From: a virus
Taxonomy: Duplodnaviria > Heunggongvirae > Uroviricota > Caudoviricetes
DNA: 19,628 nt
IMG/VR virus record: IMGVR_UViG_2711768070_000008
Span: 1-19,628 of that record
Reading direction: 5' to 3' (one strand)
Shown here: positions 1 to 19,628 of the stretch, one piece after another
Layout: every line of letters begins with the position of its first letter
Numbering within the stretch: position 1 is the stretch's first letter
The notes under the pieces: generated by a model
The model's database searches: none
What the model was told of the DNA's origin: nothing
Seen by the model: the letters and a program-made list of their open reading frames with translations, nothing else
Position numbers and translations under genes: made by a program

Positions 1-518
1 TCCGGACAGGCAACTTTTACCACCTCCCTGACTTTTTTCCATTCCTCCCAGTAAGACGGATACACGCCTTTTGTGCACTTTGCCCACACTGGCGGCTTAC
101 CATCCGGATACTGGATCTTGTTTGTAAAAACCTCGCTTTCAATAAATTTTTTTCCGTGACAACAGGGGCACTGTTTTTTGCTCGCCGCGCTACGGGCATA
201 ATCTTCAAACGCATACGAAGCCATAATACGCATCACTGCCGGTTTTATTTCTGCCGGGAGTTTTCTTAACGCCGCCACGCGATCACACCGACTGAGTGCA
301 TATTCTGTCAGCAATTCTGTTGCCCGCTCTCTGTCATTCATACTAATGCCCATTTTCCCAAGGAACGCAGAAAACCCCATCTCAGCCCAATTCTGTGTCA
401 TGCCCTGCGCAGCCATCACATCAGTGATACTCAGCGTATCTTTCGACGTTGAGGCCGATGCATCAGTCAGGCCGGGGGATTTTGGGGAGTAGTATTTCGG
501 TAAATCTTCCAGTTTCAT
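1..518 (-). CDS. Phage antitermination protein Q-like (Q82/QuuQ type), partial; C-terminus lies beyond the window edge
   Basis: Uninterrupted minus-strand frame from ATG at 518 to the window edge (172 codons); ATGA start/stop overlap with rusA; CPCC...C cysteine cluster; position downstream of rusA as in lambdoid phages. Absent from the ORF track because it has no stop in the window. Confidence 0.55.
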   Translation of the reverse strand, partial: MKLEDLPKYYSPKSPGLTDASASTSKDTLSITDVMAAQGMTQNWAEMGFSAFLGKMGISMNDRERATELLTEYALSRCDRVAALRKLPAEIKPAVMRIMASYAFEDYARSAASKKQCPCCHGKKFIESEVFTNKIQYPDGKPPVWAKCTKGVYPSYWEEWKKVREVVKVACP

Positions 519-889
519 TTTTTGACCTGCCCTTCAAGCATTATGGGGTAAATCTTCACCCCCAGACGTCCACCAGATACTGGCTGAGCACGAACGATAT
601 TGATTTCATCAAACTGCTCATCGTCCATTAGCAACCCCGCATGCGTCAGCGCATCCAGCGGCGCTTTCAGAATGTTGTCCAGGTCACGGCGGCGCTTATC
701 CGGTGGCTCGGCAATAATCTTTATCGCCAGCCTTCCGGACAGGCTTAATTTCAGCCGCTGCTGGCGAACAATAAGCGCCACAGCCCGGCGATAACGCTTT
801 CCCTCCTCCGAGATAAAATATGTGCTGCCACGGCGTCGCCAGTAAGTGTTCACCGTCGGCGGGTAAGGTAAAACCAAATCTATGAGCAT
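515..889 (-). CDS. rusA: Holliday junction resolvase RusA
   Basis: 124 aa; sequence recognisable as RusA family (PPTVNTYW..., DKRRRDLDN motif region); nin-region position. Confidence 0.9.
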   Translation of the reverse strand: MLIDLVLPYPPTVNTYWRRRGSTYFISEEGKRYRRAVALIVRQQRLKLSLSGRLAIKIIAEPPDKRRRDLDNILKAPLDALTHAGLLMDDEQFDEINIVRAQPVSGGRLGVKIYPIMLEGQVKK

Positions 890-901
890 CAGTCACCTCT
901 T

Positions 902-1951
902 TTACCCAAGCACGCCAGTTGCAAAGGCGTGATCAAGAAAACGAAAAATTAAATCAACCTGAGAACCATGCTTTTCTTCGAACGCCAGCGGATCCGCATG
1001 AAGCTCGTTGTGATGCTCCCGACACAGCGGTAGCGTGAAAATATCGTGAGATTTTGTCCCCATTCCGCCCTGACCATGACCAATCAGGTGATGGGGATCG
1101 TCGGCTGGCTTACCACAACACGCACACGGCTGTGTCTTCACCCAGCGAGTGTATTTCTCGTTAACCCAGCGGCGACGTTTAGGTCGTTTCATGAAAGATT
1201 CCGGAGACTCAGGATCAACGGCAATGCTGACCACCGTCTTTTCCTGTGGTGGGTTCTGTTGCTGGTGGGCGTGAGGCAGCGGCGCAAGATTTTTTGTGCG
1301 CTGTTTCAGTATGCTGGTGGCGGTCTGCTCTCCCGGTACGATGTCGCTTTCACGGTACATGGAGCGGATTTTTTCCGCACGCAACCCCAGCGAACGACGT
1401 AATACCGCTTCCGGTAGCGCGTCCGCCACCTGATTGCGGACCGCCCACCAGGATAATTCAGCCAGAGATAATTCACGCTCCTGCGTACCGCTTATTGCGT
1501 GACCGATGACGTCAATCATCCATGCTGACAGGTTTTGATGAGCAAGTTGCTCGAGTGATTCGGATGTCTGGTCACGCAGCTGGTTGTCGCAGTGCCAGCA
1601 CAACACCATTGCGCCGGTACCGTAACGGTGAATGACGGTTTCGCTGTGATGATAATCACCGTGTAGCCACTGGCAGGATTTCACGTGACGTAATAACCAG
1701 TCAGACAGTGCACCAGCGCCACCCGCAGCACGGCTCACCCGCTCATCGCTGAAAAATGGCAGTAGTGATTTATCTTCCGCCAGCGGCTGGTGAACGGCAG
1801 GTACAACCCCGGACGGCAGAGCTCGCATGCTTTTTGGTTCCGGCTCCACCAGTATTCTGCCGTTATGGAATGCTGACATTGATTCACGGCCTGGCTTAAC
1901 GATAACCAGACCGAGTTCCGGTACCAGAACAGGTCGAAGTAATACCCGCAC
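902..1951 (-). CDS. DUF968 (YdfU-like) phage protein with C-terminal HNH-like Cys/His motif
   Basis: 349 aa; GTG start preceded by GGAGG; C-terminus CACCGKPADDPHHL...LCREHHNELH resembles an HNH/zinc-binding nuclease motif; family assignment from memory. Confidence 0.7.
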   Translation of the reverse strand: MRVLLRPVLVPELGLVIVKPGRESMSAFHNGRILVEPEPKSMRALPSGVVPAVHQPLAEDKSLLPFFSDERVSRAAGGAGALSDWLLRHVKSCQWLHGDYHHSETVIHRYGTGAMVLCWHCDNQLRDQTSESLEQLAHQNLSAWMIDVIGHAISGTQERELSLAELSWWAVRNQVADALPEAVLRRSLGLRAEKIRSMYRESDIVPGEQTATSILKQRTKNLAPLPHAHQQQNPPQEKTVVSIAVDPESPESFMKRPKRRRWVNEKYTRWVKTQPCACCGKPADDPHHLIGHGQGGMGTKSHDIFTLPLCREHHNELHADPLAFEEKHGSQVDLIFRFLDHAFATGVLG

Positions 1952-1952
1952 A

Positions 1953-2231
1953 TTACCTCCAGATCCGTTGCTGGAATGTGCGGGACGGACGCGGTGGCCG
2001 TTCGGAGTAAGGGAGCCTGACGGAGATTATCCAGTGACGGTAGTCGAGGCTAAGGGCTTTTTTAACCTCGCATCCGCGCCTGCGGTAACACTGAATGAGC
2101 CATTCGGCCTGTTCTTCAGTGCATGGGGGATGCTGGTACCAGTCAGATTTGAATGCGTGAAAACACCGTCCGCGCCTGCTGGCAAAGACGGCAGAATCAT
2201 CAGAATTGTATAATTTGGTATCGTGCGCCAT
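1953..2231 (-). CDS. Small nin-region hypothetical protein (Rem-like position)
   Basis: Track ORF 1953..2312 trimmed to the internal ATG at 2231, because the longer N-terminus would run up to the terminator hairpin at 2302..2330. Confidence 0.5.
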   Translation of the reverse strand: MAHDTKLYNSDDSAVFASRRGRCFHAFKSDWYQHPPCTEEQAEWLIQCYRRRGCEVKKALSLDYRHWIISVRLPYSERPPRPSRTFQQRIWR

Positions 2232-2301
2232 CGGTTGTCTCTGCTGGCGCAGCAGGTGCCAGTTGTTCAGGCTGGCGTGCGAATTGTAAACCAGAATGCC
2301 A

Positions 2302-2330
2302 GGAAAAAACAAAACCCGCCGAAGCGGGTT
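2302..2330 (-). terminator. Rho-independent terminator downstream of hok
   Basis: Minus-strand hairpin AACCCGC-TTCG-GCGGGTT (2330..2313) followed by TTTTGTTTTTT (2312..2302). Confidence 0.7.
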
Positions 2331-2398
2331 AAGTGCGGGTGCGTTGAGGATGCCTGATTCATCAGAGGTGGCGAGGGATTTCTCCCTCGCCGGGTCTC

Positions 2399-2554
2399 TT
2401 ACTCCTCAGGTTCGTAAGCTGTGAAGACAGCGACCTCCGTCTGGCCGGTTCGGATTCGTACCTCGCAGAGGTCTTTCCTCGTTACCAGTGCCGTCACTAT
2501 GACGGTGATACAGATGACGATCAGGGCGATTAACATCGCCTTTTGCTGCTTCAT
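2399..2554 (-). CDS. hokD: Hok family type I toxin (HokD/RelF-like), 51 aa
   Basis: Sequence MKQQKAMLIALIVICITVIVTALVTRKDLCEVRIRTGQTEVAVFTAYEPEE is a textbook Hok peptide; AAGGAG RBS 9 nt upstream of the ATG at 2554; track ORF 2399..2611 includes a spurious in-frame N-terminal extension. Confidence 0.9.
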   Translation of the reverse strand: MKQQKAMLIALIVICITVIVTALVTRKDLCEVRIRTGQTEVAVFTAYEPEE

Positions 2555-2720
2555 AGCCTGCTTCTCCTTGCCTTTCGGCGCGTAAGAGGCTAACCTACAT
2601 ATGTCTAGCATGAAATTGGCCTCAGATTAATGTTAGGCGTCTTGCAGGACGCGTAATGTTAACTGGGGCTTTTCTCTGTCTGCCTTACGGTGGCATGCCC
2701 GAGGCAGACAGCCTCAAGCA
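2555..2720 (-). promoter_or_regulatory. Structured hok mRNA leader; possible mok/Sok antisense region
   Basis: Several stem-loops (e.g. CTGTCTGCC at 2676-2684 with GGCAGACAG at 2703-2711; GAGGC/GCCTC at 2701-2715) directly upstream of hok; no relBE genes present. Sok itself is not identified. Confidence 0.35.
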
Positions 2721-2769
2721 CCCGCAGCAATTCTACTTAACTCTCGCTTTACCGCAAACCGTTTTTACC

Positions 2770-2791
2770 CGATATGGGAATTCCCATATCG
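2770..2791. repeat. Perfect 22-bp palindrome CGATATGGGAATTCCCATATCG
   Basis: Read directly from the sequence; lies 9 bp beyond the stop of the 34-codon ORF; no U-tract on either strand. Confidence 0.8.
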
Positions 2792-2799
2792 TAATGAAT

Positions 2800-2904
2800 T
2801 CAGTTCCCTAGTCGATCCATCAAAAACACAACCAGGCAGTAAACGCCCACAACAGCAATAACAGCCAGAGCACCTTCCATTGCCAGTGAAATATCATCCG
2901 ACAT
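2800..2904 (-). CDS. Candidate 34-aa hydrophobic small protein (MSDDISLAMEGALAVIAVVGVYCLVVFLMDRLGN)
   Basis: ATG at 2904 preceded by AGGAGGG at 5-nt spacing; one predicted transmembrane helix; below the 60-aa cutoff of the ORF track. Confidence 0.45.
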   Translation of the reverse strand: MSDDISLAMEGALAVIAVVGVYCLVVFLMDRLGN

Positions 2905-3019
2905 ATTCCCTCCTTTGGTGTGAATCCCGGCGAACGTTTTTACCCCCACCGACAAATAACATATACTAAAAAATCAATAGCTATAGCAACGCCTGTAATT
3001 GCAAAGGCTTCAGGCCAGA

Positions 3020-3604
3020 TCATTGGCGCACCTCCTGCGGCGGTTCTGGTAGCGGCATCCAGTCGGTTACATTGCGGCTCTGTGTTTCGAAAAATTCATC
3101 ACCATTACGGACTACATCAAAAAACTCACCGTCTCGATATTGCGCATAAAGAACGAATGCGCCATCACATAAAATAATTACGTGCTGACCATCATCCGGC
3201 ATTCGCTCACTACAGCTTATCCAACCATCCGGAGTTACCGGATAGTTGGTTGACGTTTCCGAGATTTCCCGAAAATTATTGGTTGACGAACCCTTATTTT
3301 CCCGAAAGTTTCCAGCCTGAAGCATGGCGGCGCTGTCTGGCGGGGCAGCATATAGCGGCACGTATATTTCCGGTTCCTTATCAGCACCGGGTTGCTCTTC
3401 CAGTGAGAATGTCTTTCCGGTAAATCGATTCATATAAAGCACGGGCTCTGCTTCCAGCGAAGCCTGAGCAACAAGGGCCAGTGCTAAATCCAACTCAATT
3501 GCCTCGAGAGAATTTTTGAATACTGTCTGTTTTACTGCAAATTTCATCGCCTTTACATTTTCACTAACATGACTGATTAACTGCTCTTTTGTAAAAGTGG
3601 TCAT
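3020..3604 (-). CDS. DUF551-like phage protein
   Basis: C-terminal DGWISCSERMPDDG...DWMPLPEPP motif typical of DUF551; start moved to ATG at 3604 (AAGGAG RBS) from the GTG at 3664. Confidence 0.7.
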   Translation of the reverse strand: MTTFTKEQLISHVSENVKAMKFAVKQTVFKNSLEAIELDLALALVAQASLEAEPVLYMNRFTGKTFSLEEQPGADKEPEIYVPLYAAPPDSAAMLQAGNFRENKGSSTNNFREISETSTNYPVTPDGWISCSERMPDDGQHVIILCDGAFVLYAQYRDGEFFDVVRNGDEFFETQSRNVTDWMPLPEPPQEVRQ

Positions 3605-3660
3605 CTCATTCTCCTTTGATGCGAATGCCAGCGACAATTGAAGCCTGATAGCTAATTCAC

Positions 3661-4056
3661 TCACAGTACCGCCTCCTGAAAATTGCCCTGATAGAACGCC
3701 AGTACACGCAGCATAACTTCACTCTTCCGGCACTCGCCACAGATTATGTTCTGTTGTCTGTCGTAGCGGCGTATTTCTCCGTCTGGTAACTTTCGAATCA
3801 ATGTCTGGTCGGTTGCTTTCTCCGCTGCCTTACGCCATACGCGATACACCTGTTCTGATGTAAAAACACCGTATTTACCGGGCATGTATAAATCGCCACA
3901 AGCCAGTACATCCACAAGGCAACGTCTGACTGAATGCCAGCCTGCTCCCGTCGCTCTCTCCAGTTGTGATATCGTCATGCGTTCATTTTTGCGTACCAGC
4001 CCGATAATTCGGGCCTTCAGTTCTTCACGCTGTTCGTGTGTAAAAGGTTTCGCCAT
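3661..4056 (-). CDS. Hypothetical phage early protein, 131 aa
   Basis: ATG at 4056 with GGAGG RBS; fits the gap between flanking same-strand genes; no recognised family. Confidence 0.55.
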   Translation of the reverse strand: MAKPFTHEQREELKARIIGLVRKNERMTISQLERATGAGWHSVRRCLVDVLACGDLYMPGKYGVFTSEQVYRVWRKAAEKATDQTLIRKLPDGEIRRYDRQQNIICGECRKSEVMLRVLAFYQGNFQEAVL

Positions 4057-4071
4057 AAGCGCCTCCGGCTA

Positions 4072-4842
4072 TCACTTTTCCGATACAACACGGCGGGAAG
4101 AATCAGTAATCTGTCGAACAATATCCCGGTGCTTGTTCAGCTCCCGCAGCGCGGCGCAGACTCGCTCCCACTTCTGAACATCACTTTTCGCCCTGCGCAG
4201 CGCCAGGTTTGCCCTGCGCAGGGACGGAAAAATCAGCTCATCTGCTTGCGTTTCGGTAAACGATAGCAACGGCTGCACAATGTCCGCCACAGTTTCTGTT
4301 TTAATTTCTTCCTGTGTTGCGGCTTCCCGGACTGGTAACGCAGCACCTGCTGGCTGAGGAAAGGCCTTACCATCATTTTTCGTTACCGGCGCGGCTTTCG
4401 GATCTGCTGGTAAATTACCCCCCGACATGCAGTAACGAAATTTACCGTTCTGATTAACGCGTGCCAGCCGCCCCGTTGCGGTTACCACCGCCAGCGTGGA
4501 AGCAACCTTGCGAGTACTGACGCCGAACTTACCCGCCAGTTCCTCACACGTTTTAGCACCATCCTGACCGATAAACTCAACCATCATGTCTGCGGTAACT
4601 TTTGGAGCGACCTCTTCGGTTACCACATCCGGCGCTTCAGGTTGTAGTGCCTGCCCTTCGGTTACCCCGGCTTCACCTTCGACAGCCAGAAACCAGGTGT
4701 GACCCGTTTTATCAACAACGCCATTTTTTTTGAGTTCCCACAGTTCGTTAAGAACTTCTTCACGGCTGATATCAAGCCGCGCCGCCAGTTCAACAGAATT
4801 GGCTTTTCCCATCGCTTTCAGTGCATGCAATACAGTTTCCAT
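4072..4842 (-). CDS. Hypothetical phage early protein, 256 aa (possibly DUF1627-like with N-terminal winged helix)
   Basis: Operon context; N-terminal segment looks like a wHTH, followed by a low-complexity Ala/Pro/Glu-rich linker; family assignment is tentative. Confidence 0.65.
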   Translation of the reverse strand: METVLHALKAMGKANSVELAARLDISREEVLNELWELKKNGVVDKTGHTWFLAVEGEAGVTEGQALQPEAPDVVTEEVAPKVTADMMVEFIGQDGAKTCEELAGKFGVSTRKVASTLAVVTATGRLARVNQNGKFRYCMSGGNLPADPKAAPVTKNDGKAFPQPAGAALPVREAATQEEIKTETVADIVQPLLSFTETQADELIFPSLRRANLALRRAKSDVQKWERVCAALRELNKHRDIVRQITDSSRRVVSEK

Positions 4843-4867
4843 CGAAAATTTACCTCGTCAAAAATTC

Positions 4868-5608
4868 TCACATACCCTGACATCCAACGTTTGACCGCCA
4901 GCTCTCCCAGTTAAAATTCACCCAACGACCACCATTCATGGTCATACGGTCCATCACCCGATCTCCGAGGAGTGTGCTCATCGCTGCGTGATTCAGGTTC
5001 GTCAGCATTCCGACACTACGCATCGAAGCCGTTCTGCGGTCGACTATCTGGTTCAGCGTGACCTGCTCGTTGCGCGTATCCCGCTGCATGCCAATTTCAT
5101 CAAGGACCAGAAGGTCAACTCCACAAAGCTCCTGTAAAAATTTTTCCCCGGACTGGCCGTTGTCGTAGCCGTCATGCAACACGCTCATGACATCGGACAC
5201 GGTGACGATAATCACGCTTCTCCCCTTCGCCATCAGCCGATTGCCAATCGCTGCTGCCAGGTGATTTTTACCGGTACCAGGTTTACCGCTGAACACGAAG
5301 TTTGTACATCCGGTCATCAATTCATCGGCAATGGATTTCGCCTGGCTCAGAGCATGGCGCTGACCGTCGTTCTGCACCCGGTAGTTCCCGAATGAGCACT
5401 TCCTGTGAAGCGGCTGGATGCCCGCACGGTTCAGGATTTTTTCAACCCGCACCTGATGATTCAGGCGGTTAATCTCCTCGCTGCGTTTTCGTCCTTCAGC
5501 AAGTTGCCATTCCCGCCACTCCTCCACCGTCCGGTACGGTGGAACCGCCCCCTGTGGTGCAAGTCTGCGAATACGTTCAAGAACCCCAACTGCCGCAATG
5601 TTTTTCAT
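4868..5608 (-). CDS. DnaC/IstB-like AAA+ replication protein (helicase loader; Rac YdaV-like)
   Basis: Walker A GKPGTGKNHLAAAIG and Walker B LLVLDEIG; immediately downstream of the O-like gene. Confidence 0.9.
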   Translation of the reverse strand: MKNIAAVGVLERIRRLAPQGAVPPYRTVEEWREWQLAEGRKRSEEINRLNHQVRVEKILNRAGIQPLHRKCSFGNYRVQNDGQRHALSQAKSIADELMTGCTNFVFSGKPGTGKNHLAAAIGNRLMAKGRSVIIVTVSDVMSVLHDGYDNGQSGEKFLQELCGVDLLVLDEIGMQRDTRNEQVTLNQIVDRRTASMRSVGMLTNLNHAAMSTLLGDRVMDRMTMNGGRWVNFNWESWRSNVGCQGM

Positions 5609-5614
5609 GACACG

Positions 5615-6577
5615 TCACCCCCTGAATCCCGGCGGTATTTCAGTGTCCGGTTCAGAAATGTGATTCACGCAACGCTGCGCAGGCGAACGCCCCAGGCGGA
5701 TAACCAGTTCATCCCATTTTTCCCGGAGTTTTGCCGGACTCATGATGTTTTTTACCCAGAACGAATCCCGCTGGAGACGCCCAAACATTTCACAAATTTG
5801 TCTGTGAGTTCTGCCATCCAGCATCCGCATTGTGCGAACGTCATTGGCCCATGCTGTCCAGTTGGGTTCTTTCGGTCTAGTGATCTCGCCATCATAGCTG
5901 GCCGCCTGCTCGTAAAGACTCACGATTCGTCCCCAGATCCACTGTGCGCACACCAAATCTTCCTGACTTCCCCACTGGCGTTTTTTCGCACTGAACACAA
6001 CCGCGTCAGGGTGTCGGGTTAAAAAATCCTGTTCAGCCGTCTGCGGGTCCGGTTGCGAAGCGTCCGGACAAGAAGATCTTTTATCTGACGGATCAGGTTT
6101 TAATACTGACGGATCGGGGTCAATCATCGCCCCCCTAATCGGCAGTTTTTTATCAACAGTTGATCCATCAAAATTTGACGGGTCAACCGTTGAGGGGGCA
6201 ATATTTGACGGGTCAACTGTTAACTGGTCATTTTTTGCCGGGCTAATTTTTCTTTTCGGTTTATATGACTCACGCGCCGCCGCAGCTGCTGCTTCGAGTT
6301 TTTCCACATTAAGCCGATAGATATTGCTTACATTACGCCCACCGACCTTACGCTCTTCCTTCGTCAGCCAGCCCTCTTTCGCCAGTTCTGCAATAGCCGA
6401 TTTCACTGTGGATTCACTTCTTGCACCGATCTGACGCCGGATAGTTTCAATGGCAGGCCATGACACACCCTCGTCATTGCTGTAGTCTGCAAGACGGGCC
6501 ATAACCGCCACCCTGGATAAGATCATGCCGGTGAAGGCGCACCCTTCCCAGACAAGACCATGAAGCTTGCTGCTCAT
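5615..6577 (-). CDS. Replication initiator with lambda O-like architecture (Rac YdaU-like)
   Basis: N-terminal domain, then a repeat-containing linker (TVDPSN x2, DPDPS/KPDPSD) encoded by DNA iterons, then a C-terminal domain; start placed at ATG 6577 rather than GTG 6592. Confidence 0.75.
   Translation of the reverse strand: MSSKLHGLVWEGCAFTGMILSRVAVMARLADYSNDEGVSWPAIETIRRQIGARSESTVKSAIAELAKEGWLTKEERKVGGRNVSNIYRLNVEKLEAAAAAARESYKPKRKISPAKNDQLTVDPSNIAPSTVDPSNFDGSTVDKKLPIRGAMIDPDPSVLKPDPSDKRSSCPDASQPDPQTAEQDFLTRHPDAVVFSAKKRQWGSQEDLVCAQWIWGRIVSLYEQAASYDGEITRPKEPNWTAWANDVRTMRMLDGRTHRQICEMFGRLQRDSFWVKNIMSPAKLREKWDELVIRLGRSPAQRCVNHISEPDTEIPPGFRG
6085..6223. repeat. Iteron array (YTGACGGRTC-type direct repeats), putative prophage replication origin inside the O-like gene
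   Basis: CTGACGGATC at 6085 and 6106; TTGACGGGTCAAC at 6175 and 6205; palindrome ATCAACAGTTGAT at 6152-6164; adjacent AT-rich tract 6229-6272. Confidence 0.65.
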
Positions 6578-6599
6578 AAAACCCCCGAACACCGTGCTT

Positions 6600-7025
6600 T
6601 TAGTGCATCACCACAGCATTCCCTGCCGGGCCGCCGCGATTCATCTGGTCATACAAAACAACCGCTGACGCAACAAAATCGTCGACATCCTTCACCAGCC
6701 GATCCCGCCGTTCGACAATCTCCCGGTAATACTCAGAGCTGTGACTGCGCATACGGGCTACCAGCAGAGGCGGCATTGCCTTTTCGATCGCCGGTAACAG
6801 AGCCTGAATTTTTTCAACAGCATCAGGGGTGTCTTTATCCAGCCAACGGAAAATTTTCTGTGTATTACGGGCCAGGGCTTCCGGATGGCTGTCGTCGTAC
6901 AGTTCAGGGAACGTCATCCCCAGTTCGAAATAAGTCCGGGCTATTTCAGCTGCAGGAACTTTCTCACCATCAGGGTATGCCCAGGCATTCATCGCCATGC
7001 GGATGTGCTCATGTTTGATTTTCAT
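6600..7025 (-). CDS. YdaT-like protein (Rac-type, CII-position regulator/toxin family)
   Basis: 141 aa; N-terminus MKIKHEHI... as recalled for Rac YdaT; overlaps the cro-like gene by 17 nt. Confidence 0.7.
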   Translation of the reverse strand: MKIKHEHIRMAMNAWAYPDGEKVPAAEIARTYFELGMTFPELYDDSHPEALARNTQKIFRWLDKDTPDAVEKIQALLPAIEKAMPPLLVARMRSHSSEYYREIVERRDRLVKDVDDFVASAVVLYDQMNRGGPAGNAVVMH

Positions 7026-7332
7026 GAATCATTTGCCTCTTGATGCTTCGGGTATGATCGTTTTCGTCATTTGGTTGCTTCATCGACATATTCTGCGAAT
7101 AACATGACGAGCGTCGTAAGTATGTCCAATCAACATCAGGACGAAGTTCTTCACACAGGACACCACCTTTTGTTGCTCGTTCAATCGCAGGACATCTCTC
7201 AGCAGGCAACTGACGTACACCTTTGATCCATTGATTTACGCTTGGAGGAGATACACCTAAAAGCCTAGCCATTGCTGATTGCCCACCGACAACAGCACAA
7301 GCTCGTTTGAATGAATAGTTATCTTTTTTCAT
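7009..7332 (-). CDS. Cro-like HTH regulator (YdaS-like)
   Basis: Start at ATG 7332 (GGAG RBS) rather than track start 7353; HTH region ...QSAMARLLGVSPPSVNQWIKG...; divergent from the repressor gene. Confidence 0.75.
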   Translation of the reverse strand: MKKDNYSFKRACAVVGGQSAMARLLGVSPPSVNQWIKGVRQLPAERCPAIERATKGGVLCEELRPDVDWTYLRRSSCYSQNMSMKQPNDENDHTRSIKRQMIHENQT

Positions 7333-7359
7333 CGAATGAACTCCAAAAAACACGCAACA

Positions 7360-7427
7360 ATATTAGGCTTAGCCTAATACAATTATCAATAGGCTATGCC
7401 TAACACATCGAGAGTAGGGATTGCCTA
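7360..7427. promoter_or_regulatory. Right operator/promoter region: three TAGGC-N3-GCCTA operators overlapping a leftward promoter
   Basis: Operators at 7364-7376, 7390-7402 and 7415-7427 (25-26 bp centre to centre); minus-strand -35 TTGATA (7389..7384) and -10 TAATAT (7365..7360) with an 18-bp spacer. Confidence 0.6.
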
Positions 7428-7456
7428 ACGCGATGCGCATAGGAGACTATTAAGCA

Positions 7457-7933
7457 ATGCTTAGTGGTAAAGACTTAGGCCGAGCGATAGAGCAGGCCAT
7501 TAACAAAAAAATTGCATCAGGAGCCGTCAAATCAAAGGCGGAAATCGCACGTCATTTCAAAGTCCAACCACCATCAATCCATGACTGGATTAAGAAAGGT
7601 TCGATAAGTAAAGACAAACTTCCAGAACTATGGCGTTTCTTTTCTGATGTGGTTGGTCCAGAGCATTGGGGGCTTAACGAATACCCCATACCAACCCCAT
7701 CCACTTCAGATACAAAAAGTGAACTTTTAGACATAAACAGCCTTTATCAAGCCGCCTCTGATGAAAAAAGAGCAATTGTGGCTTTCCTCTTATCTGGAAA
7801 TGCTACGGAGCCTAGTTGGGTTGATCATGACGTTCGCGCCTACATTGCCGCAATGGAAATGAAGGTAGCTAACTATCTGAAAAATCAAGAATCAAAACGG
7901 AAAAGCCAGAACATCACCAAGACAGGAACTTAA
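7457..7933 (+). CDS. Prophage repressor (CI-equivalent; RacR-like)
   Basis: 158 aa; N-terminal HTH (SKAEIARHFKVQPPSIHDWIK); AGGAG RBS; flanked on both sides by operator clusters. Confidence 0.8.
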   Translation: MLSGKDLGRAIEQAINKKIASGAVKSKAEIARHFKVQPPSIHDWIKKGSISKDKLPELWRFFSDVVGPEHWGLNEYPIPTPSTSDTKSELLDINSLYQAASDEKRAIVAFLLSGNATEPSWVDHDVRAYIAAMEMKVANYLKNQESKRKSQNITKTGT

Positions 7934-8028
7934 ACTTATATGGTCCGACGGGAAATTCCTAGTTCCCGTTAGTTAACTCCTACTACCTCTCCCACAAACC
8001 ATCACCTATTAGGTCGCGCCCAAATTAT

Positions 8029-8070
8029 TAGGCATAGCCTATTGACAAGTAATTAGGCATTTCCTATAGT
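8029..8070 (+). promoter_or_regulatory. Left operator/promoter (PL-equivalent): sigma70 promoter overlapped by operators
   Basis: TTGACA (8042-8047), 17-bp spacer, TATAGT (8065-8070); operators TAGGCATAGCCTA (8029-8041) and TAGGCATTTCCTA (8054-8066). Confidence 0.65.
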
Positions 8071-8251
8071 TTTCCCATACCAACCCATCCCGTCCCACAC
8101 AATACAGGGCAATACCTCGAGTTACCAGGCAGTGGTCAGGGGTTAAGTAGCCAGCCCGAGGCGTAAGAACATGACGGCAGGGTTCAACTTTAATAACTAT
8201 GCAGCAGGTTTTTGTTCCGCTACCCCGGCGTTAAGGGGAAATGAGGTCAGC

Positions 8252-8404
8252 ATGGATACTATCGATCTTGGCAACAGCGAATCTCTGGTATGTGGCGTGT
8301 TCCCCAACCAGGACGGTACGTTCACCGCGATGACGTATACCAAAAGCAAAACGTTTAAAACTGAAGCTGGCGCGCGTCGCTGGTTAACCAGAAACACTGA
8401 CTGA
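8252..8404 (+). CDS. DUF1391 small protein (YdfA/YdaF-like), 50 aa
   Basis: Internal ATG at 8252 with GAGG RBS; first gene after the PL-like promoter; family assignment from memory. Confidence 0.6.
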   Translation: MDTIDLGNSESLVCGVFPNQDGTFTAMTYTKSKTFKTEAGARRWLTRNTD

Positions 8405-8415
8405 TGAGGTTGACG

Positions 8416-8790
8416 ATGGAATTTAAAGATTTACCAGTACCATTCCAGGAAATGGCATCGAATGTGGTTCGCTCTCAACTGGCGACTCTTGACCTGAGTA
8501 CCGTAGAAAAAGAAACCATCGATACTATATCCGGTAACGTGCGTCGTGCCTTTATCGGTCTGTACGAAGAGAAGCAGCTCTCTGATAACCAGGATTTACA
8601 TGAAAAATACTTCATGGAATTAATGGACATCATTAATAAAGGATTTGGCTTGTTAATGAAAAAGAAAGGGATTCGAATAGCTCCCCTTGAAAATCATTTT
8701 ACAGCGAGCAGTATTAATTCCTGTGATTTAAAGCATCACACATCCGATGGGAAAGTTGAATCAAACAACAAAATATCAATTAATCATTAA
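8416..8790 (+). CDS. Hypothetical protein, 124 aa
   Basis: ATG 8416 with GAGG RBS (start 8404 also possible); in the position of ydfB/ydfC upstream of dicF. Confidence 0.55.
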   Translation: MEFKDLPVPFQEMASNVVRSQLATLDLSTVEKETIDTISGNVRRAFIGLYEEKQLSDNQDLHEKYFMELMDIINKGFGLLMKKKGIRIAPLENHFTASSINSCDLKHHTSDGKVESNNKISINH

Positions 8791-9094
8791 TTTATTCACA
8801 GGTGAGGTAGAGTGCGTGCGCCGGACACGGATAAGAATCCGGCACTGACAGTTTACTGAAAAGGATATATCCCTGAAAAGTCAGGGCATAACACGAAAGC
8901 GCCCGGCGAAGTTAGTCTCTCTGTATAGGTCGTCGTTAAATTTAATTCGATCGTGCGCTTCCGGTTGTGGCAATCCGCGAAATGGCGCGGCGGTAAGTAT
9001 GGCGGGGTTATTCCTTCCCCGTTGAGGACACCGGGTTGTCAGGTTGACCATACGCTTAAGTGACAACCCCGCTGCAACGCCCTCTGTTATCAAT

Positions 9095-9147
9095 TTTCTG
9101 GTGACGTTTGGCGGTATCAGTTTTACTCCGTGACTGCTCTGCCGCCC
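9095..9147 (+). ncRNA. dicF: DicF small RNA (ftsZ-targeting), 53 nt, with terminator U-tail to 9152
   Basis: Sequence TTTCTGGTGACGTTTGGCGGTATCAGTTTTACTCCGTGACTGCTCTGCCGCCC matches the DicF sequence as recalled; GGCGG...GCCGCC stem then TTTTT; directly upstream of dicB. Confidence 0.7.
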
Positions 9148-9321
9148 TTTTTAAAGTGAATTTTGTGATGCGGTGAATGCGGCTGAGCGCACGCGGAACA
9201 GTTAAAACCAAAAACAGTGTTATGGGTGGATTCTCTGTATCCGGCGTTAATTGTTAACTGGTTAACGTCACCTGGAGGCACCAGGCACCGCATCACAAAA
9301 TTCATTGTTGAGGACGCGATA

Positions 9322-9510
9322 ATGGAAACGTTATTACCAAACGTTAATACGTCTGAAGGTTGTTTTGAAATTGGTGTCACTATCAGTAACCCTGTATTTA
9401 CTGAAGATGCCATTAACAAGAGAAAACACGAACGGGAGCTATTAAATAAAATATGCATTCTTTCAATGCTGGCCCGTTTACGTCCGATACAAAAAGGATG
9501 CTGGCAATGA
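9322..9510 (+). CDS. dicB: Cell division inhibitor DicB, 62 aa
   Basis: METLLPNVNTSEGCFEIGVTISNPVFTEDAINKRK... recognised as DicB; GAGGA RBS; track ORF 9217..9510 is an N-terminal over-extension. Confidence 0.8.
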   Translation: METLLPNVNTSEGCFEIGVTISNPVFTEDAINKRKHERELLNKICILSMLARLRPIQKGCWQ

Positions 9511-9698
9511 ATACAGCATTTGCACTTGTTCTGACAGTTTTTCTTGTTTCCGGAGAGCCAGTTGATATTGCAGTCAGCGTTCACAGGACAATGCAGGAGT
9601 GTGTGACTGCAGCAACCGAACAGAAAATTCCCGGTAACTGTTACCCGGTCGATAAAGTTATTCACCAGGATAATATCGAAATCCCGGCAGGTCTTTAA
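9507..9698 (+). CDS. ydfD: YdfD-like small protein with hydrophobic N-terminal segment, 63 aa
   Basis: ATGA overlap with the dicB stop; AAGGA RBS; N-terminus MNTAFALVLTVFLVSG. Confidence 0.6.
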   Translation: MNTAFALVLTVFLVSGEPVDIAVSVHRTMQECVTAATEQKIPGNCYPVDKVIHQDNIEIPAGL

Positions 9699-9790
9699 AA
9701 CAGTTCCGTAATAAACATCCGATTTCATTCTTATATGCCAGCAATGGCAGGGATTTGTTCACCCTTAAATCTGTAATGAGGTAAAACAAA

Positions 9791-12262
9791 ATGAGTAAAG
9801 TCTTTATTTGCGCCGCCATTCCGGACGAACAGGCAATAAAGGAAGAAGGTGCAGTCGCTGTAGCCACTGCCATTGAAGCTGGCGACGAACGCCGTGCTCG
9901 AGCAAAATTTCACTGGCAGTTCCTGGAACATTATCCGGCTGCTCAGGACTGCGCTTATAAATTTATTGTCTGCGAGGATAAACCTGGCATACCCCGCCCT
10001 GCCCTCGATTCATGGGATGCTGAATATATGCAGGAAAACCGCTGGGATGAGGAGTCTGCTTCTTTTGTCCCGGTTGAGACTGAATCCGATCCGATGAACG
10101 TCACTTTTGACAAGCTGGCCCCTGAAGTACAGAACGCTGTCATGGTTAAGTTCGACACATGTGAAAACATCACCGTTGATATGGTGATTAGCGCACAGGA
10201 ATTGTTGCAGGAAGACATGGCAACATTCGACGGACATATCGTTGAAGCGTTGATGAAAATGCCAGAAGTTAACGCCATGTATCCGGAGCTTAAGCTGCAT
10301 GCCATCGGGTGGGTTAAGCATAAATGTAAGCCTGGTGCCAAATGGCCCGAAATTCAGGCAGAGATGCGCATCTGGAAAAAACGTCGCGAAGGTGAACGCA
10401 AGGAAACCGGAAAATACACGTCTGTTGTTGATCTCGCCCGCGCCAGAGTCAATCAACAGCACACTGAAAATTCAACAGGAAAAATCAGCCTGGTCATTGC
10501 TGCCATTCATCGCGAATACAAGCAGACATGGAAAACACTGGATGACGAACTGGCCTACGCTCTCTGGCCTGGTGATGTGGATGCCGGAAACATTGACGGC
10601 AGCATCCATCGCTGGGCAAAAAATGAAGTTATCGACAACGACCGCGAAGACTGGAAGCGTATCTCGGCATCAATGCGCAAACAGCCTGATGCCCTTCGCT
10701 ACGACCGCCAGACTATTTTTGGCCTTGTCCGTGAACGTCCGATCGACATTCACAAAGACCCTGTGGCACTGAACAAATACATTACTGAATACCTGACTAC
10801 AAAGGGCGTGTTTGAAGATGAAGGAACAAATCAGAGCGCAACTGATACTCTCTCGTCGTCAGTACCAGAAACTGATGCAGTGGAAACGGCAATTCCGGAC
10901 AACGAAAAAACCGAATGCAAAGTGGAAGTCGAACCATCTGTAGAGCGTGAGGGGCCGTTCTACTTCCTCTTCACCGACAAGGATGGCGAAAAATACGGTC
11001 GCGCAAACAAACTTTCTGGTCTGGATAAGGCACTGGCTGCCGGGGCTACTGAAATCACGAAAGAAGAATATTTCGCCCGCAAAAACAGTACATACTCAGG
11101 TTCACAACAAAATACTGGTGCATCTGACACGACCGCACAACCAGAGCCGGTAAAAGTTACCGCTGACGAAGTAAACAAAATTATGCAGGCAGCCAATATC
11201 AGCCAGCCTGACGCCGATAAGTTGCTTGCTGCCTCTCGCGGAGAATTTGTTGCAGGGATTAGCGACCCGAATGATCCGAAATGGGTTAAGGGGATCCAGA
11301 CCCGCGATTCTGTAAACCAGAACCAGCATGAATCGGAACGGAACTACCAAAAAGCGGAACAAAACAGCCCAAATGCGTTACAAAACGAGCCAGAAACGAA
11401 ACAGCCTGAACCAGTGGCGCAACAGGAAGTGGAAAAAGTCTGCACCGCCTGCGGTCAGACCGGCGGCGGCAACTGCCCTGATTGTGGCGCAGTGATGGGC
11501 GACGCAACATACCAGGAAACATTCGATGAAGAGTATCAGGTTGAAGTTCAGGAAGATGATCCGGAGAAAATGGAAGGCGCTGAACATCCACACAAGGAGA
11601 ACACTGGCGGCAATCAGCATCACGATAGCGATAATGAAACTGGCGAGACGGCAGATCACTCAATTAAGGTGAACGGTCATCAAGAAATCACATCCACCAG
11701 CAGGACGTGTGACCATCTAATGATCGACCTTGAAACCATGGGAAAAAATCCTGATGCCCCGATCATCTCAATAGGTGCAATATTTTTCGATCCGCAAACC
11801 GGAGATATGGGACCGGAATTTAGTAAGACTATCGATCTGGAAACTGCTGGCGGAGTCATTGATCGGGACACCATTAAATGGTGGCTTAAGCAATCACGCG
11901 AAGCGCAATCTGCCATTATGACCGATGAAATCCCGTTAGATGATGCACTGTTACAATTGCGGGAATTTATCGACGAAAACTCCGGTGAATTTTTTGTTCA
12001 GGTCTGGGGAAATGGAGCCAACTTCGACAACACGATTTTGCGCCGTTCATACGAACGGCAGGGGATCCCCTGCCCGTGGCGTTACTACAACGATCGCGAT
12101 GTACGCACAATCGTTGAGCTGGGGAAAGCCATAGACTTCGATGCCAGAACGGCTATTCCATTCGAAGGTGAGCGCCATAATGCACTTGATGACGCCCGTT
12201 ACCAGGCAAAATACGTTTCAGTTATCTGGCAAAAACTGATCCCGAGTCAGGCTGATTTTTAA
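9791..12262 (+). CDS. Large prophage exonuclease, 823 aa: RecE-like central segment, CxxC-x8-CxxC zinc ribbon, C-terminal DnaQ-like DEDDh 3'-5' exonuclease domain
   Basis: GAGGT RBS; segment [31 protein letters not shown] recalled from Rac RecE; C-terminal motifs [16 protein letters not shown] and HNALDDA; [16 protein letters not shown]. Confidence 0.8.
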
Positions 12263-12320
12263 TGTTCAACCCTAATTGCCGCTAACCGTATATAGTTAGC
12301 GGCGGTTATGAGATATAGCT

Positions 12321-12524
12321 ATGAGCAACTTATTTTTAACCGAAGATGAATTGCTAATATTAACGGGCTGCAAATATGCAAGCCACCAGCGAAAATGGTT
12401 AACGGAAAACGGGCTTCCGTTCTATACCAATCGTAGTGGCAAACCGATTGTCAGCCGGGATCTATTTACCTGCAATAAAACTTTACCACCACGCGAGGTA
12501 GAGCCGAATTTTGGTGCAATCTAA
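12321..12524 (+). CDS. xis: Excisionase-like protein (Xis)
   Basis: 67 aa, immediately upstream of int with a 1-nt overlap; resembles small phage excisionases. Confidence 0.6.
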   Translation: MSNLFLTEDELLILTGCKYASHQRKWLTENGLPFYTNRSGKPIVSRDLFTCNKTLPPREVEPNFGAI

Positions 12525-13549
12525 TGGGAAGACGAAGGAAAAATCCTGAACACGAAAAACTACCTCCAAATGTATACCCAAATAAATATAGTTATGTATG
12601 GAAACCAACATCCAGAGAATCTGTCACACTAACCGCCATCAAGGATGGTTTAGCTGCTTTATGGAAAAAGTATGAGGAAACTGTAAATAATCGCGATCGT
12701 GCAATGACATTCGGTCGCTTGTGGGAAAAATTCCTCGCCAGCGCCTATTACAGTGACCTCAGTCCAAGAACACAAAAAGATTATCTGCAACATCAAAAAA
12801 AGTTGCTTGCCGTATTCGGTAAGGTGCCGGCAGATTCCATAAAACCAGAACACATCCGTCGATACATGGACAAGAGAGGGGAACAGAGTAAAACGCAAGC
12901 CAACCATGAAAAAAGCAGTATGTCCCGCGTTTACAGTTGGGGGTATGAGCGAGGGTACGTGAAGGCTAACCCATGTGCAGGTGTAAGTAAATTCAAGGCC
13001 AAAAACCGCGAACGATATGTAACCGACAAAGAATACCAGGCAGTATTAAGCGTTGCACCTCTTCCTGTTTTTATCGCAATGGAAATTGCCTATCTGTGTG
13101 CAGCGAGGGTTTCCGATGTGTTATCGCTGAAATGGGAGCAGATTGGAAACGACGGAATCTTTATCCAGCAAGGGAAAACAGGAAAAAAACAGATAAAAGC
13201 ATGGAGTCCACGATTACAGGCGGCGATCGAAAAAGCAAAACAGTTACCAACATCCGCCTATGTAATCAGTAATCAATACGGCAACCGATATATGTACAAA
13301 GGCTTTAACGAAATGTGGGTAGAAGCAAGAAATCGCGCAGGCAAAATTTCAGGTATTTTAACCGACTTCACCTTTCATGATCTGAAGGCGAAAGGAATTT
13401 CAGACTATGAAGGAAGCAGTCGGGATAAGCAACTTTTCTCTGGTCACAAAACCGAGGGGCAAGTGCTAATCTATGACAGGAAGGTTAAAGTTTCACCGAC
13501 ACTTGATGTCCCGTTACCTGAAAATATTCCAAGAAAATATTCCAAGTAA
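12524..13549 (+). CDS. int: Lambda-family tyrosine integrase
   Basis: 341 aa; C-terminal catalytic region with R...HDLKAKG...Y (LIYDRK); ends 52 bp from the tRNA-Ser 3' end. Confidence 0.9.
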   Translation: MGRRRKNPEHEKLPPNVYPNKYSYVWKPTSRESVTLTAIKDGLAALWKKYEETVNNRDRAMTFGRLWEKFLASAYYSDLSPRTQKDYLQHQKKLLAVFGKVPADSIKPEHIRRYMDKRGEQSKTQANHEKSSMSRVYSWGYERGYVKANPCAGVSKFKAKNRERYVTDKEYQAVLSVAPLPVFIAMEIAYLCAARVSDVLSLKWEQIGNDGIFIQQGKTGKKQIKAWSPRLQAAIEKAKQLPTSAYVISNQYGNRYMYKGFNEMWVEARNRAGKISGILTDFTFHDLKAKGISDYEGSSRDKQLFSGHKTEGQVLIYDRKVKVSPTLDVPLPENIPRKYSK

Positions 13550-13601
13550 TTCCAAGTGTGATTTTTGTCACTGACTTAATGATGTATAAGTGATTGAATT
13601 T

Positions 13602-13691
13602 TGGCGGAGAGAGGGGGATTTGAACCCCCGGTGGAGTTGCCCCCACTCCGGTTTTCGAGACCGGTCCGTTCAGCCGCTCCGGCATCTCTCC
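13602..13691 (-). tRNA. serU: tRNA-Ser (anticodon CGA)
   Basis: 90 nt; GGAGAGA acceptor stem, long variable arm, GGTTCAAATCC T-loop, CCA end; anticodon loop CU-CGA-AA. Confidence 0.9.
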
Positions 13692-13784
13692 GTTCAGATG
13701 GTTGCCATGATGCCAGGAAATTTGGCATTTTAACAGTCCCTGTCCGTGCAATTTTGTTCAAGTGACGAGTTTGCGAGCAAAACG

Positions 13785-14582
13785 ATGATTAAGTGGCCCT
13801 GGAAAGTACAAGAATCAGCACATCAAACTGCCCTTCCCTGGCAGGAAGCACTATCGATCCCCCTTTTAACGGGTCTGACGGAACAGGAACAAAGCAAATT
13901 AGTCACTCTTGCCGAACGTTTTTTACAGCAAAAGCGGCTTGTTCCTTTACAGGGCTTTGAACTGGATTCATTAAGAAGCTGCCGGATAGCACTTCTATTT
14001 TGCCTACCCGTTCTGGAGTTAGGACTGGAATGGCTGGATGGTTTTCATGAAGTCTTAATTTATCCTGCGCCATTTGTGGTCGATGATGAATGGGAAGACG
14101 ATATCGGTCTGGTGCATAACCAACGTATTGTTCAGTCAGGTCAGAGCTGGCAGCAAGGGCCTATCGTTTTGAACTGGTTGGATATACAAGATTCTTTTGA
14201 TGCATCTGGTTTTAACCTGATTATTCATGAAGTCGCTCATAAGCTGGACACCCGTAACGGCGATCGCGCCAGCGGAGTTCCCTTTATTTCGTTGCGTGAG
14301 GTTGCTGGCTGGGAACACGATCTTCATGCTGCAATGAACAACATTCAGGAAGAAATCGAATTAGTTGGTGAGAATGCGGCGAGCATTGATGCTTATGCTG
14401 CCAGTGATCCTGCTGAATGTTTTGCCGTACTTTCTGAATATTTCTTTAGCGCCCCAGAACTTTTTGCTCCTCGTTTCCCTTCATTGTGGCAACATTTCTG
14501 TCAATTTTATCAACAAGATCCTTTGCAGAGACTGCATCACGCTAATGATACAGACTCGTTTTCGGCGACGAATGTTCATTAA
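13785..14582 (+). CDS. mtfA: MtfA (Mlc titration factor A) zinc-dependent peptidase
   Basis: Recognised sequence beginning [10 protein letters not shown]; HEVAHK zinc-binding motif; track ORF 13746 start is an over-extension. Confidence 0.9.
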
Positions 14583-14635
14583 TTAACAACTTTGCAGATT
14601 AATTAACCAATTGAAATGGCTTATGAAATTTAGTG

Positions 14636-14664
14636 TTGACAGACAAGGTACCGCTAAGTAATAT
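14636..14664 (+). promoter_or_regulatory. tRNA-Asn promoter
   Basis: TTGACA (14636-14641), 17-bp spacer, TAATAT (14659-14664), GC-rich discriminator GCGCTCC, AT-rich upstream region. Confidence 0.6.
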
Positions 14665-14682
14665 GCGCTCCGTTCACACGAT

Positions 14683-14758
14683 TCCTCTGTAGTTCAGTCG
14701 GTAGAACGGCGGACTGTTAATCCGTATGTCACTGGTTCGAGTCCAGTCAGAGGAGCCA
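14683..14758 (+). tRNA. asnT: tRNA-Asn (anticodon GTT)
   Basis: 76 nt canonical E. coli tRNA-Asn sequence; the asnT name comes only from its position next to mtfA. Confidence 0.95.
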
Positions 14759-14765
14759 TTTTCAA

Positions 14766-14795
14766 GAAAGCAGACGTTCACTAACGTCTGCTTTC
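14766..14795 (+). terminator. Stem-loop downstream of tRNA-Asn
   Basis: GAAAGCAGACGTT-CACT-AACGTCTGCTTTC perfect 13-bp stem; following tract is only moderately T-rich. Confidence 0.55.
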
Positions 14796-14938
14796 TGCAT
14801 TTCTATCAATTGGTTATCCCCTCTCAGTCGTTCACCCTCGTTCACTAAAAACCACTCGAAGCCATATCATTTTGATGGTAAAAATGCTGGTAATGCTGGT
14901 TCGATTTCCCTTTTACCAACAAATGAGGGGGTGTTTTC

Positions 14939-16213
14939 ATGTCACTGACTGATATTAAAGCAAAAAATGCAAAACCCCTTGAGAAGGAATACAAGCTTAC
15001 TGATGGCTTTGGTATGTTCCTTCGTGTTACCCCTAAAGGTTCGAAATACTGGCAAATGGCTTACCGCTTCGAAGGGAAACAAAAACTCTTCTCTATTGGT
15101 GTTTACCCTGCAGTTTCTCTTTCTGACGCAAGACAACGCCGTGACGAGGCCAGAAGGCTTCTGGCTCAGGGTATTGACCCTAATGCAAAGAAACAGGCAG
15201 AGGTTAAAGAGCTTAAAGCCAAACGTGATAATACACGCTCCTTCAGAACAGTAGCCAAAGCGTGGTTCTCCACGAAAACAAAATGGTCTGATGATTATGG
15301 CGATGCCGTATGGAAGCGCCTTGAAACTTATGTCTTCCCGGTAATCGGTGACAAAGATGTTGCCGAACTGGATACGGGTGATCTGCTGGTTCCGGTGAAA
15401 AAAGTTGAGGCTCTTGGTTATCTTGAAGTTGCCATGCGCATTCAACAATACATTACGGCAATCCTGCGTCATGCCGTCCAGCAAAAGCTGATACGCCATA
15501 ACCCAGCCTATGATATGGAAGGTGCAGTTCAGAAACCACAAACTGAACACCGCCCTGCACTTGAGCTGGAAGAAATACCCCAGCTACTGAACAAAATTGC
15601 CGAATACAAAGGCCGCAGGTTAACCATACTGGCAATACAGCTCAATCTGATGATTTTCATTCGTTCCAGTGAGCTTCGTTTCGCTCGCTGGTCTGAAATT
15701 GATTTCAAAAGTAAGTTATGGGTGATACCCGAACAGCGTGAAGCAATTGAAAACGTCAAACATTCGACTCGTGGTGCCAAAATGAAGCGTAAGCACTTCG
15801 TTCCCCTTTGTAAGCAAGCTATGAGGATACTAAAAGAGATCCGACAACTGACTTATGAAGAAGGCCATGATGATGGATTAATCTTCACTGGCTGTTATGA
15901 CTCGTTTAAACCCATGAGTGAAAACACCATCAACAAAGCCCTGCGTAATATGGGATATAACACGAAGCAGGACATCTGTGGACACGGTTTCCGCACTCTG
16001 GCCTGTAGTGCCTTAATTGAGTCCGGGCTATGGTCAGAAGACGCTGTAGAGCTTCAAATGAGCCATAAGGAAAGCAACAGCGTCCGTGCTGCTTATACCC
16101 ACAAGGCTAAACACCTTGATCAACGCCGTCTGATGCTCCAATGGTGGGCTGACTACCTTGATGCAAGCAGAAACGGTATGGTAAGGCCGTTTGAGTTTGC
16201 TTCAAATAAATAA
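14939..16213 (+). CDS. int: P4-type tyrosine integrase
   Basis: 424 aa; N-terminus MSLTDIKAKNAKP...YKLTDGFGMFLRVTPKGSKYW typical of P4-like integrases; C-terminal HGFRTL...Y catalytic motifs; GAGGGGG RBS. Confidence 0.9.
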   Translation: MSLTDIKAKNAKPLEKEYKLTDGFGMFLRVTPKGSKYWQMAYRFEGKQKLFSIGVYPAVSLSDARQRRDEARRLLAQGIDPNAKKQAEVKELKAKRDNTRSFRTVAKAWFSTKTKWSDDYGDAVWKRLETYVFPVIGDKDVAELDTGDLLVPVKKVEALGYLEVAMRIQQYITAILRHAVQQKLIRHNPAYDMEGAVQKPQTEHRPALELEEIPQLLNKIAEYKGRRLTILAIQLNLMIFIRSSELRFARWSEIDFKSKLWVIPEQREAIENVKHSTRGAKMKRKHFVPLCKQAMRILKEIRQLTYEEGHDDGLIFTGCYDSFKPMSENTINKALRNMGYNTKQDICGHGFRTLACSALIESGLWSEDAVELQMSHKESNSVRAAYTHKAKHLDQRRLMLQWWADYLDASRNGMVRPFEFASNK

Positions 16214-16216
16214 AGG

Positions 16217-16238
16217 GAAAGGCCGTTCGCGGCCTTTC
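16217..16238. terminator. Hairpin between convergent int and orphan gene (possible bidirectional terminator)
   Basis: GAAAGGCCG-TTCG-CGGCCTTTC. Confidence 0.5.
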
Positions 16239-16259
16239 AACTTCATGCTTAATTACACT

Positions 16260-17651
16260 CTATGCTGAATATGATACTGAATCTTTCTCTATCACTAAAC
16301 CAGCGATTTTTTCCAGCATTATTTCCCAGAGTGCGTATTTTCTTTTGTGCTCAATAAACAGGGATTTTAAATACTCTTCTGTAGAAGGGATTTTTTCAGT
16401 CCATGTAATATCTTTACTGTAATCAATGCTTTTTTTCATATCAGATGCTGCATAGGTGTAGTATTTACTCTGAGAACGACTGATACTGTCCTCTGCCAGA
16501 ACTCTACGGAGCAGAGTTGCAGAACATGCATAACCATGCCTGTAAAGTTCACTCGATAAAGTACGAACAAAAGAACCGCGTAATAAAGACATCATCTCTG
16601 CGATTTCATTTTCACTCGCATTCATGACTTCAGAATCAAGTTTTCCATAACTATCCGTCCCGGACAAGAAAAGAATAACAAACGGAAAGCCTTTGTTCTT
16701 TGCTATGCCAGAGAACAAATCCAGTGAGTCATTATTTTTCTCTACCCGATTATAGATATTATAAAAAATAACATCACACCTGTTCTTAAATCCGTCTATA
16801 CAAATTGTTTTTGCCTGCTGAATCTCGCCTTCTTCAATCAACGCCAGAGCCAACACCTCAGTCCATTTATCACGAAGCCCTGCCTGATCAACTGATTTAT
16901 CTTCTTTGATTTTATTGAGAACCTGAATGGCTTCCTCAGTGCACAGTTCATCAACCAGCAACTCAGCAAACTTAATGATGTATTCTGGCTGGTTCAGTTT
17001 TCTTTTCTCAAAGCATTGCCTGATGAAATCAACATCCCTGATATACAGACTTAACTCAACAGCATAATTAACATTACCTGTCTTAAGAAGACTTTCCCTT
17101 AAAGCACGAATAACATTGTATCCAAGCTCTTTTTTATACTTATCAAAAATATCAAAGTTAAAATATACATCACCTTTAAGCACGGAAAGTATTTTATCCG
17201 CTATAACATCAATGCTTTTATCTTTTTGTAGGGACAGGGATTTTAACCATGTTTCGACAGCACCATTATAATAGTCCATCCATGATCCATCTGATGTATC
17301 AGCAATTTCGCTGATTTTATCAAATGAGAGCAGTAAATCATGGCAAAACGCCTCGGTTTTTTCAGGCAGCGTTGATACCGTCTTTTCAAGTGGAAATATG
17401 ACATTCCTGTATAGCCCCTCAAAAAAAACCGCTGCTTCATAATAATCATAAAAGCGTTTTGTTTTAATTACCCTTTTGTATTCAGCCTCAGCCTTTTTCA
17501 GTGATTCTTCTGGAGTTAACAGATATTTATTAATAATAAAGGATTTTGCCTGACCATTATTCTCTGCAATATCACAAATTATTTGCATGAGTTGATCGGC
17601 AGGCATTTCCTTGAGTAAAGCAAGTTGTTTCTTGTTCAGTTTAGCCATCAT
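16260..17651 (-). CDS. Orphan protein of unknown function (~463 aa; 484 aa from the farthest ATG), AT-rich, predicted largely helical
   Basis: Long ORF with no recognisable catalytic motifs; start placed at ATG 17651 or 17648 (AGGA upstream) rather than 17714 (no RBS); divergent from the mod gene. Confidence 0.7.
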   Translation of the reverse strand: MMAKLNKKQLALLKEMPADQLMQIICDIAENNGQAKSFIINKYLLTPEESLKKAEAEYKRVIKTKRFYDYYEAAVFFEGLYRNVIFPLEKTVSTLPEKTEAFCHDLLLSFDKISEIADTSDGSWMDYYNGAVETWLKSLSLQKDKSIDVIADKILSVLKGDVYFNFDIFDKYKKELGYNVIRALRESLLKTGNVNYAVELSLYIRDVDFIRQCFEKRKLNQPEYIIKFAELLVDELCTEEAIQVLNKIKEDKSVDQAGLRDKWTEVLALALIEEGEIQQAKTICIDGFKNRCDVIFYNIYNRVEKNNDSLDLFSGIAKNKGFPFVILFLSGTDSYGKLDSEVMNASENEIAEMMSLLRGSFVRTLSSELYRHGYACSATLLRRVLAEDSISRSQSKYYTYAASDMKKSIDYSKDITWTEKIPSTEEYLKSLFIEHKRKYALWEIMLEKIAGLVIEKDSVSYSA

Positions 17652-17842
17652 CACATCCTGATAATGTTTGGTAGACGCATAAAAGCTAATTGTACTAATA
17701 CAAGGACAGGACATTCAATAAATGCATTAACATAATGATTTAAAAAGAAATCTGTAGCACACTGTTCATTGATGAAATGCACTATTTACCGTAAAATATC
17801 CCCCATCACACAGTAACCTGATACAGATACGTGGAATGGTCA

Positions 17843-19573
17843 ATGAACAAACTTTCGCCTGAAATGCCCGAACTGCAATCAATGAATATCACTGCCGATA
17901 ACATCACCAAACTTAAATCATTGTTTCCTGAAGCCTTTAATGAAAACGGCATTGATTTTGACGTTTTAAAACAGCTTTTGGGTGAAAATGTAGACGAAAA
18001 AGAAGAACGCTATGGCCTGAACTGGCATGGTAAGCGTCAGGCTCGTCAGCTTGCTCTTACCCCTTCCCGTGGCACCTTACGCCCATGTAAAGATGAAAGC
18101 GTTGATTGGGATAACACCAAGAACCTCATGATCGAGGGTGATAACCTTGAAGTATTGAAGCTTCTTCAAAAAAGTTATGCCGGAAAAGTTAAGCTTATTT
18201 ATATTGATCCACCTTACAATACCGGTAAAGATTTTGTTTATTCTGATAACTTCCAAGATAACATGAAAAATTATCTTGAAATGACAGGACAAACAGAAGA
18301 TGGGGTACGAATCACCACAAACGCAGAAACCAGTGGACGTTACCATACTGATTGGTTAAATATGATTTACCCACGTTTAAAACTTGCAAGAAACTTGTTG
18401 AAAGAAGATGGAGTTATTTTCATTTCCATTGATGATGCTGAAGTTGATAATTTAAAAAAAGTTTGCTCGGAAATCTTTGGTGAAGAGAACTTTGTTGCTA
18501 ATATTGTATGGCAAAAAAAATACTCACCACAAAATGATGCCACATATTTTAGTGATATGCATGATCATATTTTAGTATATGCAAAGCAACGGAAGAATTC
18601 AAAAAATGATTCAAATGGTTGGAACATAGATTTTCTACCAAGATCAGACGAACAAAATGCAGCGTATAAAAACCCCGACAATGACCCTCGTGGAGTTTGG
18701 AAGTCTGTAGATTTATCAGTCAAAACTTATTCCAAGGCTAATGATTACTCAATTACCACACCATCAGGACGTATTGTAACTCCTCCCGCCAGTAGATGCT
18801 GGCAGGTTTCTGAAAAACGTTTTGCAGAATTGTGTAAAGAAAATAAAATTTGGTTTGGAGAAAATGGTAATAATGTTCCATCAATCAAAAGATTCCTGAC
18901 TGAGGTCCAAGATGGTGTTGTTCCTACAACATGGTGGTCATATAAAGAATGTGGCCATAATCAAGAGGCCAAACAGGAACTAAAAAAACTCATGGAGGGA
19001 GAATCTGTATTCTTTGACACGCCTAAACCATTGAGATTATTAGATAGAATATTACATTTAGCAACAACCAATGATAAAAATAGTATTATCCTAGATTTTT
19101 TCGCTGGGTCAGGTACCACGGCTCACGCAACTTTGAATAAAAATATTGCTGACAGTGGTTCACGCCGATATATTGCTGTGCAATTACCTGAAAAAATAGA
19201 TGATGAAAAATACCATACAATATCAGAACTAACCAAAGAACGCCTCCGCCGCGCGGGTAAAAAGGTTCGTGAAGACAATCCAGAGTGGAAAGGTGACGTT
19301 GGTTTTCGTGTTTTCAAACTCGATACATCTAATATCCGTCCGTGGGAAGCCACAGCAGAAACCCTTTCAGAACAGATTGATGCCTATGTAAGCCCAATCC
19401 TTGAAGGCCGTAGTGAAGAAGATTTGCTCACAGAGTTAATGCTAAAGCGTGGCATTGACTTGAGTGTTAACATTGAAACCCGTCAGTTTGATGGATTAAC
19501 CGTTTCTTGTGTTGACGGTGGCAAATTGTTTACCTGCTTTGCTAAGGAAGGTGCGAACAAGTTCCTGATATGA
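17843..19573 (+). CDS. mod: Type III restriction-modification methyltransferase (Mod), N6-adenine, beta class
   Basis: Motif IV IYIDPPYNTGKDF precedes motif I DFFAGSGTTAHA; ATG 17843 preferred over the GTG at 17831. Confidence 0.85.
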   Translation: MNKLSPEMPELQSMNITADNITKLKSLFPEAFNENGIDFDVLKQLLGENVDEKEERYGLNWHGKRQARQLALTPSRGTLRPCKDESVDWDNTKNLMIEGDNLEVLKLLQKSYAGKVKLIYIDPPYNTGKDFVYSDNFQDNMKNYLEMTGQTEDGVRITTNAETSGRYHTDWLNMIYPRLKLARNLLKEDGVIFISIDDAEVDNLKKVCSEIFGEENFVANIVWQKKYSPQNDATYFSDMHDHILVYAKQRKNSKNDSNGWNIDFLPRSDEQNAAYKNPDNDPRGVWKSVDLSVKTYSKANDYSITTPSGRIVTPPASRCWQVSEKRFAELCKENKIWFGENGNNVPSIKRFLTEVQDGVVPTTWWSYKECGHNQEAKQELKKLMEGESVFFDTPKPLRLLDRILHLATTNDKNSIILDFFAGSGTTAHATLNKNIADSGSRRYIAVQLPEKIDDEKYHTISELTKERLRRAGKKVREDNPEWKGDVGFRVFKLDTSNIRPWEATAETLSEQIDAYVSPILEGRSEEDLLTELMLKRGIDLSVNIETRQFDGLTVSCVDGGKLFTCFAKEGANKFLI

Positions 19574-19603
19574 GATCATCATATTCATCCGGAGCGCATC
19601 CCA

Positions 19604-19628
19604 GAGGGACATCATGAGCCATCAACTC
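19604..19628 (+). CDS. Possible start of Type III restriction subunit (Res), first 8 codons only
   Basis: ATG 30 nt after the mod stop with GAGGGA RBS; expected mod-res order; far too short to confirm. Confidence 0.3.

Follow-up and report, generated by a model that had tools for sequence, protein, structure and literature searches.

The AcrZ, MgrB, MgtS, and CydX class comprises small regulatory inner-membrane proteins of E. coli. Among prophage genes, the closest described counterpart of the ORF analyzed here is XECs145 of E. coli O157:H7 Sakai, which Hucker et al. 2017 (PMC5597208) listed among intergenic ORFs with a convincing RIBOseq signal, called at a longer length of 54 aa from a non-ATG start, and assigned a product that is by prediction an inner-membrane protein. 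Based on footprint reads that may be shared among several identical prophage copies of Sakai, the S2 table of that study reports for XECs145 in LB an RNA level of 79.1 RPKM, footprints of 346.1 RPKM, an ORF coverage of 0.99, and a ribosome coverage value of 4.35, one of the higher values within the portion of the table considered. The corresponding figures in BHI are 121.3 RPKM for RNA, 150.1 RPKM for footprints, a ribosome coverage value of 1.14, and an ORF coverage of 0.84, and those under cold/salt stress are 73.3 RPKM, 1.1 RPKM, 0.01, and 0.37, respectively, with 0.25 used as the ribosome coverage threshold for translation (PMC5597208). The RNA-seq and RIBOseq signal was obtained from uninduced Sakai cultures, in which low-level spontaneous induction is possible.

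The window, i.e., the whole 19,628-nucleotide stretch of viral DNA analyzed here, carries the corresponding 34-aa ORF on its minus strand (MSDDISLAMEGALAVIAVVGVYCLVVFLMDRLGN; positions 2800–2904, stop included), as established by reading of the sequence, a RefSeq CDS, and RIBOseq. Its 34-aa sequence is identical to that of XECs145, ECs_5710, and WP_001278450.1, and in prophage Sp6 it has the same neighbors, namely, a DUF551 gene upstream and mok/hok downstream. The Sakai counterpart within Sp6 is ECs_5710 (YP_009502606.1), followed by mok/hok; the identical DNA in the O103:H2 strain 12009 (NC_013353.1) carries the ORF as a 105-nt CDS for a “hypothetical protein” (WP_001278450.1), and the UniRef entry of the protein is A0A0J2ETP2_ECOLX. 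Given these entries, the ORF is an already known, annotated prophage small protein, and the description of it as unannotated in the first-pass annotation has to be withdrawn. It is also widespread. Positions 2600–3100 of the window are matched by 100% identical DNA in many E. coli chromosomes, the exact 34-aa protein is found on about 1000 contigs, and the ORF region is matched in 732 of 5426 complete E. coli genomes (about 13%), at a median of 3 places per genome; the genomes with the ORF, mostly of Shiga-toxin-producing lineages, often have several copies. Literature searches with the peptide, the accessions, and the sequence of the palindrome described below returned nothing relevant. It is this palindrome that constitutes the previously undescribed, new part of the locus, whereas the ORF is ordinary and known.

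The ORF begins with an ATG at positions 2904–2902 and ends with a TGA at positions 2802–2800. The Shine-Dalgarno sequence AGGAGGG (minus strand, 2908–2914) is separated from the ATG by 3 nt, with 4 nt between its GGAGG core and the ATG, and has nearly all of its bases unpaired in the minimum-energy structure of this part of the mRNA. Because the Shine-Dalgarno sequence and the ATG are conserved and RefSeq makes the same call, we favor the length of 34 aa over 54 aa. The peptide is predicted to form a single transmembrane helix at residues 11–29, which also yield the best 19-residue Kyte-Doolittle window (2.72), and has a net charge of −3, compared with 0 for the Hok of the window. Reading of the sequence and hydropathy thus bear out the initial description of a hydrophobic, single-helix ORF of 34 codons behind AGGAGGG. 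Scans of Pfam, PHROGs, NCBIfam, and PADLOC returned nothing meaningful for this peptide or for the 27-aa peptide encoded upstream of it, and the comparison of the 34-aa peptide with Pfam, including Hok/Gef (PF01848), gave no match at E ≤ 1. The promoter scan found no sigma-70-like site with ≥9/12 matches on the ORF strand. On the opposite strand, the scan reported one weak promoter-like site (2880–2907; 9/12 matches), which does not stand out from shuffles (3 sites found, 1.4 expected). The LVME allele differs in the coding sequence at this site, and type B offers no counterpart. Neither the scan nor the comparison with type B uncovered a conserved antisense promoter.

A translated search of phage genomes yielded four weak matches to the ORF (E about 0.09; 44%–50% identity), the homology of which is not in doubt because all four share the strand of hok and are situated 211 nt ahead of its ATG. 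The ORF occurs as three subtypes, in all of which the frame is kept: type A, to which the window belongs; type A′, represented by locus L296 (MSDDILLAMEGALAVVAVMAIYCLVVFLIDRRGG; 76% identical); and type B (MLVLKCALAIAAVMAIYCLAVVLMDRLSD; 44%–50% identical), which has a GTG start 5 nt after GGAGG. The 101 type A loci comprise 9 haplotypes with 10 synonymous versus 6 nonsynonymous changes (p = 0.0024 in the ORF frame), and the 46 type B loci comprise 17 haplotypes with 12 synonymous versus 12 nonsynonymous changes (p = 0.009 in the ORF frame). In the other two frames, p = 0.5–0.9, so that the synonymous excess is confined to the ORF frame; one allele has exchanged the TGA stop for TAA. We relied on these within-clade counts because the pairwise dN/dS between types A and B (0.38) is barely apart from that of an alternative frame (0.41). 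Loss of the reading frame among homologous regions or lack of a translation signal had been named at the outset as grounds for discarding the ORF. Neither was observed, since the frame is conserved and the published ribosome profiling (PMC5597208) shows translation; the 34-residue gene is real and efficiently translated. A phmmer search of 1.84 billion representatives matched only 7 sequences, each a close variant, and thus gave no sign of a distant family, and the scan of a genome collection recovered ORF loci only from Escherichia/Shigella, in addition to short contigs that were binned to other genera, probably by mistake. The family is small and confined to lambdoid prophages of Escherichia/Shigella.

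The feature lies in the nin region of a lambdoid prophage, in which the minus-strand order is replication genes, DUF1627, DUF977, DUF551, the small ORFs, hok, DUF968, RusA, and an antiterminator; YdaS/YdaT-type immunity genes and an integrase next to mtfA are found further along the window. Downstream of the ORF, the hok promoter (minus strand, 2730–2758) consists of a −35 element TTTGCG (2758–2753), a 17-nt spacer, and a −10 element TAGAAT (2735–2730), and the promoter scan found a homologous TTGGCG-17-TAGAAT in phage Tritos. The transcript would start near 2723, where the Rfam model of the hok mRNA leader/sok region begins (RF01794; minus strand, 2549–2723; full-length model, 114.3 bits, E = 4.7e-27). 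This leader is the only feature reported at E ≤ 1 by the Rfam 15 scan of positions 2200–3200, the matches elsewhere being at chance level. The mok gene (minus strand, 2399–2611; 70 codons; PF01848, E = 2.3e-23; annotated as hokD) contains hok (2399–2554) in the same frame, and the hok transcript ends at an intrinsic terminator, a stem followed by a U-run, which the terminator scan placed on the minus strand at 2313–2330. The hok ATG at 2554 is 245 nt from the stop of the 34-aa ORF, the distance given in the first-pass annotation, which was also right in pointing to relBE of Qin, as K-12 has relE-relB in the slot upstream of hokD. On its other side, the 34-aa ORF is preceded by a second small ORF of 27 aa (MIWPEAFAITGVAIAIDFLVYVICRWG; minus strand, 2940–3023), identified by reading of the sequence, which carries no annotation in the RefSeq record examined (NC_013353.1). 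Its ATG overlaps the stop of the DUF551 gene (ATGA) behind an upstream GGAGGTG, and this overlap is kept in all 109 loci, among which 22 haplotypes display 30 synonymous versus 28 nonsynonymous changes (p = 8.7e-7, in its own frame only).

Alignment with the empty-site alleles L127, L139, and L116 delineates a clean 175-bp indel that carries the ORF and the palindrome. Lying between the 27-aa ORF, past its stop, and the hok −35 element, the segment is flanked on the minus strand by two copies of an 11-bp direct repeat, GGGTAAAAACG; the left copy (2935–2945) includes the stop codon of that ORF, and the right copy (2760–2770) adjoins the hok −35 element and extends over the final base of the palindrome. 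The repeat as a target-site duplication of a mobile unit is unproven, and we do not call it as such because terminal inverted repeats are lacking, the right copy belongs to the conserved flank of the hok promoter in many contexts, and L296 is devoid of the left copy. According to block analysis, positions 2305–3063 of the window form one mosaic unit, within which the hok cassette proper (2305–2746) is 94%–96% identical between A and B loci and the ORFs are only about 60% identical.

Where enough downstream DNA is available, the hok promoter is located within 120 nt of the ORF stop in 74 of 75 ORF loci. The reverse is not true, as shown by 115 hok promoters sampled from IMG/VR by promoter sequence alone. 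Upstream of the promoter, 37 of these loci have an intact B-type ORF, 23 have an A-type ORF with the palindrome (one allele counted by eye), another 23 have the 27-aa ORF abutting directly in the absence of the 34-aa ORF, 16 retain no more than the final codons of a B-type ORF, fused to DNA of unrelated sequence, 8 carry a paa adhesin module with the palindrome, and about 8 are arranged otherwise. From the linkage of the ORF and the loci with the 27-aa ORF taken together, it follows that most of the sampled prophage hok promoters have a tiny membrane ORF that stops no more than a few tens of nucleotides ahead of them. The existence of remnant and empty-site alleles demonstrates that the 34-aa ORF is a real but dispensable accessory gene.

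What the peptide does next to hok can be read in several ways. The ORF might be coupled to hok/sok, with the peptide modulating Hok in the membrane or with its transcription or translation tuning the hok promoter or the 5′ end of the mRNA. Such coupling would fit the near-invariable adjacency to the hok promoter, the fact that two divergent ORF subtypes hold their position beside a hok cassette that is nearly identical, and the presence of a different tiny membrane ORF, that of 27 aa, abutting the promoter in the 23 loci mentioned above. However, hok of plasmid R1 works without such an ORF, and remnant and empty-site alleles are common. Linkage over 8–40 nt is, moreover, expected from physical proximity in one mosaic block, the annotation of 933W hokW shows no such ORF, and the text of a recent preprint surveying Hok mentions neither neighbors nor palindromes, DUF551, or DUF968. 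We therefore consider functional coupling unlikely, with physical linkage being the simpler explanation for the tightness of the association. Even smaller is the probability we assign to the suggestion of the first-pass annotation that the ORF is a second small membrane toxin, i.e., a type I toxin next to hok that would kill or arrest the cell when its translation escapes control. The peptide is short and hydrophobic, with the transmembrane helix typical of type I toxins, the ORF lies beside a type I toxin locus, and the weak opposite-strand site at 2880–2907 could yield an antisense RNA over the ribosome-binding site. Yet, rather than being held low in normal growth, translation is strong in healthy cultures (4.35 in LB and 1.14 in BHI against the threshold of 0.25; PMC5597208), the predicted fold leaves the ribosome-binding site accessible, the antisense promoter-like site is not above the shuffle expectation (3 versus 1.4) and is not conserved in type B, the net charge differs from that of the Hok of the window, and no match to a Hok/Gef, Pfam, NCBIfam, or PADLOC family was obtained. 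The evidence thus leans against a toxin. In view of the open ribosome-binding site, the high translation, the negative net charge, and the lack of a conserved antisense promoter, the product is more likely a benign small inner-membrane protein than a type I toxin. We infer its membrane location and non-toxicity, and do the same for the action of the palindrome discussed below. The gene, located in the 175-bp accessory insert of the nin region between the 27-aa membrane ORF and the hok promoter, would accordingly specify a peptide of 34 residues that spans the inner membrane once, is produced by uninduced lysogens by means of a strong, exposed ribosome-binding site, and is probably dispensable for hok/sok. 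The other suggestion of the first-pass annotation, a regulatory peptide, may also apply.

The palindrome CGATATGGGAATTCCCATATCG (2770–2791) is a perfect 22-bp inverted repeat that is unique in the window. Its perfection had been noted in the first-pass annotation, which placed it 9 bp past the stop of the ORF; the spacing is 8 nt. No match was found in 200 shuffles, even when 3 mismatches were allowed, and about 0.005 perfect 22-bp palindromes are expected in 19.6 kb. Relative to the start of the hok mRNA, as inferred near 2723, the palindrome occupies about −47 to −68 (center about −58). As RNA, it would form a 9-bp stem with 4 G-C pairs and a 4-nt AAUU loop, present in both the minimum-energy and the centroid folds, and the 81-nt hairpin region has a predicted folding energy of −22.4 kcal/mol (z = −3.0). 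As stated at the outset, there is no U-tract after the palindrome either on the minus strand (GGUAAAAACGG) or on the plus strand (UAAUGAAUUC), and the terminator scan, which detects the hok terminator at 2330–2313, reports nothing at this site; of the hallmarks of an intrinsic terminator, the G+C-rich stem-loop is present and the U run is missing.

Comparison of the hok loci shows that, upon exchange of the ORF, the palindrome remains with the hok flank. In the prophages in which the paa module has taken the place of the ORF body, the homology picks up again in the final one and a half codons of the ORF, and the palindrome is kept beside hok as a perfect 24-bp form. In some other hok loci, the palindrome follows an ORF6N gene and is 18–19 bp further from the promoter, such that its distance to the anchor is 28 versus 46–47 nt. 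Four different upstream modules (ORF A, paa, the ORF6N gene, and the L097 type) meet the hok flank at the palindrome, which is positioned 7–17 nt after the stops of the other upstream genes. The B-type and 27-aa-type hok loci have no palindrome. Variants at hok loci differ mainly in the four bases at the center or in the pairs at the outer ends; one of them contains a compensatory change from an A-T to a G-C pair, and in 6 loci a 1-nt deletion in one arm breaks the symmetry. Because replacement of the ORF leaves it in place next to the hok promoter, the palindrome is independent of the ORF, being neither the terminator of the gene nor part of it. That it does not belong to the ORF is also evident from the B-type homologs, which lack it.

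The palindrome recurs far beyond hok. A scan of IMG/VR for its central 20-mer retrieved at least 119 stretches, with at least 78 exact copies beside hok and at least 39 copies in at least 21 distinct non-hok contexts, whereas two composition-matched control palindromes with shuffled arms gave 0 hits. Among the matches listed, the phages with non-hok copies span 21%–69% GC, and about half of the listed non-hok contexts are internal to KilA-N genes (PF04383), in whose reading frame the palindrome specifies D-M-G-I-P-I-S. A complete scan for any coding of DMGIPI[S/T]EL, which removes the ascertainment by codon choice, returned 88 stretches representing 30 contexts. Across 28 distinct KilA-N segments, the motif is written with the codons GAT (28/28), CCC (28/28), ATA (28/28), TCG (23/23), ATT (26/28), and GGA or GGG; third positions are 86% identical within the motif versus 52% in the flanks (n = 28), which are 70% identical overall and use 2–5 synonymous codons even in invariant amino acid columns. 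The only variable bases of the motif are the first and the last of the central AATT, and in some KilA-N genes a Thr codon variant breaks the symmetry. With the motif codons fixed in KilA-N genes, selection appears to act on the nucleotide sequence and not on the protein, and these alignments demonstrate a sequence-level constraint on the palindrome.

The remaining non-hok copies look intergenic, being located after or before capsid genes (in one case, 20 nt after the major capsid gene), at rusA-DUF551, at rep-O-CI-type repressor, and, further, near ERF, an integrase, or an AAA protein. In the 15 contexts for which flanks were read by eye, the palindrome is often extended with different bases, up to 30 bp, and the C...G ends of the 22-mer of the window are present in 12. 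We rejected the idea that a common neighbor gene marks the intergenic copies because their neighbors are unrelated. Binding of the palindrome by a nearby-encoded KilA-N protein received no support either: KilA-N-like ORFs were absent from 168 hok loci, 12 loci with intergenic copies, and the window, the DNA of which in each case represents part of the phage only. The palindrome matched no Rfam family, and literature searches found no mention of it.

Among the explanations for the palindrome, a generic stem-loop closing the transcript of the small gene on its 3′ side, which would serve as a weak terminator or a block to exonucleases and have no sequence-specific role, accounts for the position just past the stops of the ORF and of other genes, for the stable predicted hairpin, for the copy behind the major capsid gene, and for the pattern of variation, with changes in the loop and one compensatory pair. 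It does not account for the missing U-tract, for the persistence of the palindrome where the ORF is gone, or for the same 20–22 bases in about 20 unrelated contexts among the matches listed, with none for the shuffled controls, and it would not freeze synonymous sites inside KilA-N genes. Since base-for-base identity across unrelated phages is not what a generic hairpin explains, we give this reading a low probability. A DNA site, either an operator through which a dimeric protein acts on the hok promoter or a site at which recombination exchanges phage modules, is a more credible possibility, albeit still a doubtful one. In its favor are the perfect dyad symmetry over 22–30 bp around a sequence-specific core, the center at about −58 of the hok promoter, the meeting of four upstream modules with the hok flank at the palindrome, and its location between modules elsewhere, namely, between capsid genes and those downstream of them, between rusA and DUF551, and between rep-O and the repressor gene. 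By contrast, the distance to the hok promoter is not fixed, which fits poorly with an activator of fixed geometry, the B-type and 27-aa-type hok promoters manage without the palindrome, and no shared neighboring gene or candidate binding protein was found at the hok and intergenic-copy loci. The least probable reading, to which we attach very little weight, is that the palindrome beside hok is a fossil, the last piece of a former KilA-N-type gene. One frame through the palindrome does read D-M-G-I-P-I-S, as in KilA-N genes, and in some hok loci the gene just upstream encodes ORF6N, which is related to KilA-N. However, the similarity stops at the symmetric 20–30 bp, with no KilA-N flanks (ELIQSFKGG...) kept; fossils decay, yet the palindrome is perfect at 22–26 bp in different contexts; and the intergenic copies in unrelated phages would require the same accident many times. 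Symmetric, perfect retention without flanking homology is thus left unexplained by a KilA-N fossil.

The joint explanation that we regard as the best, with slightly more confidence than doubt, combines a benign, translated accessory membrane peptide with an independent, sequence-specific palindrome. The latter would be a 22-bp element with the conserved core TATGGG-RATY-CCCATA, which in the window lineage marks the upstream edge of the hok cassette and may separate the upstream transcription unit from the hok promoter. Judging from the sequence, it most likely acts by being recognized, either as an RNA/DNA hairpin or as a dimer-binding DNA site. The preference of the first-pass annotation for a protein-binding or processing site over a terminator gains support from these results, although not for the reason given there: the element is not a classical terminator, and it is the base-for-base recurrence that fits a recognized site. 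In a broader form, which we put forward tentatively as plausible but short of probable, the palindrome would be a specifically recognized element common to unrelated tailed phages, namely, a binding, cleavage, or recombination site for a widespread factor, selected even inside KilA-N genes and serving as the boundary where modules, including the small gene, were joined to hok.

The 34-aa ORF itself changes little, adding one more translated, annotated prophage small protein. The two unrelated tiny membrane ORFs that precede most of the sampled prophage hok promoters may bear on the expression of prophage hok, and they are absent from the text of the recent Hok survey. An exact palindrome common to phages of 21%–69% GC, with synonymous sites fixed in KilA-N genes, points to a recognized element, the partner of which, if found, could explain a recurrent boundary of phage modules and give KilA-N genes, which are poorly understood, a handle.

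Compared with the known systems, the peptide resembles the type I toxins (Hok/Gef, Ldr, TisB, Ibs, and Zor) in its small size, its one hydrophobic helix, and its prophage site beside hok/sok, but differs from them in having no family match and no conserved antisense RNA signal, in its open ribosome-binding site and high translation, and in being acidic. It shares with the AcrZ/MgrB/MgtS/CydX class its length, its single helix, and translation in normal growth, but has no sequence relation to this class and is prophage-borne and multi-copy. As in phage morons, which are accessory genes carried between conserved genes of the phage and active in the prophage, the unit forms a discrete extra block, the 175-bp indel with its empty sites, between genes that adjoin each other in related phages, it is expressed from the repressed prophage, as judged by the Sakai RNA-seq and RIBOseq data (PMC5597208; subject to the low-level spontaneous induction noted above), and it ends in a stem-loop. 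Unlike in morons, there is no recognizable promoter of its own, the promoter scan of the ORF strand having found no sigma-70-like site, the stem-loop has no U-tract and is shared rather than private, and the left direct repeat is missing in L296. The palindrome, in turn, is akin to Rho-independent terminators in forming a stable stem-loop just after stop codons, from which it differs by the missing U-tract, and to REP-type units in that the same unit is repeated in many genomes, from which it differs by occurring as one copy per phage. Unlike either of these, it is also found inside KilA-N coding sequence under codon-level constraint.

The hydrophobic 27-aa open reading frame (ORF) MIWPEAFAITGVAIAIDFLVYVICRWG, read at 2940-3023 (-) upstream of the 34-aa ORF, is probably a real small gene, translationally coupled to the DUF551 gene. 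Its start ATG and the DUF551 stop codon overlap as ATGA, an arrangement kept in every one of the 109 loci compared, and the sequence GGAGGTG lies upstream. Across these loci, which comprise 22 haplotypes, the variation in the ORF amounts to 30 synonymous versus 28 nonsynonymous changes (p = 8.7e-7), with the synonymous excess being confined to its own frame. The RefSeq record examined does not annotate the ORF, and other records do so only sporadically; it was also not found in the portion of the supplement text searched for the Sakai RIBOseq study (Hucker et al. 2017, PMC5597208), where the cut-off was 30 aa. Protein clusters at 90% identity that contain the small peptides also include unrelated long proteins, namely, a Stappia xanthine dehydrogenase and 121-aa DUF551 proteins lacking the peptide sequence; this grouping is an artefact of clustering at very short length and has no biological meaning.

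An 11-bp direct repeat, GGGTAAAAACG, lies at 2935-2945 and 2760-2770 (-), and the 175-bp segment that its two copies enclose holds the 34-aa ORF and the 22-bp palindrome (2770-2791). Three loci (L127, L139, and L116) cleanly lack this segment and are otherwise collinear with the window; the left copy of the repeat is missing in a related locus, L296. The palindrome itself recurs elsewhere (loci L217-L308 and L309-L381): it lies within KilA-N genes of unrelated phages, where it encodes DMGIPIS with its synonymous codons frozen (CCC, ATA, and TCG are invariant), and, among the matches listed, in intergenic spacers of phages (38-69% GC). Control palindromes of shuffled sequence gave no matches.

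In 16 of the 115 hok loci sampled from IMG/VR, including L096, L099, and L102, the B-type ORF, a diverged homologue of the 34-aa ORF, is reduced to its last 6-11 codons (…LMDHLSD*), with unrelated DNA joined upstream at no fewer than 3 different breakpoints. The 20-35 bp immediately 5' of the hok -35 element are retained every time, perhaps reflecting a promoter requirement. At 2759-2770 (-), bordering the hok -35 element on its upstream side, is an A-tract (GGRTAAAAACG) that resembles a proximal UP-element subsite. It is kept in most non-B contexts, and in loci of the 27-aa type the stop codon of the 27-aa ORF falls within it.

Further along, 2 integrase genes (within 12524-16213 (+)) flank mtfA (Peptidase_M90; 13746-14582 (+)). 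One belongs to the end of this prophage, and the second carries an Arm-DNA-binding domain of the kind typically found in P4-like islands. The window thus spans a prophage-chromosome junction beside a second integrative element.

A subthreshold match to the Rfam isrK model (2309-2390 (-); 27.7 bits against a gathering score of 50; E = 8e-4) extends over the hok terminator and the 3' end of that transcript; it probably represents mere terminator similarity. Between hok and the DUF968 gene lies an ORF at 1953-2312 (-) whose last 66 residues match phrog_1212 (E = 1e-35); RefSeq has a shorter hypothetical protein of 92 aa at this place. In the K-12 prophage Qin, this position is occupied by rem.

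Follow-up and report, generated by a model that had tools for sequence, protein, structure and literature searches.

The racR–ydaS region of the Rac prophage in Escherichia coli K-12 is the closest described system. Three repeats between the two genes were reported by Krishnamurthi et al. in 2017 (PMC5700373). In EMSA, K-12 RacR forms three complexes with this region and a single complex with a 49-bp fragment that carries one repeat; the operator is enriched in ChIP-qPCR, a gfp fusion to the ydaS promoter is repressed in a RacR-dependent manner, and racR is essential because RacR represses ydaST (PMC5700373). A DNase I footprint published in 2022 shows protection of the ydaST-promoter region at the lowest RacR level and of the racR-proximal region at higher levels. 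It gives the consensus (T/A)TAGGC-n3-GCCTA(T/A), with operators O1–O3 conserved in several Enterobacteriaceae and an O3 that "overlaps the initiating ATG" (PMC9638921). The same work reports the mapped PydaST promoter (TTGACA-18-TAATAT) and three racR promoters, one of them leaderless, and finds that K-12 YdaS does not repress racR, unlike the lambda arrangement (PMC9638921). An isolated half-site is also mentioned for K-12 (PMC5700373, PMC9638921), and a 2023 study in NAR describes four inverted repeats plus a half-site and an octameric RacR (PMC11014345). Silencing racR or antagonising RacR derepresses ydaG, ydaF, kilR, racC and recET, as RNA-seq shows (partly PMC11014345), and the RacR regulon, including ydaFG, is described as not characterised (PMC11014345).

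The PaaR2–YdaS–YdaT region of prophage CP-933P (PMC8630535) is a second described relative. It resembles the locus presented here in its gene layout with YdaS and YdaT and in its four equally spaced OR palindromes; further parallels are a repressor gene transcribed without a leader and a repressor that forms octamers, as known for K-12 Rac, and a PL/OL analogue, as predicted below. Its repressor, however, belongs to another family, and its palindromes are 18 bp long with the consensus GTTTAGTAA, whereas the half-site here is TTAGGC. CP-933P therefore belongs to a different immunity group.

The window, meaning the whole 19,628-nt stretch of DNA that was analysed, holds, from position 1 to about 14760, one arm of a lambdoid prophage; the arm ends at an integrase next to tRNA-Ser and mtfA. 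The immunity locus of the window is the Rac-type region (racR–OR–ydaS) of a lambdoid prophage, because the genes on either side of the operator encode a RacR orthologue and a YdaS/Cro-like protein. By megablast, the immunity region is present at no less than 99% identity in 303 E. coli records, where it is annotated racR, and positions 7300–8200 are 89% identical to K-12 Rac. A first-pass annotation of the same DNA had placed an operator between divergent repressor and cro-like genes, and this gene arrangement stands. The prophage repressor gene racR, the CI analogue, occupies 7457–7933 on the plus strand and encodes 158 aa; the divergent ydaS-like gene, the Cro analogue, occupies 7009–7332 on the minus strand with its ATG at 7332. 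The ydaT-like gene, the CII analogue, lies at 6600–7025 on the minus strand and is co-transcribed with ydaS.

The three proteins differ in how closely they match K-12. RacR is 92% identical to K-12 RacR over 158 aa and scores 246.8 bits against the NCBIfam RacR equivalog NF049929 (cut-off 200). The YdaS-like protein is 85% identical to K-12 YdaS and carries the domains PF15943 YdaS_toxin (3.8e-30), PF14549 P22_Cro (1e-8) and HTH_3. The YdaT-like protein matches PF06254 YdaT_toxin (8.2e-11), shares only 31% identity with YdaT of K-12 Rac and is CP-933P-like instead. This drop in identity places a mosaic boundary at the 3' end of ydaS. The Rac-type immunity module thus sits inside a mosaic prophage. 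K-12 Rac itself sits in ttcA, whereas the prophage here adjoins tRNA-Ser/mtfA.

Other features of the window concern the prophage and its edges. A sok antisense RNA at 2549–2723 on the minus strand (RF01794, 114 bits) marks a hok/sok (hokD-type) toxin–antitoxin locus within the prophage. The integrase end is flanked by tRNA-Ser(cga) at 13602–13691 on the minus strand, and tRNA-Asn(gtt) lies at 14683–14758 on the plus strand. Beyond it, about 4.9 kb (14760–19628) is unmatched in the best prophage-bearing genomes and begins with another integrase-sized ORF (14939–16213), which suggests a separate island.

The fold of RacR has to be approached through structure prediction. No family was matched in a Pfam search with the 158-aa protein, and a PDB sequence search returned nothing meaningful, so the assignment rests on a model and weak Foldseek matches. 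The AlphaFold model (mean pLDDT 81) predicts a five-helix N-domain (helices 4–21, 27–33, 38–47, 52–61 and 68–71), a disordered linker (80–91) and a helical C-domain. The top Foldseek matches in the PDB are all XRE/lambda-repressor-like HTH proteins (lambda repressor, C-proteins, HipB and ClgR), with rmsd of 2–3.6 Å over 63–77 residues and E values of 0.06–0.6, none of them at E ≤ 0.001. Such matches are supportive, not conclusive, of a predicted lambda-repressor-like HTH in the N-domain, and the prediction agrees with published modelling (PMC11014345). Three N-domain residues differ from K-12 RacR, including H42Y within the predicted recognition helix.

Operator sites were located by a consensus scan with TAGGCNNNGCCTA over the whole window, and region 6700–7900 was also read directly. 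Site 1 (7364–7376, TAGGCTTAGCCTA) and site 2 (7390–7402, TAGGCTATGCCTA) are perfect and lie at −93 and −67 from the racR ATG. Site 3 (7415–7427, TAGGGATTGCCTA), at −42, has one mismatch (TAGGG); site 4 (7451–7463, TAAGCAATGCTTA), at about −6, has two mismatches and has its centre at the A of the racR start codon. Sites 1–3 follow one another at 26 and 25 bp, start to start. The three palindromes 25–26 bp apart named in the first-pass annotation are therefore real in position and spacing, except that the third is imperfect. The word "tripartite" undercounts the region: it leaves out the fourth palindrome over the racR ATG, a half-site at 7475–7480 and two more sites within 8029–8066. That half-site is a TTAGGC on the plus strand inside racR, and a single hexamer at such a frequency is expected by chance, as holds for the TTAGGC hexamers at 2633 and 19021. 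The complement of site 4 contains the C.Csp231I C-box CTAAG-N5-CTTAA.

The palindromes are far more numerous than chance predicts. With at most one mismatch, the window holds five matches where 0.22 are expected; this count is not attained in any of 200 dinucleotide-preserving shuffles. When two mismatches are allowed, seven of eight matches fall within two control regions of about 100 bp and 60 bp; the one left over, at 12735, corresponds to chance frequency.

The sites are interwoven with promoter elements. A consensus promoter scan gives a single leftward promoter, the PydaST-like PR analogue. It spans 7360–7389 on the minus strand, with TTGATA at 7389–7384, an 18-nt spacer and TAATAT at 7365–7360 (9 of 12 consensus matches). 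By itself this match does not exceed chance (0.8 expected in the consensus scan), and the promoter scan at OR was used only jointly with homology to the mapped K-12 promoter: TTGATA-18-TAATAT aligns base for base with K-12 PydaST, TTGACA-18-TAATAT, which was mapped by primer extension. Site 1 lies inside the spacer and overlaps the −10 by 2 bp, and site 2 abuts the −35, which agrees with the earlier proposal that the sites overlap a leftward −35/−10. The overlap here is a consensus match at the homologous position; the transcription starts were mapped in K-12. Site 3 overlaps the putative −35 (TTGCCT, 7421–7426) of a leaderless racR promoter. By homology only, GAGACT at 7443–7448 on the plus strand, 8 nt upstream of the ATG, takes the position of the K-12 PracR3 −10 (GAGAAT). 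Since the −35 reads TTGATA instead of TTGACA and the −10 homologue GAGACT instead of GAGAAT, promoter strengths may differ from K-12. These promoter differences and those in the N-domain could alter strengths while leaving the system the same.

Comparison with K-12 Rac shows where the DNA has been held constant. Both loci have a 123-bp intergenic region, four palindromes and a half-site at the same positions, the same PydaST geometry and the downstream pair. The sites at −93, −67, −42 and about −6 align column for column with K-12, and their half-sites are identical; site 4 matches K-12 over its whole length. The DNA divergence of about 11% is confined to spacers and linkers; both the linkers and the 3-bp spacers (TTA vs GAC at site 1; TAT vs TGT) have diverged. 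In the aligned non-coding sequence, 54 half-site positions match and 1 does not; among all other positions, 240 match and 65 do not (Fisher p = 1.1e-4). Conserved half-sites amid diverged spacers and linkers form the pattern that would be expected if a protein contacts the half-sites.

The published operator can be laid over this map. From the text of PMC9638921 we infer that O1, O2 and O3 correspond to 7390–7402, 7415–7427 and 7451–7463. RacR binding and ydaST repression at the present sequence would follow by transfer from the K-12 orthologue. The three-site finding of the first-pass annotation is correct and correctly interpreted; it is also already known, because the EMSA, footprint and reporter experiments that it proposed have been published for the K-12 orthologue. 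The likeness to lambda OR on which it remarked is likewise stated in the K-12 Rac papers. It had further predicted a distinct immunity specificity from the different half-site. Compared with known immunity groups, as it had suggested, the half-site is indeed unlike that of lambda and unlike the PaaR2/CP-933P repeats; the specificity is distinct from lambda but not new, being the Rac immunity type.

The operator layout extends well beyond E. coli. Through the repressor protein alone, 29 related loci were retrieved from Escherichia, Mixta, Morganella, Proteus, Klebsiella, Erwinia, Achromobacter, Burkholderia, Nitrosomonas, Bordetella, Comamonas, Sphaerotilus and other genera. In most of them, sites occur at −66, −41 and −6 relative to the repressor ATG. 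In most related loci the −41 site, counterpart of site 3, reads TAGGAATTGCCTA, and the −6 site, counterpart of site 4, reads TTAGGCAATGCTTA (L008–L035). Escherichia-type operators possess one extra unit (−93, −67, −42 and about −6). This unit is site 1 (7364–7376), whose counterpart is found only in such four-site operators; site 2 equals the conserved −66 site elsewhere. The operator layout is the same in the temperate phages vB_EcoS-683R6 and KpF5. In a set of 107 sites taken from non-redundant loci, the core A, G, G and C, T vary little or not at all, and the 3-bp spacer is unconstrained. In nearly all relatives, the −6 site has the repressor start codon within its spacer, and codon 2 (CTT) contributes to the right half-site, a placement that fits the invariant Met-Leu N-terminus and a leaderless transcript.

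Sites and DNA-binding domain vary together. Loci that keep the recognition helix PPS(I/V)xDW have canonical sites; the two loci with PQAIRGW or AQAIQGW have none. The latter are the Pusillimonas loci L030 and L031, which have a GTG start and intergenic regions without canonical TAGGC-N3-GCCTA, and their homologues are candidates for derived specificity. The RacR N-domain (residues 1–75) precedes C-terminal parts that vary widely in length, so that the whole proteins measure 138–366 aa. In some relatives (P0101, P0102, P0114; L014 2501–3601) it is joined to an S24 LexA-like peptidase domain, and the TAGGC-N3-GCCTA operators are kept. A fixed N-domain with varied C-terminal parts implies that DNA-binding domain and operator may travel as a module, and it points to C-terminal domain swapping around a fixed domain–operator pair.

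With high confidence, the best explanation of these observations is that the region is the OR analogue of a lambdoid prophage with a Rac-type immunity module, whose repeats are bound by RacR. Other DNA-binding proteins of the locus deserve consideration. Cro and CI share operators in lambdoid switches, RacR competes with YdaS for operators (PMC11014345), and YdaS and PaaR2 footprints overlap in CP-933P (PMC8630535); the palindromes might accordingly be primarily operators of the Cro-like YdaS, with RacR acting elsewhere or indirectly. Such a reading is very improbable. Purified RacR alone, with YdaS absent, shifts and footprints the K-12 sites (PMC5700373, PMC9638921), across loci the sites vary with the RacR N-domain, and the proximal one is built into the repressor start codon. 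YdaS likely shares the sites, which adds to RacR binding and does not replace it. An equally slim chance attaches to the repeats being binding sites of the CII-like YdaT, which also binds the intergenic region: K-12 YdaT shifts DNA from between the two genes and protects the ydaS promoter in footprinting, but according to the authors the segment that it protects contains no palindrome (PMC11879457). The known YdaT box is TTGATT-N6-AATCAA (PMC9986795). Moreover, YdaT is only 31% identical to its K-12 counterpart and the half-sites are invariant, so the sites do not covary with YdaT, which speaks against this assignment.

The same data bear on whether the repeats do anything at all. Many Rac-like prophages are cryptic, and close relatives of the present prophage have a frameshifted integrase, so the palindromes could in principle be chance or relic repeats, functionless, in a decayed prophage. 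Of the alternatives this has the lowest probability, close to negligible. It is opposed by the shuffles, which never reach the observed count, by half-sites kept against diverged linkers, by sites that persist in isolated phages and in bacteria ranging from Enterobacterales to Betaproteobacteria, and by the essential role of racR in K-12; for the K-12 orthologue, published binding and reporter data have already refuted the relic reading.

Under the preferred explanation, an OR analogue bound by RacR, the switch would work in a graded manner. RacR dimers would bind the 13-bp TAGGC-N3-GCCTA palindromes through the N-terminal lambda-repressor-like HTH. The perfect sites at 7364–7376 and 7390–7402 would be the high-affinity sites and would occlude the strong leftward ydaS–ydaT promoter; the Cro- and CII-like genes would be shut off and lysogeny maintained. 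The degenerate sites at 7415–7427 (over the −35) and 7451–7463 (over the leaderless transcript start) would fill at higher RacR, giving negative autoregulation of racR. The same repressor would silence an early leftward-type operon (dicBF, exonuclease, int) via a second module at 8029–8070. The anatomy, orthology, conservation and covariation in this account come from the present analysis. Binding, footprint order, promoters, repression and the octamer have been demonstrated in the literature for the K-12 orthologue, and their transfer to a 92%-identical repressor is a prediction from that identity.

The second module lies past the racR gene. Its distal OL-like site (8029–8041, TAGGCATAGCCTA) is perfect, sits directly upstream of a −35 and is identical in K-12; its proximal site (8054–8066, TAGGCATTTCCTA) has one mismatch and reaches from the promoter spacer into the −10. 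The PL-like promoter between and over them (8042–8070, plus strand) reads TTGACA-17-TATAGT, has 11 of 12 consensus matches where 0.4 such promoters are expected, and points away from racR. The two sites are 25 bp apart, about 570 bp past the racR start and about 100 bp past the racR stop. Their layout, in which a site is followed by the −35, 6 nt and a site overlapping the −10, is the mirror image of the ydaS-promoter arrangement. The module is identical in K-12, where it lies upstream of ydaG (homologous K-12 sequence TTAGGCATAGCCTATTGACA). A downstream pair occurs in 15 of the 29 related loci, 24–25 bp apart around TTGACA and usually with TAATAT as the −10; relative to the repressor start it lies at +550 to +2536 among these 15 loci, the distance varying by inserted content. 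The phages vB_EcoS-683R6 and KpF5 also have the OL-like module. On this sequence evidence, 8029–8070 is probably an OL/PL analogue, and the downstream pair would act as a second RacR operator.

The surroundings of the module show further features. The gap between repressor and OL-like pair holds variable cargo in related loci, such as an ankyrin-repeat protein, an HSDR_N nuclease-like protein and ORFs of unknown function (L019 2990–4120; L035 3649–4803; L014 3628–4815); in lambda, rexAB occupies the same position. A third OL site at 8010–8022 (TAGGTCGCGCCCA) was considered and rejected. It has two mismatches, lies 19 bp from the next site, has three mismatches in K-12 and is not conserved in other genera. 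The block 8000–8022 (CCATCACCTATTAGGT), which overlaps this weak match, is identical in K-12 despite diverged surroundings and is not conserved in other genera.

The operon behind the PL-like promoter is Qin-like, with the order DUF1391-ydfB-ydfC-DicF-dicB-ydfD-exonuclease-int; the DicF sRNA lies at 9096–9147 on the plus strand (Rfam RF00039, 76.7 bits). K-12 Rac has ydaG-ydaF-kilR where the window carries this dicBF operon. In the DicA–DicC/dicBp system of Qin (PMC10448788), a ydfA/B/C-DicF-dicB-ydfD operon likewise stands under operators at a PL-type promoter, but the operator and promoter before the operon are DicA-type in Qin and RacR-type here. With a Qin-like operon behind a RacR-type promoter, the division inhibitors DicB and DicF would be under the control of RacR, not DicA.

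No description of an OL-type RacR operator was found in the text of the searchable Rac/RacR literature, and a search of the KilS/Rac literature also yielded nothing on such an operator. A broader, joint reading combines an undescribed RacR control at OL, an OR–OL loop held by an octamer, and an ancient portable module of N-domain and operator. As a combination it is tentative, with the odds somewhat against it. In its loop part, octameric RacR would bridge OL and OR over about 0.65 kb, as lambda CI does; in its module part, the C-domain would have been swapped between RacR-type oligomerisation domains and S24 self-cleaving domains.

Lambda is the natural yardstick for such an arrangement. Lambda operators are 17 bp long with their own consensus half-site, and OR and OL lie 2.4 kb apart. 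Both systems have divergent repressor and cro genes and, with the promoters here placed by homology to K-12, multiple dyad operators over PR and over the repressor's own promoter. A leaderless repressor mRNA, an octameric repressor and a second operator on a PL-type promoter past the repressor gene are shared as well, the last as predicted here from sequence. A lambda-repressor-like HTH fold is also predicted for the RacR N-domain, with the weak Foldseek support described above. In contrast to lambda, the core here is 13 bp (5-N3-5) with an unrelated half-site, four OR and two OL sites replace three and three, and the OR–OL distance is about 0.65 kb. RacR here also lacks the S24 self-cleavage domain (no Pfam match), and, among homologues with this N-domain, only some have S24. 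The different half-site, the 13-bp core, the lack of S24 and the four plus two sites put the locus outside the lambda immunity group, though it would work like lambda OR/OL.

The prophage switch that was recognised from raw sequence is the RacR–YdaS switch, characterised since 2017, and its three sites themselves add nothing new. What may be new is the probable OL/PL module and the breadth of conservation. The pair of site and N-domain is conserved well past the Enterobacteriaceae surveyed in the literature, from Enterobacterales to Betaproteobacteria. An operator placed over the repressor start codon means that operator and coding sequence constrain each other, as reflected in the Met-Leu N-terminus. 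The published derepression of genes downstream of racR could be indirect, via YdaS/YdaT or excision. An OL/PL under RacR control would account for the derepression reported for ydaG, kilR and recET.

Follow-up and report, generated by a model that had tools for sequence, protein, structure and literature searches.

[quoted passage not shown] DicB, encoded in the same operon, brings MinC to the septum and, in addition, prevents the ManYZ-dependent entry of phage DNA (PMC5069750, PMC10448788), and the presence of dicBF in several prophage contexts has already been recorded (PMC5069750). In the Rac prophage of the same strain, the immunity region has the order racR-ydaS-ydaT-ydaU-ydaV, and RacR binds to three palindromic repeats located between racR and ydaS (PMC5700373); the primary YdaT site has been placed at the ydaS/ydaT junction (PMC9986795). 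Rac kilS-kilR and the sRNA-Kil region of the Shigella phage 75/02 Stx share a further arrangement, in which an sRNA with its terminator is followed by a structured leader of about 170 nt and by a small division inhibitor; the sRNA name KilS was not found in any paper by our literature search.

The DNA analysed here, a stretch of 19,628 nt referred to as the window, contains a prophage module of DicF, DicB and YdfD located behind a Rac-type repressor switch (Table 1), a combination that is ordinary and well described. The best explanation, with a probability of about 0.88, is that the module is a standard dicBF cassette for cell-division inhibition, carried by a lambdoid prophage. The sequence comparisons of the present analysis establish what the parts are, where the mosaic junctions lie and how the operators are laid out. 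The segment 8797-10557 shares 95.6% identity with K-12 Qin (blastn), including the untranslated stretches flanking dicF; the order of dicF, dicB and ydfD is the same in both, and the same exonuclease gene follows downstream. The segment 7002-8239 has instead 86% identity with K-12 Rac (blastn), and RacR, YdaS and YdaV are 92%, 85% and 79% identical to their Rac counterparts. These findings, together with the Rac-type operators found around the repressor gene, support the view that DicF, DicB and YdfD occupy a leftward (PL-type) operon, headed by the promoter at 8042-8070, next to a Rac-like immunity region; the Qin/Rac mosaic that the original prediction had described is thus real, and its placement of the cassette in the PL-type operon is upheld.

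Table 1. Features of the window discussed in the text, in order of position.
Feature	Position	Strand	Basis
DnaC/IstB-like helicase loader, YdaV homologue	4868-5608	-	79% identical to Rac YdaV over 246 aa; IstB_IS21 70.7 bits
Lambda-O-like replication initiator, in YdaU position	5615-6592	-	phrog_391 383 bits; HTH_36; start codon uncertain
YdaT, CII analogue, CP-933P type	6600-7025	-	Pfam YdaT_toxin (PF06254) 42.6 bits
YdaS-like Cro analogue	7009-7332	-	84.7% identical to Rac YdaS; ATG at 7332-7330
Candidate YdaT box TTGATTTTCATGAATCAT	7015-7032		Junction of ydaS end and ydaT start
OR-like region: three operator palindromes (7363-7377, 7389-7403, 7414-7428) and PR-like promoter	7360-7428		Palindromes and motif scan
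RacR-type repressor	7457-7933	+	91.8% identical to K-12 RacR, 158/158 aa
PL-like promoter TTGACA-17-TATAGT (8042-8070) and operators	8028-8070	+	11/12 consensus positions
First operon gene, YdfA/YdaF-like DUF1391 protein	8252-8404	+	90% Qin YdfA, 86% Rac YdaF; DUF1391 94.7 bits
124-aa ORF replacing ydfB and ydfC	8416-8790	+	phrog_6937 (unknown function) 254 bits
Hairpin 1, 6 bp with 4-nt loop	8871-8886	+	CCCTGA/TCAGGG at 8871-8876/8881-8886
Imperfect long-range helix, 8887-8905 with 8952-8969	8887-8969	+	Inverted repeat I3
Hairpin 2, 9 bp with 19-nt loop	9033-9069	+	GGGTTGTCA/TGACAACCC at 9033-9041/9061-9069; inverted repeat I4
dicF sRNA including terminator hairpin	9095-9147	+	53/53 identical to K-12 dicF; Rfam RF00039
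Structured leader, STnc100-like	9148-9321	+	Closed by perfect 19-bp helix 9157-9175/9286-9304
dicB, 62 aa	9322-9510	+	55/62 identical to K-12 DicB; Pfam PF05358
ydfD, 63 aa, DUF1482, annotated lysis protein	9507-9698	+	60/63 identical to K-12 YdfD (95%)
Full-length 823-aa exonuclease, intact form of K-12 ydfE pseudogene	9791-12262	+	phrog_2082
DUF4224 protein (12321-12524) and tyrosine integrase (12524-13549), prophage end	12321-13549	+	Pfam
tRNA-Ser(CGA) adjoining integrase	13602-13691	-	ARAGORN and Rfam

The 53-nt sequence of K-12 dicF (NC_000913 b1574) is found in the window without substitutions, and the Rfam model RF00039 matches 9096-9147 over its full length (positions 1-52 of 52), scoring 76.7 bits where the gathering score is 48 (E 1e-15). 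The 3′ stem of the RNA (9110-9116/9140-9146 and 9118-9121/9133-9136; -15.9 kcal/mol) runs straight into five T residues (9148-9152), thus forming an intrinsic terminator with an Hfq-type 3′ end, and in an alignment of 14 relatives the terminator stem is paired in 100% of the cells. The 5′ seed is unaltered with respect to K-12. Nucleotides 24-53 of DicF pair with positions -29 to +1 of ftsZ at -27.9 kcal/mol, a value equalled or bettered by 15 of 1000 shuffles; the calculation used the K-12 leader, because the host ftsZ leader lies outside the window. Full-length DicF against a long ftsZ leader (RNAduplex) is not distinctive, 67 of 500 and 149 of 1000 shuffles being as good, and the specific pairing signal comes from the 3′ half of DicF only. 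Both the alignment to DicF and the predicted pairing to ftsZ are therefore retained.

DicB is 88.7% identical to the K-12 protein, five of the seven residues that differ being within the last 10, and its residues 1-62 cover profile positions 1-62 of PF05358 (127.4 bits, cut-off 27); by analogy with K-12, a MinC-dependent inhibition of division may be expected. The ydfD gene directly follows, its start overlapping the dicB stop in the sequence ATGA, and YdfD matches PF07358 with 90 bits (cut-off 25); the proposed presence of a 62-aa DicB and of YdfD is thus confirmed at the level of both identity and Pfam profiles. A 201-aa ORF antisense to both genes (9123-9728) was rejected as a gene, since it has no family matches and is interrupted by stop codons in 9 of 11 close relatives and by a frameshifting indel in a tenth.

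Unlike Qin, the window lacks dicA, dicC, rem, ydfB and ydfC, and its promoter/operator region is of the Rac type. The position of ydfB and ydfC, neither of which gave a tblastn match in the window, is taken by the 124-aa ORF, labelled as a hypothetical protein by PGAP in strain 2013C-4991 and in 159 genomes. The leftward operon also differs from that of Rac, since it carries dicF and dicB where Rac has kilS and kilR, while sieB, ydaG, ydaE, racC and recT are absent; no tblastn match within the window was obtained for DicA, DicC, Rem, KilR, SieB or RecT. The exonuclease, which is truncated by IS2 in K-12, is here full length: it has 97% identity with YdfE over 256 aa and 39% with the central part of RecE, and its residues 642-813 form a Rv2179c-like 3′-5′ exonuclease domain (Pfam). 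The DUF4224 protein and the integrase, which have the same annotation in strain A1, lie at the prophage end, adjoining tRNA-Ser(CGA), the probable attachment site; mtfA and tRNA-Asn lie beyond it, matching strain A1.

The repressor switch has the organization found in K-12 Rac, with a divergent YdaS and with repeated palindromes between the repressor gene and ydaS as well as at the leftward promoter. Near-identical copies of the repressor are named racR by PGAP, and the YdaS product matches the Pfam families YdaS_toxin (PF15943, 103.7 bits) and P22_Cro (35 bits). The window contains 6 copies of the operator motif TTAGGC-N3-GCCTAA where 0.53 would be expected, all of them around the repressor gene, on both of its sides. 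The same palindrome flanks racR in Rac with the same three-plus-two layout. In the window, two copies (8028-8042 and 8053-8067) lie over the PL-like promoter, with a weaker third at 8009-8023, and the homologous leftward sites of K-12 Rac are at positions 10630 and 10655 of its sequence (L005). The PR-like promoter, TTGATA-18-TAATAT on the minus strand, shares with Rac the -10 hexamer and the 18-bp spacing. The promoter scan overall gave 5 sites, against 4.8 in shuffles, and the promoter at 8042-8070 stands on its quality and position alone. The binding data on RacR concern the racR-ydaS intergenic region, and our search of the literature returned no report of RacR binding to leftward-promoter operators, K-12 included.

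The immunity region is therefore Rac-like, as had been predicted, and two of the four genes that were listed as YdaS-, YdaT-, YdaU- and YdaV-like, namely ydaS and ydaV, are close to those of Rac. YdaT belongs to the family but is not of the Rac type (31% identity with Rac YdaT); it is near-identical over 140 aa to YdaT of CP-933P from O157:H7 (PDB 8bt1, E 1e-88). A candidate YdaT box, with one mismatch to the published TTGATT-N6-AATCAA, is found at the ydaS/ydaT junction as in CP-933P; the window has no more box matches than chance would give, and the evidence is its position. The repressor side of CP-933P is different, consisting of paaR2-paaA2-parE2 in place of a RacR-type repressor. The gene described as YdaU-like codes for an initiator of the lambda-O type (phrog_391, “replication initiation O-like”); its product gave no Pfam match to DUF1376 (YdaU) and shares with YdaU only the C-terminal 19 aa (68% identity), and its assignment as a YdaU homologue was rejected on the grounds of HTH_36, phrog_391 and the short extent of the likeness.

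The cassette thus appears to be under the control of a RacR-type repressor rather than of DicA and Rem, and it is in this control module that the element differs from Qin: dicA, dicC and rem are replaced by racR, its operators and ydaS, together with a CP-933P-type ydaT, the lambda-O-like initiator and the ydaV-like loader. When the RacR-like repressor is lifted, the sigma-70 promoter at 8042-8070 would drive a long leftward-type transcript comprising the ydfA-like gene, the 124-aa ORF, an untranslated stretch of about 300 nt, dicF, the structured leader, dicB, ydfD, the exonuclease and xis/int. RNase III and RNase E would then excise the 53-nt DicF, as in K-12, its 3′ end being provided by its own hairpin and U-run. 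According to the K-12 work, DicF with Hfq would block FtsZ synthesis and repress xylR through its 5′ end, DicB would send MinC to the septum and block ManYZ-dependent phage DNA entry, and YdfD would act as a small lysis protein. By analogy with these experiments, RacR repression, RNA processing and a division phenotype may be expected in the source strain, and the element would be able to block host division when derepressed.

As a discovery this carries little weight, since DicF, DicB, YdfD, RacR, YdaS and YdaT have all been characterised. What counts in practice is how the cassette is controlled: under RacR-type control, the inducing signals should be those of the Rac switch and not those of Qin. 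This may bear on the STEC lineages, since near-identical early regions are found across many STEC serotypes. In EHEC, DicF activates pchA at low oxygen. The selected role of the cassette could also be phage exclusion and the tuning of metabolism and virulence, and not division arrest, a plausible alternative that falls somewhat short of even odds. The block of ManYZ-dependent entry by DicB and the repression of xylR, pykA and manX by DicF are described in K-12 (PMC10448788, PMC5069750), and the preserved 5′ seed of DicF and the STEC distribution are in agreement with such a role; however, division inhibition is compatible with it, as the same molecules are involved, and nothing in the window tells the two roles apart.

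The reading as a standard dicBF cassette implies processing of DicF from the operon transcript, and two stem-loops upstream of dicF, hairpins 1 and 2 of Table 1, had been proposed as candidate processing sites. Both exist and both are part of the minimum-free-energy fold of 8865-9094, but the comparison of relatives lends them no support and the RNase III and RNase E products in the literature map elsewhere; it is improbable that they direct the processing of DicF by either enzyme. Hairpin 1 is at chance level, because 27% of the shuffles of 8797-9094 contain a perfect hairpin with 6 bp or more and a loop of 3-8 nt; its outer three pairs are formed in just 49% of the cells of the relatives alignment, only 4 bp of it remain in K-12 Qin, the prophage in which processing was mapped, and the segment is replaced wholesale in the E. 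ruysiae and Shigella versions. Hairpin 2 is mildly non-random, because only 2% of the shuffles reach a perfect stem with 9 bp or more, and its end is 26 nt upstream of the 5′ end that RNase E generates, so that it may serve as a structural guide; seven of its nine pairs form a core that is invariant across 14 relatives, but the other two vary solely by breaking, with no compensatory changes and hence no covariation. RNase III requires about two helical turns, which neither hairpin supplies.

Length arithmetic on the published products (190 nt and 72 nt) would place the RNase III cuts in other helices, both of which are conserved here. For the reported 190-nt DicF precursor (PMC10448788) the 5′ end would be at 8958 (9147-189), inside the 3′ arm of the imperfect helix 8887-8969; as judged from this arithmetic and not from a mapped end, the helix is likely the RNase III substrate that generates it. 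The published 72-nt RNase III 3′ end would correspond to 9166, inside the 5′ arm of the helix 9157-9175/9286-9304. In the helix 8887-8969, 91-99% of the cells are paired across 14 relatives and changes are one-sided only. The stretch upstream of dicF as a whole folds no better than its shuffles (z = -1.28), and a fold of all of 8800-9160 (z = -1.41) was discarded as unrealistic, since it broke the DicF terminator. Covariation has low power for the upstream helices, because the genome-contig scan gave 8 loci that are mostly about 95% identical; most pairs are invariant, which counts neither for nor against these helices.

The combination described here is already known and is annotated in many E. 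coli genomes. The module was matched in 4737 of 5426 complete E. coli genomes, often in multiple copies, and in 59 phage records; the exact RacR-to-DicB arrangement, with at least 80% of 7400-9550 covered, is present in 159 complete genomes, where automatic annotation already covers it, and 98%-identical copies carry the same PGAP labels (racR, DUF1391, hypothetical, dicB, ydfD). In the phages Tritos, mEp460_ev081, PhiR42_1 and vB_EcoS-640R1 a dicF-dicB-ydfD segment 93-98% identical to that of the window lies between the repressor gene and exonuclease/xis/int, and DicF is annotated in the Tritos record; the immunity and replication modules of these isolated phages differ from those of the window, Tritos having a “CI repressor”, a “Cro” and a Rha-family regulator. 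A silent relic, with an intact sequence that is never expressed and brings the host nothing, is a very improbable reading of the cassette: although the operon is kept under tight repression in K-12 in the laboratory (PMC10448788) and PGAP flags the integrase of close relatives as frameshifted, every ORF is open, the promoter and operators are intact, DicF has no substitutions, the module is retained in most complete genomes and in isolated phages, and K-12 DicF builds up in stationary phase.

The region between dicF and dicB is strongly structured, with a minimum free energy of -67.7 kcal/mol (z = -5.88) that none of 200 shuffles reached. The consensus fold of 8 versions of this leader contains 44 pairs, 5 of which show compensatory changes, and its 19-bp closing helix ends 5 nt 5′ of the dicB Shine-Dalgarno sequence. 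Rfam STnc100 (RF02076), a prophage-associated sRNA family that marks phage-derived regions (bioRxiv 10.64898/2026.05.13.724894), matches 9159-9299 with 39.8 bits (E 3.4e-7), below the gathering score of 47 and over model positions 21-154 of 206; by this partial match the leader is a relative of STnc100 and not a certified member, and unlike STnc100 it is internal to an operon rather than a free-standing gene. A similar leader, about 80% identical, precedes the unrelated kilR and kil genes in Rac and in the Shigella phage 75/02 Stx. The DicF model gives 39.1 bits for the kilS region of Rac; however, the 5′ seed part of the sRNA is different, and KilR and Kil have no detectable similarity to DicB.

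The stability of the leader (z = -5.9), its compensatory changes, the 19-bp helix near the Shine-Dalgarno sequence and its recurrence before kilR and kil suggest, tentatively, that this element of about 175 nt might be a conserved cis-acting RNA module, coupling the RNase III release of the upstream sRNA to the translation of the downstream inhibitor; we consider this possible, though on balance doubtful. If true, DicF-DicB and KilS-KilR would be interchangeable payloads of one RNA-gated cassette.

A complementarity of 9 nt was also observed between the 5′ end of DicF (9100-9108) and the leader (9264-9272), the leader site being unchanged even in versions with a different sRNA 5′ end.

The window contains the early region of a lambdoid prophage, ending at an integrase beside tRNA-Ser(CGA), after which come the host genes mtfA and tRNA-Asn. 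On the plus strand, dicF is followed by a 174-nt leader, dicB, ydfD, an 823-aa exonuclease, a DUF4224 protein and the integrase; divergently, on the minus strand, lie the Cro analogue, the CII analogue, the replication initiator, a DnaC-like loader and a DUF1627 protein. The original prediction had placed the 53-nt DicF, a 62-aa DicB and YdfD in this operon, and all three are present. K-12 dicF has a single exact occurrence (9095-9147, + strand), and the Rfam DicF model (gathering score 48) matches end to end at 9096-9147, scoring 76.7 bits. The dicB product covers the whole Pfam DicB profile (127 bits), and five of its seven substitutions relative to K-12 fall within the last ten residues; its stop codon is overlapped by the ydfD ATG, as ATGA. 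A 201-aa ORF antisense to dicB and ydfD (9123-9728, minus strand) was rejected as a gene: it matched no family, and of 11 close relatives, 9 have it broken by stop codons and a tenth by a frameshifting indel.

Features of the prophage early region and of the adjoining island
Feature	Position	Strand	Remarks
Lambda-O-like initiator in YdaU position	5615-6592	-	phrog_391, HTH_36
CII analogue, YdaT family	6600-7025	-	
Repressor gene	7457-7933	+	91.8% identical to RacR
Strong promoter-like site TTGACA-17-TATAGT	8042-8070	+	
DUF1391 gene, ydfA/ydaF-like	8252-8404	+	
124-aa ORF, phrog_6937	8416-8790	+	PHROG match; hypothetical protein in 159 genomes
dicB	9322-9510	+	62 aa, 55/62 identical to K-12 DicB
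ydfD	9507-9698	+	63 aa, 60/63 identical to K-12 YdfD
823-aa exonuclease	9791-12262	+	intact form of K-12 ydfE pseudogene
Integrase	12524-13549	+	
tRNA-Ser(CGA)	13602-13691		adjoins integrase
P4-type integrase	14939-16213		second island
DUF6880 protein	16260-17714	-	second island
N6/N4 DNA methylase, 580 aa	17831-19573		second island
IS5 end, 83 bp	19546-19628		second island

The element had also been described as a Qin/Rac mosaic, and blastn blocks to both K-12 prophages bear this out: 8797-10557, from downstream of ydfC through dicF, dicB and ydfD into ydfE, is 95.6% identical to Qin, while 7002-8239, from ydaS through racR to the leftward promoter, is 86% identical to Rac. The Cro analogue and the loader are 84.7% and 79% identical to Rac YdaS and YdaV, respectively. 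Six copies of the palindrome TTAGGC-N3-GCCTAA are present in the window, where chance would give 0.53, and all six surround the repressor gene; three lie between racR and ydaS and two, with a weaker third, overlap the promoter-like site, a three-plus-two layout identical to that of K-12 Rac, where RacR binds three palindromic repeats in the same intergenic region (PMC5700373). By tblastn, neither the regulators DicA, DicC and Rem nor YdfB and YdfC were found in the window, and the same holds for KilR, SieB, YdaG, YdaE, RacC and RecT. The two blocks and the operators, together with the absence of the Dic and Rem regulators, indicate at the sequence level that a Qin-type dicF-dicB payload is placed behind a Rac-type switch, and there is good reason to predict that the operon would be controlled by the RacR-like repressor. 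In the leftward operon the 124-aa ORF, which matches no Pfam family, stands in place of ydfB and ydfC, and about 300 nt without an ORF separate it from dicF. At 2249-2304, between ydfU-like and hokD homology blocks, the Qin segment carrying the antirepressor gene rem is missing, which is consistent with the loss of its target, DicA.

The other arm had been assigned YdaS-, YdaT-, YdaU- and YdaV-like genes. YdaS and YdaV stand, whereas the CII analogue belongs to the YdaT family but not to the Rac type: it has only 31% identity with Rac YdaT and is near-identical to the CP-933P YdaT of O157:H7 (PDB 8bt1), the two YdaT types being about 30% identical to each other (PMC11879457). A candidate YdaT box, TTGATTTTCATGAATCAT (7015-7032), lies on the ydaS/ydaT junction, with one mismatch to the published CP-933P site TTGATT-N6-AATCAA. 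YdaU is ruled out, since the initiator has only its last 19 residues in common with it and falls in other families.

The leader between dicF and dicB (9148-9321) was overlooked in the original prediction. Strongly structured, it folds with a minimum free energy of -67.7 kcal/mol (z = -5.88; none of 200 shuffles as stable), and it is closed by a perfect 19-bp helix, 9157-9175/9286-9304. With 39.8 bits on the Rfam STnc100 model (E 3e-7; gathering score 47), the leader is, by covariance-model score, a sub-threshold relative of this prophage-associated sRNA family (bioRxiv 10.64898/2026.05.13.724894). K-12 Rac has a leader about 80% identical that separates the kilS sRNA from kilR, and the one in Shigella phage 75/02 Stx is flanked by a DicF-like sRNA and a Kil gene; folding eight versions to a consensus yields 44 pairs, and compensatory changes are seen in five of these. 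On the DicF model, whose gathering score is 48, the annotated kilS region (9411-9466, minus strand, of the K-12 Rac sequence L005) reaches 39.1 bits, so that KilS, at the corresponding position in Rac, would seem to be a divergent relative of DicF. Given the common, compensated leader and this score, dicF-dicB and kilS-kilR appear to be two versions of a single cassette that ends in unrelated proteins. Part of the STnc100-like leader is also found on the 89-kb E. coli plasmid pCUVET20-PYO4.3 (L019, 701-821), flanked by genes for tRNA-Ser and tRNA-Ile; neither dicF nor dicB is close by.

Two stem-loops upstream of dicF had been proposed as processing signals. The inverted repeats are present (8871-8876/8881-8886 and 9033-9041/9061-9069), but published product lengths point to other helices. 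In K-12, RNase E generates the 5′ end of the 53-nt DicF and RNase III that of a 190-nt species (PMC10448788), while the 3′ end of a 72-nt form is due to RNase III and that of the 53-nt form to a terminator (PMC5069750). By arithmetic on these lengths, not from mapped ends of this sequence, 190 nt back from 9147 falls at about 8958, inside the 3′ arm of a roughly 18-bp imperfect helix (8887-8905/8952-8969; 91-99% paired among 14 relatives), and 72 nt on from 9095 falls at 9166, midway along the 5′ arm of the helix closing the leader; a perfect stem of even 12 bp occurred in 1 of 2000 shuffles. The hairpin at 8871-8886 is at chance level (27% of shuffles). In K-12 and the majority of relatives it is reduced to 4 bp, and the block that the E. 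ruysiae and Shigella versions conserve does not include it. That at 9033-9069 is rarer than chance (2% of shuffles) with an invariant core; its variation is only pair-breaking, without compensation. Over its full length, the stretch upstream of dicF is no more stably folded than shuffled sequence (z = -1.28). We conclude that the two hairpins are real sequence features which the evidence does not indicate as processing sites.

The mechanism is drawn from K-12 and carried over to the source strain by analogy. On derepression, DicF with Hfq would pair with the ftsZ ribosome-binding site, a pairing validated in K-12 by compensatory mutations (PMC5069750). DicF of the window, identical to the K-12 RNA, would retain this pairing, with a computed -27.9 kcal/mol on the K-12 ftsZ leader (-29 to +1), equalled or bettered by 15 of 1000 shuffles. 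DicB would bring MinC to the septum and also block phage entry dependent on ManYZ, as described for K-12 (PMC10448788), and YdfD is annotated as a lysis protein.

The finding is correct, ordinary and already known: dicBF occurs in multiple prophage contexts, with multiple copies in O157:H7 (PMC5069750). Segment 8800-9700 was matched in 4737 of 5426 complete E. coli genomes, at a median of two places per genome, with 100% identity in strain 2013C-4991, and in 59 phage records, isolated temperate phages among them (DicF is annotated in Tritos). The exact RacR-to-DicB arrangement (7400-9550), labeled by PGAP as racR, DUF1391, hypothetical protein, dicB and ydfD, was covered to at least 80% in 159 genomes, with 98% identity in the best twelve, and many STEC genomes, O103:H2 and O45:H2 among them, share 1-12271 at 99.3% identity. 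In the 254-kb Aeromonas phage AP1 record (MT713136.1, match H77), a 247-bp stretch shares 98.4% identity with the dicF-leader segment, which suggests contamination or chimeric assembly.

The exonuclease has a C-terminal Rv2179c-like 3′-5′ exonuclease domain; since it resembles RecE in the middle only (39%) and has no recT partner, its “exonuclease VIII” label in some phage records may be misleading. A hok/sok type I toxin-antitoxin locus is found at 2399-2723 (minus strand), in which HokD shares 98% identity with that of Qin and the Rfam sok model scores 114 bits at 2549-2723. A second island (14683-19628) starts directly after tRNA-Asn.

Follow-up and report, generated by a model that had tools for sequence, protein, structure and literature searches.

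Which nuclease is carried by a RecE-like gene that lies in a lambdoid prophage of E. coli with no recT beside it, and what might such a nuclease do there? The gene was found complete in a stretch of 19,628 nt (positions 1 to 19,628 of IMG/VR record IMGVR_UViG_2711768070_000008; hereafter called 'the window'), the features of which are collected in Table 1. It is preceded by a GAGG Shine-Dalgarno sequence about 9 nt 5' of the ATG, and its product was identical to WP_053909255.1 in an exact-sequence look-up and matched PHROG 2082 over its full length. The original prediction, made from the DNA sequence, described a RecE-like protein with a zinc ribbon and a DnaQ-type (DEDDh) exonuclease C-terminus, followed directly by xis and int; the latter was borne out by a DUF4224 excisionase-like gene and a tyrosine integrase gene immediately downstream.

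The C-terminal domain matched Pfam PF16473 (Rv2179c-like 3'-5' exoribonuclease domain) far beyond chance (E 2.3e-67; 226.5 bits against a cut-off of 27), covering positions 2-177 of the 177 in the profile. All five catalytic residues were present, namely D646 and E648 (in MIDLETMG), D746 (in GNGANFD), and H796 and D801 (in HNALDDA), and these aligned with D7, E9, D119, H186 and D191 of DexA, respectively. The catalytic columns were invariant in alignments with fused and stand-alone relatives and with T4-type DexA, down to 25% identity; one relative, P0249, lacks two of the catalytic residues. The domain search thus agreed with the predicted DEDDh assignment, and the motifs from which it had been made were the DEDDh catalytic residues themselves. 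A RecE-type PD-(D/E)XK fold, the other possibility for this C-terminus, was not found: the alignment to RecE stopped at RecE residue 591 (the RecE nuclease domain spanning residues 564/606-866), and tblastn with the RecE nuclease domain gave no match in the window. The closest solved relative in a PDB sequence search was 8kel/8ken ('Exodeoxyribonuclease', 227 aa).

The roughly 630 non-catalytic residues that precede the nuclease are a RecE-family scaffold. By BLASTP, aa 262-625 aligned with residues 278-591 of K-12 RecE at 39% identity with an E of 8e-62, conservation being highest in the final ~160 residues, and by blastn positions 11215-11657 aligned with nt 1365-1765 of Rac recE (77% identity), the DNA homology stopping at 11657, which corresponds to aa 622 here and aa 588 in RecE. 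The NCBIfam RecE equivalog model NF007259 matched only the RecE-like centre, from position 271 to position 602 of its 877, and scored 284 bits where 1269 are required, and Pfam PF06630 (Exonuc_VIII), which is present in relatives with a RecE-type N-terminus, was absent from the Pfam matches of the protein. The predicted likeness to RecE was therefore confirmed for the centre and not for the first 260 aa, which are a YdfE-type module in which no catalytic motif was found; over aa 1-256 this module matches the K-12 Qin pseudogene ydfE at 97% identity, the form present here being intact. The helical block that follows this module (pLDDT ~94 in the predicted structure) was seen in 38 long representatives and is common to all cassette types described below. 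As for the zinc ribbon, its presence ahead of the nuclease was verified (about 75 residues before the domain), while the spacer proved to be seven residues and not the eight originally given (C551-x2-C554-x7-C562-x2-C565). RecE shares the zinc ribbon, as do 8 of about 60 long relatives, and it is an optional piece of the RecE-type linker, not one specific to the DEDDh variant; a Dam-like methylase of a prophage carries a ribbon of the same type C-terminally. What the scaffold contributes is a guess, since no recognisable fold relatives were found for it and its function within RecE itself is unknown (PMC11611040).

Table 1. Coordinates in the window of the exonuclease gene, the parts of its product and neighbouring features
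Feature	Position	Strand	Basis or description
Exonuclease gene, complete	9791..12262	+	823 aa, ATG start; ORF listing
YdfE-type N-terminal module, aa 1-260	9791..10570	+	alpha/beta domain aa 1-100, helical domain aa 105-205
Conserved helical block, aa 262-345	10574..10825	+	motif ..RWAK..I..DREDWKR.S..; BLASTP to RecE
Small beta-hairpin + helix module, aa 386-435	10946..11095	+	AF2 model, pLDDT ~90
Acidic low-complexity RecE-type linker, aa 466-625	11186..11665	+	blastn, protein alignment, composition
Four-cysteine zinc ribbon (C551, C554, C562, C565)	11441..11485	+	read from sequence
DEDDh 3'-5' exonuclease domain, aa 642-813	11714..12229	+	Pfam PF16473
Best promoter-like site, TTGACA-17-TATAGT	8042..8070	+	consensus scan, 11/12 matches
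DicF sRNA	9096-9147	+	Rfam DicF, 76.7 bits
dicB	9322-9510	+	Pfam DicB; translation
ydfD	9507-9698	+	Pfam DUF1482; translation
DUF4224 excisionase-like gene	12321-12524	+	Pfam; annotated relatives
Tyrosine integrase	12524-13549	+	Pfam; annotated relatives
tRNA-Ser, prophage end	13602-13691	minus	ARAGORN

The operon to which the gene belongs begins just downstream of the racR repressor gene, has the exonuclease gene at its end and matches the K-12 Qin dicB operon in gene order; in Qin, ydfE is interrupted by IS2 and is a pseudogene. The best promoter-like site is placed between racR and the ydfA-like gene and is likely to be the early-left promoter driving the operon that ends in exonuclease-xis-int, and the same consensus scan revealed no strong promoter of the exonuclease gene's own.

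The absence of a linked annealing gene, also part of the original prediction, withstood every search of the window. RecT was not found in any of the six frames (best E 1.4), and tblastn in six frames with Bet, Erf, Rad52-type, Sak4-type, SSB, Gam and Abc2 seeds gave nothing credible; the only match below E 0.01, a 37-residue Gam-like one on the strand opposite the DUF968 gene, was put down to chance. Likewise, no annealase, SSB or Gam was found in Pfam scans of 20 window ORFs of at least 50 aa. Among related prophages, an annealase accompanied the fused DEDDh form at 0 of 18 genome loci (from other species) and 0 of 80 viral-contig loci, and recT accompanied the RecE cassette at 80 of the 80 loci retrieved, all of these counts being drawn from closely related prophages and so not representing independent events. 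A locus search with a narrower alignment yielded E. coli copies alone, all of them the same as that of the window or very nearly so. Stand-alone homologues, like the fused form, are usually found just upstream of xis-int, and at 7 of 57 loci their immediate neighbours are SSB and a gene for Erf, Rad52 or AAA_24 (Sak4-type). Four Chi sites were counted in the window (two per strand), which holds part of the prophage, and none in its host/island part; none of 200 shuffles reached four, a number that by our own estimate is nonetheless about the ordinary E. coli density for 19.6 kb.

Several known systems share parts of this arrangement. Like Rac RecE (exonuclease VIII), the protein is large, has the helical block and the acidic zinc-ribbon linker, confines its catalytic domain to the last ~200-280 residues and is encoded at the same early-left operon position, but it differs from RecE in carrying a DEDDh (3'-5') instead of a PD-(D/E)XK (5'-3') nuclease, in having no recT downstream and in its YdfE-type first 260 aa. 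The product of phage epsilon34 gene 34 aligns along the entire catalytic domain at 56% identity (E 8e-72), has the same DEDDh residues and is also encoded in the early-left operon; PMC12315714 treats it as a legitimate, DnaQ-like nuclease of a recombination module. Epsilon34 gp34 is, however, a stand-alone protein of 182 aa encoded between the SSB gene and abc2, with gp36, a putative recombination protein, encoded beyond SSB, whereas the domain in the window is fused to a 630-aa scaffold and the SSB, Abc2 and recombination-protein partner genes are not present. Essentially the same gene as in the window is TRITO_27 of phage Tritos, with 95.3% nucleotide identity over the whole gene and the same neighbours (dicF, dicB, ydfD, exonuclease, xis, int). 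In Table 1 of PMC12315714, Tritos is the prototype of the 'nuclease only' type of Rec module, which is Chi-rich and has neither annealing protein nor SSB nor anti-RecBCD function, and the window resembles it in that a nuclease was present and no annealing protein, SSB or anti-RecBCD gene was found. T4 DexA (exonuclease A), which is a DNA 3'-5' exonuclease (PMC12153337), and E. coli EcD ('HREX') are stand-alone proteins that belong to the same Pfam family and have the same catalytic residues; the dexA product of RB14 (exonuclease A) is 25% identical to the domain, and the insertions of DexA are missing from the domain in the window. Rv2179c of Mycobacterium tuberculosis, from which PF16473 takes its name, is annotated as an RNase and is neither phage-borne nor fused.

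Comparison across relatives shows that nucleases of this kind are interchangeable cassettes carried by a RecE-type scaffold. The C-terminal cassettes of relatives were of three kinds, namely the DEDDh domain, the RecE nuclease and a third, non-nuclease domain, a diversity recovered by a 50%-cluster search (a search with the middle region gave only fragments at least 90% identical). Out of 5,426 complete E. coli genomes, 4,069 (75%) contained the DEDDh cassette and 1,736 the true RecE nuclease, intact full-length copies being found in about 3,500 genomes, so that the exonuclease gene is probably the commonest RecE-like gene in E. coli; it also occurs in genome records of the phages Tritos, mEp460_ev081 and HannyBb. 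The gene is under purifying selection, with dN/dS of 0.09-0.32 across the folded domains (0.10-0.32 in the DEDDh domain and 0.09-0.19 in the N-terminal module) and values down to 0.03 in the beta-hairpin/helix module. Intragenic mosaicism was strong (dS from 0 to 1.4 within a single pairwise comparison), and truncated or frameshifted copies were seen, K-12 ydfE and loci L058 and L076 among them. For the third cassette, Pfam matches to a Rad52-type annealase were seen in 7 of 8 members but stayed below threshold, the best having an E of 0.0024; no sequence match was found in the PDB, and hhalign gave no significant match to a true Rad52-family protein from a prophage; as a lead, this cassette may be a Rad52-like annealase.

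Taken together, we give roughly even chances to the reading that the protein is a modular early-operon DNA exonuclease acting in a nuclease-only recombination module, which most likely trims 3' DNA ends together with host recombination proteins. On the scaffold, a DEDDh exonuclease of the DexA/epsilon34-gp34 type, predicted to be a two-metal enzyme with 3'-to-5' polarity, stands where RecE has its 5'-to-3' PD-(D/E)XK nuclease. Upon prophage induction the early-left promoter would probably be fired and the exonuclease made, the catalytic domain would remove nucleotides from free 3'-OH DNA ends, and the enzyme would constitute the sole phage-encoded part of a minimal nuclease-only recombination module. 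Since no phage annealase is encoded, annealing or strand exchange would have to come from the host (RecA, RecBCD-Chi). The analysis establishes how the protein is built, that its catalytic residues are intact, that it evolves under purifying selection, that no annealase accompanies it and that it is homologous to a nuclease from a canonical recombination module; that it acts on DNA, with which polarity, at what time it is expressed and whether it serves recombination at all are inferred. In favour of a role in recombination, the same scaffold carries the recombination nuclease RecE. Against it, PMC12315714 states that 3'-5' exonucleases usually inhibit recombination and do not promote it, and calls modules of one or two genes 'somewhat suspect'; the naming of PF16473 after an RNase leaves some room for an RNA substrate.

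That the enzyme might instead be an EcD-like weapon against competitors, destroying the modified (for example, 5hmC-containing) DNA of superinfecting T-even phages, was considered unlikely. Plasmid-borne EcD degrades T4 DNA and protects against T4 (PMC12153337), and a 189-aa protein from a viral contig, which was taken to be EcD-like, is 37% identical to the C-terminal domain with the same catalytic residues. This protein starts at the EcD forward primer, ends in ...TPFLNI near the end implied by the reverse primer, and has an alanine (Ala78) aligned to D90 of DexA, as described for EcD (PMC12153337). It is at precisely this column, however, that the protein in the window departs from EcD: D90 is the tetramer-forming aspartate of DexA and is replaced by alanine in EcD (PMC12153337), and the window has Asp718, as in DexA, not the alanine said to make EcD specific for modified DNA. 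Similarly, the column of DexA W152, required for 5hmC recognition (PMC12153337), holds Tyr766 here and W, Y or C among the fused relatives, and DexA D169, the acidic residue tied to the same recognition, falls within a DexA-only insertion in the MAFFT alignment, which is uncertain in that region. The exonuclease gene is also probably silent in the lysogen, because its operon starts after racR and it has no strong promoter of its own, and the EcD-like gene in its native context is a prophage early gene as well. Quite unlikely, too, is an Rv2179c-like RNA 3'-5' exonuclease that would trim or degrade host or phage transcripts in early lytic development. The annotation of PF16473 as an exoribonuclease, the frequent use of '3'-5' exoribonuclease' in RefSeq and an operon shared with the processed sRNA DicF speak for an RNA substrate; the PDB sequence search, however, returned only the exodeoxyribonuclease 8kel/8ken and not Rv2179c, the nearest phage relatives are located in DNA recombination modules, and the scaffold that carries the domain is common to a DNA exonuclease, RecE.

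A role outside recombination, in which the enzyme would scavenge nucleotides or clear DNA fragments in the manner of DexA, seems improbable. It draws on homology to DexA, for which PMC12153337 lists host DNA scavenging among the established roles. Against this, oligonucleotide clearance needs no RecE-type scaffold of 630 residues, and the gene sits in the recombination slot beside xis-int. Nor is breakdown of host DNA known from lambdoid phages. Finally, the mosaicism within the gene, the truncated and frameshifted copies and the loss of two catalytic residues in P0249 would be expected of a functionless mosaic relic carried along with xis-int, but we hold this to be very improbable in view of the approximately 3,500 genomes with intact copies, the wide occurrence of the cassette, the retention of the gene by isolated phages, dN/dS well below 1 in the folded domains, and catalytic residues that do not vary even between distant relatives.

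The gene is already catalogued and very common, and is not new: RefSeq names its product '3'-5' exonuclease' or 'exonuclease'. No literature was found on the combination of RecE with a DEDDh domain or on an Rv2179c-like nuclease in prophages, and a search for ydfE together with exonuclease gave nothing relevant. Several phage records use 'exonuclease VIII' or 'exodeoxyribonuclease VIII', names that suggest 5'-3' cleavage and a RecT partner and would lead surveys of recombineering or prophage function astray; TRITO_27, for example, is named 'exonuclease VIII, ds DNA exonuclease' in GenBank, a label that points to the wrong fold and polarity for its nuclease. Chi-rich lambdoid phages of one class, which are thought to depend on the RecBCD of the host, have this gene as their only one of recombination type, and what a 3'-5' exonuclease does there would bear on replication and module exchange in phages without a recombinase of their own. 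More tentatively, the RecE-type scaffold could be a general adaptor for swappable DNA-end cassettes in enterobacterial prophages: a PD-(D/E)XK nuclease, which always comes with RecT, a DEDDh nuclease, which never has an annealase beside it, or possibly a Rad52-like annealase, in turn never paired with a nuclease. Should this hold, the DEDDh form would be the commonest one in E. coli, DNA-end processing in these lambdoid phages would be independent of an annealase and dependent on host RecA/RecBCD, and its polarity would be opposite to that of every phage recombination exonuclease studied. The pattern of cassettes also offers genetics a way into the N-terminal two-thirds of RecE, for which an explanation is lacking.

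At the C-terminus of the 823-aa protein a Rv2179c-like DEDDh 3'-5' exonuclease domain was matched by Pfam at aa 642-813 (E 2.3e-67), as expected from the DnaQ-type nuclease originally proposed there, and the motifs quoted in that proposal contain the catalytic residues D646, E648, D746, H796 and D801, which were invariant across the aligned fused and stand-alone relatives, the EcD-like protein and the T4-type DexA. The central segment was RecE-like, as predicted: BLASTP aligned aa 262-625 with RecE 278-591, and the match to the NCBIfam RecE model was confined to aa 246-625 (284 bits, relative to a cut-off of 1269). No alignment extended further, and DNA-level homology to recE stopped at window position 11657 (aa 622 here, RecE residue 588), a short way before the RecE nuclease domain known from its crystal structure begins. 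A zinc ribbon does precede the nuclease (C551 to C565), but its spacing is CxxC-x7-CxxC and not x8 as stated; it belongs to the RecE-type linker, and RecE has one too. A Dam-like DNA methylase (L110:5187-6167, minus strand; BLASTP E 8e-13) likewise has the ribbon block, C[NT]ACG..GGG.CPDCG.V.GDATY, as its C-terminus; its gene adjoins a stand-alone DEDDh gene of EcD-like type in a P2-like prophage. From these sequences the block resembles a small mobile module that has been joined to various DNA enzymes. The AlphaFold2 (AF2) model of aa 1-460, built on a 19-sequence alignment, was confident (mean pLDDT 80) and resolved four folded modules (aa 1-100, 105-205, 245-340 and 388-432) separated by linkers of low confidence (aa 207-237, 344-384 and 438-460, mostly with pLDDT below 50). 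No conserved catalytic-looking motif was found in the N-terminal module. Both this module and the DEDDh domain are under purifying selection, given dN/dS values of 0.09-0.19 and 0.10-0.32, respectively.

A Rac/Qin-like lambdoid E. coli prophage, inserted at tRNA-Ser beside mtfA, contributes its early region and right end to the window. Gene order was identical in annotated relatives and the same in the dicB operon of K-12 Qin, in which the gene is reduced to the IS2-truncated pseudogene ydfE. As predicted, xis-int directly follow, represented by a DUF4224 excisionase-like gene and the integrase. The latter is intact here and annotated as frameshifted in the two relatives whose annotation was examined: H1, which matches the gene best, and H37, one of the best whole-window matches. 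In close relatives the tRNA-Asn site of the second element instead holds the yersiniabactin island or a gene for an Ig-like protein. The window contains four Chi sites, a number reached in 0 of 200 shuffles, yet by our own estimate their density is about that of the E. coli chromosome.

Features of the window, with positions in nucleotides
Feature	Position	Strand	Remarks
RusA, DUF968, hok/sok, DUF551, DUF977, DUF1627, DnaC-like ATPase, HTH replication protein, YdaT, Cro-like YdaS		-	
racR, DUF1391 gene, 128-aa ORF, DicF, dicB, ydfD, 823-aa ORF, DUF4224 excisionase-like gene, integrase, then tRNA-Ser		+	in this order
Chi site (GCTGGTGG)	1261-1268	+	
Chi site	1313-1320	+	
hok/sok type I toxin-antitoxin locus	2399-2723	-	between DUF968 and DUF551 genes; Hok/gef Pfam match; Rfam sok, 114 bits
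128-aa ORF	8404-8790	+	no credible Pfam match; position of ydfB and ydfC in K-12 Qin
DicF	9096-9147	+	
Modular exonuclease ORF, 823 aa	9791-12262	+	real ORF; good ribosome-binding site
Zinc-ribbon block	11441-11520		
Chi site	11694-11701	-	inside exonuclease gene, just upstream of DEDDh domain
Chi site	12383-12390	-	in xis-like gene
Prophage integrase, 341 aa	12524-13549	+	
Second integrated element	14683-19573		past mtfA
tRNA-Asn	14683-14758		
P4-type integrase, second element	14939-16213		
484-aa protein with DUF6880 match, second element	16260-17714	-	
580-aa N6/N4 DNA methylase, second element	17831-19573		

A search with the middle region against 1.84 billion cluster representatives returned 148 relatives, and those of at least 400 aa were classified by local BLASTP. 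All of these share the middle region, preceded by one of two alternative N-terminal modules (the YdfE type, as here, or the RecE type, recognised by Pfam Exonuc_VIII) and followed by one of three cassettes: the DEDDh domain, the RecE PD-(D/E)XK nuclease, or a third domain, for which Pfam gave nothing above threshold. Each cassette was found with both N-terminal types; the representative P0125, for example, joins an N-terminus 99.6% identical to K-12 RecE to a DEDDh domain 98% identical to that of the window. Synonymous divergence was very uneven along the gene (relative to locus L180, dS rose from 0 in aa 262-465, which include the helical block, to 1.44 in the DEDDh domain), and relative to phage Tritos the linkers were far more diverged than the domains. 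The unevenness in comparisons with L180, L002 and others points to repeated recombination inside the gene. In another fused relative, P0249 (752 aa), DLK replaces DLE and FAN replaces FDN, so that two of the five catalytic residues are lost; it is possibly an inactive derivative.

The third cassette (about 265 aa, motif ..CDGEAxKKSLTDAxKKALSxLGFSAD..; representatives P0174, P0183, P0185, P0186, P0205 and P0257) was joined in 79 of 80 viral loci (L194-L273; L194:8001-8804 is an example) to the shared scaffold of YdfE/RecE type. Sub-threshold Pfam Rad52_Rad22 matches occurred in seven of eight members; no PDB sequence matched, nor did hhalign yield a significant alignment with a genuine Rad52-family protein. 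The cassette may correspond to the 'RecE-2' proteins lacking a nuclease domain that are mentioned in a survey of 314 lambdoid phages (PMC12315714, Genome Res 2025).

Partner genes followed the cassettes. No annealing protein, SSB or anti-RecBCD gene was detectable in the window, in line with the predicted lack of a recT/bet-like gene. Related prophages gave the same picture: an annealase (RecT, Bet, Erf, Rad52-type or Sak4-type) accompanied 0 of 18 fused DEDDh genes in species-representative genomes, and was found at 0 of 80 viral-contig loci of the window's type. Meanwhile recT was present at 80 of 80 RecE-cassette loci, and known exonucleases, RecT and Bet were all absent from the 80 third-cassette loci; as the sets hold many near-identical prophages, these counts represent a consistent pattern and not independent events. 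The 80 DEDDh loci from species-representative genomes included 57 stand-alone genes (most about 185-200 aa), 16 intact fusions and two broken fusions. Stand-alone genes usually occupied the same slot, directly upstream of xis-int, and in seven loci stood beside Pfam-confirmed Erf, Rad52_Rad22 or AAA_24 (Sak4-type) genes and SSB. A conserved YfdP-like/YfdQ (DUF2303)/YfdR-like trio, the last with only a weak YfbR-like Pfam match, preceded about 22 of the 57 (L011-L066, for example L012:5900-8300), and six loci carried a phage RdgC gene.

At 90% identity the protein (exact match WP_053909255.1) clusters into a group of 23,183 sequences that carry the names 'exonuclease' or '3'-5' exoribonuclease'. 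Among 5,426 complete E. coli genomes, 4,800 matched the whole gene (3,533 with coverage of at least 80%), 4,069 carried the DEDDh cassette (in 8,111 places) and 1,736 the RecE nuclease cassette, with recT also under the match in all five listed records. Full-length copies occurred in the phage collection (Tritos, mEp460_ev081, HannyBb, PhiR42_1, Evi and the PPompW group, among others), some labelled 'exonuclease VIII'. A contig assigned to a Veillonella parvula MAG (L006, JAGZPX010000007.1), with a RecE-N plus DEDDh gene adjacent to xis-int and a DEDDh domain 100% identical to the window's, is probably mis-binned E. coli. The gene is common and correctly annotated, and its annealase-free context was already published in 2025. 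In Table 1 of PMC12315714 the 'Tritos' module type, found in four phages, all Chi-rich, has a nuclease and lacks annealing protein, SSB and anti-RecBCD; the Tritos gene is 95.3% identical in nucleotides to that of the window.

The original prediction was correct in both observation and interpretation. Judged by its sequence, the protein very probably combines a RecE-type carrier with a DEDDh 3'-5' exonuclease that is active. An RNase is one rival reading; DNA would be the likelier substrate, with reasonable though not strong confidence, because of homology to DexA, a T4 3'-5' DNA exonuclease (PMC12153337, NAR 2025), and to epsilon34 gp34, and because a DNA exonuclease has the same carrier. Defence against modified DNA is suggested by EcD, a stand-alone E. 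coli homologue that cuts 5hmC DNA and, when plasmid-borne, protects against T4 (PMC12153337), but the residues tied there to 5hmC specificity are not conserved here. EcD-like 189-aa proteins, found in viral contigs starting from the published EcD primers, were 37% identical to the present domain. Primer-matching genes (L089:2070-2636, minus strand; L107, L110 and L105) belonged to the early operon of an integrated prophage, with a methylase alongside and a repressor and an integrase close by; their setting is not a host defence island.

The remaining rivals were nucleotide scavenging and a relic without function; specific evidence speaks against each of the four rival readings. Best supported, tentatively and at barely even chance, is a minimal module for recombination or DNA-end processing that would work with host RecA/RecBCD and to which the phage would contribute the exonuclease alone, a role suggested by gene position and homology to module members. 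Epsilon34 gp34, 56% identical to the C-terminal domain, has Abc2 on one side and SSB on the other, and beyond SSB comes a putative recombination protein; an anti-recombinogenic effect is described as usual for 3'-5' exonucleases in PMC12315714. To the published picture the present analysis adds an explicit three-part anatomy with its junction at RecE residue 588, three cassettes on one scaffold with strict partner rules, prevalence figures for gene and cassettes, and the link through gp34 to a DnaQ-like nuclease inside a canonical recombination module. The gene also offers a way to approach the N-terminal portion of RecE, as yet unexplained.

Follow-up and report, generated by a model that had tools for sequence, protein, structure and literature searches.

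The Enterobacteriaceae-associated ROD21-like islands, known as EARL, have been described by Pina-Iturbe et al. [quoted passage not shown] A 24-bp att core has also been published as the repeat of ICEKp258.2 in Klebsiella pneumoniae ST258, and the same paper marks islands in which the methylase gene is disrupted (PMC10763509). Concerning the Type III enzymes, the structure of EcoP15I indicates that the C-terminal domain of Mod docks Res (PMC4490356), while SpnT appears in the literature through overexpression and deletion phenotypes only.

Here we analysed a stretch of 19,628 nucleotides (the window), which corresponds to the entire contig CYFZ01000068.1 of the strain assembled as GCA_001283325.1 and ends inside an insertion sequence. 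A first-pass annotation of this DNA had proposed a compositionally foreign island carrying a Type III R-M system at a tRNA-Asn gene. Positions 14735-19628 belong to an integrative mobilisable island of Escherichia coli from the EARL family (ROD21-like, ICEKp258.2-like), of which they form the left arm. The explanation that we consider very probable is that this arm bears a mod gene truncated by ISKpn26, together with a deletion on the res side like the one found in the sister assembly L006.

The integration target is a tRNA-Asn(GTT) gene, predicted by ARAGORN at 14683-14758 on the plus strand, and it is the asnT copy, adjoining mtfA (Peptidase_M90, 13746-14582), which lies upstream. The attL core GTTCGAGTCCAGTCAGAGGAGCCA, read from the sequence at 14735-14758 (plus strand), is the 24-bp 3' end of the tRNA gene and is the same as the repeat published for ICEKp258.2 (PMC10763509). 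The tRNA is kept whole after integration, its 3' end being rebuilt by the attL of the island, and the homology between islands begins inside or after tRNA-Asn at the asnT, asnU and asnV copies. The true island edge therefore lies inside the tRNA, at the att core, and not at position 14759 where it had been placed. It was correctly noted that the window holds the left boundary only; when attR was sought in this lineage, attL alone was found, the window and L006 both ending before the far end. The direct repeat of the tRNA 3' end that had been anticipated downstream does exist in intact relatives: in FDAARGOS_1248 attR is an identical 24-mer adjoining ldtA, about 28.5 kb away.

Directly after the tRNA, a hairpin with a 14-bp stem is found at 14765-14796 on the plus strand (dG -21.9 kcal/mol, z -6.6), and none of the shuffled sequences folds as well, although its U-tract is weak (GCATTTCTAT). 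The terminator hairpin reported at this place is thus present, but it is not the native tRNA terminator, because it moves with the island, being present at asnT, asnU and asnV, and the native asnV terminator lies beyond attR in the relatives. It is likely that the hairpin acts as a substitute terminator for the tRNA transcript.

The gene that follows (14939-16213, plus strand) encodes an intact P4-type tyrosine integrase of 424 aa, with three Pfam domains (PF13356, PF22022 and PF00589: Arm-DNA-bind_3, E 5e-28; Phage_int_M, E 5e-25; Phage_integrase, E 7e-21) and a match to NCBIfam PRK09692 (E 1.5e-74), so that the placing of such an integrase directly after tRNA-Asn was confirmed. At the amino acid level it shares 97% identity with the integrase of the EARL island published from SF-088. 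The composition also agrees with the earlier description of the cargo as AT-richer than the prophage and core genes: the GC content is 39.7% in the island part (14759-19545) and 37.4% in the cargo (16214-19545), against 48.9% in the prophage part (1-13500) and 44.8% between mtfA and the tRNA, while GC3 is 0.34 for spnT and 0.31 for mod. These data support the view that the AT-rich island with its P4-type integrase at tRNA-Asn was horizontally acquired and carries a Type III beta-class mod.

A GC-rich, terminator-like hairpin (16217-16238) separates the convergent int and spnT genes. The spnT homologue, assigned by Pfam and RefSeq, occupies 16260-17648 on the minus strand (462 aa from the RefSeq start, the open reading frame reaching 17714), and its product, named in RefSeq either "SpnT protein" or "DUF6880 family protein", matches Pfam DUF6880 in its C-terminal part only (E 3.4e-12) and has no match in NCBIfam or PADLOC. 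Among EARL islands spnT is a variable cargo gene. The AT-rich intergenic region between the divergent spnT and mod (17649-17842) is a candidate promoter region, in which a promoter scan gave consensus-level promoter-like matches, no more of them than in shuffled sequence.

Of 5426 complete E. coli genomes, 103 have a left end 98.5-100% identical to this one, situated at asnT, asnU or asnV. In intact islands, which measure about 28.5 kb in FDAARGOS_1248, the gene order is int-spnT-mod(628 aa)-res(986 aa)-pilV-pilin-traD-...-mobQ-...-H-NS-HTH-DUF6387, the far end being formed by a 72-aa HTH gene and the DUF6387 gene. The position 3' of mod is typically occupied in these relatives by res, whose product has ResIII, DEAD and RE_endonuc domains and matches PADLOC REase_III (1135 bits) and NCBIfam PRK15483 (E 1e-114); in the window the start of an IS5-family transposase is found there instead, and the expectation that the DNA after Mod would be res was not borne out. 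An insertion sequence within the mod-res pair was seen in about 6 of 60 sampled E. coli genomes, and independent ISKpn26 events add to these.

The native part of mod (17843-19545, plus strand; codons 1-568 of 628), defined by Pfam, PADLOC and alignment to intact alleles, includes motifs IV and I with the target-recognition region between them. Counted from its ATG (17843), with a reading frame open to 19573, Mod is 576 aa long; it matches PF01555 (E 7e-38) and PADLOC MTase_III (E 7e-233), the latter profile being covered only to position 573 of 621, and it is homologous to the Mod proteins of EcoP15I (E 4e-69) and of Helicobacter (6K0W; E 6e-77). The beta-class motif order previously recognised is right, since DPPY at residue 122 (motif IV) precedes FAGSG at residue 420 (motif I). 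As for the statement that Mod is short for its type at ~576 aa, the length stands, but the shortness is not intrinsic: intact alleles encode 628 aa, and the insertion of ISKpn26 cut off the gene end. Compared with the intact Mod of IH5, whose island lies at 4157174-4177036 of NZ_CP168949.1, 568 of 569 residues are identical before the two sequences diverge, and a full-length Mod with its C-terminal domain is absent, 568 of 628 native residues being kept. By position, the lost ~60 residues may be part of the C-terminal domain that docks Res in EcoP15I. The last 161 aa of intact Mod gave no meaningful match among PDB sequences, and none to the C-terminal domain of EcoP15I, so it is only the position of the lost segment that points to such a docking role. 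No simple-sequence or tandem repeats were found in mod (17843-19545); a phase-variable Type III mod (phasevarion) was therefore rejected.

IS5-family elements favour YTAR target sites. In the alignment with intact alleles, mod homology ends at 19545, after a CTAA (19542-19545, plus strand) that is a YTAR-type target, and the junction falls at 19545/19546. From there to the end of the window (19546-19628, plus strand) runs the left end of ISKpn26, an IS5-family element, with a terminal repeat starting GGAAGGTGCGAACAAG; the terminal inverted repeat GGAAGGTGCGAA..., a DDE_Tnp_1 transposase and the YTAR target are all in evidence. These 83 bp are 100% identical to copies in thousands of plasmid records, several of them annotated as ISKpn26 family transposase, and equal the opening 83 nt of the complete element in L006, a 1196-bp copy that encodes a transposase of 326 aa with DDE_Tnp_1 and DUF772 domains. 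The element sits 186 bp before the mod end, and its positions 19546-19573 give the truncated Mod eight IS-encoded codons and a stop; the ATG of the transposase is at 19614. Without the IS, the sequence expected directly after 19545 is ACAAATCCCTGC, while ACAAATCCC after CTAA is the right flank expected under a simple insertion. The left mod-IS junction was found in none of the 5426 complete E. coli genomes, nor in an exact-match scan of genome and metagenome collections.

L006, which differs from the window by 9 mismatches in 11,786 positions, is the one near-identical assembly to run unbroken through the IS. Here the 1196-bp element gives way to island sequence lying 13,774 bp further along, within the distal island genes, and the missing segment comprises the 3' end of mod, res, pilV, the genes for pilin, TraD and the MobQ relaxase, and two radical-SAM genes; the traD and MOBQ relaxase genes of the intact relatives thus fall inside these 13.8 kb. 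The IS is flanked by CTAA on the left and TAAG on the right, and the lack of a matching target duplication indicates an associated deletion, not a simple insertion. L006 itself runs only a little past the H-NS gene and stops short of attR and the RDF gene. With mod cut by an IS, no res in the window and res deleted in L006, the claim that the island carries a Type III R-M system is not supported in the form in which it was made; a missing res is what the first-pass annotation had itself given as a refuting outcome. Since the window ends 83 bp into the IS, the deletion is seen in the sister assembly only, and we infer that the window genome probably has the same 13,774-bp deletion. Exact-match scans of public collections for either possible right IS junction found neither, which decides neither way.

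An alternative is that the window genome carries a simple ISKpn26 insertion, beyond which lie the last 186 bp of mod and an undamaged segment with res, pil, traD and mobQ. The deletion in L006 would then have arisen later in a sub-lineage, and the R-M system would be disrupted by the truncated Mod and a polar effect on res rather than deleted. Such a history would suit a window that stops inside the IS and a left flank, CTAA, that is a proper YTAR target; moreover, other strains carry simple IS insertions in this mod that are flanked by target-site duplications and leave res whole, as in EC21Z-137, where ISKpn26 lies at codon 417 with a CTAG duplication. The sole assembly spanning the same junction has the deletion, however, and given how few bases separate it from the window we consider the simple insertion unlikely.

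Much less can be said for an intact R-M system with a naturally short Mod of ~576 aa and res just beyond the window. The frame is indeed open over 17843-19573 and all methyltransferase motifs are present, but the last eight codons and the stop lie inside the ISKpn26 terminal repeat, intact alleles are 100% identical up to the junction and then continue for 60 more codons, and the next ATG starts the IS5-family transposase and not Res. The IS-encoded end and the longer intact alleles refute this possibility, to which practically no probability can be given. It is also highly improbable that the mod-IS junction is an assembly artefact, that is, a chimeric contig end at a repeat. Short-read contigs do often end in IS copies, as the contig of the window does, but the exact 576-aa fusion product occurs on 17 contigs of independent assemblies, among them one of 5.29 Mb and a metagenome scaffold, and the junction is at a canonical CTAA target.

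The reading that we retain, an EARL left arm with an ISKpn26-truncated mod and a res-side deletion, can be put as a succession of events. The P4-type integrase would have recombined the 24-bp att core with the 3' end of tRNA-Asn (asnT beside mtfA), rebuilding an intact tRNA followed by the island-borne hairpin. The cargo next to the integrase would have been spnT/DUF6880 and then the Type III operon mod-res, whose intact form is predicted to give a 628-aa beta-class N6-adenine methyltransferase and a 986-aa helicase-nuclease. ISKpn26 would have landed at CTAA, 186 bp short of the mod end, leaving a product of 576 aa (568 native and 8 IS-coded) that would retain all methyltransferase motifs and the recognition region, and 13,774 bp beside the IS would have been lost, as seen in the near-identical assembly. 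With this deletion in the window genome, restriction would be abolished; the island would presumably no longer be mobilisable by conjugation, although its integrase is intact, and the truncated Mod, judged from its sequence, would be an orphan methylase at best. Given a mod that is cut short and a sister assembly that has lost res, the locus is most likely a decayed island with an orphan truncated mod, and not a working R-M system. A tentative and rather doubtful extension is that the truncated Mod may have outlived res as an expressed enzyme that methylates its target, a defence system on its way to becoming an orphan epigenetic methyltransferase. Two different tRNA-Asn copies carry this truncated island, asnT in the window and asnU in the assembly L010; if this is the true reading, the decayed island would still excise and reintegrate.

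This kind of element belongs to an already described island family, and the finding is real but ordinary: the Type III R-M, the SpnT cargo, the att site and the methylase disruptions of the family have all been published. In practice, when a Mod looks short at the end of a contig, an IS truncation is the reading to adopt, and because its mod is cut by an IS, the strain of the window should not be counted among those with a functional Type III restriction barrier. The recurrence of IS in mod-res is a modest data point on the loss of restriction barriers in IS-rich lineages.

Compared with the known systems, the window shares with the EARL islands the Asn-tRNA site, a P4-related integrase beside the tRNA and a GC content of ~37%, and its attL of 24 bp compares with EARL repeats of 24-37 bp. 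Its intact copies have the pilV, pilin, traD, MOBQ relaxase and H-NS genes of the family and, at the far end, an RDF-like HTH gene and a conserved gene of about 0.85 kb, as EARL islands do. SpnT and Type III R-M are optional cargo of EARL islands, among which the SF-088 island and the Type III R-M-positive clade are the closest. Unlike the EARL islands, the window copy has a mod truncated by ISKpn26 and its sister is without res, pil, traD and mobQ, which makes it a decayed EARL member and not a non-member. The SF-088 island is without spnT, and its Mod, of 658 aa, is near-identical at the ends but differs in the central recognition region, the identity being 62% overall. ICEKp258.2 has the same att repeat (GTTCGAGTCCAGTCAGAGGAGCCA[A]; PMC10763509) and shares by gene content with the intact copies the integrase, spnT, Type III R-M, type IV pilus genes, traD and a MOBQ relaxase; it belongs to a different host species, and the likeness is one of gene content and att repeat. 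Concerning EcoP15I (4ZCF; PMC4490356) and the Helicobacter enzyme 6K0W, Mod is homologous and has the same beta-class motif order, and the Res of the intact relatives resembles that of EcoP15I in its ResIII/DEAD helicase and C-terminal endonuclease, with mod and res adjoining. The recognition region and C-terminal domain of intact Mod are divergent from those of EcoP15I, and in the window Mod is without its C-terminal 60 aa and res is absent. The 83-bp end agrees fully with ISKpn26 in sequence and in its insertion at a YTAR site (CTAA), while the copy in the mod of L006 departs from it in being without a matching target duplication.

The methyltransferase gene of the island (mod, ATG at 17843) is truncated by an insertion sequence, ISKpn26. 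Its product matches PF01555 and the PADLOC MTase_III profile (E 7e-233), shows homology to Type III Mods of solved structure, 6K0W (E 6e-77) and EcoP15I (E 4e-69), and carries DPPY at residue 122 before FAGSG at residue 420, the beta-class order already read in the first-pass annotation. That annotation had also considered this Mod short for a Type III enzyme; the intact protein has 628 aa, and the window copy is short because the ISKpn26 insertion cut the gene. Homology of the island to intact copies ends at 19545, and the final 83 bases of the window match the ISKpn26 end at 100% identity; this element of the IS5 family has copies in thousands of plasmid records. In the alignment, intact alleles run from ...TTTGCTAA into ACAAATCCC..., and the window from ...TTTGCTAA into GGAAGGTGCGAACAAG...; the window Mod consists of residues 1-568 of the intact protein followed by the IS-derived EGANKFLI-stop, and its coverage of the MTase_III profile stops at position 573 of 621. 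No simple-sequence repeats were found in mod. The downstream ORF, previously taken for res, belongs to the IS: the ATG at 19614 starts its transposase (MSHQL...).

When the 576-aa fusion protein was looked up by exact match, the window proved to be the whole of contig CYFZ01000068.1 (GCA_001283325.1). The identical protein was read on 17 contigs, only one of which, a 5.29-Mb contig of a sister assembly (L006, GCA_040813315.1), is contiguous across the IS. Window and L006 differ at 9 of 11,786 positions; eight of these differences cluster within 1.3 kb (10639-11983), in the prophage exonuclease gene, which points to a small patch of recombination instead of scattered mutation. In L006, distal island genes come immediately after the 1196-bp ISKpn26. 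Compared with the intact island of strain IH5, 13,774 bp are gone, which held the final 186 bp of mod along with res, pilV, the pilin gene, traD, two hypothetical genes, mobQ and the radical-SAM genes. This sister genome has lost res and the transfer genes by deletion. The IS has CTAA at its left flank and TAAG at its right; a matching target duplication is lacking, which fits a deletion associated with the IS. The window stops at 19628, and its own genome quite likely carries the same deletion. Junction scans of public collections returned no match. A second, identical ISKpn26 lies in the island's coiA-family gene in L006 (17727-18922) with a clean CTAG target duplication, and shows a recent expansion of the element in this lineage.

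Concerning function, Type III Res requires Mod to recognise DNA and res is probably absent altogether, so restriction would be abolished. In EcoP15I the C-terminal domain of Mod (aa 539-644) makes extensive contacts with Res, and the Mod dimer by itself is a competent methyltransferase (PMC4490356). Judged by position, the truncation would remove roughly the distal half of this domain; no sequence similarity was detected between the C-terminal domain of this Mod and that of EcoP15I.

Of 5426 complete E. coli genomes, 193 carry the mod-res family, in every case chromosomally. Its mod alleles have N- and C-terminal parts in common and differ in the central recognition region. When the alleles of two loci were compared (L002 18169-20055 and L005 25489-27465; 62% overall identity), residues 1-200 and ~455-628 were nearly identical and the centre unrelated. 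The EARL Type III mod alleles are mosaic, so that islands otherwise alike would be expected to differ in methylation specificity. Insertion sequences have often entered mod or res: ~6 of 60 sampled records have IS1, IS5 or IS66 elements there. EC21Z-137 (L004 9185-12271) has an independent ISKpn26 at mod codon 417, just before motif I, in the opposite orientation, with a clean CTAG duplication and res intact; from a match with the same layout, CT29 probably has the same insertion.

The mod::ISKpn26 junction of the window was also found in identical form elsewhere: by yeeO (the asnU copy) on a metagenome scaffold (L010 6833-11753; 99.9% identity to the window), and at asnT in another assembly, where the serU prophage is absent (L007 5743-11786). 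The presence of one junction at both asnU and asnT has two possible explanations: a move of the truncated island from one tRNA-Asn copy to another once the IS had inserted, or recombination between the directly repeated tRNA-Asn genes.

The locus is serU-mtfA-asnT of Escherichia coli, and megablast confirmed the E. coli origin. ARAGORN placed tRNA-Ser(CGA) at 13602-13691 (minus strand) and tRNA-Asn(GTT) at 14683-14758 (plus strand), with mtfA (Peptidase_M90, 13746-14582) between them. A lambdoid prophage lies upstream (1 to ~13550), its 341-aa integrase (12524-13549) abutting the 3' end of serU; it contains a gene for an 823-aa YdfE-like 3'-5' exonuclease (9791-12262) and, within 1-13691, also encodes DicB, DUF1482 and DUF4224. 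With the prophage at serU and the island at asnT, the core islet left between the two mobile elements measures only ~1.1 kb.

The AT-rich island described after tRNA-Asn was borne out by composition: GC is 39.7% in 14759-19545 and 37.4% in the cargo (GC3 of cargo genes 0.31-0.34), versus 48.9% in the prophage and 44.8% in the mtfA-tRNA stretch. As annotated, an integrase gene follows the tRNA and a hairpin; its ORF (14939-16213, 424 aa; Arm-DNA-bind_3, Phage_int_M and Phage_integrase domains) is intact. AATGCTGGT is perfectly duplicated in tandem at 14883-14900, 39 bp upstream of the integrase start, and could be an arm-type site, a regulatory site or chance. Convergent with the integrase gene is a DUF6880/'SpnT' gene (16260-17648, minus strand, 462 aa), among the most AT-rich of the region (36% GC over 16260-17714); its product matches the Pfam model only across the last 73 residues, and only overexpression and deletion phenotypes have been published.

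Left ends 98.5-100% identical to this one occur at asnT, asnU or asnV in 103 of 5426 complete E. coli genomes. Intact copies (FDAARGOS_1248 and IH5) run int, spnT, mod, res (986 aa), pilV, a type 4 pilin gene and traD, then a MobQ relaxase gene, two radical-SAM genes, RepL and CoiA, and distally H-NS, a small HTH gene and a DUF6387 gene. The anticipated downstream repeat of the tRNA-Asn 3' end exists in FDAARGOS_1248, where 24 bp (GTTCGAGTCCAGTCAGAGGAGCCA) adjoin ldtA and bound the island at ~28.5 kb; the island entered through an exchange, catalysed by a tyrosine recombinase, at the 3' end of tRNA-Asn. The native asnV terminator lies beyond this far repeat; hence the strong hairpin just downstream of tRNA-Asn in the window (14765-14796; 14 bp, dG -21.9 kcal/mol, z -6.6), which had been called the terminator of the tRNA, is island-borne.

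This anatomy agrees with that of the published EARL family (Enterobacteriaceae-associated ROD21-like), defined by insertion at Asn-tRNA, 24-37-bp repeats, a P4-like integrase, an RDF and a conserved unknown gene, TraD and a MOBQ relaxase, with H-NS, SpnT, TIR and Type III R-M as optional cargo; its members lack a type IV secretion system and so can be mobilised but cannot transfer themselves (PMC6035254). Everything found here is real but ordinary, within described families and processes, and the sole puzzling feature, the short Mod, is accounted for by the IS. The integrase shares 97% identity with its counterpart in the EARL island of E. coli SF-088 (listed in PMC6035254), and ICEKp258.2 has the same repeat as this island, in a paper that had already flagged islands with a disrupted methylase gene (PMC10763509).

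Follow-up and report, generated by a model that had tools for sequence, protein, structure and literature searches.

What does the gene do that lies between the integrase and the restriction-modification (RM) genes of a tRNA-Asn island, and is its function tied to that of its neighbours? The question was raised by a stretch of 19,628 nucleotides (IMG/VR record IMGVR_UViG_2711768070_000008, positions 1 to 19,628; hereafter the window), where the initial annotation had singled out an AT-rich 'orphan' frame of about 463-484 codons as a candidate for anti-phage or RM-accessory functions. The gene is, with near certainty, spnT, a member of the DUF6880 family, and it resides in an island of the EARL/ICEKp258.2 type. 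SpnT has already been studied in Serratia, in E. coli 4972 and in K. pneumoniae ICEKp258.2 (PMC11064533, PMC10763509, PMC6035254), and the gene and its island are both in the literature, as is the joint occurrence of spnT and type III RM. As it stands, the finding is a right pointer to a known 'function-unknown' gene and not a discovery. What is new here is a solenoid model of the protein, the description of a swappable RM slot, a mod gene cut by an IS5-family element next to an intact spnT, and a recX-coupled sister clade lacking type III RM.

We first delimited the gene. The minus-strand reading frame at 16260..17714 is real and uninterrupted, and counts 484 codons from its first ATG. Yet translation almost certainly begins with the ATG at 17648, which gives a coding sequence at 16260..17648 (minus strand) for a protein of 462 residues (53 kDa, pI 5.4) with the N-terminus MAKLNKKQ. 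Homologues begin at this position, the RefSeq gene has 1389 nt, the exact 462-residue protein is present in NCBI, and an AGGA motif is found 8 nt upstream of this ATG. The upstream extension, open to the ATG at 17714, is probably not translated.

The protein is not an orphan. It matches Pfam DUF6880 (PF21810) with 46.7 bits (E = 3e-12), above the curated gathering threshold of 27.3 bits, the good alignment being limited to the C-terminal 73 residues. The same model is matched by all 66 of the diverse full-length relatives that we searched (best E = 3.9e-155), and SpnT is a single-domain protein, co-linear over its full length with relatives of 436-482 residues. It is 98-100% identical to proteins of E. 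coli, Klebsiella and Enterobacter that are named SpnT. Its cluster at 90% identity comprises 3,549 proteins, for which SpnT is a frequent annotation, and spans Klebsiella, Enterobacter, Raoultella, Serratia and E. coli. Among 5,426 complete genomes of E. coli, 104 carry the gene (several labels read 'SpnT protein' or 'DUF6880 family protein'), and homologues make up 460 cluster representatives among 1.84 billion proteins. The protein thus belongs to a named family, DUF6880/SpnT, yet the mechanism of this family is still not established. Some apparent fusions were discarded as uninformative on domain architecture: P0053 (a Tn3 transposase with a DUF6880 tail) is a transposon-junction chimera, P0148 a low-complexity artefact and P0145 a probable chimera.

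The genomic setting is largely as the initial annotation had described it. The tRNA-Asn (GTT) at 14683..14758 (plus strand, ARAGORN) is the integration site of the island, on its attL side. It is preceded by mtfA (13746-14582, Peptidase_M90/MtfA match), and this tRNA copy is presumably asnT, going by the gene order of K-12. A P4-type tyrosine integrase of 424 residues follows at 14939..16213 (plus strand; Arm-DNA-bind_3 5e-28, Phage_int_M 5e-25, Phage_integrase 7e-21), with spnT as the integrase-proximal gene. Matching E. coli loci are annotated with tRNA-Asn and then the integrase, and the latter is 98-100% identical beside spnT in most related loci. The region is indeed AT-rich (GC of 0.35-0.42 over 16001-19500 versus about 0.50 for the core genes on the left side). 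Insertion at tRNA-Asn, an adjoining P4-type integrase and low GC are the traits of EARL (Enterobacteriaceae-associated ROD21-like) islands seen in the window, and the island is of this EARL/ICEKp258.2 type, integrated at the tRNA-Asn of E. coli. The remaining hallmarks of such islands (an AlpA-type RDF, type IV pilus, TraD and relaxase genes and a direct repeat at the distal end) would fall beyond the window. [quoted passage not shown]

Within the island, spnT looks like an independent transcription unit. The convergent terminator region (16171..16238, terminator scan) between the stop codons of int (16213) and spnT (16260) includes a GC-rich hairpin at 16217-16238 and then a T-run on the minus strand (a consensus match only), which would end the spnT transcript, so that the gene looks monocistronic. 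On its other side, an AT-rich intergenic region of 194 bp (17649..17842) separates spnT from the divergent mod and contains a sigma-70-like site (TTGAAT-18-TACAAT, 17718-17689, minus strand) upstream of the start at 17648. Our search for LexA boxes in this region gave only a site with one mismatch near mod, and the count over the whole window is not above chance. The repeats in this region are short and unremarkable.

The type III methyltransferase gene mod (17843..19545, plus strand; Pfam N6_N4_Mtase 7e-38) is present and divergent, as had been claimed, but the type III module is not intact in the window: the 3' end of mod is cut off by the left end of an IS5-family, ISKpn26-like element (19546..19628, plus strand) preceded by a CTAA target. 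The sequence matches to all E. coli islands end at 19540-19545, and the end of the element at 19546 is a 99% match to the termini of IS5-like ISKpn26 copies, which occur in 1,842 genomes of E. coli. The truncated mod keeps about 567 native codons, whereas the most similar uninterrupted copy in E. coli has 628. The right end of the window falls inside the IS element, with res outside the window. The mod gene is disrupted here whereas spnT is intact, unlike in ICEKp258.2.

Is SpnT an accessory of the RM system? Among relatives with at least 55% identity (clade A), mod is found divergent at 233-244 bp upstream of spnT (a tblastn spacing, conserved in the mod-bearing relatives) and followed by res in almost every locus with enough flanking sequence. 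This divergent pairing occurs on at least three different backbones, and SpnT and type III RM were acquired together in one EARL subclade (PMC6035254). In one clade A locus (L004), a type I hsdMSR occupies the slot beside spnT, directly upstream and co-directional. The same arrangement, with a gap of 170 bp, arose independently in L010, a locus of the sister clade with about 40% identity (clade B), and further type I systems near clade B genes are independent of one another (22-45% mutual identity). Such patterns would fit a SpnT that directly controls the neighbouring restriction enzyme, e.g. by checking its SF2-helicase R subunit (Res or HsdR) on unmodified host DNA during establishment, possibly by analogy with lambda Ral, Rac Lar or C-proteins. 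The distribution of RM genes around spnT argues against it. The gene persists without any RM in EARL-type or remnant loci (L049/L050, L047, L051 and L006/L078), and in the window with a disrupted mod. Neither clade B nor clade C ever has type III mod-res beside spnT. Of the 24 non-redundant clade B contexts, 4 (raw count) have type I RM or BREX nearby, and the other 20 have neither within 8 kb. The position and orientation of RM genes relative to spnT also vary (L088 versus L098). Moreover, a SpnT that acted on type I as well as type III enzymes would need a shared, so far hypothetical target, and the deletion of spnT is viable in E. coli 4972, which has the island's pilV. We thus regard direct control of the enzyme as rather unlikely.

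The slot adjoining spnT is a swappable RM site: beside spnT-int pairs that are 97-99% identical, and beside a relative at 55%, it holds a type III system, a type I system or no RM at all. The linkage between spnT and RM, real in most clade A loci, is not obligatory, given the RM-less loci, the disrupted mod of the window, the sister clade without type III RM and the distant DUF6880 members, which have no common partner gene and lie in unrelated contexts (e.g. APH-DUF6880-TspO). The swaps of slot content, the independent type I and BREX systems of clade B, the intact spnT next to a disrupted mod, and the viable deletion and detection of the protein in the proteome of E. coli 4972 (PMC11064533) suggest that spnT may be a backbone or establishment gene of the island, flanking a hotspot of exchangeable RM cassettes. 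SpnT would then be no subunit of the type III enzyme, and our searches found in it no homology to Mod (N6_N4_Mtase) or Res (ResIII, helicase or endonuclease).

The structure of the protein gives some clues on its function. The AlphaFold model (pLDDT of 89.2) is all-alpha, with 28 helices and a C-terminal beta hairpin, and SpnT is a soluble, acidic protein predicted to fold as an all-alpha solenoid with a central TPR/PPR-like repeat pair. Designed PPR/TPR proteins are matched at residues ~205-290 when the broad family profile is searched against the PDB; the profile of the close clade gave no match there. The likeness to TPR proteins, in structure and in profile, is confined to this central part. 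The global TM-score to TPR/PPR solenoids (Cdc27, PilF, MamA and designed PPRs) is at most 0.31. Pfam TPR models do not match SpnT itself, and its relatives match TPR_19 (6 out of 66) and TPR_14 (4 out of 66) weakly. Two regions of SpnT have no counterpart in TPR/PPR scaffold proteins: a conserved N-terminal D-x-S-x-G-x-W loop and the basic C-terminal region SKYYxYAxSD...HKRKxxxW. The C-terminal ~100 residues are basic (segment pI of 8.95) and highly conserved. The polar residues set invariant across the family comprises D118, S120, G122, R383, Y398, H435, K438 and W442; these could mark a catalytic site so far undetected, and not a binding surface.

In agreement with the lack of Walker, nuclease, methylase and HTH motifs noted from the sequence alone, we found no enzymatic, NTPase or HTH domain in Pfam, NCBIfam, PADLOC, PHROGs, the PDB sequence search or the fold search. 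We recognised no catalytic, nucleotide-binding or DNA-binding fold in the model, and the protein has no detectable transmembrane segment. These results bear on the possibility that SpnT is a stand-alone anti-phage protein, or acts as the sensor in a defence system not yet described. Its place as AT-rich, integrase-proximal cargo beside RM could suggest so, because defence genes cluster in such hotspots, and the copies on Aeromonas and Klebsiella plasmids lie in defence-like neighbourhoods. Yet PADLOC-DB 2.0 gave no defence family at E ≤ 1, and we found no nuclease, NTPase, TIR, Sir2, protease or membrane effector domain. The gene stands alone, with no conserved effector partner across clades, and its only conserved partner, described below, is not an effector. 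This makes a defence protein quite improbable. The initial interpretation is supported in part, by its layout of the locus and by the RM linkage in the close clade. Nothing supports a stand-alone anti-phage effector: there is no PADLOC match, no effector fold and no match in phage genomes.

The partner in question is RecX. In clade B, whose spnT genes are ~40% identical to those of the EARL clade and are carried by Tn3-family transposons and plasmids, spnT is followed by a gene for a RecX homologue of 144 residues, the start codon of which shares nucleotides with the spnT stop codon, an arrangement indicative of translational coupling. The homologue matches Pfam RecX_HTH3 (6e-16) plus HTH1 and HTH2, is named 'regulatory protein RecX' in RefSeq and is 37% identical to the E. 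coli RecX sequence used as reference. About 30 loci show the pairing, some of them with Tn3 genes and others lacking these. RecX is known to inhibit the extension of RecA filaments. To this group probably belong the SpnT of Serratia marcescens TnTIR and its relatives on Tn3-family elements and plasmids (e.g. V. anguillarum pJM1), the placement of TnTIR SpnT being based on Serratia and plasmid homologues. They share with our protein the Pfam family, full-length co-linearity, ~40% identity and a similar size (461-466 versus 462 residues). They differ from it in their context: spnT follows tnpA-tnpR and is coupled to recX, with neither a type III RM partner nor a tyrosine integrase. Conversely, recX, tnpR and tnpA have no match in the window or in the 37 kb of the reference island, so that the link of RecX to this spnT is carried across ~40% identity. 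RecX, although an operon partner of clade B SpnT, is not its homologue: the hhalign profile-profile probability is 0.8% and SpnT has no Pfam RecX match, which rules out a RecX-like protein and explains the 'RecX' GenBank labels of some DUF6880 proteins as annotation carry-over.

In the loci examined, the family is confined to mobile DNA and its flanks (islands, Tn3-family transposons and plasmids), in neighbourhoods rich in accessory and defence genes (TA systems, WYL/DUF262, BREX and RM). Together with the co-translation of a RecA inhibitor and a non-enzymatic scaffold fold typical of inhibitors or adaptors, this could be expected if SpnT, with RecX in clade B, blocked host immunity or a DNA-damage pathway to protect the incoming element. 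Its target might be RecA activation, RecBCD or a RecA-dependent trigger, in the manner of PsiB/ArdA-type functions of plasmid leading regions. But phage genomes, a rich source of anti-defence genes, gave no match to the family, and SpnT resembles no known anti-restriction or anti-SOS protein in Pfam, NCBIfam, PADLOC, PHROGs or the PDB sequence search. Furthermore, 53 kDa is large for a simple inhibitor. We hold such counter-defence cargo to be unlikely. It also overlaps strongly with the possibility that SpnT is an adaptor in the RecA/PriA response, and computation cannot separate the two.

According to the summary of Wei 2006 in PMC11064533, over-expression of SpnT in E. coli leads to filaments, abnormal nucleoids and more DNA, 'possibly through the PriA pathway'. 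In S. marcescens it lowers sliding motility and prodigiosin (PMC11064533). In E. coli 4972, deletion of spnT raises ampicillin tolerance and lowers gentamicin survival in clumps, and the expression of the gene differs between adherent and planktonic cells (PMC11064533). The S. marcescens effects, the deletion phenotypes and the expression difference agree with the original proposal from Serratia that SpnT regulates host physiology (motility, pigment and biosurfactant, aggregation and antibiotic tolerance) by way of regulatory contacts between proteins, as does the label 'transcriptional regulator' on one Serratia homologue. However, SpnT has no HTH or other DNA-binding domain, the pleiotropic phenotypes might be indirect effects of stress in replication or division, and the deletion mutant had an extra mutation upstream of nemR (PMC11064533). 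A dedicated regulator of host physiology would also leave the coupling to RecX and the restriction of the family to mobile DNA unexplained, and seems very doubtful to us.

The alternative that we favour, tentatively, is that SpnT is a protein-binding adaptor that modulates the RecA and replication-restart response of the host to DNA breaks. Three lines of evidence point to the RecA/PriA axis: the coupling to recX in clade B, the over-expression phenotype and the induction of spnT by at least 2.5 log2 with meropenem and imipenem in K. pneumoniae (PMC10763509). The filamentation is a non-specific phenotype, and a role in recombination is not evident from what the deletion does in E. coli 4972. 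As an adaptor, SpnT would bind protein partners and act on the host response to DNA breaks or at the replication fork, allowing the host to tolerate the incoming element and the damage that it brings, to the benefit of mobile elements in general and of those with RM genes above all; one source of damage might be self-restriction by the RM cassette in the adjoining slot. In clade B, SpnT would share this job with the co-translated RecX homologue, while in the EARL clade it would act alone, from its own promoter and terminator.

If SpnT does manage damage from restriction, or RecA and replication restart, this would explain why RM cassettes are freely swapped at the hotspot, why a recX copy travels on Tn3-family transposons and why over-expression is toxic. 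One could go further and propose that DUF6880/SpnT, with RecX where present, is an unrecognised module of 'establishment' or 'restriction tolerance', in which a TPR-like adaptor re-tunes the RecA-PriA response and thereby lets naive hosts live through the arrival or loss of type I or type III cassettes in the adjoining slot. This extension is speculative, and we give it a low probability.

ICEKp258.2, a member of this island family, marks the epidemic carbapenem-resistant lineage ST258 of K. pneumoniae, and spnT is among the few conserved non-transfer genes of ICEKp258.2-type islands. The spnT genes of ICEKp258.2 and of E. coli 4972 are the same gene as the one in the window (462 residues). 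The gene order and protein lengths of ICEKp258.2 are also the same, with a 424-residue integrase (ORF1) at tRNA-Asn, spnT and divergent mod-res (PMC10763509). In elements of the ICEKp258.2 and E. coli 4972 type, the genes for the type IV pilus, TraD and the relaxase come after int-spnT-mod-res. The chosen tRNA-Asn copy varies: the island of strain FDAARGOS_1248 lies at the copy by nac and that of the window at the copy by mtfA.

The minus-strand reading frame that the initial annotation had placed at 16260..17714 is present, with 484 codons when counted from the first ATG. The true start of the gene, spnT, is very probably the ATG at 17648, because homologues open there with 'M[AS]KLN.KQ', the RefSeq CDS is 1389 nt long in an E. 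coli locus of 99.9% identity, AGGA precedes this ATG by 8 nt and a sigma-70-like site (17718-17689) would sit within the longer frame. The 462-aa product (16260..17648) has an identical NCBI entry, a hypothetical protein of E. coli. It had been described as an orphan, which it is not: it scores 46.7 bits with Pfam DUF6880, whose cut-off is 27.3, and all 66 diverse full-length relatives match this model (best E=3.9e-155). Its cluster at 90% identity numbers 3,549 proteins; the listed ones belong to Klebsiella, Enterobacter, Raoultella, Serratia and E. coli, and several carry the name 'SpnT protein'. The family itself has few members, with 460 representatives at E<=1e-3 among 1.84 billion proteins, and was not found in the phage genomes searched. 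In GenBank/UniRef, some DUF6880 proteins (the representative P0013; the plasmid match H30, CP032835.1) bear the name 'regulatory protein RecX'. The label is wrong for them and was probably copied from the adjacent gene; SpnT as a RecX homologue was ruled out by profile comparison, which gave no homology.

The earlier failure to recognise a Walker, nuclease, methylase or HTH motif was borne out, since NCBIfam, PADLOC, PHROGs and a PDB sequence search with a close-clade profile all came back empty. These searches bear on the reading of SpnT as a stand-alone defence gene, which is improbable. An AlphaFold2 model made with 20 homologues is confident (pLDDT 89.2, pTM 0.73) and predicts 28 helices plus a beta hairpin at the C-terminus. 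Over residues ~205-290, the family profile finds matches among designed PPR/TPR proteins, and no transmembrane segment was found in SpnT. As modelled, SpnT is a helical scaffold of non-enzymatic appearance. Its pI is 5.4 overall against 8.95 for residues 356-463. Near-invariant positions across the family lie in a loop (D118, S120, G122) and in the basic C-terminal part (R383, Y398, H435, K438, W442), while D206, R363, S395, Y397 and D404 are well conserved (79-88% of 66 sequences). We read the conserved residues as a binding surface; possibly, they mark an active site that has escaped recognition.

The surroundings of spnT (AT-rich DNA, a tRNA-Asn, a P4-type integrase and a divergent mod) are as first described. 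GC is 0.35-0.42 across 16001-19500, against ~0.50 in the core genes to the left. The order is mtfA (13746-14582), tRNA-Asn (14683-14758) and the P4-type integrase gene int (14939-16213), and a terminator scan gave a hairpin terminator region where spnT and int converge. The methyltransferase gene mod starts at 17843, 194 bp from spnT and divergent from it. The annotated type III restriction-modification (RM) module is not intact: mod is interrupted by an insertion sequence (IS) and the restriction gene res lies outside the window. Island matches in every E. coli copy end at 19540-19545, and the contig runs out within the left end of an ISKpn26-like, IS5-family element (19546-19628) preceded by a CTAA target. 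With the junction at 19545/19546, mod lacks its last ~60 codons. Type III Res requires Mod for target recognition, which probably leaves this strain with an inactive RM system.

Among 5,426 complete E. coli genomes, 104 carry spnT, always on the chromosome, and all but one of these (103 of 104) keep the order tRNA-Asn, int, spnT, mod. In the closest genome, the island continues beyond mod with res, pilV, a type IV pilin, TraD and a MobQ relaxase. This architecture is that of the EARL (ROD21-like) island family and of ICEKp258.2 from K. pneumoniae ST258, which has a tRNA-Asn, a 424-aa integrase, a 462-aa 'hypothetical protein (SpnT)', a methyltransferase, a 986-aa helicase-like Res and then pilus genes (PMC10763509). 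The joint acquisition of SpnT and type III RM in one EARL subclade was noted previously (PMC6035254). Databases and papers already contain the gene, its family and the island type, and also the co-occurrence of SpnT with type III RM.

We gathered 37 genome and 77 metagenome loci, plus plasmid and assembly loci, scored them by tblastn and ORF clustering, and separated three groups by identity and context. Clade A comprises relatives of EARL type that are at least 55% identical. Nearly all of its loci with enough flank have a divergent mod 233-244 bp upstream, then res, and the spnT-mod-res block mostly adjoins a 98-100% identical integrase. Two metagenome contigs (L059, L063; SpnT 98-99%) have the block beside a different tyrosine integrase (27% identical, 428 bp downstream), which indicates modular exchange between island backbones; in Salmonella (L044) it has no adjacent integrase. 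Across L002, L005 and L053-L083, mod (~234 bp upstream of spnT) is 52-100% identical and the adjacent res 92-99%, except in L082 (76%). Such a variable mod beside a constant Res fits target-recognition domain exchange yielding new specificities. The slot can also hold other cargo or none. For example, a Tenebrionibacter locus (L004; SpnT 97%, int 98%) has type I hsdM-hsdS-hsdR in place of mod-res, a 55%-identical relative, flanked in its EARL island by a pilin gene and the integrase, lacks RM, and three further lineages (L047, L051, L006/L078) keep spnT in degraded or RM-free settings. We conclude that spnT, apparently monocistronic in clade A, is a conserved backbone gene at the edge of a swappable RM cargo slot. 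These varied contexts bear on whether SpnT is a direct RM accessory or restriction-alleviation factor, which we consider unlikely.

Clade B (37-45% identical; the Serratia TnTIR-type genes) was found in Serratia, Photorhabdus, Arsenophonus, Sodalis, Mixta and Symbiopectobacterium, and on plasmids of Vibrio anguillarum (pJM1), Klebsiella, Citrobacter, Yersinia and Shewanella. Here, spnT is translationally coupled to a RecA regulator: its stop overlaps by 4 nt (ATGA) the start of a 144-aa RecX homologue, as in L007 (10001-11832), L039 on pJM1 (4962-6787) and ~30 further loci. This partner matches Pfam RecX_HTH3 (6e-16) and HTH1/HTH2, is named 'regulatory protein RecX' in RefSeq, and is 37% identical to E. 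coli RecX. The gene usually lies downstream of Tn3-family tnpA-tnpR, although Shewanella pSbal02 has the pair without them; two of the four recX-less genome loci (L014, L017) have an IS directly downstream. The spnT-recX pair forms a conserved module of two genes carried by Tn3-family transposons and plasmids, and our literature search found no mention of a transposon-borne RecX copy.

Type III RM was absent from the clade B loci collected. Type I RM occurs within 8 kb in 3 of 24 non-redundant contexts (L010; L088/L098/L102; pSbal02) and BREX in one more. In L010 (Morganella, 3881-9829), hsdMSR is directly upstream of spnT in the same orientation, 170 bp away; downstream there is a second hsdM pair. 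The clade B type I systems share only 22-45% identity with one another and with that of L004, which makes their associations with spnT independent. In raw counts, a Pfam census of 136 non-redundant neighbours ranked type I RM families commonest after transposases; this enrichment is suggestive only. The hsdM-hsdS-hsdR operons of L004 (2975-9557) and L010 are unrelated (22-25% identity), and both are directly upstream of spnT and co-directional.

Clade C (<37% identical) covers Acetobacteraceae and Piscirickettsia plasmids, Rickettsiales and Holosporales endosymbionts, an Aeromonas plasmid and freshwater MAGs. No universal partner of spnT was found among its loci, whose neighbours include TA systems, WYL/NUDIX/DUF262 genes and IS elements. 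One lineage, on freshwater and alphaproteobacterial MAG contigs (L029-L036, L112-L125; e.g. L031, 3286-6066), shows an overlapping APH-DUF6880-TspO arrangement, in which the distant DUF6880 gene follows one for an aminoglycoside-phosphotransferase-family kinase and precedes one for a TspO/MBR membrane protein; GNAT, APH(6) and RibD_C genes lie nearby.

In E. coli 4972, the published spnT knockout is viable, SpnT is detected in the proteome, and mutant clumps show increased ampicillin and decreased gentamicin tolerance (PMC11064533). In K. pneumoniae, meropenem and imipenem induce spnT by at least 2.5 log2 (PMC10763509). Earlier Serratia work, as summarised in PMC11064533, reported filamentation, abnormal nucleoids and raised DNA content upon over-expression, a disturbance of replication or division ascribed there to an effect 'possibly through the PriA pathway'. 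The same summary mentions reduced motility and pigment, which bear on a role as a host-physiology regulator; we give this role little credence.

The DUF6880 family was found only on or beside mobile DNA. From this distribution, the predicted scaffold, the RM slot, the RecX coupling and the over-expression phenotype, we tentatively infer that SpnT is an adaptor on the host RecA / replication-restart response that aids element establishment. It would act on the response to DNA breaks or stalled forks, and establishment would gain from it above all where restriction enzymes arrive with the element. That SpnT is a counter-defence or anti-SOS factor, a reading that overlaps largely with the adaptor, is unlikely, and it is doubtful that DUF6880/SpnT forms a new 'restriction-tolerance / establishment' module via RecA-PriA. 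Our literature search found no statement of the TPR/PPR-like solenoid model, of RM-slot swapping (type III, type I, empty), of an IS-disrupted mod with intact spnT, or of a tight clade B spnT-recX operon beside which type I RM or BREX recurs independently. These observations sharpen testable hypotheses rather than establish a function.

The rest of the window (1-13691) is the early region of a lambdoid prophage, whose integration site is tRNA-Ser(CGA) (13602-13691). It encodes RusA, DUF968/HNH, DUF551, DUF977, DUF1627, YdaT, a DnaC-like ATPase, an HTH_36 replication protein, an 823-aa protein with a C-terminal Rv2179c-like 3'-5' exoribonuclease domain (9791-12262) and the prophage integrase (12524-13549). 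With the island at tRNA-Asn, mtfA is therefore flanked by two integrative elements.
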